Assembly (NCBI GenBank): GCA_043786595.1
Contig: JAYVVW010000167.1
Span: 1-58,818, forward strand
DNA: 58,818 bases
From: Sphingomonadales bacterium
Lineage (GTDB): Bacteria > Pseudomonadota > Alphaproteobacteria > Sphingomonadales > Sphingomonadaceae
Direction of reading: 5' to 3'
The notes below the pieces were generated by a model that had not been told where the DNA came from, did no database searches, and saw only the letters and a list, made by a program, of their open reading frames with translations. Position numbers and translations under genes: made by a program. Of the stretch, positions 1 to 58,818 are shown in pieces (the stretch's first letter is position 1; each line of letters starts with the position of its first letter).

Positions 1-155
1 GCGAGCGAACCCGCAACGTCCCGTCGTCTTGACATGCCCTAGAAACACGCTTCCGACGCTTTACGTGAACCACATCGCCGCGCAAATGTCAAGAACAAAC
101 ATGGTTCAAAGTCAAAATAGTGGGAAAATCAAGTGACACCAAAACCGCCGCTGCG

Positions 156-1466
156 TCATTCTCCGCGTTCGGCACGCAATTTATCCCAATAAGCGATGCG
201 TTCGCTGATCTTGGCTTCAAACCCGCGCGGCGTTGGCGCATAAAAATGCTGCGGCGTCATTGCCTCGGGCCAATAGCCTGCGCCGCTGAAGCCATCATCT
301 GCGTCATGGTCATAGGTGTAGTTCTTGCCGTAGCCGATGTCCTTCATCAGCTGTGTCGGCGCGTTGAGGATCGCGGGCGGCGGCATCAGCGAACCCGTCT
401 CTTTGGCTGATTTCCAAGCGGCCTTTTGCGCCTTATACGCCGCGTTTGATTTGGGCGCGGTGGCGAGATAGACGCAGGCTTGGACGATTGCGAGTTCGCC
501 TTCAGGGCTGCCGAGAAAATCATAGGCATCCTTTGCGGCAAGGCATTGGATCAGCGCCTGCGGATCGGCGAGGCCGATGTCTTCGCTCGCAAATCGCACC
601 AACCGCCGCAACACATAGAGCGGCTGTTCGCCCGCGGCGAGCATCCGCGCCATATAATAAAGTGCTGCCTGCGGATCGGAACCGCGCAGGCTTTTATGCA
701 GCGCTGAAATCAGATTATAATGGCCCTCGCGGTCTTTGTCATAGACGGGCATCCGCCGGTGGAGCAGCGCCGAAAGTGCCGCCGGATCAAGCGGCTGGTC
801 GATCGCGACACTGAACAAAGTCTCCGCTTGATTGAGCAGAAAGCGCCCGTCGCCGTCTGCGCTCGCAACAAGCGCGGCGCGCGCATCGGGGGTGAGCGGC
901 AGTGCACGCGCCTCAATCAGTTCGGCGCGGGTGAGCAGCGTTTCGAGTGCGGCGGCGTCAAGCCGGTGAAGGATCAGCACCTGCGCGCGGCTAAGCAAGG
1001 CGGCGTTAAGTTCAAAGCTCGGGTTTTCCGTCGTCGCGCCGACGAGCGTGATCGTACCGTCTTCGACATAGGGCAGGAAGCCGTCTTGCTGTGATCGATT
1101 GAAGCGGTGGATTTCATCGACGAACAGCAATGTCTGCTGGCCAGTTCGGGCAAAGTCGCGCGCGGTAGCAAAGAGTTTTTTGAGGTCGGCCACGCCTGAA
1201 AACACTGCCGATATCGCCTCGAACCGCAGGCCTACCGCGTCGGTAAGTAGTCGCGCCATCGTCGTTTTTCCCGTACCCGGCGGACCCCACAAGATGATCG
1301 ACGACAGTCGCCCCGCCGCCACCATCCGGCCAATCGCGCCGTCTGCCCCCGTAAGATGATCCTGGCCGACAATTTCATCGAGCCGGGCAGGGCGCAGTCG
1401 CTCGGCGAGCGGTGCGCGCGCCGCCGCATTGGCGCGCGGCGGTGGGGGAGGAAACAGATCGGCCAT
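156..1466 (-). CDS. rarA: Replication-associated recombination protein A (RarA/MgsA AAA+ ATPase)
   Basis: Walker A GPPGTGKTT, DEIHRF, GATTENP and SALHKSLRGSD motifs; ATG start (MADLF) chosen at 1466. Confidence 0.95.
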   Translation of the reverse strand: MADLFPPPPPRANAAARAPLAERLRPARLDEIVGQDHLTGADGAIGRMVAAGRLSSIILWGPPGTGKTTMARLLTDAVGLRFEAISAVFSGVADLKKLFATARDFARTGQQTLLFVDEIHRFNRSQQDGFLPYVEDGTITLVGATTENPSFELNAALLSRAQVLILHRLDAAALETLLTRAELIEARALPLTPDARAALVASADGDGRFLLNQAETLFSVAIDQPLDPAALSALLHRRMPVYDKDREGHYNLISALHKSLRGSDPQAALYYMARMLAAGEQPLYVLRRLVRFASEDIGLADPQALIQCLAAKDAYDFLGSPEGELAIVQACVYLATAPKSNAAYKAQKAAWKSAKETGSLMPPPAILNAPTQLMKDIGYGKNYTYDHDADDGFSGAGYWPEAMTPQHFYAPTPRGFEAKISERIAYWDKLRAERGE

Positions 1467-1505
1467 CGCCACTGATATAGAGCGCCTTTCCAAAGAATGC
1501 GCGCA

Positions 1506-2654
1506 TTAGCTCGTGCGGGCGCGAATGGCGTCGATGTAAGTGTCGATCATTCGTTGGTTGATCAGATCCCAATCATAGCGTTTTGCCGCAGTTTCGGCGG
1601 CTAGGCCGTGTCGTTTCCGCAACCCCGGATCAGCGCAATAGGCCGCGATCGCATCAGCAAAGCCCGCGACATTTTCAGGTGAGACGAGCATCCCGCTGAC
1701 GCCGTTTTCAACGATGTCGCGCGTACCCGTTGCATCTGCGCCGACGACAGGCATCCGGCACGCCATTGCTTCAAGCGTCACATTACCGAATGTTTCGGTG
1801 GTCGACGGATTGAACAATATATCGATCGCTGCGACCGCGCGGGCAAGCGCATCGCCCTGTTGAAATCCGGTGAACACGGCGTCGGGCAATTTCTCGGCAA
1901 ACCACCCGCGCGCGGGGCCATCGCCAACGACCAGCACCTTGTGTGCGATGCCGCGCTCGTTCAACATGGCGATCGCGTCGGCAAATACGTCGAGGCCTTT
2001 TTCCATCACGACGCGGCCAAGAAAGCCGATGACAACATCCTGATCGGCGATCCCCAGCGACGTGCGCCAGGCTAAGTCGCGCTTGGTAGGGTTGAACCGA
2101 TCGCGGTCGATTCCGCGCGACCAGATGCCTACATTGTCGCCCATGCGCAGACCCCGCATCACCTGCGCCATCGATTCTGACGGCGCCACCACACGGTCAC
2201 AGCGATTGTAAAACCGGCGCAGACCGTAAACGAGTGGCGCTTCGAGAAATCCCATTCCGTAATAGCGCGGATAGCTTTCGAAGCGCGTGTGCATTGACGC
2301 GACGAGCGGAATTTTCCTTTTTCGCGCGTAGGTTACCGCGCGGTGGCCGACGACATCAGGGCTTGAAACATGGACGACGTTTGGCGCAAACGTCGCAAGA
2401 TCGACCTTGACCCGCGGCGAAAGCGCAAGCGGAAAACGGTATTCGCCGCGTAGTGGAAATGGCATTGACGGAATGCTGACCAAGTCACCAGTGGGGGCAA
2501 ATGCGGGTTTTTCAACGGTGGGTGAATAGACACGTACCGCAGCCCCGAGCCTAAGTGCGTAGCCGACAAGCCGGTTCAGTGATTGGTTTGCGCCGTCGCG
2601 TACATAATTATAATTGCCACTGAATAGGGCGATGCGCAGGTCAGAGGCTTTCAT
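1506..2654 (-). CDS. Glycosyltransferase family 4 (GT-B fold)
   Basis: GRVVMEKG and ETFGNVTLEAMA GT4 motifs; start MKASDLRIALF. Confidence 0.9.
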   Translation of the reverse strand: MKASDLRIALFSGNYNYVRDGANQSLNRLVGYALRLGAAVRVYSPTVEKPAFAPTGDLVSIPSMPFPLRGEYRFPLALSPRVKVDLATFAPNVVHVSSPDVVGHRAVTYARKRKIPLVASMHTRFESYPRYYGMGFLEAPLVYGLRRFYNRCDRVVAPSESMAQVMRGLRMGDNVGIWSRGIDRDRFNPTKRDLAWRTSLGIADQDVVIGFLGRVVMEKGLDVFADAIAMLNERGIAHKVLVVGDGPARGWFAEKLPDAVFTGFQQGDALARAVAAIDILFNPSTTETFGNVTLEAMACRMPVVGADATGTRDIVENGVSGMLVSPENVAGFADAIAAYCADPGLRKRHGLAAETAAKRYDWDLINQRMIDTYIDAIRARTS

Positions 2655-2720
2655 CGTAGGCCTCTTTACGCTGCAAAACGGTGCCCGAAAAGCAATTCGT
2701 CGCATGAACCAGATCGGGCA

Positions 2721-3413
2721 TCATAGCGTCAGTTCGGCCCAGATCGGCAAGTGATCCGATGCCTGCCGCGCAATCTGGCTGTGATGCGTATGCGAATCGG
2801 TAATTTTAAGTCCCGGGCCAATGATGATCCGGTCGAGATGCGCAACGGGGCGGCGCGCATGAAAACTGGGTGCGCAGGGCGCGACGCAAAAATCGTGCGG
2901 CAATTCTGTAAGGCAGCCGCCGATCCGCGACCATTCGTTGAGGTCCCCCATCATGATCACCGGAATCTTATCCTTGCGCGCCGCAAGATGTTCGAGAACG
3001 CAACGAATTTGCCGCCGCCGCCATAATCCCGACAGGTCAAGGTGCATGCCAACGACGCGAACCGAACCTAATGGCGTATGCAGGTCAGCCACAACCGCGC
3101 CGCGTGGTTCAAGCGACGGAATCGGAATGATGTCGTGGTCTATAACGTCAACGCGCAATGATACCAATATGGCATTTCCATGCCAACCGATACTATGCTT
3201 TCTGGTTTCAAAGGGAACAGGGTGATATTTGCCGCCATGTTCGATCAGATCGACGGGAAGCGCTGAGCGTCTTGTACCAAATCGGAGATCAGCTTCCTGA
3301 AGTGCGACAATGTCGGCACCGATCTCGTTCAATACTTCGAGGATGCGGGCAGGGCTGCGACGACGATCGGTGCCAACGGCTTTGTGGATATTGTAGCTGG
3401 CGACTTTGATCAC
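2721..3413 (-). CDS. Endonuclease/exonuclease/phosphatase family protein
   Basis: SYNIH, ALQE, GDLNEW, LDRI and SDHLP motifs. Confidence 0.9.
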   Translation of the reverse strand: MIKVASYNIHKAVGTDRRRSPARILEVLNEIGADIVALQEADLRFGTRRSALPVDLIEHGGKYHPVPFETRKHSIGWHGNAILVSLRVDVIDHDIIPIPSLEPRGAVVADLHTPLGSVRVVGMHLDLSGLWRRRQIRCVLEHLAARKDKIPVIMMGDLNEWSRIGGCLTELPHDFCVAPCAPSFHARRPVAHLDRIIIGPGLKITDSHTHHSQIARQASDHLPIWAELTL

Positions 3414-3434
3414 CAGTCGCGCCTAGACCAAAGC

Positions 3435-6400
3435 TTACTTGCGGCCAAGCCCAAGTGCGGAAAAGCTGTTCTGGTCAAATTTGAGGCGCAGCGTGACATA
3501 GGGGCCGCTGCGCGTGTAGCGGCTGTCTTCGAAATCACGGTCGGTAAAGCCAACAACATTGTAACCGATTGAGATGTAGCTGTTTTTGACCGGCGAGATG
3601 CTGATTGATGGGCCGCCCGAATAGGAGAATGTGCGTCCGCCGGGGCTCTGCCTGACCGTGCCCGACACGCCGAGGTCAACATGCTTGCCCAGATCAAATC
3701 GGATGTCTGTTCCGAAAACATTGCTGAGGCCCTTGAGATCATCGACACCAAAACGATCGAACACGTAGCGTGTGCCAATGAACGCCGAAATTTCGCTGCG
3801 GCCGAGATATTCGTCGCCAATCCGCGATGTTGGTGACCAATTGAGGCTGAGGCTGTTGACGATCCGTTTCGATGTCACATCACCGCTGATGGTGAGCGGT
3901 GCGCCGCCGATCGGGCCGGGCTGGCCGAACACCGCGCCGCGAACCTTGTCTTGGCGCAGATCGAGCTTTTCAAGGAAGGCGAAGCGCGAATTGTCGGGGC
4001 GGTTGACCCAGCTCAGTGCAATATTTGCGGTTTCGGTGCGCGGGCCGTTGACACTATCGGCATGGAACCAGCTCAGCGCGCCGCCAAACGCACGGCCTTC
4101 GCCGATTTGGCGCAGCGCGGCGGCCGTGACGCCGTAACGATTGCCAAGGCTACCATCACGGTATTCAGCGCGCCCGGTGACGCTCCAGTTTTCGCCGCGA
4201 TACGTTGCGCCGGTGGTCAAAGCGGTGAAGTCTTCGCTTAACACGCCGTCGCTGCCGATGAATCCGCCCGATGCAACGGGCTGTGCGACATTGAGGACGC
4301 GCGTGCGATCAATGCCGCGCAAGGTTTTGTTGCCTTCAAGCGTTGCGTCAATCGTTACCTTTTTACCGATCGGCAACGATTGCGAAAGGCCATAAGCTGC
4401 AAAACTGCGCGGGCCATATTCCTGCGTCGCTTGCTGGTTCGCGCTGGCGACGAGCCGCGCGCCTGCCCAAGGCTTGATATCAAATCCGATCCGCGCGGTG
4501 CGCGCGTCAATTTTTTCGCCGTCTGCGATTTCATAGGCGCCAACAATCGAAACATCGTCGGTTAGGGCAAAACGTGCGCCGACTTTGTGACGCGCGGGGA
4601 AATCAATGCTGTCATTCTTGCCGCCGATTGGAAATTCGGTCTGTGCGTCAAGCTCAAGCCGGTTGTCGAATAGCTTCTTGGTTGCGCCAAACTGCGCGAT
4701 TGTCGAGGTTGCGGTTGCTCCGGTTGAAAGACGGTCGTTGGCGAGTGTGACGCCGGCGCGCAGATCAAGCGCCTTGCCGCGATATTCGATCAGCCCGCGC
4801 GCGGCCTGGCGGCGCGTGACGGCATCAAGGTAATCTTCCTGATAGCCACTGCCGACCAGCGAGAGTTGGGGCGAAAGGCGGACGCGGCCGTCGACACCGA
4901 ATTTGCGCGTGCCATTTTCAGCGCCATTGGTCTGGCCAACGCCAAAGCCTGCGTCTTGCTGGCGGGCATAAGCAAGAACATCATATTTCGAACCGTGATG
5001 TTCCGCTTCCACCAGCCACGCCAGCGCGCGACCGTTCGTTGAAGGCACACGTCCGCCCGCTTTTGCACTGGCATCGCTGACCGCGATTTCGGCACGGACT
5101 TCGTTGTTTGCATTCGGGGTGAATCGCAGATCAAGCCCGCCCATATTTGTTTTCGAAAGATCGCTTTCATCATGGATCGCGGTTGCGCCAAGCGTCAGAG
5201 TCTTCGAAGCATTTTTGATCGTCGCGCGGCCACCGGCGTTGATCACGCGCTGTCCCGTGCCGTCAATTTCATAATCGACAACGATAAATTGCGGATCGAG
5301 CAGGCTTGAGCGCGACAATATCGGCTCACGGAAACGGAGCGTGCCACCGAGATAATCAATATCATAATCGATGTTGCGCAGCAGCGTGCGGCTCTGGATA
5401 ATCCGGTCAGACCGCAGGCGATCGCGCACTTCGATCACAACGCGTTCGCTGTTGGGCAGGATGTCGCGTGCGTTGAGCGCATAGGGGCCGGTCAGGCCAT
5501 TGCCCTGGATTTCCTGGCGGTTATGGCGGAACGGCGTATCGGCGGCGAACGCGGTCGCGGTGACGCGCTCGGTGCCATATTCAGCCTTCACGCCGTTAAA
5601 CGCGCGTTGATAGCGTGTGAGCACGGGTTCGTTGATGCCGGTTTCATAGTCACCGAACAGCGCGTAGAATTGCGGACGTTCGAGACGCAGGTAAAGCTTG
5701 CGCACGCTAGCGGCATCATAGCGGCGTTCGCTACGATCGGCATAGATTGTGTAATAAGCGCCAGGATCGATCGTGCCGCCAAAGCGCGTTTCATCAACCT
5801 GCTTGTCGCTGTCATACGATAAAGTCATCAGCCATTTGCCCTTGACGCGGCCCTTGGCATAAAGCGCAAGGCGGGCGTCGCTGAACCAATGATCGCCATT
5901 TTCGCCGAGCTTTTCGATGCGGCTGTCAAGCGTGTTAAAGCCTGCGGTGCCAGCGGCAAAACCAACGATAGTCCACGGGCGATTGCCCGGTGTCAGCCAT
6001 GTCTGGATCTGCTGTTTACGCGTTGTTTCGGCATCGCGGAATGGAAAGCTGATCTGGATGCCGCCCGATGCGGTGGTGGGCTCAAGCTCGATATACGCAA
6101 TGCCTTCGTCACCAACAACATGCCAGACGGCGCGCGCGCGCTCTAGCCCGGCGAGCTGGCGCGCGGCCTGGGCGTCGGCCTCGACGGCAGGATAATAGGG
6201 GGCAGGCACCTCAAAATCGCCGACCAAGCCGTGGTGTACAGGGCGGCCTTCACGGTCGGTCAGGCGCACCGCGATCACGGGGCGGGTTACGCCGTCGGCG
6301 ACGAGGATTGATTTTGATGGCACGAGTTCGGCGTGAAGCGCGCTGTTGGCATAATGGACGTTGCGCGTCAGTGTCTGGATCAATGTGCCGCTTGCATCGC

Positions 6401-8525
6401 GCACTTCGGCGGTAAAGCGCGTGTTCGTGCTTTCGAGTGACACACCGCGCCATATGCTGACTGCAACCGTGTCGAGGCCATTTTTGCGCGCGCCATCGAA
6501 TGTGAGCGGGTTGACGGGCTTGCCGTCGGCAAACAGCGTCACCGTCTGGCCAGGCAAATGCTTGATCGCGACGCGCACGGCTTTGGTGCGTGGATTATGC
6601 TCAGGCTCAGGGAACAGCCAGCCGATTTCGGGCGATTGTCCGCTCAACCAGTCACGTTCGGCGCCCGCGGCTTCGGGATCACTTGCGGGCGTGTCGCGGA
6701 GCGTGGCCGCCACAATCGGGCGATCTGCGTTGACGCCGGTGACGGTGCGGAAGTCAGCACGGATCAGCGCGCCGCCCTGGCCGTCGATAAAGCGCGAGAT
6801 GGCGCTGCCGCCGGTTCGTGCATTTTTGGCACAGTCCGAAGCTATTTGGTTCCCAGGCAGTGTCGAGGGATCAATCTGCACAACGTGAAGCCCCGGAATC
6901 ACGCCCTCAAAATGATAACGACCTTCGATATCGGTGACGGCATAACTGCCATCCTCCAGCATGACTCGGATTCCCGGCACGCCGTTGGCGACGTTGGGAT
7001 CAACGGTGCATCCACCATCTGTAATCCGCCCGATGATTGTCATCCGGTCGCTGATGCCGTCGCGTGAAATGCGCAGCGGCGCATCGACAACGGCGCTGAT
7101 CGTTCCGCGATCATCGCGCGCCTGCGCCCGGTTCATTGCGGTTCCCGGTTTTGCGTCGGGCCTGATCTCGACAATATAGGTGACAAGCGTGCTTGCTCCC
7201 CCACGCAGCGGGGCCAGTGATACGCTAAACTGGCGACCATCGCTCTGGACTAACGCCGGAATGTTCTGTCCGTTTTGACGAACCGTATTGGAGCGTAATC
7301 GCATCTCGGGCGGAAGTGTGTCGGTCAGCGTTATCCGCCCCGTCGTTCGACCGGCATCGCCGTTTTGCACGTTGATGCGGTACTGGATCGCATCACCCGG
7401 CACGGCGATAACCGAACTGGATGATTTTGTAACCGATATCGATCCGCCCGGCCGATCGGCGGGAACGTCAATCCGCACCGGGGTGGGATCGCTCAGCACG
7501 AACGGGCGGCCATAGGAGCCGTCGACAATAACATAAGGCAGGCCGTCAGGGCGCCTGATCGCGGCAAGATCGATTGGCGTTCCGACGGCGGGGACGGTGT
7601 AGGGCGCGGGCACCTCGACTTGCAGCCGGTACGTGCCGGGCCGTGCAAAAGGAAAGCGGTAATCGCCGGGTGGGAAGCTATAGAGCGCGCCGCTGCTGTC
7701 GCTCACCGTTGATCCGGTGATGATCGTTGACGGGAAGCGCGATACGCCGTCATCGCCGAACACATCGGCCGGGCGCCCCGTCGCAACATCAATCAGTGTT
7801 ACGCGTGCGCCAGCGATCGGCGCGCCGTCGCCCGTATCGAAAACGATACCGAACGGATCAATCAAAATCTCAATCGTCGCGGCGGCAAACGTCAGGCCGT
7901 CGACCGCGCGAACGCCATTAAGCGTAAAATTGTCACCAGAACGAACCGAAAGCACGCAGTCACCGCGTACTGGCACGGGCGGATTGGCCGATGTGCGAAC
8001 GACACCGATAAAAATGCCGCTGTTCACTTCACTTTCCCATAGCGTCAGCCGCTCGGAATCGCCGCTCGGCGTTTGCAACATGACGATAATCCGGTCAATC
8101 GCGTTCGGATCAATATTATCGGCGGGCGATGACATTGAAACGACAATGGGCGCGCCCGCACGGATCCTGTTGCTGCGCACCAGGCTTGCCGGGCTGAGCG
8201 AAACACCTGCAAATGCACCATCGGGGGTGATCGGGATGCTGGTGCCGCTGCTGGTTTGGCATTCTGTCGAGCGCACAGCGATTTTCAGCGCGCCCGGCGC
8301 CGATGTGAATTCATATGTAAGGAGGGTTGGCGTCGGGTTTCGCGGACGATCCACCTGGATGTCGACGCGGTTTGACTGACGGCTGACGCGGGTTGTTCCC
8401 GCATCCCACTGGAATGTCGCGGTATTTGAGATGATCTGCGCACGCGCGCTGATCGGCACCGCGCAGAGCAGCACGGTGGCAAGGGCGACCATCAGAGCCC
8501 AAATATGGTTTACAGAATTAGGCAT
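3435..8525 (-). CDS. Large exported protein: N-terminal NTAT segment, Ig-like/DUF11 domains and a predicted C-terminal outer-membrane beta-barrel
   Basis: Signal-peptide-like N-terminus; complete DUF11-like domain (SVTK...PGDAIQYRI...TDTLP...MNRAQA); long alternating-hydrophobic C-terminal region ending YVTLRLKF...; start uncertain (8525 or 8492). Confidence 0.75.
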   Translation of the reverse strand: MPNSVNHIWALMVALATVLLCAVPISARAQIISNTATFQWDAGTTRVSRQSNRVDIQVDRPRNPTPTLLTYEFTSAPGALKIAVRSTECQTSSGTSIPITPDGAFAGVSLSPASLVRSNRIRAGAPIVVSMSSPADNIDPNAIDRIIVMLQTPSGDSERLTLWESEVNSGIFIGVVRTSANPPVPVRGDCVLSVRSGDNFTLNGVRAVDGLTFAAATIEILIDPFGIVFDTGDGAPIAGARVTLIDVATGRPADVFGDDGVSRFPSTIITGSTVSDSSGALYSFPPGDYRFPFARPGTYRLQVEVPAPYTVPAVGTPIDLAAIRRPDGLPYVIVDGSYGRPFVLSDPTPVRIDVPADRPGGSISVTKSSSSVIAVPGDAIQYRINVQNGDAGRTTGRITLTDTLPPEMRLRSNTVRQNGQNIPALVQSDGRQFSVSLAPLRGGASTLVTYIVEIRPDAKPGTAMNRAQARDDRGTISAVVDAPLRISRDGISDRMTIIGRITDGGCTVDPNVANGVPGIRVMLEDGSYAVTDIEGRYHFEGVIPGLHVVQIDPSTLPGNQIASDCAKNARTGGSAISRFIDGQGGALIRADFRTVTGVNADRPIVAATLRDTPASDPEAAGAERDWLSGQSPEIGWLFPEPEHNPRTKAVRVAIKHLPGQTVTLFADGKPVNPLTFDGARKNGLDTVAVSIWRGVSLESTNTRFTAEVRDASGTLIQTLTRNVHYANSALHAELVPSKSILVADGVTRPVIAVRLTDREGRPVHHGLVGDFEVPAPYYPAVEADAQAARQLAGLERARAVWHVVGDEGIAYIELEPTTASGGIQISFPFRDAETTRKQQIQTWLTPGNRPWTIVGFAAGTAGFNTLDSRIEKLGENGDHWFSDARLALYAKGRVKGKWLMTLSYDSDKQVDETRFGGTIDPGAYYTIYADRSERRYDAASVRKLYLRLERPQFYALFGDYETGINEPVLTRYQRAFNGVKAEYGTERVTATAFAADTPFRHNRQEIQGNGLTGPYALNARDILPNSERVVIEVRDRLRSDRIIQSRTLLRNIDYDIDYLGGTLRFREPILSRSSLLDPQFIVVDYEIDGTGQRVINAGGRATIKNASKTLTLGATAIHDESDLSKTNMGGLDLRFTPNANNEVRAEIAVSDASAKAGGRVPSTNGRALAWLVEAEHHGSKYDVLAYARQQDAGFGVGQTNGAENGTRKFGVDGRVRLSPQLSLVGSGYQEDYLDAVTRRQAARGLIEYRGKALDLRAGVTLANDRLSTGATATSTIAQFGATKKLFDNRLELDAQTEFPIGGKNDSIDFPARHKVGARFALTDDVSIVGAYEIADGEKIDARTARIGFDIKPWAGARLVASANQQATQEYGPRSFAAYGLSQSLPIGKKVTIDATLEGNKTLRGIDRTRVLNVAQPVASGGFIGSDGVLSEDFTALTTGATYRGENWSVTGRAEYRDGSLGNRYGVTAAALRQIGEGRAFGGALSWFHADSVNGPRTETANIALSWVNRPDNSRFAFLEKLDLRQDKVRGAVFGQPGPIGGAPLTISGDVTSKRIVNSLSLNWSPTSRIGDEYLGRSEISAFIGTRYVFDRFGVDDLKGLSNVFGTDIRFDLGKHVDLGVSGTVRQSPGGRTFSYSGGPSISISPVKNSYISIGYNVVGFTDRDFEDSRYTRSGPYVTLRLKFDQNSFSALGLGRK

Positions 8526-8577
8526 AAAAAAAGGCGAACTTGGCCATCTGACAGCAGGATTGCCGCCAGATGGCCAA
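8526..8577 (-). terminator. Probable rho-independent terminator or attenuator between the 360-aa gene and the large gene
   Basis: Minus-strand hairpin TTGGCCATCTGGCGGCA-ATCC-TGCTGTCAGATGGCCAA followed closely by T7. Confidence 0.65.
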
Positions 8578-8586
8578 TTCATCGCT

Positions 8587-9669
8587 CTAGTTGATCCGGA
8601 CTTGGAAATAGATTGTGCGCGTCGAGTTTGCTGCAATCGTTCCCAATGTACCACTTACGGTTGCCGTACCCGAATTATAGGTGCCGCCGGTCGCCCCGTC
8701 GAGATTGCATGTGCCGGTGCCGGGCGTTCCTGTGTAGGTGCCGCTCTGGAATACCCCATAGGTGGTTTCATAGGTGGTCTGCGCGGGCAGGGGATCGGTG
8801 ATAGCCACGCTTGATGCCGAGCTTGATGCACTCGCTGCGTTGCTGACGATGATGCAATATTCGACAAGCGCACCCGGAATGAATTTCGGGTTGGTCGTGC
8901 CGTTGATTGGATCGGAGATGACGCGGCTTTGCTTGGCTACAGTCAGCACTGGAGCGGAAACGGTATAATCGTCACCCGCGCTGTGTCTGCCATCGGACAC
9001 GATATCAGTGACGCCAGCAGCATCGGCAAATACCGTATCAACGCCTGCAGTATTTGCACCGCCCGTTGCGGTAACCAGAGCGCCCTGTGTATTGGCCGTG
9101 CCGGCTTCAAACGCTTGGGCGGTAAGGCGAACGCCTGCGACATCGCCGTTTACGCGCCCGATCGGAATATTCGCGACGACGAACACCGTCCTGGTCGTGT
9201 CCGCGGCAATTTCATCAAGATAGGTCACGGCGGTGTCGGTGCCGGCATCATAAACGCCGTTGCCATTGGTATCGAGATAGATTGTTGGCGCGGTGACATC
9301 GAAATTGTCGGTGCCGCCGTGTGCCGCTGTTCCACCCGCTTGCTGCGCGACAGTCAGCCCGAAATCGAGCGGCGCGTTCGACGTATTCTGCACGGTAAAC
9401 GTCGTGACTTGTGCGGTTGCACCCGGTGCGACCGAGGTCGTAGCGTTGCCAACTTCGGCAACCAGGAGGCTGATCCTGCGATCGACGACAATCCGGTTTG
9501 TGTTTGAATTGACTGCTGTCTGGCTGACGCCGCCGACCTGATAATTGACGGTCGCAGTATTGTCGATGAAGCTACCAGCAGTCGTGCCGACCGCAAATGC
9601 AGGCGTTGCTGCGAGTGCGGCGATGGCAATACCGCTGGTTGCGGCGAAATATTTGATCTTGTTTGTCAT
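8587..9669 (-). CDS. Secreted DUF11-like beta-rich protein, candidate major fibre subunit
   Basis: Sec signal (..TPAFA), GTTAGSFIDNTAT, DTNGNGVYD loop, LTVAK..PGALVEY..TDPLP..TIYFQVRIN. Confidence 0.8.
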   Translation of the reverse strand: MTNKIKYFAATSGIAIAALAATPAFAVGTTAGSFIDNTATVNYQVGGVSQTAVNSNTNRIVVDRRISLLVAEVGNATTSVAPGATAQVTTFTVQNTSNAPLDFGLTVAQQAGGTAAHGGTDNFDVTAPTIYLDTNGNGVYDAGTDTAVTYLDEIAADTTRTVFVVANIPIGRVNGDVAGVRLTAQAFEAGTANTQGALVTATGGANTAGVDTVFADAAGVTDIVSDGRHSAGDDYTVSAPVLTVAKQSRVISDPINGTTNPKFIPGALVEYCIIVSNAASASSSASSVAITDPLPAQTTYETTYGVFQSGTYTGTPGTGTCNLDGATGGTYNSGTATVSGTLGTIAANSTRTIYFQVRIN

Positions 9670-9741
9670 ATTAATCTTCCCGTCTGTTTACAGGTGTCGT
9701 TCGGTCTCCGCCGACACGAAAGCGGATAGTTTTGGGTTTTT

Positions 9742-10206
9742 TCAGCGGACAATGCCGCGGAAACTGAGTTTTCCCTGCGCACCGGCAGGGATGGATTGTT
9801 TGAGCGCCCAGCGGACATGCGTGACATCTTCGGGCCGCGCACTTCGCCATCGACCGTCTTCAAGCACTTTAAGCGATGCCAGCATCCCCCAATCCTTGCC
9901 GCCGTCGATTGAGACTTCGGCATTGCTGTCAGCCGCGCCCTGATAGGCGACGGCGCTTGGCATTGGATTAGTCACGACAAAGCTGTTCGCCGGGGTTTGC
10001 CCTTCATTGTGGTAGCTCAAGATAAACACCAACTTGTCTCCCGGCGCGACGATCGTTGGAGCCTGGAGTATCGTTTTGCTACGGCCGTTGCTGTCGGGCA
10101 GGATACGCTCGACAAACACCGCACTCGACAGCGCGACTGCGCTCGCTGCGTGCGCCGCGACCGGCGCAAAAAGTGCGCAAAAGGTGAGAATAAGCCGGTA
10201 CATCAT
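9742..10206 (-). CDS. Small secreted DUF11-like protein (acceptor-type domain only)
   Basis: Sec signal (..AAHA), VAPGDKLVFILSYHNEG..VTNPMP..LSFRGIVR. Confidence 0.75.
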   Translation of the reverse strand: MMYRLILTFCALFAPVAAHAASAVALSSAVFVERILPDSNGRSKTILQAPTIVAPGDKLVFILSYHNEGQTPANSFVVTNPMPSAVAYQGAADSNAEVSIDGGKDWGMLASLKVLEDGRWRSARPEDVTHVRWALKQSIPAGAQGKLSFRGIVR

Positions 10207-10212
10207 TGCCCC

Positions 10213-11223
10213 CTAATTGATCCTGACCTTGAAAGTGACGGTGCGCGTTTGCCCCCCCGCAACACTTCCCAGCGCGACCGAAACCGCATTGCTTGTGAAA
10301 TTGCCCGCGTCGCTATCTGTCGCGTCGCTCAATCCAGCGGCTTGCAGCGTAATCGTTCCGGGCTGGTAAGTGGTGTTTGCAGGGACGGCATCGCCGATCG
10401 CCGAATTGGTAAGCGTGCCGCTGCCGCTGATCGTTGCGACCAGCGTGTAAGTGATGATTGCGCCGGGCACACTGCGCGTTCCGCCGAACGGATCGGCGAC
10501 GACTGCGGTTTTGTTAAAGCTGATCGTTGCGTTTTGAACAAGGTAACGTCCGCGATCAACGCCGTCGGCACCCGTTGCTCCGACCACTGCCGCTCCGCCG
10601 CCCTGGCCCTGGCCTGCAAAGCTCGTACCGGGCGCGCCTGAACCCGTGGTTGCAGTCGCGGTCAGTTCGATCGTTCCGCGATCAAGGTCAATCGTGCCCG
10701 CAGGAACCGTTGAAAGCACGAACACACGCACTGAGGCGTCGGGCGCAAGGACGGGATCGTTTGAGCCTGCGATATAAACAGTGTCGACACCGGCATCATA
10801 AACGCCGTTGCCATTGCTATCGATGACGATTGACGTTGTCGTGGGATCGAACTGATCGCCGCCGATCGTTGCATTGGGCGTCAGGCGAAATGCTTCGCTG
10901 CCGTTACCAATATTGGTGATCGTGAAGCTCAAAATCTGGTTTGTCGCACCTGGCACAACAACGACATCGCCGGGGTCTGCCGTGGCGACGGTCACATCGA
11001 GCAGCTCATCGACAACGATGTCGACGGTGTTCGATGGCACTGCGACGGGGTTACCGCCAGCATCGGTGTAGGTTGCGGTTGCTGTATTACTGATCGTCGA
11101 TCCGGCCGTGGTTCCCACCGCCAGAGCAGGCTCTGAAAAACCGATCGTTGCCGTTGCGACGATGAGCGGCACGACGTGCGCAAGCCGCACATTCAATATC
11201 GCCCACTGCGTTCCCGAATTCAT
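10213..11223 (-). CDS. Secreted DUF11-like protein, paralog of 8587-9669
   Basis: Signal (..EPALA), GTTAGSTISNTAT, DSNGNGVYD, SFNK..PGAIITYT..GDAVP..TVTFKVRIN. Confidence 0.8.
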   Translation of the reverse strand: MNSGTQWAILNVRLAHVVPLIVATATIGFSEPALAVGTTAGSTISNTATATYTDAGGNPVAVPSNTVDIVVDELLDVTVATADPGDVVVVPGATNQILSFTITNIGNGSEAFRLTPNATIGGDQFDPTTTSIVIDSNGNGVYDAGVDTVYIAGSNDPVLAPDASVRVFVLSTVPAGTIDLDRGTIELTATATTGSGAPGTSFAGQGQGGGAAVVGATGADGVDRGRYLVQNATISFNKTAVVADPFGGTRSVPGAIITYTLVATISGSGTLTNSAIGDAVPANTTYQPGTITLQAAGLSDATDSDAGNFTSNAVSVALGSVAGGQTRTVTFKVRIN

Positions 11224-11272
11224 TATCTGCGTTCCCCGTTCTTTGGTCCGGGGTTCTTTGCACCGGGAATCG

Positions 11273-11288
11273 GTAAGAAATGATTAAC
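11273..11288. promoter_or_regulatory. Possible CtrA-binding site upstream of the DUF11 operon
   Basis: GTAA-N7-TTAAC, one mismatch to TTAA-N7-TTAAC. Confidence 0.4.
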
Positions 11289-11478
11289 TGGCGTCAACAA
11301 AAGCGACGTCATTTCTGAATGAAAATTAGCGATTTAGCCCGTTTTGGTGCAAACATTGATCCCAGTCCGCCGTCATGGCGTCAGCGTAGGTTGTCGCACT
11401 CGGTCGGCGCTGACGCTGCGCCACCTGGTCATGCATGTGTAAGGGATTTGAAAGATGGGTTTGGGTATCTGCGATGTC

Positions 11479-11507
11479 TTGACACTGATTTGCCGCTCGC
11501 CTAACAG
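11479..11507 (+). promoter_or_regulatory. Sigma70-type promoter for tRNA-Asp
   Basis: TTGACA-N17-TAACAG just upstream of the tRNA. Confidence 0.55.
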
Positions 11508-11524
11508 CCCCTCACCACATCCAC

Positions 11525-11601
11525 GCGGGTGTAGCTCAGTTGGTTAGAGCGTCGGCCTGTCACGCCGAAGGTCGCGGGTTCGAGTCCCGTCACTCGCGCC
11601 A
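11525..11601 (+). tRNA. tRNA-Asp (GTC)
   Basis: Acceptor stem GCGGGTG/CACTCGC, D-arm AGCTCAGTTGGTTAGAGC, anticodon loop CTGTCAC, GTTCGAG T-loop, encoded CCA. Confidence 0.97.
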
Positions 11602-11735
11602 TTCTCTGTGGTTCTACCTTGAGAATGAAATATCGGAAGTGCAGGGCGATTGTGCTGCACAGTGGAATTATCCATTCAATTCAAACGATTATGGCAGATT
11701 GTTGTTGTTTGACTGGATAAAGCTTCAACCGTTCG

Positions 11736-12413
11736 TTAGAACAGCGCGTTGAACTTTTGCACCGCTACGGCCGCACCCTCGGGATCATTCCACACCGCAG
11801 CGCTCACCGCGATGAAGTCTGCGCCTGCCGCTACAATCGGCGCGGCGTTGGCAGGCGTAATCCCGCCAATTGCAACGCAGGGCAAGTCGAACAGGGTCGT
11901 CCACCAGCCGAGAATTGATGCTTCGGCACGGTGCGTCGCAGCCTTGGTTTTGCTCGGAAAAAACGCACCGAATGCGACATAATCAGCGCCCGCTTCACCC
12001 GCCTCCATCGCGAGATGGCGGTTGTCATGACACGTAACGCCAATTTGCGCCGTCGGGCCGAGTAGCGCACGCGCATCTTTCGCATTGCCGTCGCTTTGGC
12101 CCAAATGGACGCCGTCCGCCCCCAGCGTCTTGGCGAGCGCCATGCTGTCGTTGATGATGAACGCGACGTCGTGTTCGGCACAGATCGTCTGAAGCGGCGT
12201 TGCAATCTTCATTGCATCATCGTCGTCTAAGTCTTTGACACGAAACTGGAAAGCCGCAACACCGCCGTCTGCGATCGCTCGGGTCAGTGTGTCGCCAAAA
12301 CCGTCCACAATCGCGGGTGGTGAGATCAGATAGAGTTGGCACGGCGGGCGCTTTTCACGCGCAAAACGGTCAGCAAAGCCGGGGTCGAGGATGATATCGT
12401 CAGATTGGGTCAT
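11736..12413 (-). CDS. thiE: Thiamine phosphate synthase
   Basis: QFRVK, IIND, DGVHLGQSD, GADYVAFG and VAIGGIT motifs. Confidence 0.9.
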   Translation of the reverse strand: MTQSDDIILDPGFADRFAREKRPPCQLYLISPPAIVDGFGDTLTRAIADGGVAAFQFRVKDLDDDDAMKIATPLQTICAEHDVAFIINDSMALAKTLGADGVHLGQSDGNAKDARALLGPTAQIGVTCHDNRHLAMEAGEAGADYVAFGAFFPSKTKAATHRAEASILGWWTTLFDLPCVAIGGITPANAAPIVAAGADFIAVSAAVWNDPEGAAVAVQKFNALF

Positions 12414-12459
12414 GGCGCTGCACTAACGCGGCTGCCGCGTTGTGCAAGCGCCACGCCGT

Positions 12460-13353
12460 TCAAACCTTTACCGTCGACGCATGGAAAATTTCGTCGATCG
12501 CGGAAGACAGCGATCCGTTGAAGCCGTCGTCATCCATCTGGTGACGCAGGTCTTCAAGCAATGCGCGCGAGAAACTCGCGATCATGCCCCTGTTCTGCGC
12601 AAGCTGTGCGCACGCTTCAGGGCGGGCAAAACCGCCAGAAAGCGCGACGACGCGCAGCACGCGTGGATGATTGACCAGCGGATCATACAGCCCCGCTTGT
12701 GCAGGGATGCTAAGCTTGAGCATCACCTTGTCATCGCCCGGCATCACGTCAAGTGCCTTCGTCATTTCTTCAAGCAGAATCTGATCGGCCGCAGCGCGCT
12801 CGACGCTCTTGATGTTGATTTCGGGCTCAAGCATCGGCACGAGGTCGCCTGCAAGCACCTGCTGACCGATTTCGATCTGCTGCTTGACGATTGCGGCGAT
12901 GCCTTCGCGATTGGCCAGATTGATGACCGACCGTTCCTTGGTGCCAAATACGCCCAGGCTTTTGGCGCGCGCAAGCAAATCATCAAGTTCGGGCATCGGT
13001 TTCATCATCTGAACGCCGTTGGCTTCGTCTTCCAACCCTTTGTCAATCTTGATAAAAGGGACAACACCGCGTGCCCAAAGTACGGCGGGTACGGGCTGGT
13101 CATTCGCGTTGCCGTTCATGGTTTTTTCAAACAGGATCGCGCCGATTACTTTTTCACCGTTGAAACAGGGCGATGTGATGATCCGCGTTCGCATCTGATG
13201 GATCATCGCATACATTTCTTCGTCGCCTGAATAGGCGGTTTCTTCGACGCCGTAGCCCTTGAGCGCTTTAGGTGTCGAACCACCGCTTTGATCGAGCGCC
13301 GCGATAAAGCCGTGGCCGCTGGCGATCTGTTCCATCATTTTTGACTGTGACAT
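12460..13353 (-). CDS. Fructose-bisphosphate aldolase, class I (bacterial type)
   Basis: GFIAALDQSGGSTPKAL, GTKERSVI and ALSGG motifs; glycolytic operon context. Confidence 0.92.
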   Translation of the reverse strand: MSQSKMMEQIASGHGFIAALDQSGGSTPKALKGYGVEETAYSGDEEMYAMIHQMRTRIITSPCFNGEKVIGAILFEKTMNGNANDQPVPAVLWARGVVPFIKIDKGLEDEANGVQMMKPMPELDDLLARAKSLGVFGTKERSVINLANREGIAAIVKQQIEIGQQVLAGDLVPMLEPEINIKSVERAAADQILLEEMTKALDVMPGDDKVMLKLSIPAQAGLYDPLVNHPRVLRVVALSGGFARPEACAQLAQNRGMIASFSRALLEDLRHQMDDDGFNGSLSSAIDEIFHASTVKV

Positions 13354-13402
13354 CGCGAATTCCTTATCTTGAGTTCAGGCCGAAGCCGATATGTGAAATC
13401 GA

Positions 13403-14599
13403 TCAGTTCGTTTCCAATGCCGCGACGCCGGGTAGTTCGCGACCTTCCATCCATTCGAGGAAAGCGCCACCAGCCGTTGAAATAAAAGTAAAATCTTTCG
13501 CCACGCCTGCTTGATTGAGCGCGGCTACGGTATCACCACCACCAGCGACCGAGATAAGCGATCCGGCGCTAGTCAGCGCAGCAGCCATCCTGGCAAGCGC
13601 GACGGTCGCCGCGTCAAACGGCGGCGTTTCAAACGCACCCATTGGTCCGTTCCACACAAGCGTGCGACAGTTTTTGAGGACATCGCCGAGCGCTTCGACC
13701 GCAGCAGGGCCAACGTCGAGGATCATTTCATCAGCGCGCACTTCATGGACGTTGACGGTGCGCGTTGGCGGATTGGCGCGAAACTGCGTGGCAACGACGA
13801 CGTCATAAGGTAGATGGACGGTGCAATTGGCGGCGTCTGCGGCGTCGAGGATTGCTTCGGCGGTTGCGGCCAGATCATGCTCGCACAAAGATTTGCCAAC
13901 GTTAATGCCGCGCGCTGCCAGGAACGTATTCGCCATGCCACCGCCGATGATGAGATGGTCAACGCGTGCAACCAGGTGTCGCAGCACGTCAAGCTTCGAT
14001 GATACCTTTGCACCGCCGACGACCGCTGCAACGGGCTTTTCCGGGGCGCCCAGTGCCTTTTCAAGCGCCTTAAGCTCGGCTTCCATCGCGCGGCCCGCAA
14101 ATGCCGGAAGCACATGGGCAAGCCCCTCGGTCGATGCGTGTGCGCGGTGCGCCGCAGAAAAAGCATCGTTGACGTAGAGGTCACCGAGCATCGCCATCTG
14201 CGCGACCAGCGCGGGATCATTGCTTTCTTCGCCTGGGTGAAAGCGGGTATTTTCAAGGACACAAATCGTTCCGCGCGGAAATTTCCGCACCGCGTCCGCT
14301 GCCGACTTTCCAGCACAGCAAACAAGAAATTCAACCGCGCGGCCAAGCACCGCAGCGAGCGCGGGCACCACCTGCGCAAGCGACATGTCAGCATTGACTT
14401 GACCCTTGGGGCGGCCAAAATGCGCGAGCACCAACACTGTCGCGCCGCGATCGGACAGTTCAGATAAAGTTTGAACTGTGGCGCGTAACCTTGTGTTATC
14501 GCTTACATGTCCGTCCACTATCGGCACGTTGAGGTCGTCGCGGACAAGCACGCGCTTGCCCGCAATATCACCCATGTCATCAAGCGTCCGGAATGCCAT
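13403..14599 (-). CDS. pgk: Phosphoglycerate kinase
   Basis: [32 protein letters not shown] and STAGGAFLE motifs; ATG overlaps gap stop. Confidence 0.97.
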
Positions 14600-15603
14600 C
14601 AGATCAGCTTGCCCATTGCGCCTGCGGTATCGACCATGCGGTTGGAGAAGCCCCATTCATTGTCATACCAGCTGACCACGCGGACGAGCTTGCCTTCGAT
14701 GACAGCAGTTTCAAGGCTGTCGACGGTCGAGCTTGCAGGGCAATGGTTATAGTCGATCGAAACAAGCGGTTCTTCGCTATAATCGAGGATACCCTTAAGC
14801 GTGCCTTGCGATGCGGCCTTGAGCGCCGCGTTAACCTCTTCGCGGGTCGTATCACGGCTCGGCGTAAAGGTCAGGTCGACGAGGCTGACGTTGGGCGTTG
14901 GCACGCGGATCGCAGACCCGTCGAGTTTGCCCTTGAGTTCGGGCAGCACTTCGGCAACGGCACGCGCAGCACCAGTTGTGGTGGGTATCATCGACATGCC
15001 AGCGGCGCGCGCGCGGCGCATGTCAGAGTGGATTTGATCGAGAATTTTCTGGTCATTGGTATAAGCGTGAATCGTGGTCATCAGGCCGCGTTCAATCCCA
15101 ATCGCATCGTTGAGCACCTTGGCAACTGGCGCAAGGCAATTGGTGGTGCATGACGCGTTTGAAACGATCTTGTGATCGGCGGTCAGCTTGGCTTCGTTGA
15201 CGCCGAACACGACGGTCAGATCAACGCCCTTGGCAGGCGCTGAAATCAGGACGCGCTTGGCACCGGCTGTTATGTGCTTGCCCGCCGATTCAGCGTCGGT
15301 GAAAAAGCCTGTGCATTCAAGCGCAATGTCGATGCCATTCGCGCTGTGTGGTAGGTTGGCCGGGTCACGTTCGGCAGTGACATGGATGCGCTTGCCGTTG
15401 ACGATGATGTCATTGCCGTCGGCTTCAACGGTGCCGGGGAAGGGGCCGTGGACGCTGTCACGCTTGAAAAGCAGCGCGTTTGATTTGGCATCGGCCAAAT
15501 CGTTGATCGCGACCAGTTCGAGCCCGCAGTCAGGACGTTCGAGGATCGCGCGGGCGACGAGACGGCCGATGCGGCCAAAGCCGTTGATTGCTACTTTGAT
15601 CAT
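14599..15603 (-). CDS. gap: Glyceraldehyde-3-phosphate dehydrogenase, type I
   Basis: [18 protein letters not shown] and WYDNEWG motifs. Confidence 0.98.
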
Positions 15604-15620
15604 ATCGTTAAAGACTCCTT

Positions 15621-17588
15621 CTAAAGCGCCAGTTTTGCAATGATTTGTGGTAAGATTTGATCGACACTCAAGCCAAAATGCGGGTAAAGCGCCTCAATCG
15701 GGGCGGACGCCCCAAAACTGTTGATGCCGATGTTGACACCGTCACGTCCGGTGTAGCGCTCCCATCCCATCGTGACACCCGCCTCGATCGAAACGATCAG
15801 CGCGTCACGCGGCATGATATCTGCCTGATACGCCGCGTCCTGCGCATCGAAGCGTGACCAGCACGGCATTGAGACAACATCGGCACCGGTGCCAGCAGCT
15901 TCAAGTGCATCCGCGACGCCAAGCGCAATTGCAACTTCAGAACCCGTCGCGAGCAACACGACGCGTCGTACTGCTGAAGCCGCGCGTAGCCGGTATGCGC
16001 CCTTCTCGCTCAAGTTAACCGAGGTATCTGTACGAAGTTGCGGCAAATTCTGGCGTGACAGCGCGAGCAGCGACGGCCCGTTCGCGTTCTCGACTGAAAG
16101 TTGCCAGCATTCGGCGGTCTCAACCGCGTCGGCAGGGCGGTACACATCAAGGTTGGGCATCATCCGCAAGCTCATGACATGCTCGACAGGTTGATGGGTC
16201 GGACCATCTTCACCAAGGCCAATGCTGTCATGCGACATGACATAGATGACACGCGCCTGCTGGAGCGCTGAAAGGCGGATTGCGGCGCGGCAATAGTCGC
16301 TGAACACGAGGAATGTACCGCCGTAGGGGATGATTCCACCGTGGAGCGCCATCCCGTTCATCGCCGCAGACATGCCGAATTCTCGGATGCCATAATAAAC
16401 ATATCTTCCGGAATAGTCGTGTTTAGTCAGCGGCTTGGTTGAAGTTGTTTTGGTATTGTTAGAACCCGTCAAATCGGCTGATCCGCCGATCATTTCGGGA
16501 ATAGCTGACGTCATCGCTTCAAGCGCCATTTCGCTCGATTTGCGCGTCGCGACATTGGCGGGTGTTGACGTCAAGCCATCTAAATAATCACGAAACGCGG
16601 TGTTTTGGGGAAGCGTGCCGTTCATACGCCGAGTGAACTCCGCGCCGTCAGCATGCGCCGCGAGGCGCGCGGCCCACTCGGCGTGGGCGGCTTTACCTGC
16701 GTCGCCGTAGCTGAGCCATGTCGCCGCGATGTCGGCTGGAATTTCAAACGGTGGCGATGTCCAGCCGAGTGCGACGCGCGCGGCAGCGACTTCATCACTA
16801 CCAAGCGCGGCACCGTGCGTGGCGGATGTACCCTGCTTGTTGGGTGCGCCTTTGCCGATGATCGTGCGACACGCGACCAGCGAGGGACGCGGATCGGCGC
16901 GTGCGGCGCTCAGTGCGCGGGCAATGTCCGCCGAGTCGTGGCCGTCGCATTGCTCAACATGCCACCCGGTTGCGGCAAACCGCGCGGGAATGTTTTCGCT
17001 CGTTGAAAGATCGGTCGCGCCGTCGATGGTTATGCGGTTGTCATCCCAAAGAACATTGAGACGCCCGAGCCCAAGATGCCCGGCAAGGCCGATCGCTTCG
17101 TGATTTATCCCTTCCATCAGGCATCCGTCGCCCGCAATTACCCAGGTTTTGTGATCAACCAGCGTATCACCAAAGGTTGCGTTCAAGTGCCGTTCGGCGA
17201 TCGCCATGCCAACCGCCATCGCCAGACCCTGACCAAGCGGCCCGGTGGTGCATTCGATGCCTTCAAGTTCAAAATTTTCGGGATGCCCCGCGCATGGGCT
17301 GTGCAACTGGCGGAAATTGCGAATGTCGTCGATCGTCGGCCGTGCATAGCCCGTCAGATTAAGCAGCGCATAAGCGAGCATTGATCCGTGTCCGGCGGAA
17401 AGGACAAATCGATCACGGTCTGGCCATTTGGGCGCAGACGGATCAAATGAGAGGAATTTGGAGAATAGCACGGTCGCGACGTCGGCCATACCCATCGGCA
17501 TGCCTGGATGGCCCGACTTTGCCGCCTCGACGGCATCCATCGAAAGCGCCCGGATAGCGTTGGCAAGATCTGGAAACGCAACGCTCAT
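15621..17588 (-). CDS. tkt: Transketolase
   Basis: [13 protein letters not shown] and GEDGPTHQP motifs. Confidence 0.97.
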
Positions 17589-17726
17589 GTCGGGCCCTTT
17601 TTGGAAAAACGCGCACGGCCTGATTCGCCACCTGCGGCGCGTTGCTCTTTGTCGCGGACGATCGCGAACGTCAACCGTCGGTGCCTAAACGCTTGCTCCG
17701 CAAAAATGACGTGCTATGCCACAAAC

Positions 17727-17936
17727 ATGGGCAGTGAACGTAAATCAGCCGCGCTTTCGCGTATTGACCGTGCGCTGGAAAGAGTTGAGTTGGCACTGTT
17801 GCAACCGCGTGGTCGCGGCGGTTCGACTGAACTTGCGGAATTGGCGCGGCGGCATGATGCGCTCAAGCAAGAAAGCGTCCACACGCTCGCAGAAATTGAT
17901 AGTTTGATCGCGCACGCTACAGAGACTGTTGCGTAA
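17727..17936 (+). CDS. Small coiled-coil protein upstream of zapA (ZauP-like position)
   Basis: 69-aa helical ORF whose stop overlaps the zapA ATG. Confidence 0.6.
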   Translation: MGSERKSAALSRIDRALERVELALLQPRGRGGSTELAELARRHDALKQESVHTLAEIDSLIAHATETVA

Positions 17937-18250
17937 TGGCCGAAGTCATCCTCAACATCGGCGGGCATGCGCATTCGGTTATCTGCCGCGACGGTGAAGA
18001 GCCGCACCTCCTCAAATTGGGTAGCATCGTTGATAGCAAGGTGTGTGAAGCGCGCGCGGCAGTGGGCGGTATCGGCGACATCCGGCAATTATTGCTCGCG
18101 TCGCTTCTGCTGGCCGACGAATTGCTAGACGCGCAGACGACGCAATCCGCGCCTGCGGCGATCGTTGACGCAGCCGATGATGCTGAATTGCTCGAAAAGC
18201 TCGCGTCGCAGATTGAAGCACTCGCTCAGAGGGTTGAGAAAGCCGCATAG
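17936..18250 (+). CDS. zapA: Cell division protein ZapA
   Basis: V.L.IGG....C.DGEE.HL..L and LLLASLLLADEL patterns; tkt/6S synteny. Confidence 0.88.
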   Translation: MAEVILNIGGHAHSVICRDGEEPHLLKLGSIVDSKVCEARAAVGGIGDIRQLLLASLLLADELLDAQTTQSAPAAIVDAADDAELLEKLASQIEALAQRVEKAA

Positions 18251-18268
18251 TCGCCTTATATGATGACG

Positions 18269-18428
18269 TGGTGGGACTGCCCGGTGCGCGCTTTGTGAAC
18301 ATCCCTGAGGCGATTCAACATCCTAGGGGGCTGTCCCTGGGCAGATCTTGGTCTGCCTTATATGGTCCCCACCTGACGTTTACGGCGTCAGAGGATATTC
18401 CAGCAAACGGCCCATGGTGGTTCCACCA
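18269..18428 (+). ncRNA. ssrS: 6S RNA
   Basis: Lies between zapA and the 5-FCL gene (canonical position); ends pair (TGGTGGGACTGCC / GGTGGTTCCACCA); TTGAGA-N17-TATATG promoter upstream. Confidence 0.85.
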
Positions 18429-18455
18429 ACCCACCGCCGTGAAAGTAGGGCGACT

Positions 18456-19022
18456 GTGCTGAGCAAAGATGAACTGCGGCGGGCGCTTCGCACTACACGC
18501 CAAAATGTTGAAACTGCGTTGAAAAACGCGTTCTGGACGCATGCTCCCGCGCGTCCCGTCTTGGGATTGATCCAAGCCGAATCAATTGTTGGCTATTATT
18601 ATCCGCTTGGCTCTGAAGTTGATCCTTTGCCGCTTCATGAATTGGCAGGCGGTCGCGCAGCGCTTCCGTGGATCAGCGGCCGTAACGGCGAAATGATGTT
18701 TCGCACATGGCAGCCAGGACAAACGCTTGAGAAGTCGGCGTTCGGTTTTATCCAGCCGCGCGTTGATGCAAAAATCGTCGTGCCCGACATCATCATAGCG
18801 CCAATGGTCGGCTTTGATCGCGCGCTTGATCGGATTGGTCAGGGGGCGGGACATTATGACCGCTTTTTCGCAAAACATCCTGGCGCGTTCAGGATTGGGG
18901 TCGCCTTTGCGTGTCAGGAAAGCAATGCGCTTGCCGCCGATCTTTGGGATATCCAGCTCGACGCCATTATCACCGAGCGCGAATTTATTACTGCGCCGCA
19001 TTCAAGGATTGGCCAATCATGA
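18456..19022 (+). CDS. 5-formyltetrahydrofolate cyclo-ligase
   Basis: K.ELR N-terminus, P.VGFD, RIGQGAGHYDR; downstream of 6S RNA. Confidence 0.9.
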   Translation: MLSKDELRRALRTTRQNVETALKNAFWTHAPARPVLGLIQAESIVGYYYPLGSEVDPLPLHELAGGRAALPWISGRNGEMMFRTWQPGQTLEKSAFGFIQPRVDAKIVVPDIIIAPMVGFDRALDRIGQGAGHYDRFFAKHPGAFRIGVAFACQESNALAADLWDIQLDAIITEREFITAPHSRIGQS

Positions 19023-19228
19023 CCCCAACGCTGCGCAAACCCTTTGGAATGCTCATGATCCTCGCACTCATTGCGATATGGGCAGTCTTTGTGGTCAGCA
19101 TTTCGCCGTGGATCGCAGCACTTGCAGGCTGGTTGCAAGCGGTTTGCTATGCGTTTCTCGGGATTGTCTGGATTGCGCCGCTTGGGCCGATGTTGCGCTG
19201 GATGGAAACGGGTAAATTGCGCGATTGA
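19019..19228 (+). CDS. Small two-TM membrane protein (DUF2842-like)
   Basis: MTPTLRKPFG...GIVWIAPL..MLRWMETG; ATGA overlap with upstream gene. Confidence 0.75.
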   Translation: MTPTLRKPFGMLMILALIAIWAVFVVSISPWIAALAGWLQAVCYAFLGIVWIAPLGPMLRWMETGKLRD

Positions 19229-19663
19229 TCGCGCGCATTTCAGTCGCGATACCCCAGATTGCTTTGTCGGAAGAGTGCGGCAAAGGCACTGCTATTCGCG
19301 AGCGGACATGTGCAGTGTTTGGGCGCTGGCTTTGTGTAGCCAAAACAACCGGCAGCGGGCGGCGGTGCTGCTCGCAGGCGCATCAGACTGTCGGGACGTT
19401 CTTCAACTCCAACCATTACAAGCTCCGATATTCATTTCTGACCGATTGAACGGTCATCTCATGCTGGGCTTATGCGACTCGAGCGTTTGTTTTAATTGCA
19501 TGTTTTGCCGCGAATGGAATAAATTCGCCATTAACGACATTTTTTTCAGCGCCCTGAATATGGAAAAGCAATCCAGTGCAACAGTATCGCGCGCGCCTTG
19601 CCCCGCGTGGTTTGGGGCGCTAGAGCCGCGCAGCACACATACTCCACAATCAGGGTTCATCAA

Positions 19664-20227
19664 ATGAAAATCAACGCGGTCGAAATCCGTCCGGGCAATA
19701 TCTTAGAATATGAGGGCGGAATTTGGCGCGCTGTCAAAATCCAGCATACGCAGCCCGGCAAGGGCGGCGCATATATGCAGGTTGAAATGAAAAACCTGAT
19801 TGATGGTCGGAAGAATAACGTCCGGTTCCGGTCGGCTGAAACGCTTGAAAAGGTGCGGCTTGAGACGACTGATTTCCAGTTCTTGTTTGCCGACGGCGAA
19901 ACGCTTACCTTCATGGATAAGGCAACTTATGAACAGACGACGCTTGATGCGAGCATCCTCGGCGATGCGGCGGCGTTTTTGCAGGACGGTATGGACGTCG
20001 TCATGGAGCTGTGGGAAGCTCGCCCGATCTCAGTACAATTGCCCGACACGATCGAAGCGATGATTGTCGAGGCAGACGCGGTTGTGAAGGGACAGACGGC
20101 TTCATCTTCATACAAGCCGGCGATCCTTGAAAATGGCATTCGCATCATGGTGCCACCGCATATCGGCGCTGGCACGCGGATCGTCGTAGATGTTTACGCG
20201 CAGGAATATGTGAAGCGGGCTGATTGA
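19664..20227 (+). CDS. efp: Elongation factor P
   Basis: PGKGGAY and [12 protein letters not shown] motifs. Confidence 0.97.
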
Positions 20228-20230
20228 GGT

Positions 20231-20509
20231 TTGTACAAAAGTCTTTCCCAAAAGCTTAGTCGCAGTTTAGGCAAAATTAGCACGAAGCGGGCCCCATCAA
20301 GTGCCGATATGCGAACGCGGTTTCGGAAAAAGTGGTATATGTTCGTCCAAGGTTGTGAGTTATCCGGCCATACTTGGGACACAGAGACGGCCACTCATTT
20401 TCCGATTTGGTTGAAAGAAGAGATCAAGAGTTTCGGTACCGATCGATGGTTGCGCTATTTTGATCCATCGACTGGATCAAAGCGCATAGCTAAAAAGCAA
20501 AGAACCTAG
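20231..20509 (+). CDS. Hypothetical accessory ORF between efp and suhB
   Basis: 92-codon ORF filling the gap, AT-richer than its neighbours; start uncertain. Confidence 0.4.
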   Translation: MYKSLSQKLSRSLGKISTKRAPSSADMRTRFRKKWYMFVQGCELSGHTWDTETATHFPIWLKEEIKSFGTDRWLRYFDPSTGSKRIAKKQRT

Positions 20510-20520
20510 CAGGAAAAAAT

Positions 20521-21333
20521 ATGGTATCGCACTCAGGCCTTCTCACCGTGATGGACCGCGCCGCGCGCAAAGCGGGTGCGAAGCTGCGCCGCGATTTCAA
20601 TGAGGTTCAGCATTTGCAAGTCAGCCGCAAAGGCCCGGCTGACTTCGTGTCGAAAGCCGATCAGCAGTCTGAACGCACGCTTTATGATGAGCTTCTCTAC
20701 GCGCGGCCCGATTGGGGCTTCCTGATGGAAGAGGGCGGCGAGATTGCGGGCGATCCGACCAAGCCGCGATGGATCATCGATCCGCTCGACGGGACAAGTA
20801 ATTTCCTCCACGGGATTCCCCACTTCGCAATTTCAATCGCGGTCGAATCGCCGCTGCCGGGTGGCAACAGCGAAATTACGTCCGCGCTGGTGTATCAACC
20901 GCTGACCGATGAAAGCTTCTGGGCCGAAAAGGGCAGGGGCGCGTGGGTGCAAAGCCAGCGTCTGCGCGTATCGGCGCGGCGTGATCTGAGCGAAGCGCTC
21001 GTCGCGACGGGCATTCCGTTCATGGGGCACGGTAATTTTGACCAGTGGACGCGGATTTTTTCCGCGATCGCGCCCGAAGTTGCCGGAATTCGCCGCTTCG
21101 GTGCGGCATCGCTTGACCTCGCATGGCTTGCGGCAGGGCGCTATGATGGTTTCTGGGAGGCTGATTTGGCACCGTGGGACGTTGCTGCGGGCATATTGCT
21201 CGTGCGCGAAGCGGGCGGATTTGTCACCGATTTTCGCGGCGGAGACCGTGCGATCGAACGCAGCGAATTCCTTGCGGGCAATGATGTGCTCCATTCAAAA
21301 CTGCACAAGCTGCTGGCGAACGCACTGCGCTGA
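20521..21333 (+). CDS. suhB: Inositol monophosphatase family protein
   Basis: [19 protein letters not shown] and PWDVAAG motifs. Confidence 0.92.
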
Positions 21334-21454
21334 GATTTCAGTCGCAAAAAGCCACCAAAAAGCGCGGGTCGAAGCTTGCGAATGGAGGAAGCCTGTCCTA
21401 AAGCGCGCGGGTGAATTGGGGCAGTCCGCGCTTCAATTGAGGAGTCGCATCACT

Positions 21455-21832
21455 ATGGCTGCATCTGCTGCCGGATATTTGCCGATATTGCTCTTTCTGG
21501 GCGTCGCGCTTGCGCTTTCGAGCCTGTTTGTGTTTCTGCCGATGGCTGTTTCGCGCCTCACCGGAACGCATCAGCCAACGCCTGAAAAGCTCACCGAATA
21601 TGAATGCGGTTTTCCTGCGTTTGAGGGCAGTCGTGCACAGTTTGATGTTCGCTTTTACCTTGTCGCGATCCTGTTCATTATTTTCGATCTTGAGGCGGCG
21701 TTTCTGTTTCCCTGGGCGGTTTCGCTTCGGGAAAGCGGCTGGGCGGGATGGACGGCGATGATGGTCTTTCTCGCCGAACTCGTTCTCGGCTACATTTACG
21801 TTTGGAAAAAGGGAGCGCTCGAATGGGAGTAA
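21455..21832 (+). CDS. nuoA: NADH-quinone oxidoreductase subunit A
   Basis: [24 protein letters not shown]. Confidence 0.96.
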
Positions 21833-22371
21833 GGCCCGCCATCGCCGCCAATGAGGTGGTTGCCGATGTGCCCGCCGACGCCAGTTTTTTCAACGGCCTC
21901 AATGATGAATTGTCAAACAAGGGCGTCGTCATGTCGTCAACCGAGGAGCTGCTCCAATGGGCGCGCACCGGTTCGCTCTGGCCATTGACCTTTGGTCTTG
22001 CCTGCTGCGGCGTTGAGATGATCCACGGTTATATGCCGCGTTATGATTTTGAGCGTTTCGGGATTGCCCCGCGCGCCAGCCCGCGTCAGTCCGATGTGAT
22101 GATCGTCGCTGGTACGCTGTGCAACAAGATGGCCCCCGCGCTGCGCAAGCTTTATGATCAGATGAGCAATCCCAAATATGTGATCTCGATGGGAAGCTGC
22201 GCGAACGGTGGCGGCTATTATCATTATAGCTATAGCGTCGTGCGCGGGTGCGACCGGATTGTGCCCGTTGACATCTATGTGCCCGGATGCCCGCCAACCG
22301 CCGAAGCATTGCTTTACGGGATCATGCAGTTGCAACGCAAAATCCGCCGCGTCGGAACAGTAGAGCGGTGA
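21823..22371 (+). CDS. nuoB: NADH-quinone oxidoreductase subunit B
   Basis: GLACC, SPRQSD, MGSCA, PGCPP. Confidence 0.97.
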
Positions 22372-23078
22372 GCCACTCAGCCCCGCGCTATACCACGCCG
22401 ACCGGCGCCATCGCCGCGTTCAAAAAGGCGCTTGGCAAGGATTTGTTGTCAATCGACGAAGCGAACGGCGAAGTTGCGCTCCATGTAAAGCGCGATGCGC
22501 TGCTCGATTGCATGATGCAATTGCGTGATACGTGCGATTATCAGCAGTTGATGGAGATTGCGGGCGTCGATTGGCCAGACCGCGATCCGCGATTTGAAAT
22601 CGTCTACTGCCTGCAAAGCCTGACCAAAAACCACCGCATCCGCGTTCATGTTGTCGCCAATGAAGATCAGCCGGTGCCTTCGGTCACATTGATCTGGCCT
22701 GTTGCGGGCTGGCTCGAACGTGAAGTGTTTGATATGTACGGCGTGCTGTTTGAAGGCAACACCGATCTGCGCCGTATTCTTACCGATTACGGCTTCACCG
22801 GCCATCCACAGCGTAAGGATTTCCCACTGACCGGTTATGTCGAGTTGCGCTATTCTGAAGAGCATAAGCGCGTGATGTATGAGCCCGTCCACCTAGCGCA
22901 GGATTTTCGCTCGTTCGATTTCATGAGTCCCTGGGAAGGTGCTGACTATATTCTGCCCGGCGATGAAAAAGTCATCCAGTCTGGCATGCCGCCGCGCGGA
23001 ACGCCGCCAAAGGTTGATACGCCCAAGACGACCGAAAATCGCAAGCAGACCGGCGCGGGCAAGGAGTCTGCGAAATGA
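22368..23078 (+). CDS. nuoC: NADH-quinone oxidoreductase subunit C
   Basis: [27 protein letters not shown]. Confidence 0.96.
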
Positions 23079-24286
23079 GCCTGATCAAGGAAGTCACGCC
23101 AACCACCGGCGATGAGCAGATCGAGAATTACACAATCAATTTCGGCCCGCAGCATCCATCTGCGCACGGCGTGCTTCGCCTTGTCATGGAGCTTGACGGT
23201 GAGATTGTTGAGCGGCTTGATCCGCATATCGGTCTGCTCCACCGCGGCACTGAAAAGCTGATCGAGCATAAGACCTATCTCCAGGCGCTACCCTATTTTG
23301 ACCGGCTCGATTACGCCTCTCCGCTCGCGATGGAATATACTTATGTGCTTGCGATTGAGAAGTTGCTCAATCTTGAAGTGCCGCTGCGCGCGCAATATCT
23401 CCGGGTGTTCTTTGCCGAACTGACGCGCGTTTCAAACCATGTCCTCAATCTTGCCCACCACACGCTAGACGTTGGCGCGATGACGCCCGGCCTCTGGATG
23501 TATGAAACGCGTGAGGATTGCCTCAACTTCTTTGAACGGGCGAGCGGTGCGCGGATGCATTGTGCCTTGTTTCGCCCCGGCGGGCTGCATCAGGATGTTC
23601 CTCTCAAGCTGCTCGCCGATATTGGTGACTGGCTCGACAACCGTTTGCCGCGCCTGTTTGAAGATGGGCTGAAACTTGTGGTCGACAACCGCATATTCAA
23701 GCAGCGCAATGTGGGTATCGCGGTCGTCAGCAAGGATGATGCGATCAAATGGGGCTTTTCAGGCCCGATGATCCGCGCGGCTGGCGTCCCGTGGGATCTG
23801 CGCAAGTCGCAGCCTTATGATGTCTATGACCGGATGGAATTTGACATTCCCGTCGGCACCAAGGGCGATTGCTATGACCGGTTCATGGTTCGCTGTGAGG
23901 AAGTCCGCCAGTCGATCCGCATCATGAAACAGTGCCTGCGCGATATGCCCGAGGGGCCAATCGCTTCGGATGACCGCAAGATCGTCCCCCCCAAGCGCGC
24001 CGAGATGAAGCAAAGCATGGAAGCGCTGATCCACCACTTCAAACTCTACACCGAAGGGTTTAAGGTGCCCGCAGGCAGCGTCTACGTCGCGACTGAAAGC
24101 CCCAAGGGGGAGTTTGGGGTGTATCTTGTTTCGGATGGGTCGAACAAGCCTTACCGCTGCAAGATTAGGCCGACGGCGTTTTCGCACTTGCAGGCGATGG
24201 ATTTCATGACGCGCGGGCATATGCTGGCGGATACGACGGCGATTCTCGGCGCGCTCGACATTGTGTTTGGGGAGTGTGACCGGTGA
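23075..24286 (+). CDS. nuoD: NADH-quinone oxidoreductase subunit D
   Basis: [29 protein letters not shown]. Confidence 0.98.
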
Positions 24287-24600
24287 GGCTGCCATTAATT
24301 GATCAATATGCAGCTTATCTGAGACGAGGCTTTATATCAGACCGGCGATATTTTTCCTTCGGTAGACGTGAACAAGCAAAATTTTTACTGGCTGGGGGTT
24401 TGCTAGTTTTACTTGCAAATGAGTATGTAGAGTACTCTTGTTATAGATATTTGTTGATAGTAGTTGCAACGCTGATTGGTTTTGGCGGTACATTGTTTGT
24501 GTTGATTACACAGTTATGCATAGCTGATAGATTTGGAGATAAACGATACAATATATTCATCCGTAAAAGGCTGTCGGATGAATATCGAGATGACAAATAA
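24283..24600 (+). CDS. Accessory AT-rich two-TM hypothetical protein (cargo)
   Basis: GTGA overlap with nuoD stop; visibly AT-rich; two hydrophobic stretches. Confidence 0.65.
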
Positions 24601-24649
24601 TGGCTGACACCTCCACTATGCCCAACGAAGCCGCACCCCACGCCTTTTT

Positions 24650-24731
24650 CGTCATTGCGAGCGAAGCGCGGCAACCCAGTTCTACGTTCGGAAGACTGGA
24701 TTGCCGCGTCGCTTCGCTCCTCGCAATGACG
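24650..24731. repeat. REP-like palindromic element, copy 1
   Basis: CGTCATTGCGAG...GCGGCAACCCAG / CTGGATTGCCGC...CTCGCAATGACG nested inverted repeats. Confidence 0.85.
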
Positions 24732-24791
24732 GGAGGCGAATGTGGCTGACACCCCCACCATCCGCAACCGCGTCGAAGCCCGCGCCCTATT

Positions 24792-24872
24792 CGTCATTGC
24801 GAGCGAAGCGCGGCAATCCAGTTCCACGTTCGGGATTCTGGATTGCCGTGTCGCTTTGCTCCTCGCAATGAG
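24792..24872. repeat. REP-like palindromic element, copy 2
   Basis: CGTCATTGCGAG...CGGCAATCCAG / CTGGATTGCCG...CTCGCAATGAG. Confidence 0.85.
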
Positions 24873-24905
24873 GGGGGCATGCTATCCTCTGAAAGGCGCG
24901 ATCAG

Positions 24906-25133
24906 ATGACTGAGAATGTTGAAAGTTTGATCCTTGAGCGCCTGTGCCGGATGGACGAACGGCTGGGCAATATCGAGGATGATATGATGGGCATAAAGAC
25001 GCGCGTGTCAGCGATCGATGAACATCTTGCGGGCATGTTGATCAGTCTTGGAGGCCTCAACACGCGAATGGGCAAATTCGACGAACGGTTTGCCCGCGTT
25101 GAACGGCGGCTTGATCTGACAGAGGTTCGATAG
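24906..25133 (+). CDS. Small coiled-coil hypothetical protein (cargo)
   Basis: GAAAGG RBS; [13 protein letters not shown]...[12 protein letters not shown] with heptad pattern. Confidence 0.7.
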
Positions 25134-25261
25134 TGCAGAGGTTGCCAACCGCGTTCTGGCATTTGCGAGCAATGGATTTCATGACGCGCGGGCAAATGTT
25201 GGCGGATACGTCGGCGATTTCGGGCGCGCGCGATAGTGTGTTTGGGGAGTGTGACCAGTGA
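25134..25261 (+). pseudogene. Decayed duplicate of the nuoD 3' end
   Basis: [38 protein letters not shown] versus Nuo[39 protein letters not shown]. Confidence 0.92.
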
Positions 25262-25785
25262 TCGGACGGCGGGAAATGTTGGCGGCTACAGCTGCAGGTA
25301 TCGGCGCGATCGCATCGGCAAGCGGAGCCGACGCTTGCACGCTGATCGCAACACGTAGAGCAAAACCATTCCGATCGTCGACTTGCGAGCGTCAAATCCG
25401 TCAGATCGTTGATTTTGCGAACCTCGCGCATGCAAAAACCGATGAAGAGGTAACCGCCTGGGCTGAAAAGACGGGTATCGATGCGCAGTATGGCGGTGAC
25501 GATTTTGATAATAGCCGGGTTTTGCAAACCATGCGGATTTCTGATGGCAAAGTTGACCTCAAGCCCATCAGAATTCTTGAGATAAATCTGCTTCGACAGC
25601 TTGGAAACAAAGCAAGTTATCAATTTACGTTGCGCCGGAACCAGTTTTCGGCAGCTGATGACGAAGGTTGCAACGGCCTGTTCACGCACGGCGAATTCTA
25701 CTCAGATGTAGACACAGCTTTTCTTGCTTGGTTTGAGGATAACGAGTTTCAAGGCTTTCGCGAATTTCCCGAGTGGTATGTTTGA
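25258..25785 (+). CDS. Exported hypothetical protein with Tat-like signal (cargo)
   Basis: GRREML twin-arginine motif, h-region and ADA cleavage site; GTGA overlap with the nuoD copy; TGATG overlap with nuoE. Confidence 0.7.
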
Positions 25786-26423
25786 TGGCTGACACCCCCA
25801 CCATCCCCAACGAAGCCGAAACCCGTGCCAAATGGGGTGCCTTCGCTTGGACTCCAGACAACGCCAAAACCGCCGCGATGTATGTCGCACGCTACCCCTC
25901 TGGCCGCCAACAGTCAGCCGTGATGCCCTTGCTTGATCTCGCTCAGCGACAAGTTGGCGTTGAGACCAAAACGCAGGGCTGGCTGCCCGTGCCGGTGATC
26001 GAATTTGTCGCGGCGCAGCTTGGCATGCCCTATATGCGCGCTTACGAGGTTGCGACGTTTTACACGATGTATAACCTCGCGCCCGTTGGCCGCTATCATG
26101 TTCAGGTTTGCGGTACGACGCCGTGCCTGTTGCGCGGCTCCGATGATGTCCTTGCCGCGTGCAAGAATCGCGGGCTGGTCAAGGGCGGGACGACGCCTGA
26201 CGGGCTGTTCACGCTGACCGAGGTTGAGTGCCTTGGTGCGTGCGCGAATGCGCCGATGGTGCAGATCAACGATGATAATTTCGAAGACCTGACCTATGAC
26301 AGCATGGACGCGGTTCTTGAGGCGCTGGCGACGAATCAAGCGGTGAAAATCGGCCCGCAAGTGGATCGCCAGACAAGCTGCCCTGAGGGCGGGCCGACGA
26401 GTTTGCTGGAGTTTGTAAAGTGA
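25785..26423 (+). CDS. nuoE: NADH-quinone oxidoreductase subunit E
   Basis: VATFYTMY, CGTTPC, ECLGAC.NAP. Confidence 0.97.
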   Translation: MADTPTIPNEAETRAKWGAFAWTPDNAKTAAMYVARYPSGRQQSAVMPLLDLAQRQVGVETKTQGWLPVPVIEFVAAQLGMPYMRAYEVATFYTMYNLAPVGRYHVQVCGTTPCLLRGSDDVLAACKNRGLVKGGTTPDGLFTLTEVECLGACANAPMVQINDDNFEDLTYDSMDAVLEALATNQAVKIGPQVDRQTSCPEGGPTSLLEFVK

Positions 26424-26572
26424 GCAGGGCAAGCCTCATTGCATTGGGTTTGGCTGCGTTCGTTGGAGCAATTGCATTGTCGTATTTTGGGCAAAGAGTT
26501 TTAGCAGTGATTCTAATTCCCATTTGCGCTGGCCTAATTGCCAAGGGCGCACTTAAAGGAATTGTGAAGTGA
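26420..26572 (+). CDS. 50-aa two-TM small protein (cargo), not in the ORF track
   Basis: GTGA overlap with nuoE stop; MSRASLIALGLAAFVGAIALSYFGQRVLAVILIPICAGLIAKGALKGIVK. Confidence 0.6.
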   Translation: MSRASLIALGLAAFVGAIALSYFGQRVLAVILIPICAGLIAKGALKGIVK

Positions 26573-26584
26573 ATTTTCTCCACT

Positions 26585-26677
26585 CTTCTTCGCGGCCTTT
26601 GCAACTTCGCGATCTTCGCGTGAAGCCGACTTTTTTCTTTTTCACGCGAAGCGCGCGAAGAAGCTACGTTCGCGAAG
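26585..26677. repeat. Tandem-unit inverted repeat (CTTCGCG)n-TGAA...TTCA-(CGCGAAG)n
   Basis: CTTCGCG at 26588, 26605, 26614; CGCGAAG at 26645, 26654, 26671. Confidence 0.8.
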
Positions 26678-26692
26678 GCAAGGTGTGAAGGT

Positions 26693-27991
26693 ATGAGCCT
26701 TTCTGATAAAGACCGCATTTTCACCAACCTCTACGGTTTCCAGCCGTTCACCCTCGCGGCTGCCAAAAAGCGCGGTGATTGGGATGGAACAAAGAAGCTG
26801 CTTGAAGCAGGCCCCGATGCGATCATCGAAAGCATCAAGGCATCCGGCCTGCGCGGGCGCGGCGGTGCGGGCTTCCCGACAGGGATGAAGTGGAGCTTCA
26901 TGCCCAAGGCGCCGACCGATAACCGCCCCAATTTCCTCGTCATCAACGCCGATGAGAGCGAGCCCGGCAGTTGTAAAGACCGCGAAATCATCCGCCATGA
27001 TCCGCACAAGCTGATCGAGGGCGCGTTGATCGCGGGTTTCGCAATGCGCGCGCGCGCGGCGTATATCTACATTCGCGGCGAATTCATTTATGAAGCCAAA
27101 GTGCTCGAAGGCGCAGTCGCCGAAGCCTATGCGGCAGGGCTGATCGGCAAGAATGCGTGTAAATCAGGCTATGATTTTGACGTGTTCGTCCACCGGGGTG
27201 CAGGCGCGTATATCTGCGGCGAAGAAACCGCGATGCTCGAAAGCCTCGAAGGCAAAAAGGGCCAGCCACGCCTCAAACCGCCATTTCCTGCGGGCGCGGG
27301 GCTTTATGGTTGCCCGACGACAGTCAACAATGTTGAAAGTATCGCCGTCACGCCGACGATATTGCGCCGTACACCCGCGTGGTTTGCAGGCATCGGCAAT
27401 CCCAAGAATGAAGGAACCAAATTGTTCCAGATTTCGGGTCACGTCAACACGCCGTGTACCGTTGAGGAGGCGATGGGCATCCCGTTCCGCGAACTAATCG
27501 AAAAGCATTGTGGCGGGATCCGTGGTGGCTGGGACAATCTGCTCGCGGTGATCCCCGGTGGTTCGTCGGTGCCGCTTGTCCCCGCGCACGAGATTATGGA
27601 TGCACCAATGGACTTTGACGGGTTGAAGGCGCTTGGCTCGGGCCTTGGCACCGCAGCGGTGATCGTGATGGACAAAAGCACCGACATCGTCCGCGCGATT
27701 TCACGGCTCAGCTATTTCTACAAGCACGAAAGCTGTGGCCAATGCACCCCCTGCCGCGAAGGCACCGGCTGGATGTGGCGCGTGATGGAACGGATGCGCA
27801 CCGGCGACGCTGATGTGTCGGAAATCGACACGCTGTATGAAGTCACCAAACAAGTCGAAGGCCACACCATCTGCGCGCTCGGCGATGCGGCGGCGTGGCC
27901 AATCCAGGGGCTGATCAAGCATTTCCGCCCCGAAATGGAGCGGCGTATTATGGAAGCGAATGGTGGCGAAATGTTGGAGGCGGCGGAGTGA
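26693..27991 (+). CDS. nuoF: NADH-quinone oxidoreductase subunit F
   Basis: [41 protein letters not shown]. Confidence 0.98.
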
Positions 27992-27995
27992 GCGT

Positions 27996-28148
27996 ATGGA
28001 TGCACTCTTTGAACTCTTCGCAATTTTCTGGCCTCCAAAGGGGCAGAGAGACCGACGATGGTAGCGCCTCGGAATTGTCTTGGGTGGTTCGAGCTTCGCA
28101 ATTGCTGCGATTCTTCTTGGCATTTCGAGCTTGCGGAGTGGCAACTGA
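27996..28148 (+). pseudogene. Small membrane-protein cargo interrupted by an in-frame TAG
   Basis: MDALFELFAIFWPPKGQRDRRW*RLGIVLGGSSFAIAAILLGISSLRSGN*; internal stop at 28062. Confidence 0.45.
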
Positions 28149-28184
28149 TTGTCGCTTAGTCTCAGCAGCGAAGGTAAGTTACGC

Positions 28185-28889
28185 ATGAATATGCTCAAAC
28201 TCATCACATTAGCATTGACGACGACTAGTCTGTGCGCGCCTGCTTTCGCGCAGGAAACGGGAACATTGATCCAGCGCAAGGCGGCGCAGATCCATGGCAC
28301 CTCAAAAACTGACGCGCGGCGCACGGTGTTAGAATTTGCAGCCTGCTTGATTAGCCGCTCACCGGGTCGCGCAGACAAGATGGTGGCACTGCCGATCTCT
28401 GCGCGCGAATATCAAATCATGTACCGAAATCTGTATGACACCTTTGATGATGAGTGTCTGAGCAGCGGTGACACCGGCGGTGTGCAGCTTCGTTTTTCGC
28501 CCACAGTGTTTCGCGCTGGTCTGTTTGAAGAACTGTATCGCCGCAATTTCGGTCGCAAAGGCCCTACCGATTTTCAGGCAGTGACGACCAGCGGATACCG
28601 TGAATTGTACGGAGACGCGGTTGCAGACCCCGAAGTGCGAAACGCGATTGCGATTGAACAATTTGGTGAATGCGTGACACGCGCAGACGGTGCGGGCGTC
28701 CGTGAGTTGATGACCGCTAATGCCGGATCGGCTGATGAAGCCGGTACATTCGCTCGCCTTTCTTCACGTTTGGGCGCGTGTCTCCCCAAGGGCGAAAAAA
28801 TCGCGTTCTCAAAACCAATCCTCAAAGGCGCACTGGCCGAAGGCATTTACCGCCTTTCGCTCGTGGCGGTTGCTGGGGTGAAGAAGTGA
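28185..28889 (+). CDS. Secreted helical protein with two Cys-paired internal repeats (cargo)
   Basis: Sec signal ..PAFA; repeats FAAC..CL..FS..EELYR and FGEC..CL..FS..EGIYR. Confidence 0.75.
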   Translation: MNMLKLITLALTTTSLCAPAFAQETGTLIQRKAAQIHGTSKTDARRTVLEFAACLISRSPGRADKMVALPISAREYQIMYRNLYDTFDDECLSSGDTGGVQLRFSPTVFRAGLFEELYRRNFGRKGPTDFQAVTTSGYRELYGDAVADPEVRNAIAIEQFGECVTRADGAGVRELMTANAGSADEAGTFARLSSRLGACLPKGEKIAFSKPILKGALAEGIYRLSLVAVAGVKK

Positions 28890-28900
28890 TGTTGTTTATT

Positions 28901-28976
28901 GCGTGCCAGATTCATGGGCTGATCAAGCGTTTGTGGCCGGAGATGGTGCGGTGGATTGCCGGAGGCGGCAGAGTGA
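28901..28976 (+). pseudogene. Decayed duplicate of the nuoF 3' end
   Basis: ACQIHGLIKRLWPEMVRWI...GGAGGCGGCAGAGTGA versus Nuo[20 protein letters not shown]...GGAGGCGGCGGAGTGA. Confidence 0.8.
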
Positions 28977-29527
28977 GACATCTATTATCAGCGGTAGCAA
29001 TTGCTTGTTCACTTATCATTGTTTCACCTGCCTATGCAGGCAAAAATGACGATGCGTGGGCCAAATGTTTGTGGGAAAAGGTTCCTACGTCGACGAATAA
29101 TTGGCTGGGCTTGCCATTGCCACCCAAGTGGCAGAGCCCCGGCGCAATTCAACCTGAGTACGCGCTTCAAAACCGATTACAAGCGGCCTGCAATAACCAT
29201 TTAATTCCGCAAGGTAAGAAATCGGCGCCGAGTTTCAACGCAAAGTCCGTGCGAGCGGCGTTGATTGCTACGAAGCCGCCAGTGATTAGTGGAGATTTCA
29301 TTGATCCCAAGGCCTACCTTTGTAGACGTTTCTTCACTAACGACAAAGACATGAAAAATCCGGCTGGGTTTCGCTGGGGTTTTGGTGATGATACAAGCAA
29401 AGCTCAATTTGGATCGATGTCGCTTATTTTTGCGGCTCAGGGTGGCGGAAGTGTCGGATTGCCCGAAACGGGAGGGCTGGAACAATGCTCTTGGATCCAG
29501 GCAGACGGAAGCCTAATCAATGCCTAG
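28973..29527 (+). CDS. Secreted Cys-containing hypothetical protein (cargo)
   Basis: GTG start overlaps the stop of the nuoF copy; signal MRHLLSAVAIACSLIIVSPAYA; stop overlaps the nuoG start. Confidence 0.7.
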   Translation: MRHLLSAVAIACSLIIVSPAYAGKNDDAWAKCLWEKVPTSTNNWLGLPLPPKWQSPGAIQPEYALQNRLQAACNNHLIPQGKKSAPSFNAKSVRAALIATKPPVISGDFIDPKAYLCRRFFTNDKDMKNPAGFRWGFGDDTSKAQFGSMSLIFAAQGGGSVGLPETGGLEQCSWIQADGSLINA

Positions 29528-31532
29528 AGTAACCGTAGACGGCACCGAACTGGAAGTCCCCGCCGGAGCCACCGTGCTCCAGGCGTGCGAGCTTGCGGGC
29601 AGGGAAATTCCGCGTTTTTGCTATCACGAACGGCTGTCGATTGCGGGTAATTGCCGGATGTGCTTGGTTGAGGTTTCTCCTGGGCCGCCTAAGCCTCAGG
29701 CATCTTGCGCGCTGCCTGCCGCTGAAGGGCAGATCATCAGGACCAATTCGCCGATGGTCAAAAAGGCGCGTGAGGGGGTGATGGAGTTTTTGCTGATCAA
29801 CCACCCGCTTGATTGCCCGATTTGCGATCAGGGCGGTGAGTGCGATTTGCAGGATCAATCGCTCGCTTACGGCCGCGGCGCATCGCGCTATCCTGAGAAT
29901 AAGCGCGCCGTCACCGAGAAATATATGGGCCCGATCGTCAAGACGGCAATGACGCGCTGTATCCAATGCACGCGCTGCATCCGCTTTGCGCAAGAAGTGG
30001 CGGGGATCGAAGAAATCGGCGCGATCGGTCGCGGTGAAAATATGCAGATTACATCCTATCTGGAACGCGCGGTGACAAGCGAGCTATCGGGCAATGTCGT
30101 TGATCTCTGTCCCGTCGGCGCACTAACGAGTAAACCATATGCGTTCGAAGCGCGGCCATGGGAGCTTAAGAAAACTGCGAGCATCGATGTGATGGACGCG
30201 GTTGGCACAAACATCCGGCTTGATGCACGTGGGCGTCAGGTGCTGCGCGCACTGCCGCGGATCAATGAGGATGTGAACGAAGAATGGGCGCATGATAAAA
30301 CGCGCCACGCGGTTGACGGTCTTGTGCACGGCCGCCTCGATCAACCGTTCGTTCGCAGAAATGGCAAGCTGGTGCCCGCGTCATGGAATGAAGCATTTGC
30401 GGCGATTGCGGGCGTGTCGCACGACGGATCGGTTGCGGCGATCGCGGGTGATCTGGTTGACTGCGAAACAATGTTCGCAGCGCGCGCGCTTGTTACCGCG
30501 ATGGGCGGAAGCCTGTTCGAAGGGCGTCAGACGGGTCTGGCGTATGACACCTCGTCGCTGTCGGCGGTCAATTTCAACAGCCGGATTGCTGGCATCGAGC
30601 ATGCCGATGTCATTCTGCTGATCGGCAGCGACCTCCGCCGTGAAGCGCCGCTGATCAATACGCGCATTCAAAAAGCGGTGCGCTGCAAGGGGACAAAGGT
30701 TTTCGCGATCGGCCCGGTAACGGATTTGTCCTATAAGGTCGAATGGCTGGGCAGCGATCTATCGGCGCTGACTAAGGCACCAAAGTCGCTAGCGGACGCG
30801 TTGAGCGGGGCTAAGCAGCCTGCGATCATCGTTGGTGGCGGCGCGCTGCGTTATGACGGCGTCCACGGTGCGGCGCTGGCGCTTGCCAAGAAATATGATG
30901 TCGTGCGTGCAGACTGGAACGGCTTCAACGTCGTCCATTTCGCCGCCGCGCGGATGGGTGGGCTGATGCTTGGCTATGCGCATGACGGCGGGATCAGGGC
31001 ACTTGCGGCAAAGACGCCCAAGCTCGCCTTCTTCCTCGGCGCAGATGAGGTCGATTACAAGCTGTTTGCCGACACGTTCAAAGTCTATGTCGGCCACCAC
31101 GGCGATAACGGCGCGCGCCATGCCGATGTGATCTTGCCGGGCGCTGCCTACACCGAGAAATCGGGAACCTACGTCAACAACGAGGGCCGGGTGCAACGCG
31201 GCGACCGCGCGGTCTTCCCGCCCGGAGATGCGCGCGAGGACTGGGCGATTTTCCGCGCGCTTTCCGATGTTGTGGGACATACGCTGCCGTTCGACAGTCT
31301 TGATGGATTGCGCGAAGTGATGGCCGTAGCGGTGCCCGGATTGGCACATGAGGGACTCGTTGATTTTGGGTGGAACACACCCCAATTGTCCGCGAAAGTC
31401 AGCGGCGCGATTGTCGATTATCCGATCAAGGATTTCTACCTGACCAACGCAATCTGCCGCGCCAGCCCGACGATGCAACGCTGCTCAAGCGAACTCGTCC
31501 ACGGGGAAGCGTTTCTGGAGGCGGCGGAATGA
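29520..31532 (+). CDS. nuoG: NADH-quinone oxidoreductase subunit G
   Basis: IPRFCYH..AGNCRMC, HPLDCPICDQGGEC, RCIQCTRC. Confidence 0.98.
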   Translation: MPRVTVDGTELEVPAGATVLQACELAGREIPRFCYHERLSIAGNCRMCLVEVSPGPPKPQASCALPAAEGQIIRTNSPMVKKAREGVMEFLLINHPLDCPICDQGGECDLQDQSLAYGRGASRYPENKRAVTEKYMGPIVKTAMTRCIQCTRCIRFAQEVAGIEEIGAIGRGENMQITSYLERAVTSELSGNVVDLCPVGALTSKPYAFEARPWELKKTASIDVMDAVGTNIRLDARGRQVLRALPRINEDVNEEWAHDKTRHAVDGLVHGRLDQPFVRRNGKLVPASWNEAFAAIAGVSHDGSVAAIAGDLVDCETMFAARALVTAMGGSLFEGRQTGLAYDTSSLSAVNFNSRIAGIEHADVILLIGSDLRREAPLINTRIQKAVRCKGTKVFAIGPVTDLSYKVEWLGSDLSALTKAPKSLADALSGAKQPAIIVGGGALRYDGVHGAALALAKKYDVVRADWNGFNVVHFAAARMGGLMLGYAHDGGIRALAAKTPKLAFFLGADEVDYKLFADTFKVYVGHHGDNGARHADVILPGAAYTEKSGTYVNNEGRVQRGDRAVFPPGDAREDWAIFRALSDVVGHTLPFDSLDGLREVMAVAVPGLAHEGLVDFGWNTPQLSAKVSGAIVDYPIKDFYLTNAICRASPTMQRCSSELVHGEAFLEAAE

Positions 31533-31792
31533 GCGGCTTTCCTTACCTGCCTGTGATGCGCTCTGCTCCCAAAATTCTGTTTGCTCTAGCAGTAGTCATC
31601 TTTCTTACCAGTTTTCTGGGAGAGGGACTAAGCTTGACATTGCCAAACGCTTTCGAACCAGAAGTCGTGACTCGTGAGAAGACCGGGAAACTGTTCGCCG
31701 CCATTTCCTATGCTTTTTATAGTGCCTCTTTCCCTCTTTTCGGTGCCGCATTTTTGCATCGGTTGGATCATTTTATGGAGCGTCGGGGATGA
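31529..31792 (+). CDS. Two-TM hypothetical protein (cargo)
   Basis: ATGA overlap with nuoG stop; two hydrophobic segments. Confidence 0.65.
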   Translation: MSGFPYLPVMRSAPKILFALAVVIFLTSFLGEGLSLTLPNAFEPEVVTREKTGKLFAAISYAFYSASFPLFGAAFLHRLDHFMERRG

Positions 31793-32067
31793 ACAGGCGG
31801 CTTTACCAAGCATCGATGCGCTATGGATCTGTGATCCTGTTCGTCGGTTTTATTTTGACCTTTGTGACGGCGTTCGTATCGATTGGTTTGAGCTATATGC
31901 AGACTATGCAATTTTCATCCGAAAACTACCAGCCCGACGAATTCTGGCTGTTATTGCCTGCCTTTGCCATCCGCTCATTTGTCGACGCAATGGTTTATGC
32001 GTCTTTATTATTTTTGGGATCGGCTCTTTTGTGTCGTGCTGATTTGTGGTTGGAGTCGGCGGAATGA
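31789..32067 (+). CDS. Two-TM hypothetical protein (cargo), resembles 31529-31792
   Basis: ATGA overlap; ends LGSALLCRADLWLESAE*. Confidence 0.65.
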   Translation: MNRRLYQASMRYGSVILFVGFILTFVTAFVSIGLSYMQTMQFSSENYQPDEFWLLLPAFAIRSFVDAMVYASLLFLGSALLCRADLWLESAE

Positions 32068-32081
32068 ATTCAACTTTCTTC

Positions 32082-32177
32082 CTCCGCGTTTCCGCGTCTC
32101 CGCGTGAATCCGGCTCCACAATAGTATGTATTTCAACGTCAATTATTTCATTCGCGCGGAGACGCGGAGTCGCGGAG
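32082..32177. repeat. Tandem-unit inverted repeat (CTCCGCG)n-TGAAT...ATTCG-(CGCGGAG)n
   Basis: Three 8-bp-period units on each arm. Confidence 0.85.
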
Positions 32178-32191
32178 ATGGGGACTGTGTC

Positions 32192-33235
32192 ATGACCGCC
32201 TTTTTCCAATCGACCGTTCTCGGCACCTATGGTGGCTGGTTTGTGGCGAACCTCATTCTGGCTCTTCTCATCGCGTTGCCGCTGATGCTCGCGGTTGCGA
32301 TGATCATCTATGCCGAGCGCAAGTTATGGGCGGCGTTTGCGCTGCGGCGTGGGCCTAATGTCGTCGGGCCGTTCGGCGTATTGCAGAGCTTTGCTGACGG
32401 CCTCAAAGTCTTCCTTCAGGAAACGATCATCCCGAGCGCGGCGAACCGGGGTCTGTTCCTGATCGCGCCGATCATCACTTTCACCGTTGCGCTGATTGTG
32501 TGGGCGGTGATCCCATTTGGTGCGGGGATGATGCTTGCCGATATCAATGTAGGGCTGCTGTATATTCTCGCGGCGTCAAGCCTTGGTGTTTACGGCGTGA
32601 TCATCGCGGGCTGGGCGTCGAATTCCAAGTATCCGTTTTACTCCGCACTTCGCGCCGCCGCGCAGATGGTCAGCTATGAAGTGAGCATTGGCTTCATCCT
32701 GATTTCGGTTGTGCTGTGGTCGGGCAGCTTCAACATGAGCGTGATCGTCGAGATGCAGCGTTCGCATTTGTGGATCACCAATGGTTACGGCTTCAATCCG
32801 CTGTTTTTCCCCGTGGCGGTGATGTTTTTCATCTCCTCACTCGCCGAAACAGCGCGCGCGCCGTTTGATCTGACCGAGGCCGAAAGCGAGCTCGTCGCGG
32901 GGTATCAGACCGAATATAGCTCGATGGCGTTCGCGCTCTATTGGCTCGGCGAATATGCCAATGTGATTCTGATGTGCACGCTCAACGCGATCCTGTTCTG
33001 GGGCGGCTATCTCCCCCCGATCGATTGGGCGCCGCTTTACGTCGTGCCGGGATTTGTCTGGCTGTTCATCAAGTTTTTGGTGTTTTTCTTCCTCTTTGCG
33101 TGGGTGAAGGCCACCGTGCCGCGCTACCGCTATGACCAATTGATGCGGCTGGGGTGGAAGGTGTTTCTGCCGATCTCGCTGTTGTGGGTGGTGCTGGTGA
33201 GCGGGTATTTGATGCTGACGAGATATGGGGGATGA
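32192..33235 (+). CDS. nuoH: NADH-quinone oxidoreductase subunit H
   Basis: [36 protein letters not shown]. Confidence 0.97.
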
Positions 33236-33693
33236 TTGGAACGATCCTATTTTTTGCTTCGTCAGTTGCTCAGGTTGCGACTTTTGATTGTTCGATGGTG
33301 ACGAGTTCGGTGGGCGGGCAGCCAGTGGGCGGCCAACCTTATCTCATATATGCCAACGGTAAATGGATCCCAGACCGATATGACGAGTTGATCACACTAC
33401 CCCGTTGGGCTGTCGATGGTGAGGCTTCAATTCGCATTAGCGATGTTGGCCGTCTTCGAGTTGAGAGTCGCGCTCCCCTTCAGACGGTTTTAGAAAACGC
33501 TGATGGTATAACCCTATCTTTCGGGTACCCCGGCCATGGGGGTGAAATGAGATTTAGTAGCTGGACGAGCAAATTAGCTAATTGGCGCACAGAGTCGCTT
33601 ACTCACCATGCTGGCACTGTTATTAGTGATGGCACCTGCAAAATTTTGAAACTCAAAAGGCCATCCCGTTCCTTCATTAGGAAAATGCAATGA
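33232..33693 (+). CDS. Hypothetical, probably exported protein (cargo)
   Basis: ATGA overlap with nuoH stop; short signal-like N-terminus; two Cys. Confidence 0.65.
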
Positions 33694-33709
33694 TCGCCCA
33701 ACGTATAGA

Positions 33710-33840
33710 AAATTCCTCCCCGGCACGGGGAGGTGGCATGCTTAGCATGACGGAGGGGCAGTCACTTGCGCACTGTCTGCTGCATCCTGCCCCACCACCA
33801 CCCTTCGGGCGGTCCCCCTCCCCGTACCGGGGAGGAATTT
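33710..33840. repeat. 131-bp palindromic MITE/REP-like element
   Basis: 24-bp terminal inverted repeats AAATTCCTCCCCGG(C/T)ACGGGGAGG with one mismatch, each itself a hairpin. Confidence 0.85.
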
Positions 33841-33844
33841 CGCT

Positions 33845-34333
33845 GTGAACCAAATCACCCATCTCATCAAAACCTTCACGCTGTGGGAGTTCATCAAAGC
33901 CCACGCGCTGACCTTGAAATACTTCTTCAAGGAGAAGGCGACAATCAACTATCCGTTTGAGAAGAACCCGCTGTCGCCGCGCTTTCGCGGTGAACATGCG
34001 CTGCGCCGTTATCCCAGTGGCGAGGAGCGCTGCATCGCGTGCACGCTGTGTGAGGCCGTCTGCCCGGCACAGGCGATCACGATTGAGGCGGAACCGCGCG
34101 AGGATGGCAGCAGGCGGACGACGCGTTACGACCTGGATATGACGAAGTGCATTTTCTGCGGCTTCTGTGTCGAAGCCTGTCCGGTTGACGCGATCGTCGA
34201 GGGGCCGAACTTTGAATATGCAACCGAAACGCGCGAGGAACTGCTGTATGACAAGAGCAAGCTTCTCGACAACGGCGACAAATGGGAACGCGCGATTGCT
34301 GCAAACCTTGCCGCCGATGCACCGTACCGATAG
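33845..34333 (+). CDS. nuoI: NADH-quinone oxidoreductase subunit I
   Basis: Two CxxCxxCxxxCP motifs; PRFRGEH. Confidence 0.98.
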
Positions 34334-34363
34334 AGGGCGCGCTGTGAGAATAACCGCTTCCCC

Positions 34364-34452
34364 CCTTTGCGCCTTTGCGCCTTTGCGTGAGCTAAATTCC
34401 ACGCTCGGGGACGCACGGTCGCTGAGTATTTTTTCACGCAAAGGCGCAAAGG
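34364..34452. repeat. Tandem-unit inverted repeat (CTTTGCG)n-TGAG...TTCA-(CGCAAAG)n
   Basis: Three units on the left arm, two on the right, 8-bp period. Confidence 0.85.
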
Positions 34453-34463
34453 GGAATCTTATC

Positions 34464-35078
34464 ATGATACAGATTCTCGCCTTTTATCTGTTCGCGACAC
34501 TGGTGCTGATGTCGGGCGCGCTGACGATCCTTTCGCGTAATCCTGTGCACAGCGTGTTGTGGCTGATCGTGGCGTTTTTTAACGCGGCCGGGTTGATGCT
34601 GATCATCGGCGCGGAGTTTATCGCGATGCTGCTGGTCATCGTTTATGTCGGCGCGGTTGCGGTGCTGTTTCTGTTCGTGGTGATGATGCTCGACATTGAT
34701 TTTGCTGAAATGCGCAGCGGCTTTGCGCGCTACGGGGTATTTGGCGCGGCGATTGCAGCGTTGCTGGCTGCCGAGCTGATCATTGCTGGCGGTGCGCGGG
34801 GTGCGGGCGCGATTGCGCTATCGCAGCGGATGGGGCCGGTGACCGAAGGCGTATCGAATACTGCCGCACTCGGCGCGCTGATCTACACGCGCTATCTGTA
34901 TATTTTTGAGGCCGCAGGGCTGGTACTGCTCGTCGCGCTGATCGGCGCGGTGGTGCTGACGCACCGTGAACGCGGCGGCACGCTGGCGCAGAATATCAGT
35001 GATCAGGTGCGGCGTCGCCCGCAGGATGCGACACGCACCGTCACTGATCAGGCCGTCGGCGCGGGGGTGGAATTGTGA
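34464..35078 (+). CDS. nuoJ: NADH-quinone oxidoreductase subunit J
   Basis: [26 protein letters not shown]. Confidence 0.96.
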
Positions 35079-35380
35079 TCACGCTTAACCATTATCTCGC
35101 GGTCAGTGCGATCCTGTTCGTGATGGGGGTGCTCGGCATTTTCATCAACCGCAAGAATATCATCATCATCCTGATGGCGATTGAATTGATCCTGTTGTCG
35201 GTCAATATCAACCTTGTCGCGTTCAGCGCGTTTCTGGGTGATTTGGTCGGGCAGGTATTTGCGATGTTCGTGCTGACCGTTGCGGCGGGCGAGGCGGCGA
35301 TCGGACTTGCTATTCTGGTTATTTTCTTCCGTGGGCGCGGATCAATTGCGGTTGATGACGTCAACCGGATGAAGGGGTGA
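35075..35380 (+). CDS. nuoK: NADH-quinone oxidoreductase subunit K
   Basis: [20 protein letters not shown]. Confidence 0.96.
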
Positions 35381-35423
35381 TGATGTCTGATTGCGTTATT
35401 TCGCGCATGACGGGGGTGCAGGC

Positions 35424-37445
35424 GTGAATAGCATTACCTTGATCGTATTTCTACCGCTGCTCGCTGCGATTGTCGCGGGGCTGGGTAACCGGATGCTCGG
35501 TAATACCGTCGCCAAGTGCATCACGACGGGCGCGCTGTTTGCTTCGTGCGCGCTTAGCTGGCCCGTGTTTATCAGTTTTCTCAATGGTTCGGGTGTTGCA
35601 GGTGTCGTGCCCGTGTTCGATTTCATCCGCTCGGGCAATATGGACGTCACCTGGGCGCTACGCGTTGATACGCTGACCGCTGTGATGCTCGTTGTCGTGA
35701 CGAGCGTGTCGAGCCTCGTCCATCTGTATAGCTGGGGTTATATGGCAGACGACGACAGCCAGCCGCGCTTTTTCGCTTATCTCTCACTGTTTACCTTCGC
35801 GATGCTGTTGCTCGTCACGTCAGACAGCCTGGTGCAGATGTTCGTCGGCTGGGAAGGTGTGGGGCTTGCATCCTATCTGCTGATCGGTTTCTGGTATCAC
35901 AAGCCAAGCGCAAATGCCGCCGCGATCAAGGCGTTTGTCGTCAACCGCGTCGGCGATTTTGGCTTTTCGCTCGGAATATTTGGCACATTTCTAGTGTTTG
36001 GCACGGTCTCAATCCCCGATATTCTGGCGGCAGCTCCCGGCATGGCGGGCAGCACGATGGGTTTCCTTGGCTACCGTATTGATACGATGACTTTGCTGTG
36101 TATCCTGCTGTTCATCGGCGCGTGCGGCAAATCGGCGCAGCTTGGGCTTCACACATGGCTGCCCGACGCGATGGAGGGGCCAACGCCGGTATCCGCGCTC
36201 ATCCATGCGGCAACGATGGTGACCGCCGGTGTGTTCATGGTGTGCCGCCTTTCTCCGATGTTCGAAGCAAGCCCGACCGCGCTAAGCATCGTGACCTATG
36301 TCGGTGCCGCGACCGCGCTGTTTGCGGCAACGGTTGGTACGACCCAGACCGATATCAAGCGGGTGATCGCCTATTCCACCTGTTCGCAGCTTGGCTACAT
36401 GTTCTTTGCCGCAGGCGTCGGCGCGTATAACGCCGCGATGTTTCACCTGTTTACGCACGCTTTTTTCAAGGCGTTGCTGTTCCTCGGCGCGGGCAGCGTG
36501 ATCCACGCGATGCATCATGAGCAGGACATGCGCTATTACGGTGCGCTGCGGAAACATATCCCGCTGACCTTTTGGGCGATGATGGCGGGAACGCTGGCAA
36601 TCACAGGTGTCGGGATCGCAGGACTGTTTGGTTTTGCCGGTTTCTATTCAAAAGATGCGATCATCGAAGCGACCTATGCCAGCGGCACGCCGCACGGTTA
36701 TTTTGCATTCGGTGTCGCGGTGTTCGCAGCACTTTTGACGAGTTTTTATTCATGGCGGCTGATGTTTTTGACATTTTACGGCGCGCCGCGCTGGTCACAG
36801 TCCGAACATATCCAACATGCAGCGCACGACAATCACCACGACGATAACACGCACGCAGCACATACGCATGATGACGGCACGGCGGGTTATCATCCGCATG
36901 AAAGCCCCTATTCAATGCTGGTTCCGCTCGGTCTGCTTTCGGTTGGTGCGATGTTTGCGGGATTTGTATTCCACGATCAATTCCTCAGCGCTGAACACGG
37001 TGCGGCTTTCTGGAACGCCAGCCTGTCGTTCAATGCGCATCTGATGCACGAGATGCACGGCGTGCCGATGCTTGTGAAACTATCGGCGACGATTGTGATG
37101 CTGATCGGCCTCGCGCTAGCCTGGATGGCGTATATCAGAGACACGACAATCCCTTCGCGCTTTACCGCGCAGTTCGGGCCGCTCTACCGCTTCCTGCTCA
37201 ACAAATGGTATTGGGATGAGCTGTATGACTTGCTGTTCGTGCGGCCCTCGTTTGCGCTGGGCCGGCTATTCTGGAAACGCGGCGATCAGGGCTTGATTGA
37301 CCGTTTTGGGCCTAATGGCTCGGCCGCGGTCGTGATGCAGGGCAGCCGCCTCGCTGCGAAATTCCAGTCGGGCTATTTGGCAACCTATGCGCTTGTCATG
37401 CTGATGGGGCTTGTCGCCGTCGCAACCTGGGCGATGACACGATGA
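35424..37445 (+). CDS. nuoL: NADH-quinone oxidoreductase subunit L
   Basis: [37 protein letters not shown]. Confidence 0.97.
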
Positions 37446-38968
37446 GCGGTTTTCCGATGCTTTCGACGATGATTGCCGTGCCGATGGTGGCAGCGATCCT
37501 GTGCTTGTTCGTCACGGCGGAACGCGCGCGGTGGATCGCGCTGGTCGCAACGTTGATCACCTTCATGCTCGGCATCTCGCTCTGGGTTGGCTATCAGTTG
37601 GACGGCGCGCAGTGGCAGTTTGCTGAGCGCGTCGCGCTGTTCGGGCGTTTCGAATGGGCGTTAGGGATCGACGGTATCGCGCTGATGCTGATCATGCTGT
37701 CGGTGTTCCTGATGCCGATCTGCATCCTTGCCAGTTGGGAAGCGATCACCAAACGCGTGCCCGAATATATGGCGGCGTTCCTGCTGATGGAGGCGCTGAT
37801 GATCGGCGTCTTTTCGGCGCAAGATCTGTTTCTGTTTTACATTTTCTTTGAGGCGGGTCTCATCCCGATGTACCTGATCATCGGAATATGGGGCGGCGCC
37901 GAGCGCATCTACGCCAGCTATAAATTCTTCCTCTATACGCTGCTCGGATCGGTGCTGATGCTGATCGCGATGCTTTGGATGGCACGTGAGGCGGGAACGA
38001 CCTTCATTCCGACGCTGATGGAATATGATTTCCCTGTTGCCGCGCAGAGATGGTTGTGGCTGGCATTCTTCACAAGCTTTGCAGTGAAAATGCCGATGTG
38101 GCCTGTTCACACCTGGTTGCCCGATGCGCACGTTCAGGCGCCAACGGCGGGTTCGGTGATTTTGGCGGGCGTGTTGCTCAAAATGGGCGGCTACGGTTTC
38201 ATCCGTTTCTCGCTGCCGATGTTTCCTGAAGCGTCGGCGCAGCTTGTGTGGGTGGTATTCGGTCTCTCTATGGTTGCGGTGGTCGTAACGTCGCTAATCG
38301 CGCTGGTGCAGCACGACATGAAAAAACTGATTGCCTATTCGTCGGTCGCGCATATGGCGTTTGTAACGATCGGCCTGTTCGCATTTAACCGGCAGGGAAT
38401 CGAAGGCGCGATGCTCGTCATGCTTAGCCACGGGCTTGTATCGGGCGCGCTTTTCCTGTGCGTGGGCGTGATTTATGACCGGCTGCACACACGCGAGATT
38501 GATCGCTACGGCGGGCTTTCGAATAATATGCCGCGATACGCGCTGTTCTTCATGCTGTTTACTATGGCGAGCGTGGGCTTGCCCGGAACGAGCGGCTTTG
38601 TCGGCGAATTCTTGTCGCTTGTTGGCGCTTATGAAGCCAATAGCTGGGTTGCCGCAGTGGCAACGACGGGGATCATCCTTGGTGCAGGCTACATGCTTTA
38701 CCTTTACCGCCGCGTTGCCTTTGGCACATCGCATAACGCCGATGCCGCCGCGATGCCCGATCTGACGCCGCGCGAATATCTGCTGCTTGCCCCGATTGCT
38801 GCGGTTGTGCTGTGGATGGGCGTCTACCCCGAAAGTTTCATTGCGCCGATGCGCCGCGACGTTGGGACAGTGCTCGCGCGGATTGCACCGGCAACGCCAG
38901 AGGGTGATGCGAAAATCACTATGGGTAAAGCGCCAGCCGCCGCCGCGCACCACGGGGAAGCCCATTGA
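37442..38968 (+). CDS. nuoM: NADH-quinone oxidoreductase subunit M
   Basis: [21 protein letters not shown]. Confidence 0.97.
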
Positions 38969-40407
38969 TGACCGCTTACCAAAGCCTTGCGCTCACCGCG
39001 CCTGAACTCATTCTCTCGCTCGGTGCGCTCGCGCTGTTGATGGTCGCAGCCTTTGCCGGTGATCGTGCGACACGGCTTGTGACGTGGCTGGCAGTGGCGC
39101 TGTTTGGCGTGGCTGCGCTCAGTTTGCTCGGTGTAGCAGGCACTGGCGGCGATGCCTTTGACGGATTGTACCGCGCCGATGCGTTTGGCCGTTTCGCCAA
39201 GATTTTGATATATGCGGCTGCCGCCGTATCGCTGATGATCGCGCCGCGCTTTTTTGAACATGAGGATAAGCTACGCGCAGAATATCCTGTGCTGATCCTG
39301 CTGTCAGCAGCAGGCATGGGGATGATGGTTTCAGCGACCGATTTCCTGACGCTCTATGTCGGGCTAGAGCTTCAGAGCCTAGCTGCCTACGTGCTTGCCA
39401 GCTTCATGCGCAAAGACTTGCGATCGGCCGAAGCGGGTCTCAAATATTTCGTGCTCGGTGCGCTGGCGAGCGGCATCCTGCTTTACGGTATTTCGCTGCT
39501 TTACGGCTTTTCGGGTACGACAAGCTTCGCAGGCGTTGCCGCTGTCATGCGCGGCGACATGTCGATTGGCCTGACATTTGGCCTTGTGTTCGTGATATCG
39601 GGTCTGGCGTTCAAAATTGCTGCCGTGCCGTTTCATATGTGGACGCCCGACGTCTATGAAGGCGCGCCGACGCCCGTGACAATCTTTTTTGCGTCGGCAC
39701 CCAAGGTTGCCGCGATGGCGATGCTTGTGCGCGTCGCGGTCAGCGCGATGGGGCCGTCAACAGAGGCATGGCAACAGATTGTAATTTTTACCAGCCTTGC
39801 ATCAATCCTGCTCGGCGCTTTCGGGGCGATCGGGCAAAGCAATATCAAACGGTTGCTGGCTTACTCATCGATCAATAACGTCGGTTTCGCGCTTGTCGGA
39901 CTGGCTGCGGGTACCGAGGCGGGTGTGGCGTCTGTGATGTCGTACATGGCGATCTATATTGTGATGACGCTCGGCAGCTTCATCTGTGTGCTGCAAATGC
40001 GCGATTTGAACGGCAATCAGATTGAGGCGATCTCAAGCCTCTCGGGGCTATCGCAATCACGTAAAGGCTTGGCAGCAGCGCTCGCGATCTTCATGTTCAG
40101 CCTCGCTGGTATTCCGCCGCTATTCGGTTTCTGGGGTAAATTTTTGGTGTTCGACGCCGCCGTTGCAGCAGGCTTTCTCCCGCTCGCCGCCATCGGGATT
40201 GCGTCGTCGGTCATCGGCGCATATTATTACCTCAAGATCATCAAGACGATGTACTTCGATGAGCCAGCACCGGTTAATTTCGCGCCCGCCGCAAGCCGCA
40301 TTGAAAGCGGACTGATCGCGGTCGCAGCGGCGATCCTTCTGGTTGGCTATCTCGCGATCCCAATACTCAGTTCAACGGCGAATGCCGCAGCCAAGGCGCT
40401 GTTCTGA
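38968..40407 (+). CDS. nuoN: NADH-quinone oxidoreductase subunit N
   Basis: EAGLKYF, PFHMWTPDVYEGAP. Confidence 0.97.
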   Translation: MTAYQSLALTAPELILSLGALALLMVAAFAGDRATRLVTWLAVALFGVAALSLLGVAGTGGDAFDGLYRADAFGRFAKILIYAAAAVSLMIAPRFFEHEDKLRAEYPVLILLSAAGMGMMVSATDFLTLYVGLELQSLAAYVLASFMRKDLRSAEAGLKYFVLGALASGILLYGISLLYGFSGTTSFAGVAAVMRGDMSIGLTFGLVFVISGLAFKIAAVPFHMWTPDVYEGAPTPVTIFFASAPKVAAMAMLVRVAVSAMGPSTEAWQQIVIFTSLASILLGAFGAIGQSNIKRLLAYSSINNVGFALVGLAAGTEAGVASVMSYMAIYIVMTLGSFICVLQMRDLNGNQIEAISSLSGLSQSRKGLAAALAIFMFSLAGIPPLFGFWGKFLVFDAAVAAGFLPLAAIGIASSVIGAYYYLKIIKTMYFDEPAPVNFAPAASRIESGLIAVAAAILLVGYLAIPILSSTANAAAKALF

Positions 40408-41114
40408 CACCTGTCATCCGCGCAGTTGCCGCTACAGGCTCTACCAATGCCGATATGATCGCGCTTGCGGCGTCGGGGCTTGGTGAGGGCCATTGGCTCC
40501 GTGCCGATCAGCAATCAGGCGGGCGCGGGCGCATGGGGCGCATGTGGCAATCGCCGCCGGGCAACCTTTACGCAAGCACAGTCGTTCGCCTCCGCGTGGG
40601 CGATCCGCCGCCTGCAACGCTTGCGCTCATGACCGTGGTTGCGTTAGCCGAAGTTGTTGCTGCCTATGCGCCGTCGGCTGAACTCATGATCAAATGGCCA
40701 AACGATGTGTTGATTGGTGGGGCCAAGCTTGGCGGCATATTGCTTGAACGTAGCGGCGACTGCGTCATTGTAGGTATCGGGGCCAATCTGGCACATCATC
40801 CTGCTGGGCTAGACCGCGCGGTGACAAGCCTTGGCGCGCACGGTGCAGTGCCCGATGCTGCTGTCTTTTGTGAGGATTTGGCGGGGTCTTTTGCGCGCTG
40901 GCTTGATCAGTGGCGCGGTGTCGGGCTGGCCCCGGTGCGCAAGGCTTGGCTTGACCTGGCGCATCCGTTAGGCACCGCGCTGATTGCGAACTTGTCCGAC
41001 GGCGTGTCGCATGCAGGTCTGTTTGACGGCTTGACCGATGACGGCGCGTTGCGGTTGCGCTTGGCGGATGGCCGCGTTCATGTCATTCACGCCGCCGACG
41101 TTTTTTTGTTGTAA
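40404..41114 (+). CDS. birA: Biotin--protein ligase (group I, no HTH domain)
   Basis: TGSTN, GRGRMGR.W, KWPND, KLGGIL; start inferred at CTG 40404 (first ATG is 40455). Confidence 0.9.
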   Translation: MTPVIRAVAATGSTNADMIALAASGLGEGHWLRADQQSGGRGRMGRMWQSPPGNLYASTVVRLRVGDPPPATLALMTVVALAEVVAAYAPSAELMIKWPNDVLIGGAKLGGILLERSGDCVIVGIGANLAHHPAGLDRAVTSLGAHGAVPDAAVFCEDLAGSFARWLDQWRGVGLAPVRKAWLDLAHPLGTALIANLSDGVSHAGLFDGLTDDGALRLRLADGRVHVIHAADVFLL

Positions 41115-41123
41115 GGGGGGATC

Positions 41124-41900
41124 ATGCTGCTCGCGATTGATGCCGGAAATACCAATGTCGTTTTTGCTTTGCTTGACGGGCGCGAAATCAAAGCGCGGTG
41201 GCGAATTGCGACCGATGCGCGGCGGACGGCGGACGAATACGCCGTGTGGCTATCGCAGCTTCTGACGCTGACGGGCTACACGATCGCCGACATTGAGGCC
41301 GTGATCATTGCCACCGTCGTTCCGCGCGCGCTCCACAATCTCAGCGTACTCGCGACCAAATATTTCAAGACCGAGCCGCTGATCGCGGGTCGCGCGCCCG
41401 TTGAATGGGGGATCGACCTTGATGTTTCCGAACCGCAGAGCGTTGGCGCAGACCGCGCGGTCAATTGCATCGCGGCACATGCCAATCACGCAGGCCACCT
41501 GATCATTATCGATTTCGGCACAGCGACAACATTCGACTGGGTATCGCCGACAGGTTCTTACAAGGGCGGGATCATCGCACCGGGGATCAACCTGTCGCTC
41601 GACGCGCTGGTGAATGCGACGGCGAAGTTGCCACGGATTGCAATTGAGGCGCCCGAAACGGCGACCGTGATGGGGCGGACAACCGAAAGCCAGATGCTCA
41701 TTGGCGTTTACTGGGGTTATATCGCTTTGATCGAAGGGCTCGTCGCGCGGATGAAGGCGGAAATAGGCGCACCGGCCACGGTCATAGCGACCGGCGGTCT
41801 CGCCACGATATTTGAAACGCACAGCAATATTTTTGATGCGCTAGACCCCGATTTGACGATTCACGGCCTTGCCATCATGTACGAACGCGTGAAGGGCTAA
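41124..41900 (+). CDS. coaX: Type III pantothenate kinase
   Basis: DAGNTN, GADR, DFGTATT, ATGG. Confidence 0.94.
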
Positions 41901-41946
41901 CGCGAATGCGGGCCACCGCAAATTTTGAAGACTGGACAGTATTTTA

Positions 41947-43590
41947 GTGACAATTCCCGGCAATGAACTGCTTTTTCTCGCGCTTGGTGGATCTGATGAA
42001 ATTGGCATGAACGTCAATCTCTACGGCTGCCAGGGCAAATGGATCATGGTCGATCTCGGCATGACCTTTTCGGGCGGCGAATATCCCGGCGTTGATCTTG
42101 TTCTGCCCGATCTTGAATTCATAGAGACGCATAAAAAGAATTTGCTCGGCATTGTCCTGACGCACGGGCATGAAGACCATATCGGCGCGATCCCCTATCT
42201 CGCGGCTGACCTTGGCGTCCCGCTTTATGCAACGCCGTTTACCGCAACGCTGATCCGCGGCAAGCTTGAAGAAGAAGGCATTTCGGATCAGGTCGAACTC
42301 AACGTAATCCCGCAAGGCGGCAGTTTTGATCTTGGGCCGTTCGGTCTGCGCTACATCACTTTGGCGCATTCGATTCCCGATATGAACGCGGTAGTGATCG
42401 ATACGCCTTACGGCCGCGTGTTCCATACGGGCGACTGGAAACTTGACGACGCGCCGGTGATCGGCGACGCGCTTGACCCCGCGACGCTCACCAAGATCGG
42501 CGATGAAGGCGTGCTCGCGCTTGTTTGCGATTCGACCAACGCGTTTAACGCCGAAGAATCGGGAACCGAAGGCAGCGTGCGGGCTGATCTCGAACGTGAG
42601 GTGAAGGCTGCCAAGGGACGCGTGCTGATTACCAGCTTTGCTTCAAACGCAGCGCGGCTCCAGACGCTTTATGACGTGGCAAAGGCAAGCAAGCGTCAGC
42701 TTTGTGTGGCGGGGCGGTCGCTTGACCGGATCGTACGCGCCGCACAGGCGAACGGAATGCTCAAAGGCTTTCCAGCAGCAATGGATTTCGATTCAGCGAT
42801 GCGCCTGCCGCGAAATCAGCTTATGATCGTTGCAACAGGCGGGCAGGGTGAAGCGCGCGCTGCGCTTGGCCGGATCGCGATGGATAACCACCAGCTCAAG
42901 CTCGACGAGGGCGACACGGTCATTTTCTCATCAAAACAGATACCGGGCAATGAAAAGGCAATCGGGGCGATCCAGAATGCGTTGGCTCGCAAAGAGGTGG
43001 TCATGATCACCGAAAAACAGGCGCATGTCCATGTTTCGGGCCATCCTGGCCGACCCGAACTCAAGACAATGTATGAATGGATCCGTCCAAAGCACTTGAT
43101 CCCGGTTCACGGCGAACGCCGCCATATGGCAGAGCAGGCGCGATTTGGCCGCGCGTGCGGTGTGCCCAATGCGCTCGTCCAGTCAAACGGCGATGTCGTG
43201 CGACTTGCGCCGGGCAAGCCCAAGATCGTCGGGCGCGAACGAACCGGGCGGCTGGTGCTTGACGGTGATGTGATCCTGCCCGCCGACGGCAGCACGATCA
43301 ACGAGCGGCGGCGGATTGCGGCGAACGGAGTCATCTCGGTTGCGGTTGCCGTCACGCGCGGCGGCGCACTTGCGGCCGACCCTGAAATCCGGCTGCAAGG
43401 GATACCTGTTGAGGAAGACCGCGACGAATTCGTGCGTGAAGCCGAAGACGCGGTCGTCAAGGCGGTCAAAGCGGGCGCAGCCAATGATGACAAGCTGCGC
43501 GAATCGCTCCGCCTTGCGGTACGCCGCTGTGCGTCATCGTGGACGGGCAAGAAACCCGTCGTCGATGTCATGTTGCTGAGGACGGCCTGA
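41947..43590 (+). CDS. rnj: Ribonuclease J
   Basis: GG..EIG.N, THGHEDHIG, DSTN, HVSGH, PVHGE. Confidence 0.94.
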   Translation: MTIPGNELLFLALGGSDEIGMNVNLYGCQGKWIMVDLGMTFSGGEYPGVDLVLPDLEFIETHKKNLLGIVLTHGHEDHIGAIPYLAADLGVPLYATPFTATLIRGKLEEEGISDQVELNVIPQGGSFDLGPFGLRYITLAHSIPDMNAVVIDTPYGRVFHTGDWKLDDAPVIGDALDPATLTKIGDEGVLALVCDSTNAFNAEESGTEGSVRADLEREVKAAKGRVLITSFASNAARLQTLYDVAKASKRQLCVAGRSLDRIVRAAQANGMLKGFPAAMDFDSAMRLPRNQLMIVATGGQGEARAALGRIAMDNHQLKLDEGDTVIFSSKQIPGNEKAIGAIQNALARKEVVMITEKQAHVHVSGHPGRPELKTMYEWIRPKHLIPVHGERRHMAEQARFGRACGVPNALVQSNGDVVRLAPGKPKIVGRERTGRLVLDGDVILPADGSTINERRRIAANGVISVAVAVTRGGALAADPEIRLQGIPVEEDRDEFVREAEDAVVKAVKAGAANDDKLRESLRLAVRRCASSWTGKKPVVDVMLLRTA

Positions 43591-43595
43591 CCGCG

Positions 43596-43865
43596 ATGCA
43601 ATGGACGTCAGCGCTCGCTATCTATTTATTGTTCTGGGTGCTGTCGGCGTTTCTTATCATGCCGTTCGGCGTTCAAACCGCCGATGAGATGGGGCATGAT
43701 AAAGTGGCTGGACAGTCCGAAAGTGCGCCCGCCAATTTCAACCCGGGCCGCATCCTTATCCGCACGACAATGTTGTCGGTCGTCTTGTTCGGGCTTTTCT
43801 ATCTGAATTATGTGAATGACTGGATCAGCGCCGACCTGCTTGATCTCACCGCGCGCAAACAGTGA
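43596..43865 (+). CDS. DUF1467-like small membrane protein
   Basis: AIY.LFW...F..MPFG and SAP motifs; position after rnj. Confidence 0.75.
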   Translation: MQWTSALAIYLLFWVLSAFLIMPFGVQTADEMGHDKVAGQSESAPANFNPGRILIRTTMLSVVLFGLFYLNYVNDWISADLLDLTARKQ

Positions 43866-46163
43866 TCAATGGCGCAGACGTTCAATTGCTTGGGCGAGCG
43901 CGACGTAGAGTTTGCCCGTGTCCGATGAGAGCAATGTCACGCTGAGCGGGGTACCATCGCGCGTGGCGAGGATATTACGCAGCATCGCTTCAAAGTCATG
44001 GATGTAACGATTGACCTGTTCGCGGAACTCGGGTTCGGCATCATAGTGGCGGCCGATCTCACGCACTTCGCCTGCGTCAAGCAGCTTGACCGCGCGGCGC
44101 GTAAACACCCCGCGATCACCGCGCAGATAGGCCGCCCATGCGATGTCGGTAACTTCATTCGACAAAATCTTGGTCACATCAATCGCAGTTGAATTGAGCG
44201 ATTCGACGAGCAGCGCGACGCGGCGGGCAAAGTTCGCCTGATCGCTGCTTTCAATGTCCTGCTTTGCCTCGGTGATACGGCTTTCAAGCGCCGCGCTGGT
44301 GTCGGCTATCGTGAGCATCTGACGCATCAATCGGTCAGTGGCTTTCTGTGCCGAAGACACGGCGTCTTCAGAGGTTTGCGCAATTGCCGCAAGTTGCGTT
44401 TCAACTTGATCGGTCAGCGCTGTGAGAAGCGCTTCACGGCTCTTTTCACCGAGCGACTTTGCCGATTGGTCGATGATGTCAGCAAATGCGTTCCTTACGT
44501 GAAGGCTCGCTTGTGATGCTGTTTCGCGCACGCGCACGAGCGATTCGACAAGCTGCGGCGCGGTTGCGTCGGTTAACTGTTTTGCATCAGCCGCAGCGAC
44601 GGCGATGCTCGTCGCGAGTTCTTCGGCACCTTGCCGCGCTTGCGTCAACTGTTCGAGCGTGAGCGCGGCGACATTTTCAAGCGCGACGCGCTGACGGTTG
44701 ACGACAGTTTCAGATTCGCTGAGTTGAGACAGCGCAGTTTGCGCGTGAGTGGCAAGTTGCGAAACGATCGGAGTGGCGGCGTGTGCGGTTTCGATGCTGC
44801 TGCGCGCCTGCGCTTCGAGCTTGGCATAGGCGGCGGGCAACGTCTGATCGATTTCATTGCTGACCCCGTTGAGCGCGGTCATCAGCGATTCAACCTTGTC
44901 AACGAGCGCGTTCGCCGTGTCGCCGCCGCCGCTCAGCGCGTTTGACAGGTCGTCTGCGTGATTGCGGAGCGCGCCGATTGCGGTGCCAAGTCGTTCGGTG
45001 CGCTCAATCCCACTAGCATCAAATGCCGAAAAGCGTGTTTCGATCGCACCAAGGTCTTCGCTCATCCGCGCCATCAATCGCTCGCTCGCCGCGTCCTGTG
45101 CCGCAAAAGTGAGCGCGACCTTGTCAACTTGTTCCGAAATCAGCGTGATCCGCTGAGCGATCGCCTCGGTTGATTCCGCGCCAGTCTTCGACATTGCCGC
45201 CTGATTTTGTTCAACCATGGCAAGCATAGCGGCGCCTTGCGCTTCCATGCCTTGCCGTGCCGTCTGAAGCGCCTCTGCGGCGCGCTCAAGCGCCTCATCA
45301 ACGGCACCGGTCATCTGACCAGCAGCTTGCTCCAAACGTGCGCCTGCGACCTCGCTGACGCCCTCCATGCGTGACAGGTGAGCCGCAAGCTTTTGTGCAG
45401 CGTTGCCCGCGATTTCATCGGCTTCACGTCCGCGCACCGTCAGCAGCGACAATTGCGCGTCAAGTGCGCCTGCCTTTTCATGCGCGGTCAGCCCGGCCTC
45501 TTGAAGTGCGGCAACCATCTGGCGTGTCTGAACTTGCGCCTTGGGCAGATTGGCAAGCAGAACCGCCAAATCACCGCGTGCCGCTGCCGCTGCGCCTTTG
45601 AGGATTTGCATGTTCTGCGCGATCGTTTCGATTTCTGCCTGTATCGTCTCGGTGGTCAGTTTGAGCCGTTCGGATGCCCCCTCACCGACGCGCGACAACA
45701 GGTCGCTCTGTTCGGCCATCGCGACGCGGTTGGTGTCGAGCCGACCCGCGATTGTCCGCAGTGTCGCTTCCAGCCGTTCTTCCTCGCTGCGAAGCGCGCT
45801 TGCGGTATCGAGAAAGCGACGTTGTTCGCCTTGGCCCGAGCGGTTGATGGCAATGCCCAATATCGCCAGAAGCACAAGCGGGCCAGCCGCTGAAGCTATG
45901 AATTCCACGACGGTCGTCGCGGACACAGTCGCCGTACCAGAAGCCAAAAAGCGTGAGAATGCCAGTGCGCCAACCCAGCCAAACGCTATTGAAATCGCAA
46001 GACCACTCGCCATTCGGCGACCCCATTGCGACGTCGCTAAAGCACCCGCACTTTCGCTATCATCTTGATCATACGCAATCGGCGATACGTCAGGTGCTTC
46101 GACCTGATCGTGAGCCGCGTCCCGGTCGCGCCAAAGGCCGACTACAGAATTTCCCCCAGACAT
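43866..46163 (-). CDS. Two-TM long coiled-coil protein, TipN-like polar landmark candidate
   Basis: Two N-terminal TMs, apolipoprotein-like helical body, C-terminal W..Y..G..GVFTRR...FRE.V.RYI.DFE...S..GKLY. Confidence 0.65.
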   Translation of the reverse strand: MSGGNSVVGLWRDRDAAHDQVEAPDVSPIAYDQDDSESAGALATSQWGRRMASGLAISIAFGWVGALAFSRFLASGTATVSATTVVEFIASAAGPLVLLAILGIAINRSGQGEQRRFLDTASALRSEEERLEATLRTIAGRLDTNRVAMAEQSDLLSRVGEGASERLKLTTETIQAEIETIAQNMQILKGAAAAARGDLAVLLANLPKAQVQTRQMVAALQEAGLTAHEKAGALDAQLSLLTVRGREADEIAGNAAQKLAAHLSRMEGVSEVAGARLEQAAGQMTGAVDEALERAAEALQTARQGMEAQGAAMLAMVEQNQAAMSKTGAESTEAIAQRITLISEQVDKVALTFAAQDAASERLMARMSEDLGAIETRFSAFDASGIERTERLGTAIGALRNHADDLSNALSGGGDTANALVDKVESLMTALNGVSNEIDQTLPAAYAKLEAQARSSIETAHAATPIVSQLATHAQTALSQLSESETVVNRQRVALENVAALTLEQLTQARQGAEELATSIAVAAADAKQLTDATAPQLVESLVRVRETASQASLHVRNAFADIIDQSAKSLGEKSREALLTALTDQVETQLAAIAQTSEDAVSSAQKATDRLMRQMLTIADTSAALESRITEAKQDIESSDQANFARRVALLVESLNSTAIDVTKILSNEVTDIAWAAYLRGDRGVFTRRAVKLLDAGEVREIGRHYDAEPEFREQVNRYIHDFEAMLRNILATRDGTPLSVTLLSSDTGKLYVALAQAIERLRH

Positions 46164-46243
46164 AGACTATGCTTAACATGAAAATCGCAAATGCAAAACT
46201 TTGTTGAAACACTTCGTTAAGGATACCCTCATAAGTTGGTCAC

Positions 46244-46543
46244 ATGGCTTATGATTTTGGTGCTCTGGATGCTTCGGTATCCGCCGCTGTTGGCGATGAT
46301 GAAAAGCTTGCACGCGAAATCCGTGCCGCGTTTATTGAGGGCGCGCGTTCGCATGTCGATTTGCTGTCGCGCGCGCGCTGCGACGCCAATTGGCGCGTGT
46401 CTGGCCATAGGTTAAAGGGGCTTGCGGCCAGCTTTGGCGCAACCGGTTTGATGCAAGCAGCCGGATTTGCCCTCGAATCCGCCCCGGGTGATCCCTACGC
46501 CCTTCGCAAGGTTCAGCGGGCGCTTGCCGCAATTGACGGCTGA
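46244..46543 (+). CDS. Hpt domain protein
   Basis: HRLKGLAASFGA phosphotransfer motif. Confidence 0.85.
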   Translation: MAYDFGALDASVSAAVGDDEKLAREIRAAFIEGARSHVDLLSRARCDANWRVSGHRLKGLAASFGATGLMQAAGFALESAPGDPYALRKVQRALAAIDG

Positions 46544-46617
46544 GCCGGTGTGAAACGCTTTTCAAAAGCGTAGCAACGCCCTATCAACCCGTTTGAACAC
46601 GGGGTTAGGGAAATCAT

Positions 46618-47778
46618 TTGCCGTTGGCAGCGCTTATCATCGCGGGAGGGGAGACTGCGCCGGGCGCGGCCCCGTCGTTGCTGCCTGTCGTGGGACAAAC
46701 ATTGATCGAATATCAGGTGCGGACGGCACGGGCGAGCGGCGCGCGCCATATCGTTGTGCTTGTCGATCAGATGCCAGCCGGGCTCGTTGCCGCATTCGAT
46801 CGGTTGCGCGGCGACGGGATCGATCTTGATGTCGCACGGGATATCCGCGATGCGGCTGACCGGATTCATCCTGACGAACAGATTTTGCTCGTCATGCCCG
46901 CGATTTTCACAAGCCGTCTTGTGATGGAGACTTTGGCTCAGCAATCGAGCGTTGCGCTGCTGTGCGCCTCTGAAAATTCAAGTGATGCCGCGTTTGAACG
47001 GATCGATGCACGTGACCGCTGGTCTGGTCTGGCGCTGCTCAATGGCAAGCTGCTGCGTGAAACCGTTGCGATGCTTGGTGACTGGTCTGTGGGATCAACA
47101 TTGCTGCGGCGGATGCTTCAATCGGGTGCGGAGCGCCGCTATCTGGGAAGCGATGATTTCCTTGAAATCGTCGATACGTCAGGTCAGGCGCAAGCGGCGT
47201 CGGCGACATTGTTGAAACGGGTCATGCCAACAGCCGCGATGGGATCAGACCAGCGTGTGATCGCCGCGCTTGCACGGCCGTGCGCGCGGCCTTTGCTCGA
47301 ACAGCGTGTTCCGATTGATCTTCTCGTTGCGCTGCCGTTTGTCTGTTTGGGCGCGGCGCTCATTGTCGCAGCGCTTGGCTGGTTCCTGACGTCGTTTGTA
47401 TTGTTTCTCATCGCCATTATTGCGGCGGGCATCGCGACGCTCGGAACGCATGTCGCGTCAATTGAATCAAAACCATTGCTCCGCTTCGCCGAAACGCGTT
47501 TGCTTTGCTATGCGCTGCTACTCTTGAATCTGGCATGGTATATTGGGGGCACATGGACGGCGCTTATCCTTGCTACATGGTCGGTTTCGCAGCTTTTGCT
47601 CGGTGCGCCGACGGTCGACGACGTCTGGCGTTCGACCCCTGAACGCGGCGCGGTCATCATGTGTGTTGCGCTGATCGCTGGTTACCCGATCCTTGGCCTA
47701 GGCCTGCTCGTCATTCACGGTTTGATGGGGCAGATTGCACACCGTTATTTCGCATCCAAAAATTTAGCGCGTCCTTAA
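46618..47778 (+). CDS. Hypothetical protein: nucleotidyltransferase-like N-terminus with C-terminal TM helices
   Basis: ALIIAGG..LLPVVGQTLIE N-terminus; hydrophobic C-terminal third. Confidence 0.6.
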   Translation: MPLAALIIAGGETAPGAAPSLLPVVGQTLIEYQVRTARASGARHIVVLVDQMPAGLVAAFDRLRGDGIDLDVARDIRDAADRIHPDEQILLVMPAIFTSRLVMETLAQQSSVALLCASENSSDAAFERIDARDRWSGLALLNGKLLRETVAMLGDWSVGSTLLRRMLQSGAERRYLGSDDFLEIVDTSGQAQAASATLLKRVMPTAAMGSDQRVIAALARPCARPLLEQRVPIDLLVALPFVCLGAALIVAALGWFLTSFVLFLIAIIAAGIATLGTHVASIESKPLLRFAETRLLCYALLLLNLAWYIGGTWTALILATWSVSQLLLGAPTVDDVWRSTPERGAVIMCVALIAGYPILGLGLLVIHGLMGQIAHRYFASKNLARP

Positions 47779-47780
47779 CC

Positions 47781-49217
47781 ATGACACGCCTAAGCTCTGC
47801 CAATGAAAATGAGCCGTATGAAATCCGTCGCCCGGTGAGCGTCTCTGCACGGCCTTTTGTCGTGACTGGATCGGTTGACGCCAGCGGACAATTGGTTGCA
47901 GCCGATGCGCGGTTACTCGCGCTCAATCGGCAAGCGGGCGGCGATGACAATGGGCCGATTGCGATTCCGCAACTGGCCACGCTGACGCGCATGGCGCGTA
48001 CTTTGGGCGTGACGATTTCGCGTGCAATCATTGTTGCCGACGGTGACATCGACCGAGAACTCATCGTCAACGCGTCACCTTCTGGCGCGTTGATCAATCT
48101 CTTGATTTCAGGTTGGCAGGTGCGAGAGGCACCCATGCCGTCGGCCGCAATGCAGGCTGATCGTGCGCACTATTACACCCAATTTGAAACCGACGGCTTA
48201 TGGACCTGTGATGCGCGACTGCGGCTGTCACATGTCCCGGTCGCTCTGGTTGCGCTTTGCGGGGTAAAGCGTGGCACGGCGACAGATTTAGAGATGACCA
48301 AGCTCTTTCACCTTGTTGAAAATGACGATGGAAGTTTGCCACTGTTGACGGGCTGCGCGAGCCGTGTGGCGTTTGCGGGTCAGATGGCTGACCTGCGCGA
48401 TGCGCCTACGATTGGCCTGAGGTTGCACGGTTTGCCTCTATTCGCAGAGACCGGCGAGTTTGAAGGCTTTTCAGGAGGGTTTGCTTTTATCAATCGCGCG
48501 CATTCGCTGCCGACGATTGCGTCGCTGATCGATCAACATGTCGAAAACGACGATGCCGGTAACGCCGTCGAGCAAGCGTTGCGCCGCCCGGTTGTACAAA
48601 TTATTGCTCAGGCTGATCAGCTTGCATCGCGACAATCGGGGCCGCTGCGCGCTGAATACACCACTTATGCCCACGACATTTCGGCGGCTGGTCGCCATCT
48701 GCTCGGGCTGATTGACGATATCTCCGATCTTCAGACGGTCGAGCATCCCGCATTTCGCACGGTCGAGGATCGCATCGATCTGGCTGACATTGCACGTCGT
48801 TCGGCCAGTTTGCTGCGCGTGCGCGCGTCTGACCGAAACGTGCGGATCGATGCGCCATCGCTAGACGAGGTCATCATGGCCACGGGCGATTTTCGCCGTG
48901 TTTTGCAGATTATCGTCAATTTGCTGAGCAACGCCGTTCGCTATTCGCCGCCCGGATCAAGTGTGTGGATCAGAAGCGAAATCGAGGGTGATCTCGCCGC
49001 GATCATTGTCGCTGATCAGGGCAAAGGCATCGCGCCTGAGGATCAGCTGCGCGTGTTCGATAAATTCGAACGTGTCGACACGACCGAGCCCGGCGGAACA
49101 GGTCTAGGGCTTTACATTTCACGCAAGCTCGCGCGCGCGATGAACGGTGATATCAACGTCGATAGCGCACCGGGGCAGGGCAGCCGTTTCGTCCTGACAC
49201 TGCCCGCCGCGCTCTAG
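47781..49217 (+). CDS. Cytoplasmic histidine kinase-like protein with a degenerate H-box
   Basis: Intact N, G1, F and G2 boxes ([25 protein letters not shown]); start may be GTG 47835. Confidence 0.8.
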
Positions 49218-50500
49218 CGATTGTTTACCGAAACATAGTCACGCTGCGTGGCGCCAATGTAAAGCTGGCGCGGACGACCGATCTTCTGTTCTGGATCCGA
49301 AATCATTTCATTCCATTGTGCAACCCAGCCGACCGTCCGCGCCAGCGCAAAGAGCGCGGTAAACATCGTCGTCGGGAAACCGATCGCCGAAAGGATAACA
49401 CCCGAATAAAAATCAACGTTGGGAAACAGTTTCTTTTCGATGAAATAGGGATCGCTCAACGCCATTTCTTCAAGCTGCAACGCAACCTCAAAGATCGGAT
49501 CGGTTACGTTGAGTTCCTTCAATATTTCGCGCACGGTCTGCTGCATCACAGTCGCGCGGGGGTCATAATTTTTGTAAACGCGGTGTCCAAAGCCCATCAG
49601 CCGAAACGGATCATCCTTATTTTTCGCGCGCGCGATATATTCGGGGATCCGGTCTGGCGTGCCGATTTCGCGCAGCATGTTGAGTGCGGCTTCGTTCGCG
49701 CCGCCGTGGGCCGGCCCCCACAGGCAGGCAATCCCCGCCGCGATGCAGGCAAACGGGTTTGCCCCCGATGATCCCGCCAAACGCACGGTTGATGTCGACG
49801 CATTCTGTTCATGATCAGCGTGGAGGATGAATATCCGGTCCATCACCTTTTCGACGATCGGATTAACCTCATAATTTTCGGCGGGCACACCAAATGTCAT
49901 CCGCAAGAAATTGCCCGAATAGCTCAGGTCATTCTTGGGATAGACGAAAGGCTGGCCGATCGAATATTTATAAGCCGCCGCCGCAATCGTCGGCATCTTT
50001 GCGATCAGGCGGTGCGATGCAACCATACGCTGATGCGGGTCGGTAATATCGGTCGAATCGTGATAAAATGCCGAAAGCGCGCCGACAACGCCGCACATGA
50101 TCGCCATCGGATGCGCATCGCGGCGGAAACCACGGTAAAACTGCATCAATTGTTCATGCAGCATCGTGTGGCGTGTGATCGTGTTTTTGAAGCCGGTCAG
50201 CGTATTGCTATCGGGTAGCTCGCCGTTGAGCAGCAGATAGGCGACTTCCATGAAGCTTGATTGTTCGGTCAGTTGGCCAATCGGGTAGCCGCGGTGGAGG
50301 AGGACGCCCTCGTCACCGTCAATATAGGTGATCGCCGATTCGCAGCTGGCGGTTGAAGTAAAACCGGGATCATAAGTGAAAGCACCCGTCTGCGCATAAA
50401 GCTTGCGGATGTCGACGACATCGGGCCCGACGCTGCCCTTGAGTACATTCAATTCGAGACTTTTGTCGTAAATTCCGAACTTTGCCAAAACGTCGCTCAT
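49214..50500 (-). CDS. gltA: Citrate synthase (type II)
   Basis: [33 protein letters not shown]. Confidence 0.97.
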
Positions 50501-51942
50501 AAAATGTCCTTCCCCTGAGCTGCGCCGCCTAATGAGGCGACAGCGTCAATCGCATCACATATCCGCCCCAGAGACTCCTCTTTGCCGAGAAGCATCAGAA
50601 CGTCGAAAATACCCGGCGAAGTCGTACGACCAGTCAGTGCAGCGCGCAATGGCTGAGCGACCTTGCCAAGTCCCAATCCAGCATCATCCGCAACCCGACG
50701 CACCGCAGTCTCAAGCGCAGTTTCGTCCCACACAGTACAAGCGGCGAGCGCCGCATGGACAGAGTCGAGCAGCGTTGCCGATCCGCCTTGTAGCAGAGTT
50801 TGTGCCGCTTCGTCGAGAGCAAGCGGGCGCGCACCGAATAGAAAAAGCGCAGCATCGGCTAACTGGAGCGTCGATTTGGCGCGCGCCTTCAGGAACGGCA
50901 TGGCCGAAGTCAGCAACGCACGCGCAGTGCCCGCAAGTGCAACGCCCGTTGACGCGCCAATCAGGGGTGCCACGATCGCAGCAAGCCGCGTATCGTCGGC
51001 ATCGCGCAGATAATGGCCATTGATATTTTCGAGCTTTTTGAAGTCCATCCGCGCAGGGGCTCTGCCAACATGCTCGATTTCAAACCATTCGACCGCCTGT
51101 TCACGGCTGAAAATCTCATCGTCGCCGTGGCCCCAGCCAAGACGTGTGAGATAGTTGGTCAACGCTTCGGGCAGATAGCCGAATTCATCGCGGTACGCTT
51201 CAACACCCAACGCGCCGTGGCGTTTTGAAAGCTTTGCGCCGTCAGGGCCGTGGATCAGCGGCACATGTGCATAGACCGGCTCACGCCAGCCCATCGCGCG
51301 AATAAGCGCGAGTTGCCGGAACGCGTTGTTGAGATGATCGTCGCCGCGGATCAGGTGCGTAACGCCCATATCCTGATCATCAACGATCACCGAGAGCATG
51401 TAGGTCGGCGAACCATCCGAACGGAGCAGCACGAAATCATCAAGCTCGGCGTTGTTGACTGTGACCGAGCCCTGCACCCGATCTGCGATTGTGACCGAAC
51501 CAGTTTGCGGCGCCTTGAACCGGATGACGAACGGCGAGCCAGGAGGCGCATCAGCAGCGTCGCGGTCACGCCAGCGGCCATCATAGCGCAGCGGCAGTTT
51601 CTTTTCGCGCTGTTCGGCGCGCATCGTTTCTAGCTCTTCGGGCGTCGCGTAGCAGCGATAGGCATGGCCGTTTTGAAGCAATTGATGCGCGACCTCGGCA
51701 TGGCGCGTTGCTCCCTCAGACTGATAAACCACGTCGCCGTCCCAATCGAGATCGAGCCAGCGTAGCCCGCTCAAGATCGCATCCTTGGCTTCCTGCGTTG
51801 ACCGCGCGACATCGGTATCTTCGATCCGCAACAGAAATTTTCCGCCGCAATGCCGCGCATAGAGCCAGTTGAATATCGCCGTGCGCGCGCCGCCAATGTG
51901 GAGGAAGCCCGTCGGTGAGGGGGCAAATCGTGTGACAACCAT
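50497..51942 (-). CDS. gltX: Glutamate--tRNA ligase
   Basis: [13 protein letters not shown] and KLSKR motifs; start may be slightly upstream (GTG 51966). Confidence 0.96.
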
Positions 51943-51990
51943 GCTATCTTCTTTGCTTGCGTCCACGACGAAACTCTCCAAACTGCGAAC

Positions 51991-54147
51991 ATGCCAAATG
52001 CGACAACAAGCGCGGCCCCTAGCATGACGTTTGCAAGGCTCCAAACCGCAGTGCCGCCATTTTTTGCGCGGGTCGGCAACGGCGTCGAGCTTTGGCTTGA
52101 ACGTGAGCATGATCAGATGGCGTTGTGGCTGCCTGCACTGTTTGGCACCGGGATTGCGGCGTGGTTCGTCCTGCCCAACGCACTGGGCTGGTGGGGGGTG
52201 ATTTTGCTCGGTTGTGCAATCGCTGCGATTGGGCTGGTTACAGGTCGCAAGCGGCGGATATCGCGGCTGCTGCGGTGGGCTGGCCTGTGCATTGCGGCGG
52301 GATGCGCACTGATTTGGTGGCGCGCGGAAAGCGTTGCTGCGCTTGTGCTTGATCGACCGCAAATTGTGCAACTGAGCGGGACAATCACGCGTGTTGACGC
52401 ACAGATATCCAAGCAGCAATCACGCCTTTGGATCAAGACCGAGACGGCCACGCTGCCGCCGCTCATGCGCGTTACTGTAAAGGATGAAAATGCGTTCGCC
52501 GGGATGGTGGCGGGTACCCGCATCGGCCTGCGTGCGCGTCTTGTTCCGCCGTCGCCAGCGGCTGTACCCGGAGGATATGACTTTTCGCGCAGTGCGTGGT
52601 TTTTGGGGCTCGGCGCAACGGGCAGCGCCTTGGACAAAGTTGTTCGGATTGGCACTGCACCGCTTGTCCAGAAGGGGCTGCGTGAACGGCTGTCATCGCA
52701 TGTTCGCGGGCAATTGAGCGGCAGCGCGGGCGGCATCGCTGCGGCGTTCGCCTCGGGTGATCGCGGGGGAATTTCCGCAGAGGATGAGGAGGCGATGCGC
52801 GCAAGCGGGCTGACGCATCTGCTCTCGATTAGCGGCCTGCACATTACTGCTGTCGTCGCGGCGACCATTTTTGCCGTATTGCGACTGCTCGCTCTGAGCC
52901 CTGCTTTGGCGCTGCGCCTGCCACTGCCGATCATCGCAGCGGGTGTCGGCGCGCTGGCGGGCGTCGGCTATACGCTGTTGACGGGCGCTGAAGTCCCGAC
53001 GATCCGGTCGTGCGTCGCTGCGCTTCTGGTGCTTGGTGGTATGGTGTTGGGTCGCGAAGCCATCACGCTGCGGCTGGTCGCGACGGGCGCGATCATCGTT
53101 CTGTTGCTCTGGCCCGAATCGCTTGTCGGGCCGAGCTTTCAACTGAGCTTTGCAGCGATCACGGTCATCGTCGCGCTCCACGAACATCCCGTGGTTCAGC
53201 AGATGACGCTCCGCCGCGATGAAGCGAAATTGCGCGCATGGGGCAGGGCAATCGGATCGTTACTGTTGACGGGGCTGGCAGTTGAAGTCGCGCTGGCACC
53301 GATTGCGCTGTTTCATTTTCACAAATCAGGCGTTTACGGCGCACTCGCCAATGTGATTGCAATTCCGTTGACGACCTTTGTCACGATGCCGCTTGAGGCG
53401 CTTGCGCTGGCGTTTGATCTCATCGGCCTGGGTGCGCCATTCTGGTGGCTGACGGGGCTGTCGCTCGACCTCCTGCTCTGGCTGGCGCGAACGACGGCTG
53501 CATTGCCCGGCGCAGTCGCTGTCATCCCCGAAATTCCCGTCGCGGCATTCGCATTGCTTATCGGTGGCGGGCTTTGGCTGATGCTGTGGAAAGCGCCCAT
53601 CCGCTACGCTGGCCTTGGTCCGATCGTCATCGCGGCGCTTTGGGCGGTGTTGTTACCCGCGCCAGATATGCTCATTACCGGCGATGGCATGCACCTGCTC
53701 GCACGCACCGATGCAGGGCAGTACGCATTGCTACGTCCGCGCACGGGTGATTATATCCGCGATGTGCTGTCCGAACGATCGGGTGCACGCGATCCGCTTG
53801 CCGATCTAGACTCCGTCAAAGGTGCACAGTGCAGCAGCGATCTGTGCGTGATGGCGCTGACTCGAGGCGGCAAAATATGGCGGATTGCCGCCACGCGCAG
53901 CAATTATCTGCTACCCTGGAAGCCGTTCATCGCGACGTGCCAATCGGTCGATATCTTCGTCAGTAGCCGCCGATTGCCACCACAATGCCGCGCACGCTGG
54001 ATCACCGCAGACCGACTATTCCTCAAAGAAACAGGCGGCCTCGCAATCAATCTTAACAATGGGAAAGCGGATCAAGTGATCAATCCGCATGACGACCATC
54101 CATGGCGGCGTCACCCAATTTCAAAGAGCAACCGCGAAGCGCGGTGA
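51991..54147 (+). CDS. comEC: ComEC/Rec2 DNA-uptake membrane protein
   Basis: [17 protein letters not shown] and SFQLSF motifs. Confidence 0.92.
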
Positions 54148-54154
54148 CGCGGTA

Positions 54155-54829
54155 TCAATAGCGACGGAGCAAGCCCGCAAGCTTACCCTGAACGCGCACT
54201 TGTCCGGGGTTATAGCGTTGTGGTTCGTAAGCGCGGTTGGCAGGGTCGAGCCGCACCATTGATCCCTCGCGGCGGAAATATTTGAGCGTCGCATCATTAT
54301 CATCGACGAGCGCAACGACGATTTCGCCCTCACGCGCCGAGTCGGCTTTCCTGATCAGCGCATAATCGCCATCGAGAATGCCCGCTTCGACCATCGAGTC
54401 GCCCGATACTTCGAGTGCGAAATGTTCACCCGCGCCGAGCAGTGCCGCCGGAACCGCCAGCATATTCTGACCCTCAATCGCTTCGATCGGCGCACCGGCC
54501 GCGATCCGGCCATGCATCGGAATTTCAAGGACATCGTTGGCAGGAAGCGACGAGCGCGGGCGCGGCGCGAGATTGACGAGGTTCGAAGTCGGCACCAGCT
54601 TTCGCTCAGCGCCGCGTTCGGGCATCCGGATCACTTCAAGCGCACGGGCACGGTTGGGCAGACGGCGGATAAACTCGCGTTCTTCAAGCGCCGACACCAA
54701 GCGGTGGACACCAGATTTTGACTTGAGCGCGAGCGCGTCCTTCATTTCCTCAAACGAGGGCGATACTCCCGTTTCGGCAAGCCGGTCGTGGATGAAGCAA
54801 ATCAGCTCATGTTGTTTGCGCGTCAGCAT
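54155..54829 (-). CDS. lexA: SOS repressor LexA
   Basis: PSFEEM HTH, IAAG cleavage site, GDSM, ATLK. Confidence 0.97.
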
Positions 54830-54845
54830 TTCAAAACCCTTCCTA

Positions 54846-54888
54846 GAACGAATTTCGAACGCTTAAGCAACAATTCAGAACATGTCAA
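54846..54888 (-). promoter_or_regulatory. lexA promoter with an alphaproteobacterial SOS box
   Basis: GAAC-N7-GAAC at 54846-54860 plus CAAC a further N7 away; minus-strand TTGACA at 54888-54883. Confidence 0.8.
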
Positions 54889-56060
54889 GCGATTGTTATT
54901 ATGTTCACGGTATCGGCTATGTTTGCGCTTGGCGAGCCGGCTGGCCTGACGATCAAGCACGTCGCCGCCGCGAGTGCGCCAAGCATCGCGCTGTCATTCT
55001 GGCCAATCGGGCGGACGCGCCCGTCGATCATCCGTGCGCGAATATGATCGGTGCGCGCACCCACGGCGGGAAGCGGCGCGCCAAGGATCGCCTGCGTCTG
55101 GATCGGGCGGGGGTTCGGATCGCCCGACAGCTTTGCGACAAGCGGCCCAAGCAGCAGCAGCGCGGTTACAAACGCTGATACCGGGTTTCCGGGCAGGCCG
55201 AGTACGATTGATCCGCGCAGTGTTCCCGCCATGACGGGCTTTCCGGGCCGCATCGCTATTTTCCAGAACGCAATGTCGGCACCTGTCGCGATGAGTGCGG
55301 GGCGAACCAGGTCGTGATCGCCCACCGACGCGCCGCCGATCGTGACGATGACGTCTGCGCCCGACGCGGCGTTGATGGCTGCGATGGTCGCGTCGAGTTG
55401 GTCGGGGATCAACCCGAGATCGTGGATGGTCGCCCCCATTCTGCGCATCATCGCCGCGATCATTACCCCGTTCGAGGCTGGAATATGATCATCGTCGTTC
55501 GGCGCGCCGGGGGGGACGAGTTCGTCGCCGGTCGAAAGGATTGCGACCTTGACCGCCCGCCTAACCGCGAGTGTGCCATAGCCCGCCATTGCAGCAAGCG
55601 CGATGCTGCGCGGATCGAGCCGCGCGCCCGCAGTGAGCAAAACATCGCCCGATGAAAAGTCTGATCCGGCCTTGCGGATATGCGCACCGGCGGTCGGCGC
55701 GATGCCGGATGCAAGGCGGATCGAGTCGCCATCGCGCACGGTGTTTTCCTGCATGCATACGCTGTCGCAACCAACCGGCACGACCGCACCGGTAAAAATG
55801 CGGACTGCCTCACCGTGCCCTAGCGTGCCAGGAAATTGCTTTCCGGCAAGCGATTCGCCGATCACCCGCCATTTGTCGGTGCCGTCCAAAGCCACCGCAT
55901 AGCCGTCCATCGCTGAGAGATTGCGGGCAGGCTGCGTCCGTTTGGCGATCAAGTCCTCGGCGATCCAGCGCCCGTCGGCTACGTCAAGTGTGACATGTTC
56001 GCAAGCAACCGGCACTGCCAACGCCAGCAACTGTTCCTGCGCAGCGTCTAGGCTGATCAT
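54885..56060 (-). CDS. moeA: Molybdopterin molybdotransferase
   Basis: SAMDGYA, STGDEL, RPGKP, LPGNPVS. Confidence 0.94.
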
Positions 56061-56530
56061 AGCTCACGCTGCCAATCGCCCGATTTCCCCCCAGTCTTGC
56101 GGAGCAGACGGACGTTGCCGATGATCATCGCCTTGTCGATGGCCTTGGCCATGTCGTAAATCGTGAGCAGCGCGACGGTGACCGCAGTGAGCGATTCCAT
56201 CTCGACGCCGGTTTGACCGCTTGAGGTGGCGGTCACTTCAACGTCGATAGCCGTTTCCCCGATTGCGAATTCGACTGTGACGGCGCTGAGCGTAACGGGA
56301 TGGCACAGCGGGATGAGCGCGCTCGTCTGCTTTGCGGCCATGATCGCGGCAATCCGCGCGACGGCGATCACATCGCCCTTGGTCGCGCTACCATCACGGA
56401 CGGCATCGATTGCCGCGTGTGACATGCTGATTGATCCGCCTGCGATTGCAACGCGCACTGTAACCGCCTTTGCCGATACATCGACCATGTGCGCCGCACC
56501 GCGTTCGTCAAGGTGGGTCAGCTTGGTCAT
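56057..56530 (-). CDS. moaC: Cyclic pyranopterin monophosphate synthase
   Basis: LTH..MVDVS.K, LIPLCHP, TGVEME, KTGGKSG. Confidence 0.96.
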
Positions 56531-57318
56531 GCGCCGGTCAGCAGCCGCCGCGTCGCGCGTTCGACGTCATCACAGCGCATCAGGCTTTCACCAACAAGAA
56601 AACAGCGCACCCCGCGCGCCGCCATTGCCAAAAGATCGGCGTGCGCACCCAATCCGCTTTCCGCAACGAAGGTGCATCCCGGCGGCGCGTGGTCGATCAA
56701 CTCATAAGTGCGCGCGAAATCGACGCTGAAATCCTTGAGGTTGCGGTTGTTGACGCCGATTAACCGCGATTTGAGTCGCAGCGCACGGTCAAGCTCGGCG
56801 CGGTCATGCGTTTCAACCAGAACATCCATGCCCAAAGCAATTGCGGCGTCTTCGATTTCAACCATCTGCCTGTCATCAAGTGCAGCAACGATGATCAGGA
56901 TCGCATCCGCGCCGATGCTGCGCGCCTCATGCACCTGCCACGGATCGACCATGAAATCTTTGCGCAGGACTGGGATGGAACAGGCTGCGCGCGCCGCGAT
57001 CAGATAATCCTCATGCCCCTGAAAATAGGGCGCGTCGGTCAAAACCGAAAGGCACGCGGCACCACCCGCCTGATAGGCGGCGGCATGTGCGGCGGGATCA
57101 AAGTCGGCGCGAATCAGGCCTTTCGACGGGCTGGCTTTTTTCACCTCGGCAATCAGGCCAAATCCGTGTGTGGCTTTCGCGTCGAGCGCTGTACGAAACC
57201 CGCGTGGTGGTGTTTGCGCTGCGGCGAGACGATCAAGATCGCCAATCGACGCTCGCGTTTTGCGGCGCGCGACTTCGGCGGCGGTTGTTGCGCAGATTTC
57301 GGTCAGTTTGTCGGCCAT
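56527..57318 (-). CDS. trpC: Indole-3-glycerol phosphate synthase
   Basis: [28 protein letters not shown]. Confidence 0.96.
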
Positions 57319-58268
57319 CAATAGGCTATCCAGCAGTCGAGCAATGCTTTGGCAAGCCCCCGGTCAATCGCTTCGGCGGCTTCTTCAACACCCGACTGCC
57401 AGTCGGTCGCGCGACCGGCGACGATGAGTGCTCCAGCAGCGTTGAGGAGGACAGCGTCGCGGTATGCCCCCGCTTCGCCACCGACCATGCGTCGCAGTGC
57501 TGCCGCGTTGTAGGTTGGGTTGCCGCCCGCAATGGCGTTGAGCGGAAAAAGGCTTAGGCCGGCCGCCATGGGTTCGATCTGTTGAGCGCATTCAAATCCA
57601 ATTGACATGATTTGAGTGGGGCCAGCGATGCTCATTTCATCAAGCCCCTCATCGCCCGACACGATCATCGCGCGCGCGGCGCCAAGCTGTTCAAGCGCGT
57701 CGGCGTAAATCGGGATCAGCGAAGGTGAGGGTACGCCGATCAACTGGCGCTCGACCCCTGCGGGGTTAGCGAGCGGGCCGATCAGGTTGAAGATTGTTCG
57801 TCGTCCAAGCGCTTTGCGGATCGGCGCGATTCGCGCGAGCGCCGGGTGATATTTTTGCGCGAACAGGAAGCAGATGCCAAGATCGGCCAAAGTTGCTTCG
57901 GCAGTCTGCGTCGCCCGGTCAAGATTGAGGCCAAGCGCTTCGAGTGTATCCGCGCCGCCCGCCTTCGATGACGCCGCACGGTTGCCGTGCTTGGCGACAG
58001 GCACTTCACACGCGGCAACGACGATCGCGACCGCCGTTGACACGTTGAGGCTATGCTGCCCGTCGCCGCCGGTACCGCATACGTCAATCGCACCTTGAGA
58101 GGCGTTCACCCCGATCATCCGCGCGCGCATCGCCCGCACCGCGCCGACGATGTCATCCGCGCTCTCGCCGCGGTCGGCGATTTCGGTCAGCGTTGCCGCA
58201 ATCTCGCCATCTGACATCGCGCCGTCGAGCATCGCGCCGAACAGCGCCTCGGATTGATCGGCGGTCAC
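57318..58268 (-). CDS. trpD: Anthranilate phosphoribosyltransferase
   Basis: GTGGDG..NVST, KHGNR, GLDE. Confidence 0.96.
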
Positions 58269-58818
58269 ACCCGGTCCTTCACAACCATGCCCGCAATTTT
58301 CATGAAATTGGCGAGCAGCGCGTGGCCGTGTTCGGTCGCGATGCTTTCGGGGTGAAACTGAACGCTGTGGACCGGCAGCGCCGCGTGACGAAATCCCATG
58401 ACGTGGCCGTCGTCGCTCGTCGCGTTGACGATCAGGCTGGCCGGAACGTCATCGACAATCAGGCTGTGATAGCGCGTCGCCTTGAACGGCGAGGGCAGGC
58501 CTGCAAACATCCCGCTGCCGTCGTGGCTGACGGGCGAGGTCTTGCCGTGCATCAATCCGCCGCGCACGACTTTGCCGCCGAAATGCTGGCCAATCGCCTG
58601 ATGCCCCAGACATACGCCGAGCAGTGGACGGCGGGCCTCGGCGCAGGCCCCAACGAGATCAAGCGAGATGCCAGCCTGGTCAGGCGTACACGGCCCCGGC
58701 GAAATCAAAAACGCCTCCGCCCCCGATGACATCGCCTGACCCACGCCAATCGCGTCGTTGCGAACGACTTCGACTTCAGCGCCAAGCTCCATCAGATAAT
58801 GGACGAGGTTCCAGGTGA
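58265..58818 (-). CDS. trpG: Anthranilate synthase component II (5' end outside the window)
   Basis: TWNLVHYL, SPGP, GVCLGHQ, QFHPES. Confidence 0.94.
   Translation of the reverse strand, partial: TWNLVHYLMELGAEVEVVRNDAIGVGQAMSSGAEAFLISPGPCTPDQAGISLDLVGACAEARRPLLGVCLGHQAIGQHFGGKVVRGGLMHGKTSPVSHDGSGMFAGLPSPFKATRYHSLIVDDVPASLIVNATSDDGHVMGFRHAALPVHSVQFHPESIATEHGHALLANFMKIAGMVVKDRV

Follow-up and report, generated by a model that had tools for sequence, protein, structure and literature searches.

The four genes of a sphingomonad-like bacterium at 3435..11223, all on the minus strand of the window (i.e., the whole stretch of 58,818 nucleotides that was analysed), probably encode a donor-hairpin pilus with tip, shaft and base, which, judging from the protein sequences, would be built from a split CLIPPER/DUF11 domain and probably locked by isopeptide bonds. 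According to our model, all parts would be exported by the Sec route; an acceptor-only adhesin would form the tip and begin the chain, followed by subunit A as an adaptor (likely a minor pilin) and by subunit B, in excess, as the shaft. Each subunit would insert its N-terminal hairpin into the unfinished C-terminal domain of its outer neighbour and so complete it, and a Lys-Asn isopeptide bond, arising without an enzyme and with the Asp of the acceptor as the catalyst, would fix the hairpin in place. The barrel of a large outer-membrane protein (hereafter BIG) would pass the folded subunits, and BIG's own donor would terminate and anchor the chain. As for the small protein C, it would cover free donor hairpins in the periplasm while being unable to bond them, thus confining the irreversible reaction to the barrel.

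The first gene encodes the secreted subunit A (336 aa; 10213..11223), with a signal peptide, a donor hairpin (V36-D72; 11008..11118) bearing the putatively reactive N46 (11088-11086), a middle Ig-like domain and a C-terminal acceptor domain (10216..10527; K238, D278). It is followed by the secreted protein C (154 aa; 9742..10206), which has an acceptor-type domain only, and by the secreted subunit B (360 aa; 8587..9669), likely the major shaft pilin, in which a donor hairpin (V27-D63; 9481..9591; putatively reactive N37 at 9561-9559), a middle domain (8956..9480) and an acceptor domain (8590..8955; K246, D292 and a likely C272-C321 disulfide) succeed one another. Finally, BIG (~1690 aa; 3435..8525) combines a donor hairpin at its mature N-terminus (Q73-D102; 8349..8438; N77; probability 97.9 to the donor of A), an Ig-like stalk, a complete CLIPPER/DUF11 domain (7062..7442) and a predicted beta-barrel (3438..5999). 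Its open reading frame extends from 8654 to 3435, the GTG at 8654 falling inside the gene of B; the start is likely the ATG at 8525 or 8492 rather than this GTG, and the ESM Atlas entry for BIG begins at residue 55, i.e., at 8492. The motifs reported by the first-pass annotation in the large, 336-aa and 360-aa proteins were all recovered at the positions claimed on the minus strand. Its expectation of a conserved four-gene order was also borne out: A-C-B-BIG is intact in 69 of 80 loci and interrupted by contig ends in the remaining 11, these loci being the best 80 of 572 and kin, so that their counts are not independent. Moreover, C, acceptor-ended subunits and a barrel co-occur in seven of the 11 distant regions retrieved. 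The idea of a mobile island was dropped, as the GC content (57–62%) matches the flanks and the neighbours are housekeeping genes; promoter-like matches are no commoner than chance.

BIG is the only operon protein with Lys, Asp and Asn in one contiguous domain, and this holds for 62 of 62 orthologues. As first annotated, this domain is complete and DUF11-like: residues 406-514 score 28.1 bits against Pfam DUF11 (PF01345), above the gathering cut-off of 24.6, and K410 (in SVTK), D445 (in TDTLP), VEIR (to R498) and N508 (in MNRAQA) follow in order. By alignment, A and B end in the same CLIPPER/DUF11 domain, with Lys and Asp, minus its last two strands. Both C-terminal domains align to positions 3-96 of BIG's complete domain (hhalign, probabilities 96.0 and 97.7), and the alignments end at VEI/VEIR of BIG, directly before the Asn strand, which upholds the initial observation that the 360-aa and 336-aa proteins stop short of that strand. 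Since A (17.4 bits), C (22.2 bits) and B (no match at E ≤ 0.1) lie below the PF01345 cut-off, it is hhalign that shows their homology to BIG's domain; the TIGR01451 scores (cut-off 24) are 24.5 for A, 21.1 for B and 20.0 for C. The Pfam match of A, which extends to the very end of the protein, stops at model position 84 of 114. Both subunits finish on VRIN, a column that holds the last residue in 131 of 141 full-length representatives (150 matches minus nine discarded by length), and neither carries a C-terminal LPxTG, in line with the early remark that the fibre would involve no sortase.

By comparison with natural fusions, the missing last two strands, with the Asn, sit at the mature N-termini of A and B. 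The first-pass annotation had placed a matching segment there; the location stands, yet the segment is a hairpin of two strands rather than a single strand (AF2 monomer of B). Because the donor profile gave no significant alignment with BIG's own Asn hairpin (E 0.1–0.2), the identity of the donor rests on two other proteins. The first, P0125, naturally joins two pilin units head to tail in one chain; its acceptor 1 ends at residue 367, with a donor directly after it and the donor Asn 11 residues further. The second is the adhesin P0196, in which donor-profile matches, each of them weak (E 0.0025–0.35), stand behind 11 of 12 repeats. The distance from domain end to Asn is 11 residues in P0125, 10 in BIG and mostly 10 in the 12 intact repeats of P0196, and in the pilins the Asn is position 11 counted from the mature N-terminus. 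Type V pili are made from a lipoprotein precursor with a C-terminal donor strand; inspected by eye, the operon proteins have no Cys lipobox, and display AxA cleavage sites and an N-terminal donor.

Across the 80 loci, the donor was found in 159 of 160 pilins and in all 43 complete BIG ORFs scored, and in none of the 78 C proteins or the 35 acceptor-ended non-pilin ORFs. Four classes of parts can be told apart in this way: acceptor-only adhesin-like proteins, donor-plus-acceptor A and B, donor-only BIG and acceptor-only, Lys-less C. The adhesin-like proteins, which are variable and also encoded elsewhere in this genome, look like tips. Since the single-half proteins (acceptor-only tips, donor-only BIG) have no means to complete themselves, completion in trans is favoured, and we hold it to be very probable. 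The original proposal that the N-terminal segment completes the domain of a neighbour, with the triad divided between chains, thus finds good support in homology, in conservation and in how donors and acceptors are distributed over the parts; the polymer and the bond are what we infer from it.

A stem-loop (8526..8577; 17-bp stem and U-run) occupies the intergenic region between B and BIG. Its stability (-37.5 kcal/mol) was equalled by none of 200 shuffles, and z ≤ -2 was obtained after B in 59 of 73 loci, versus 6/76, 2/78 and 5/58 after other genes, the control regions after A and C extending partly into coding DNA; a simple terminator scan did not list it. This element may be an attenuator or an mRNA stabiliser yielding an excess of B. 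In chaperone-usher pili, a stem-loop likewise lies 3' of the major pilin gene, and PapH is a donor-only terminator. The same parts could make a short fixed chain of tip, A, B and BIG, with one or a few copies of each, i.e., a fibrillar adhesin delivered as separate parts, the tip being exchangeable, instead of a long pilus: A and B differ (~35% identity) and each could suit a single partner, P0125 proves that unit fusion is possible, and the duplication of B in some loci resembles stalk repeats. Nevertheless, the conserved stem-loop suggests that B is produced in excess over BIG, and B has both halves, so that its sequence offers no bar to B-B joining. We therefore consider the short chain unlikely and a long polymer of B likely.

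Asn, Lys and Asp are found in 74, 75 and 75 of the 75 A orthologues, respectively, and each in all 82 B orthologues, while the full triad is retained by 127 of the 141 representatives (35–59% identity). The conservation anticipated from the first reading is thus observed, and such near-invariance implies that the motif pattern is not due to chance. N37 is not singled out by conservation alone, N95, N98, N277 and D63 being as conserved. A pilus could still be held by donor hairpins non-covalently, with a triad inherited from CLIPPER that reacts rarely or never between chains. The triad is indeed incomplete in 14 of the 141 representatives (Lys to Arg in six; one without acceptor), and the losses of Asn and Lys do not fall in the same representatives, which indicates that some members of the family can do without the lock; neither Lys nor Asp is left in three related tip ORFs, tips otherwise mostly retaining Lys. 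Furthermore, in the parts of the literature available to us, the bond is missing from some DUF11 domains (PMC12617251) and BsaA N35A oligomers persist until boiling (PMC11580942). Against this, the triad is kept in A and B whereas Lys occurs in none of the 78 C orthologues, as if selection held the triad exactly at the load-bearing joints. A non-covalent pilus hence appears rather improbable, and a covalent lock quite probable for this operon.

C, for which the first-pass annotation had offered no explanation, consists of a single DUF11-type domain of 134 residues, in which Ser28 replaces Lys and Asn80 replaces Asp, and no model of the two-domain PapD-type chaperones matched the operon (Pfam/NCBIfam). 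Tentatively, C may be a non-covalent donor sheath, i.e., a chaperone, with a cap as the alternative. The model of the BIG barrel (pLDDT 81) has about 36–38 strands, with one small beta-domain inserted. Compared to solved structures, it has no good match (TM ≤ 0.27), only generic barrels being returned, and the barrel profile found no PDB sequence. FimD aligns with Foldseek TMq 0.16–0.25 and VIA Z 11.6 (rmsd 8.1, 342 aligned), many unrelated barrels also being listed, and SprA with Foldseek TMq 0.21–0.25; TIGR04189 (T9SS translocon SprA) reaches 12 bits for a cut-off of 200 (E 0.02), over residues 1087-1172 only. No usher model is among the Pfam/NCBIfam matches at E ≤ 0.1. Hence, the assertion that the system has no recognisable usher is right for sequence families, but it overlooked that BIG has a predicted 36–38-strand barrel and a donor of its own. 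Given the lack of a good structural match, it is from size and context only that we lean towards an export channel, which makes BIG a candidate export-and-anchor protein in the operon. With the same joints, C could instead act by default as the tip cap or plug the donor of BIG, with BIG itself a mere anchor and the subunits taking another secretion route and assembling outside. C is without donor, as are tips, a second C gene stands alone elsewhere in the same genome, no C gene was detected beside pilin and barrel in two (L116 and L117) of the 11 distant regions examined, and the usher families are unmatched. These helper roles are nonetheless very unlikely: tips mostly have Lys and C never does, which fits a transient partner, and 36–38 strands would far exceed the needs of an anchor.

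Under the preferred reading of a donor-hairpin pilus, the pilin should be open, and the AF2 monomer of B (pLDDT 97, pTM 0.86) suggests an open and extended chain, as judged from secondary structure and alignment ranges. Its middle domain (37-213) is a full Ig-like sandwich, which sets the N-terminal segment apart from the C-terminal domain as originally described. The match of this sandwich to CLIPPER 9IFR spans 114 of 123 residues (Z 7.5, rmsd 3.6), and the sandwich carries an acidic DxNxNG loop that may bind calcium. In the fold search, the alignment with two linear multi-domain rods takes in the whole chain (3-334); the matches are generic Ig rods only (TMq ≤ 0.35; best Z 8.9), with no solved pilin of this type. 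A role of the middle domain as an in-chain chaperone was rejected, the WxL chaperone domain 9i1y (Z 8.9, rmsd 3.2, 117 aligned) being tied with unrelated proteins. Neither A, B or C nor the profiles A2 and A3 had a significant sequence match in the PDB, and the ESM Atlas clusters are either unnamed or DUF11. Mean-field covariation was computed for 344 B-type sequences, whose effective number (213) falls short of the 324 columns; it yielded top couplings between the donor ends and the base of the chain's own middle domain (T30-A156, V61-G209), which would place the donor at the end far from the acceptor. With the same small effective number, coupled pairs within domains include T298-V357, E270-Q356, C272-C321 and N42-A52, and three of the top 100 pairs join donor and acceptor (I60-L294, A39-P240, V45-A285). 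It is highly improbable that each pilin is closed, as a monomer or as a swapped dimer, with the hairpin folding back into its own C-terminal domain to give a CLIPPER that is circularly permuted and has a domain inserted: CnaA folds tolerate domain insertions (PMC12617251), and the model is confident at residues 1-36 (pLDDT 93–98), but both junction linkers have only 2–4 residues, the modelled donor strands show interruptions like those of a hairpin without partner sheet, tips and BIG lack a second half with which to close, and the couplings tie the donor ends to the base of the middle domain.

The chemistry and the principle have a precedent in BsaA of C. perfringens (TasA family; PMC11580942, preprint), for which donor-strand exchange and an autocatalytic intermolecular Lys-Asn bond were proposed, with mutants in support. 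There too, an N-terminal donor Asn enters a neighbour providing Lys and an acidic catalyst, but BsaA has the TasA fold, a single donor strand, a Glu catalyst, SipW processing, a Gram-positive host and no outer-membrane barrel; no Pfam/NCBIfam match to the TasA family or SipW was found in the four genes, and the pilin profile matched no PDB sequence. The domain itself is that of CLIPPER/DUF11 (PF01345; PDB 9IFR; Costa et al. 2025, PMC12617251), with a CnaA-like fold, a first-strand Lys, an Asp catalyst and a penultimate-strand Asn, a K715-D748-N806 bond observed in the crystal and a stalk role in adhesins, and BIG has one complete copy. However, the CLIPPER bond forms within a single long chain of tandem repeats, whereas the operon's domain is cut before its last two strands, with its halves on separate chains; the terms "donor", "split" and "strand exchange" are absent from the main text of that paper.

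For the following systems, comparisons are confined to the available portions of the sources. Chaperone-usher pili (Fim, Pap; PMC13721041, PMC11821415) share the acceptor-only tip, the donor-plus-acceptor shaft, a periplasmic helper, an outer-membrane barrel and the same polarity; yet they are non-covalent, with a one-strand donor, a strand-donating PapD-type chaperone and an usher whose 24-strand barrel has a plug, against a two-strand donor, a likely covalent joint, an acceptor as helper and a predicted 36–38-strand barrel fused to a donor. The archaeal thread Saci_0406 (PMC9715654) combines donor-strand complementation with a proposed intermolecular isopeptide bond and no known enzyme, but Asn57 is bonded to the N-terminal amine of subunit n+2, in another fold. 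Pam pili of CPR bacteria (PMC13278184, preprint) and Elr/WxL pili (10.64898/2026.10.17.759780) are donor-strand pili with a tip/shaft/terminator logic, and each Pam pilin is a two-domain protein whose C-terminal acceptor is truncated (PMC13278184); they differ in their membrane-anchored chaperones, the lack of an outer-membrane barrel and domains other than DUF11, and "isopeptide" has no occurrence for Pam pili in what was available of that preprint. CryoSeek TLP-1 (PMC11494351; a single-domain n+4 fibril), Tafi (PMC11821415; an archaeal non-covalent fibre) and the Litorilinea DUF11 hook (10.1101/2025.08.19.671072; a single 6596-aa chain) were rejected as counterparts. The T11SS paper mentions DUF11 once in passing.

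In the literature searched, we found no prior description of a split-domain covalent pilus rooted in a giant barrel. It is possible, though rather doubtful, that the operon represents an unnamed and widespread diderm pilus: a natural SpyTag/SpyCatcher polymer, covalent from tip to outer membrane, with an inverted, donor-sheathing chaperone and with BIG as pore, terminator and anchor. A 2026 review, in its available part, lists chaperone-usher, type IV, sortase and curli as pilus assembly pathways (PMC13721041). If our reading is true, diderm covalent pili without sortase or classical usher would be an extra pathway beside this list, and a large family that lacks annotation, with 1135 clusters (50% identity, E ≤ 1e-30), would receive a function. 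Orphan adhesin-like genes ending in a truncated DUF11 would then be exchangeable tips, BIG would offer another very large outer-membrane barrel for study, and the family would be a source of natural self-ligating tag/catcher pairs.

The region read by the first-pass annotation as a candidate operon for a donor-strand, isopeptide-crosslinked surface fibre (window 3435-11223) holds four co-directional genes on the minus strand, A (336 aa, likely the adaptor pilin), C (154 aa), B (360 aa, likely the shaft pilin) and BIG (about 1690 aa, the large outer-membrane protein), each with an AxA-type signal peptide recognised by eye, and all the motifs named by that annotation were found in it. The GTG start listed for BIG overlaps B, and the start likely lies at 8525 or 8492. 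The operon is flanked by a gene for an EEP-family hydrolase on one side and by a tRNA-Asp on the other (window 11525-11601, plus strand, about 300 bp upstream of A and on the opposite strand), and no signal of a mobile island was found there in base composition; the nearest named relatives are Sphingomonadales (79% identity). Elsewhere in the window, the Complex I (nuo) operon (21748-40407, plus strand) is interspersed with ORFs devoid of Pfam matches (25258-25785, 28149-28889 and 28778-29527), some of which may be shadow frames, while two ORFs of 765 and 386 aa (43866-46163, minus strand; 46618-47778, plus strand), without Pfam match at E<=1e-5, adjoin a histidine kinase gene.

The DUF11 domain, renamed CLIPPER after a crystal structure with a K715-N806 bond and D748 adjacent to it (PMC12617251, consulted in part), is indeed split in the pilins, as had been proposed. 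BIG carries a complete copy, which scores above the Pfam cut-off and has K410, D445 and N508, and the C-terminal domains of A and B match it up to a cut before the Asn. In profile alignments, the C-terminal domains of A, B and C cover positions 3-96 of the BIG domain (probabilities of 96.0, 97.7 and 83.8, respectively) and stop there, ten residues short of the Asn. The N-terminal hairpin taken as the donor gave no significant profile alignment to the Asn hairpin of BIG (E of 0.1-0.2), so unsplit relatives were sought. One of them, the 696-aa protein P0125, naturally fuses two pilin units in tandem; its first acceptor (the unfinished C-terminal domain) ends at residue 367 and is followed by a donor in the same chain, with its Asn 11 residues further. 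In P0196, an adhesin of 2026 aa with 12 Pfam DUF11 repeats, weak donor-profile matches lie immediately behind 11 of the 12 acceptor matches, the Asn being mostly 10 residues on. In mature A and B the Asn stands at position 11; together with these spacings, this places the cut in the loop that precedes the final two strands, with no residues lost. Another homologue, P0223, runs from a donor through a middle domain, an intact DUF11 and a payload to a C-terminal acceptor, and may be an adhesin incorporated in the shaft.

Modelled by AF2 from 149 sequences (pLDDT 97, pTM 0.86), mature B comprises a hairpin with interrupted strands (residues 8-35), followed by a middle domain (37-213) and then the C-terminal one (214-334). 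The middle domain forms a full sandwich without the hairpin, which therefore does not belong to it. An open monomer is suggested by the strand pattern, by linkers of 2-4 residues and by the way residues 3-334 align to linear rod structures (7usm, 3qe5); searches of the pilin against the PDB found neither a sequence nor a fold match. The opposite reading, in which the hairpin closes its own chain as a monomer, meets its strongest counter-argument in parts of the system that carry one half only and must therefore be completed in trans.

Such parts had escaped the first-pass annotation. The first is C, an acceptor that, judging from sequence, is unable to bond: in its orthologues, the Lys position is Ser, Gly or Asn (Lys in 0 of 78) and the Asp position is Asn in 72 of 78. 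A stand-alone second C-type gene of the source genome (contig C69, 455-931, minus strand; L083:455-931) has 48% identity and likewise lacks both residues. Second, 35 further ORFs beside the operon in relatives end in an unfinished acceptor behind varied N-terminal payloads (CBM96, P-proprotein, SpaA_3, DUF7933, intact DUF11); none of the 35 has a donor, whereas 159 of 160 pilins and all 43 scored BIG ORFs do. Three orphan adhesin-like genes of the source genome, one on contig C90 (about 10236-12100, minus strand; L081:5234-7102) and two on C224 (about 13775-15900, minus strand; L082:5776-7905), also have an acceptor with Lys and Asp and no donor, and are candidate tips; the second on C224 appears degraded, its 5' end being incomplete. 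In three related tip ORFs of the CBM96 type (L064:14794-15834, L071:about 12830-13861, L078:about 14120-15157), the acceptor has lost both Lys and Asp, and these tips are possibly held non-covalently.

The N-terminus of BIG, also overlooked initially, is a donor hairpin (probability of 97.9 to the donor of A), and the acceptor profile found no unfinished acceptor in this protein. Its last 855 residues are modelled as an outer-membrane barrel (pLDDT 81) of about 36-38 strands, as counted from the secondary-structure list of the model; the best Foldseek matches are the large barrels SlpA, MtrB, FimD, SprA and LptD, all with TMq <= 0.27. The barrel is interrupted by a small beta-domain (window about 5260-5525, BIG residues about 1043-1131), a possible plug or docking domain, which matches phage neck and tailspike domains (Z 7.8-8.4, rmsd 1.6-2.1) and adjoins a weak SprA model match.

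Both the gene order and the residues of the proposed bond proved to be conserved. Of the 80 best among 572 confirmed genome loci, 69 have the complete order A-C-B-BIG, including four with over-long ORF calls and one with BIG as two ORFs (L040), and the remaining 11 are cut by contig ends; B is tandemly duplicated in six (L013, L018, L023, L032, L033, L046). In this set, Asn, Lys and Asp are kept in 74/75, 75/75 and 75/75 A proteins and each in 82/82 B proteins, as are N77, K410, D445 and N508 in 62/62 BIG orthologues. One search gave 1603 proteins (7999 candidates scored), and a profile search 1135 clusters at E<=1e-30. Of the best 150 matches, 141 have a length of 330-420 aa and share 35-59% identity with B; among these, the Asn is present in 136, the Lys in 133, Asp or Glu in 139 and all three in 127, and the chain ends exactly at the VRIN column in 131. 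In the 14 without all three, residues are lost singly (six have Arg for Lys), and the acceptor is absent from one. Phylum-wide, 46 of 401 genomes gave some match, many of these to intact DUF11 repeats only. Of 11 distant regions picked for strong or clustered matches, seven have C, acceptor-ended subunits and a barrel, two a pilin and a barrel without C, and two are contig-end fragments of one genome.

A 17-bp stem-loop with a U-run, absent from the first-pass annotation, separates B from BIG (z -6.4). Hairpins with z<=-2, without shared sequence, follow B in 59 of 73 loci, against 6/76 after A, 2/78 after C and 5/58 after BIG. The loci are related, so these counts are not independent, and the windows behind A and C extend partly into coding sequence. 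The pattern agrees with production of B in excess, as the shaft.

What the sequences show is the set of parts and its polarity; from these an assembly can be proposed. The subunits would reach the periplasm by Sec, their free donors covered by C. At the barrel of BIG, the donor of A or B would be taken by the acceptor of a tip, after which the donor of each newcomer would complete the acceptor of the preceding subunit, Lys and Asn joining, and releasing ammonia, when they become buried next to Asp. The donor of BIG itself would fill the last acceptor, ending the chain and tying the fibre to the membrane through its intact CLIPPER. The weakest steps are how long the fibre grows, in which order A and B follow, and what C and the barrel do; overall, we regard the full mechanism as rather probable. 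The polarity is that of chaperone-usher pili, which the system resembles in logic, and its proposed chemistry resembles that of BsaA, as far as the sources consulted in part describe it, but it belongs to neither; Thread, Pam pili and Elr pili were also compared, from partial sources. In the full-text literature searched, main texts mostly outside subscription journals, we found descriptions of other systems but none of this one, no text joining DUF11, isopeptide and donor strand, and none on TIGR01451 in an operon, while the sole match for an isopeptide in CLIPPER was the Costa paper (PMC12617251). As far as this literature goes, the system is uncharacterised; it is real, conserved and coherent, and likely builds donor-strand pili with a covalent lock.
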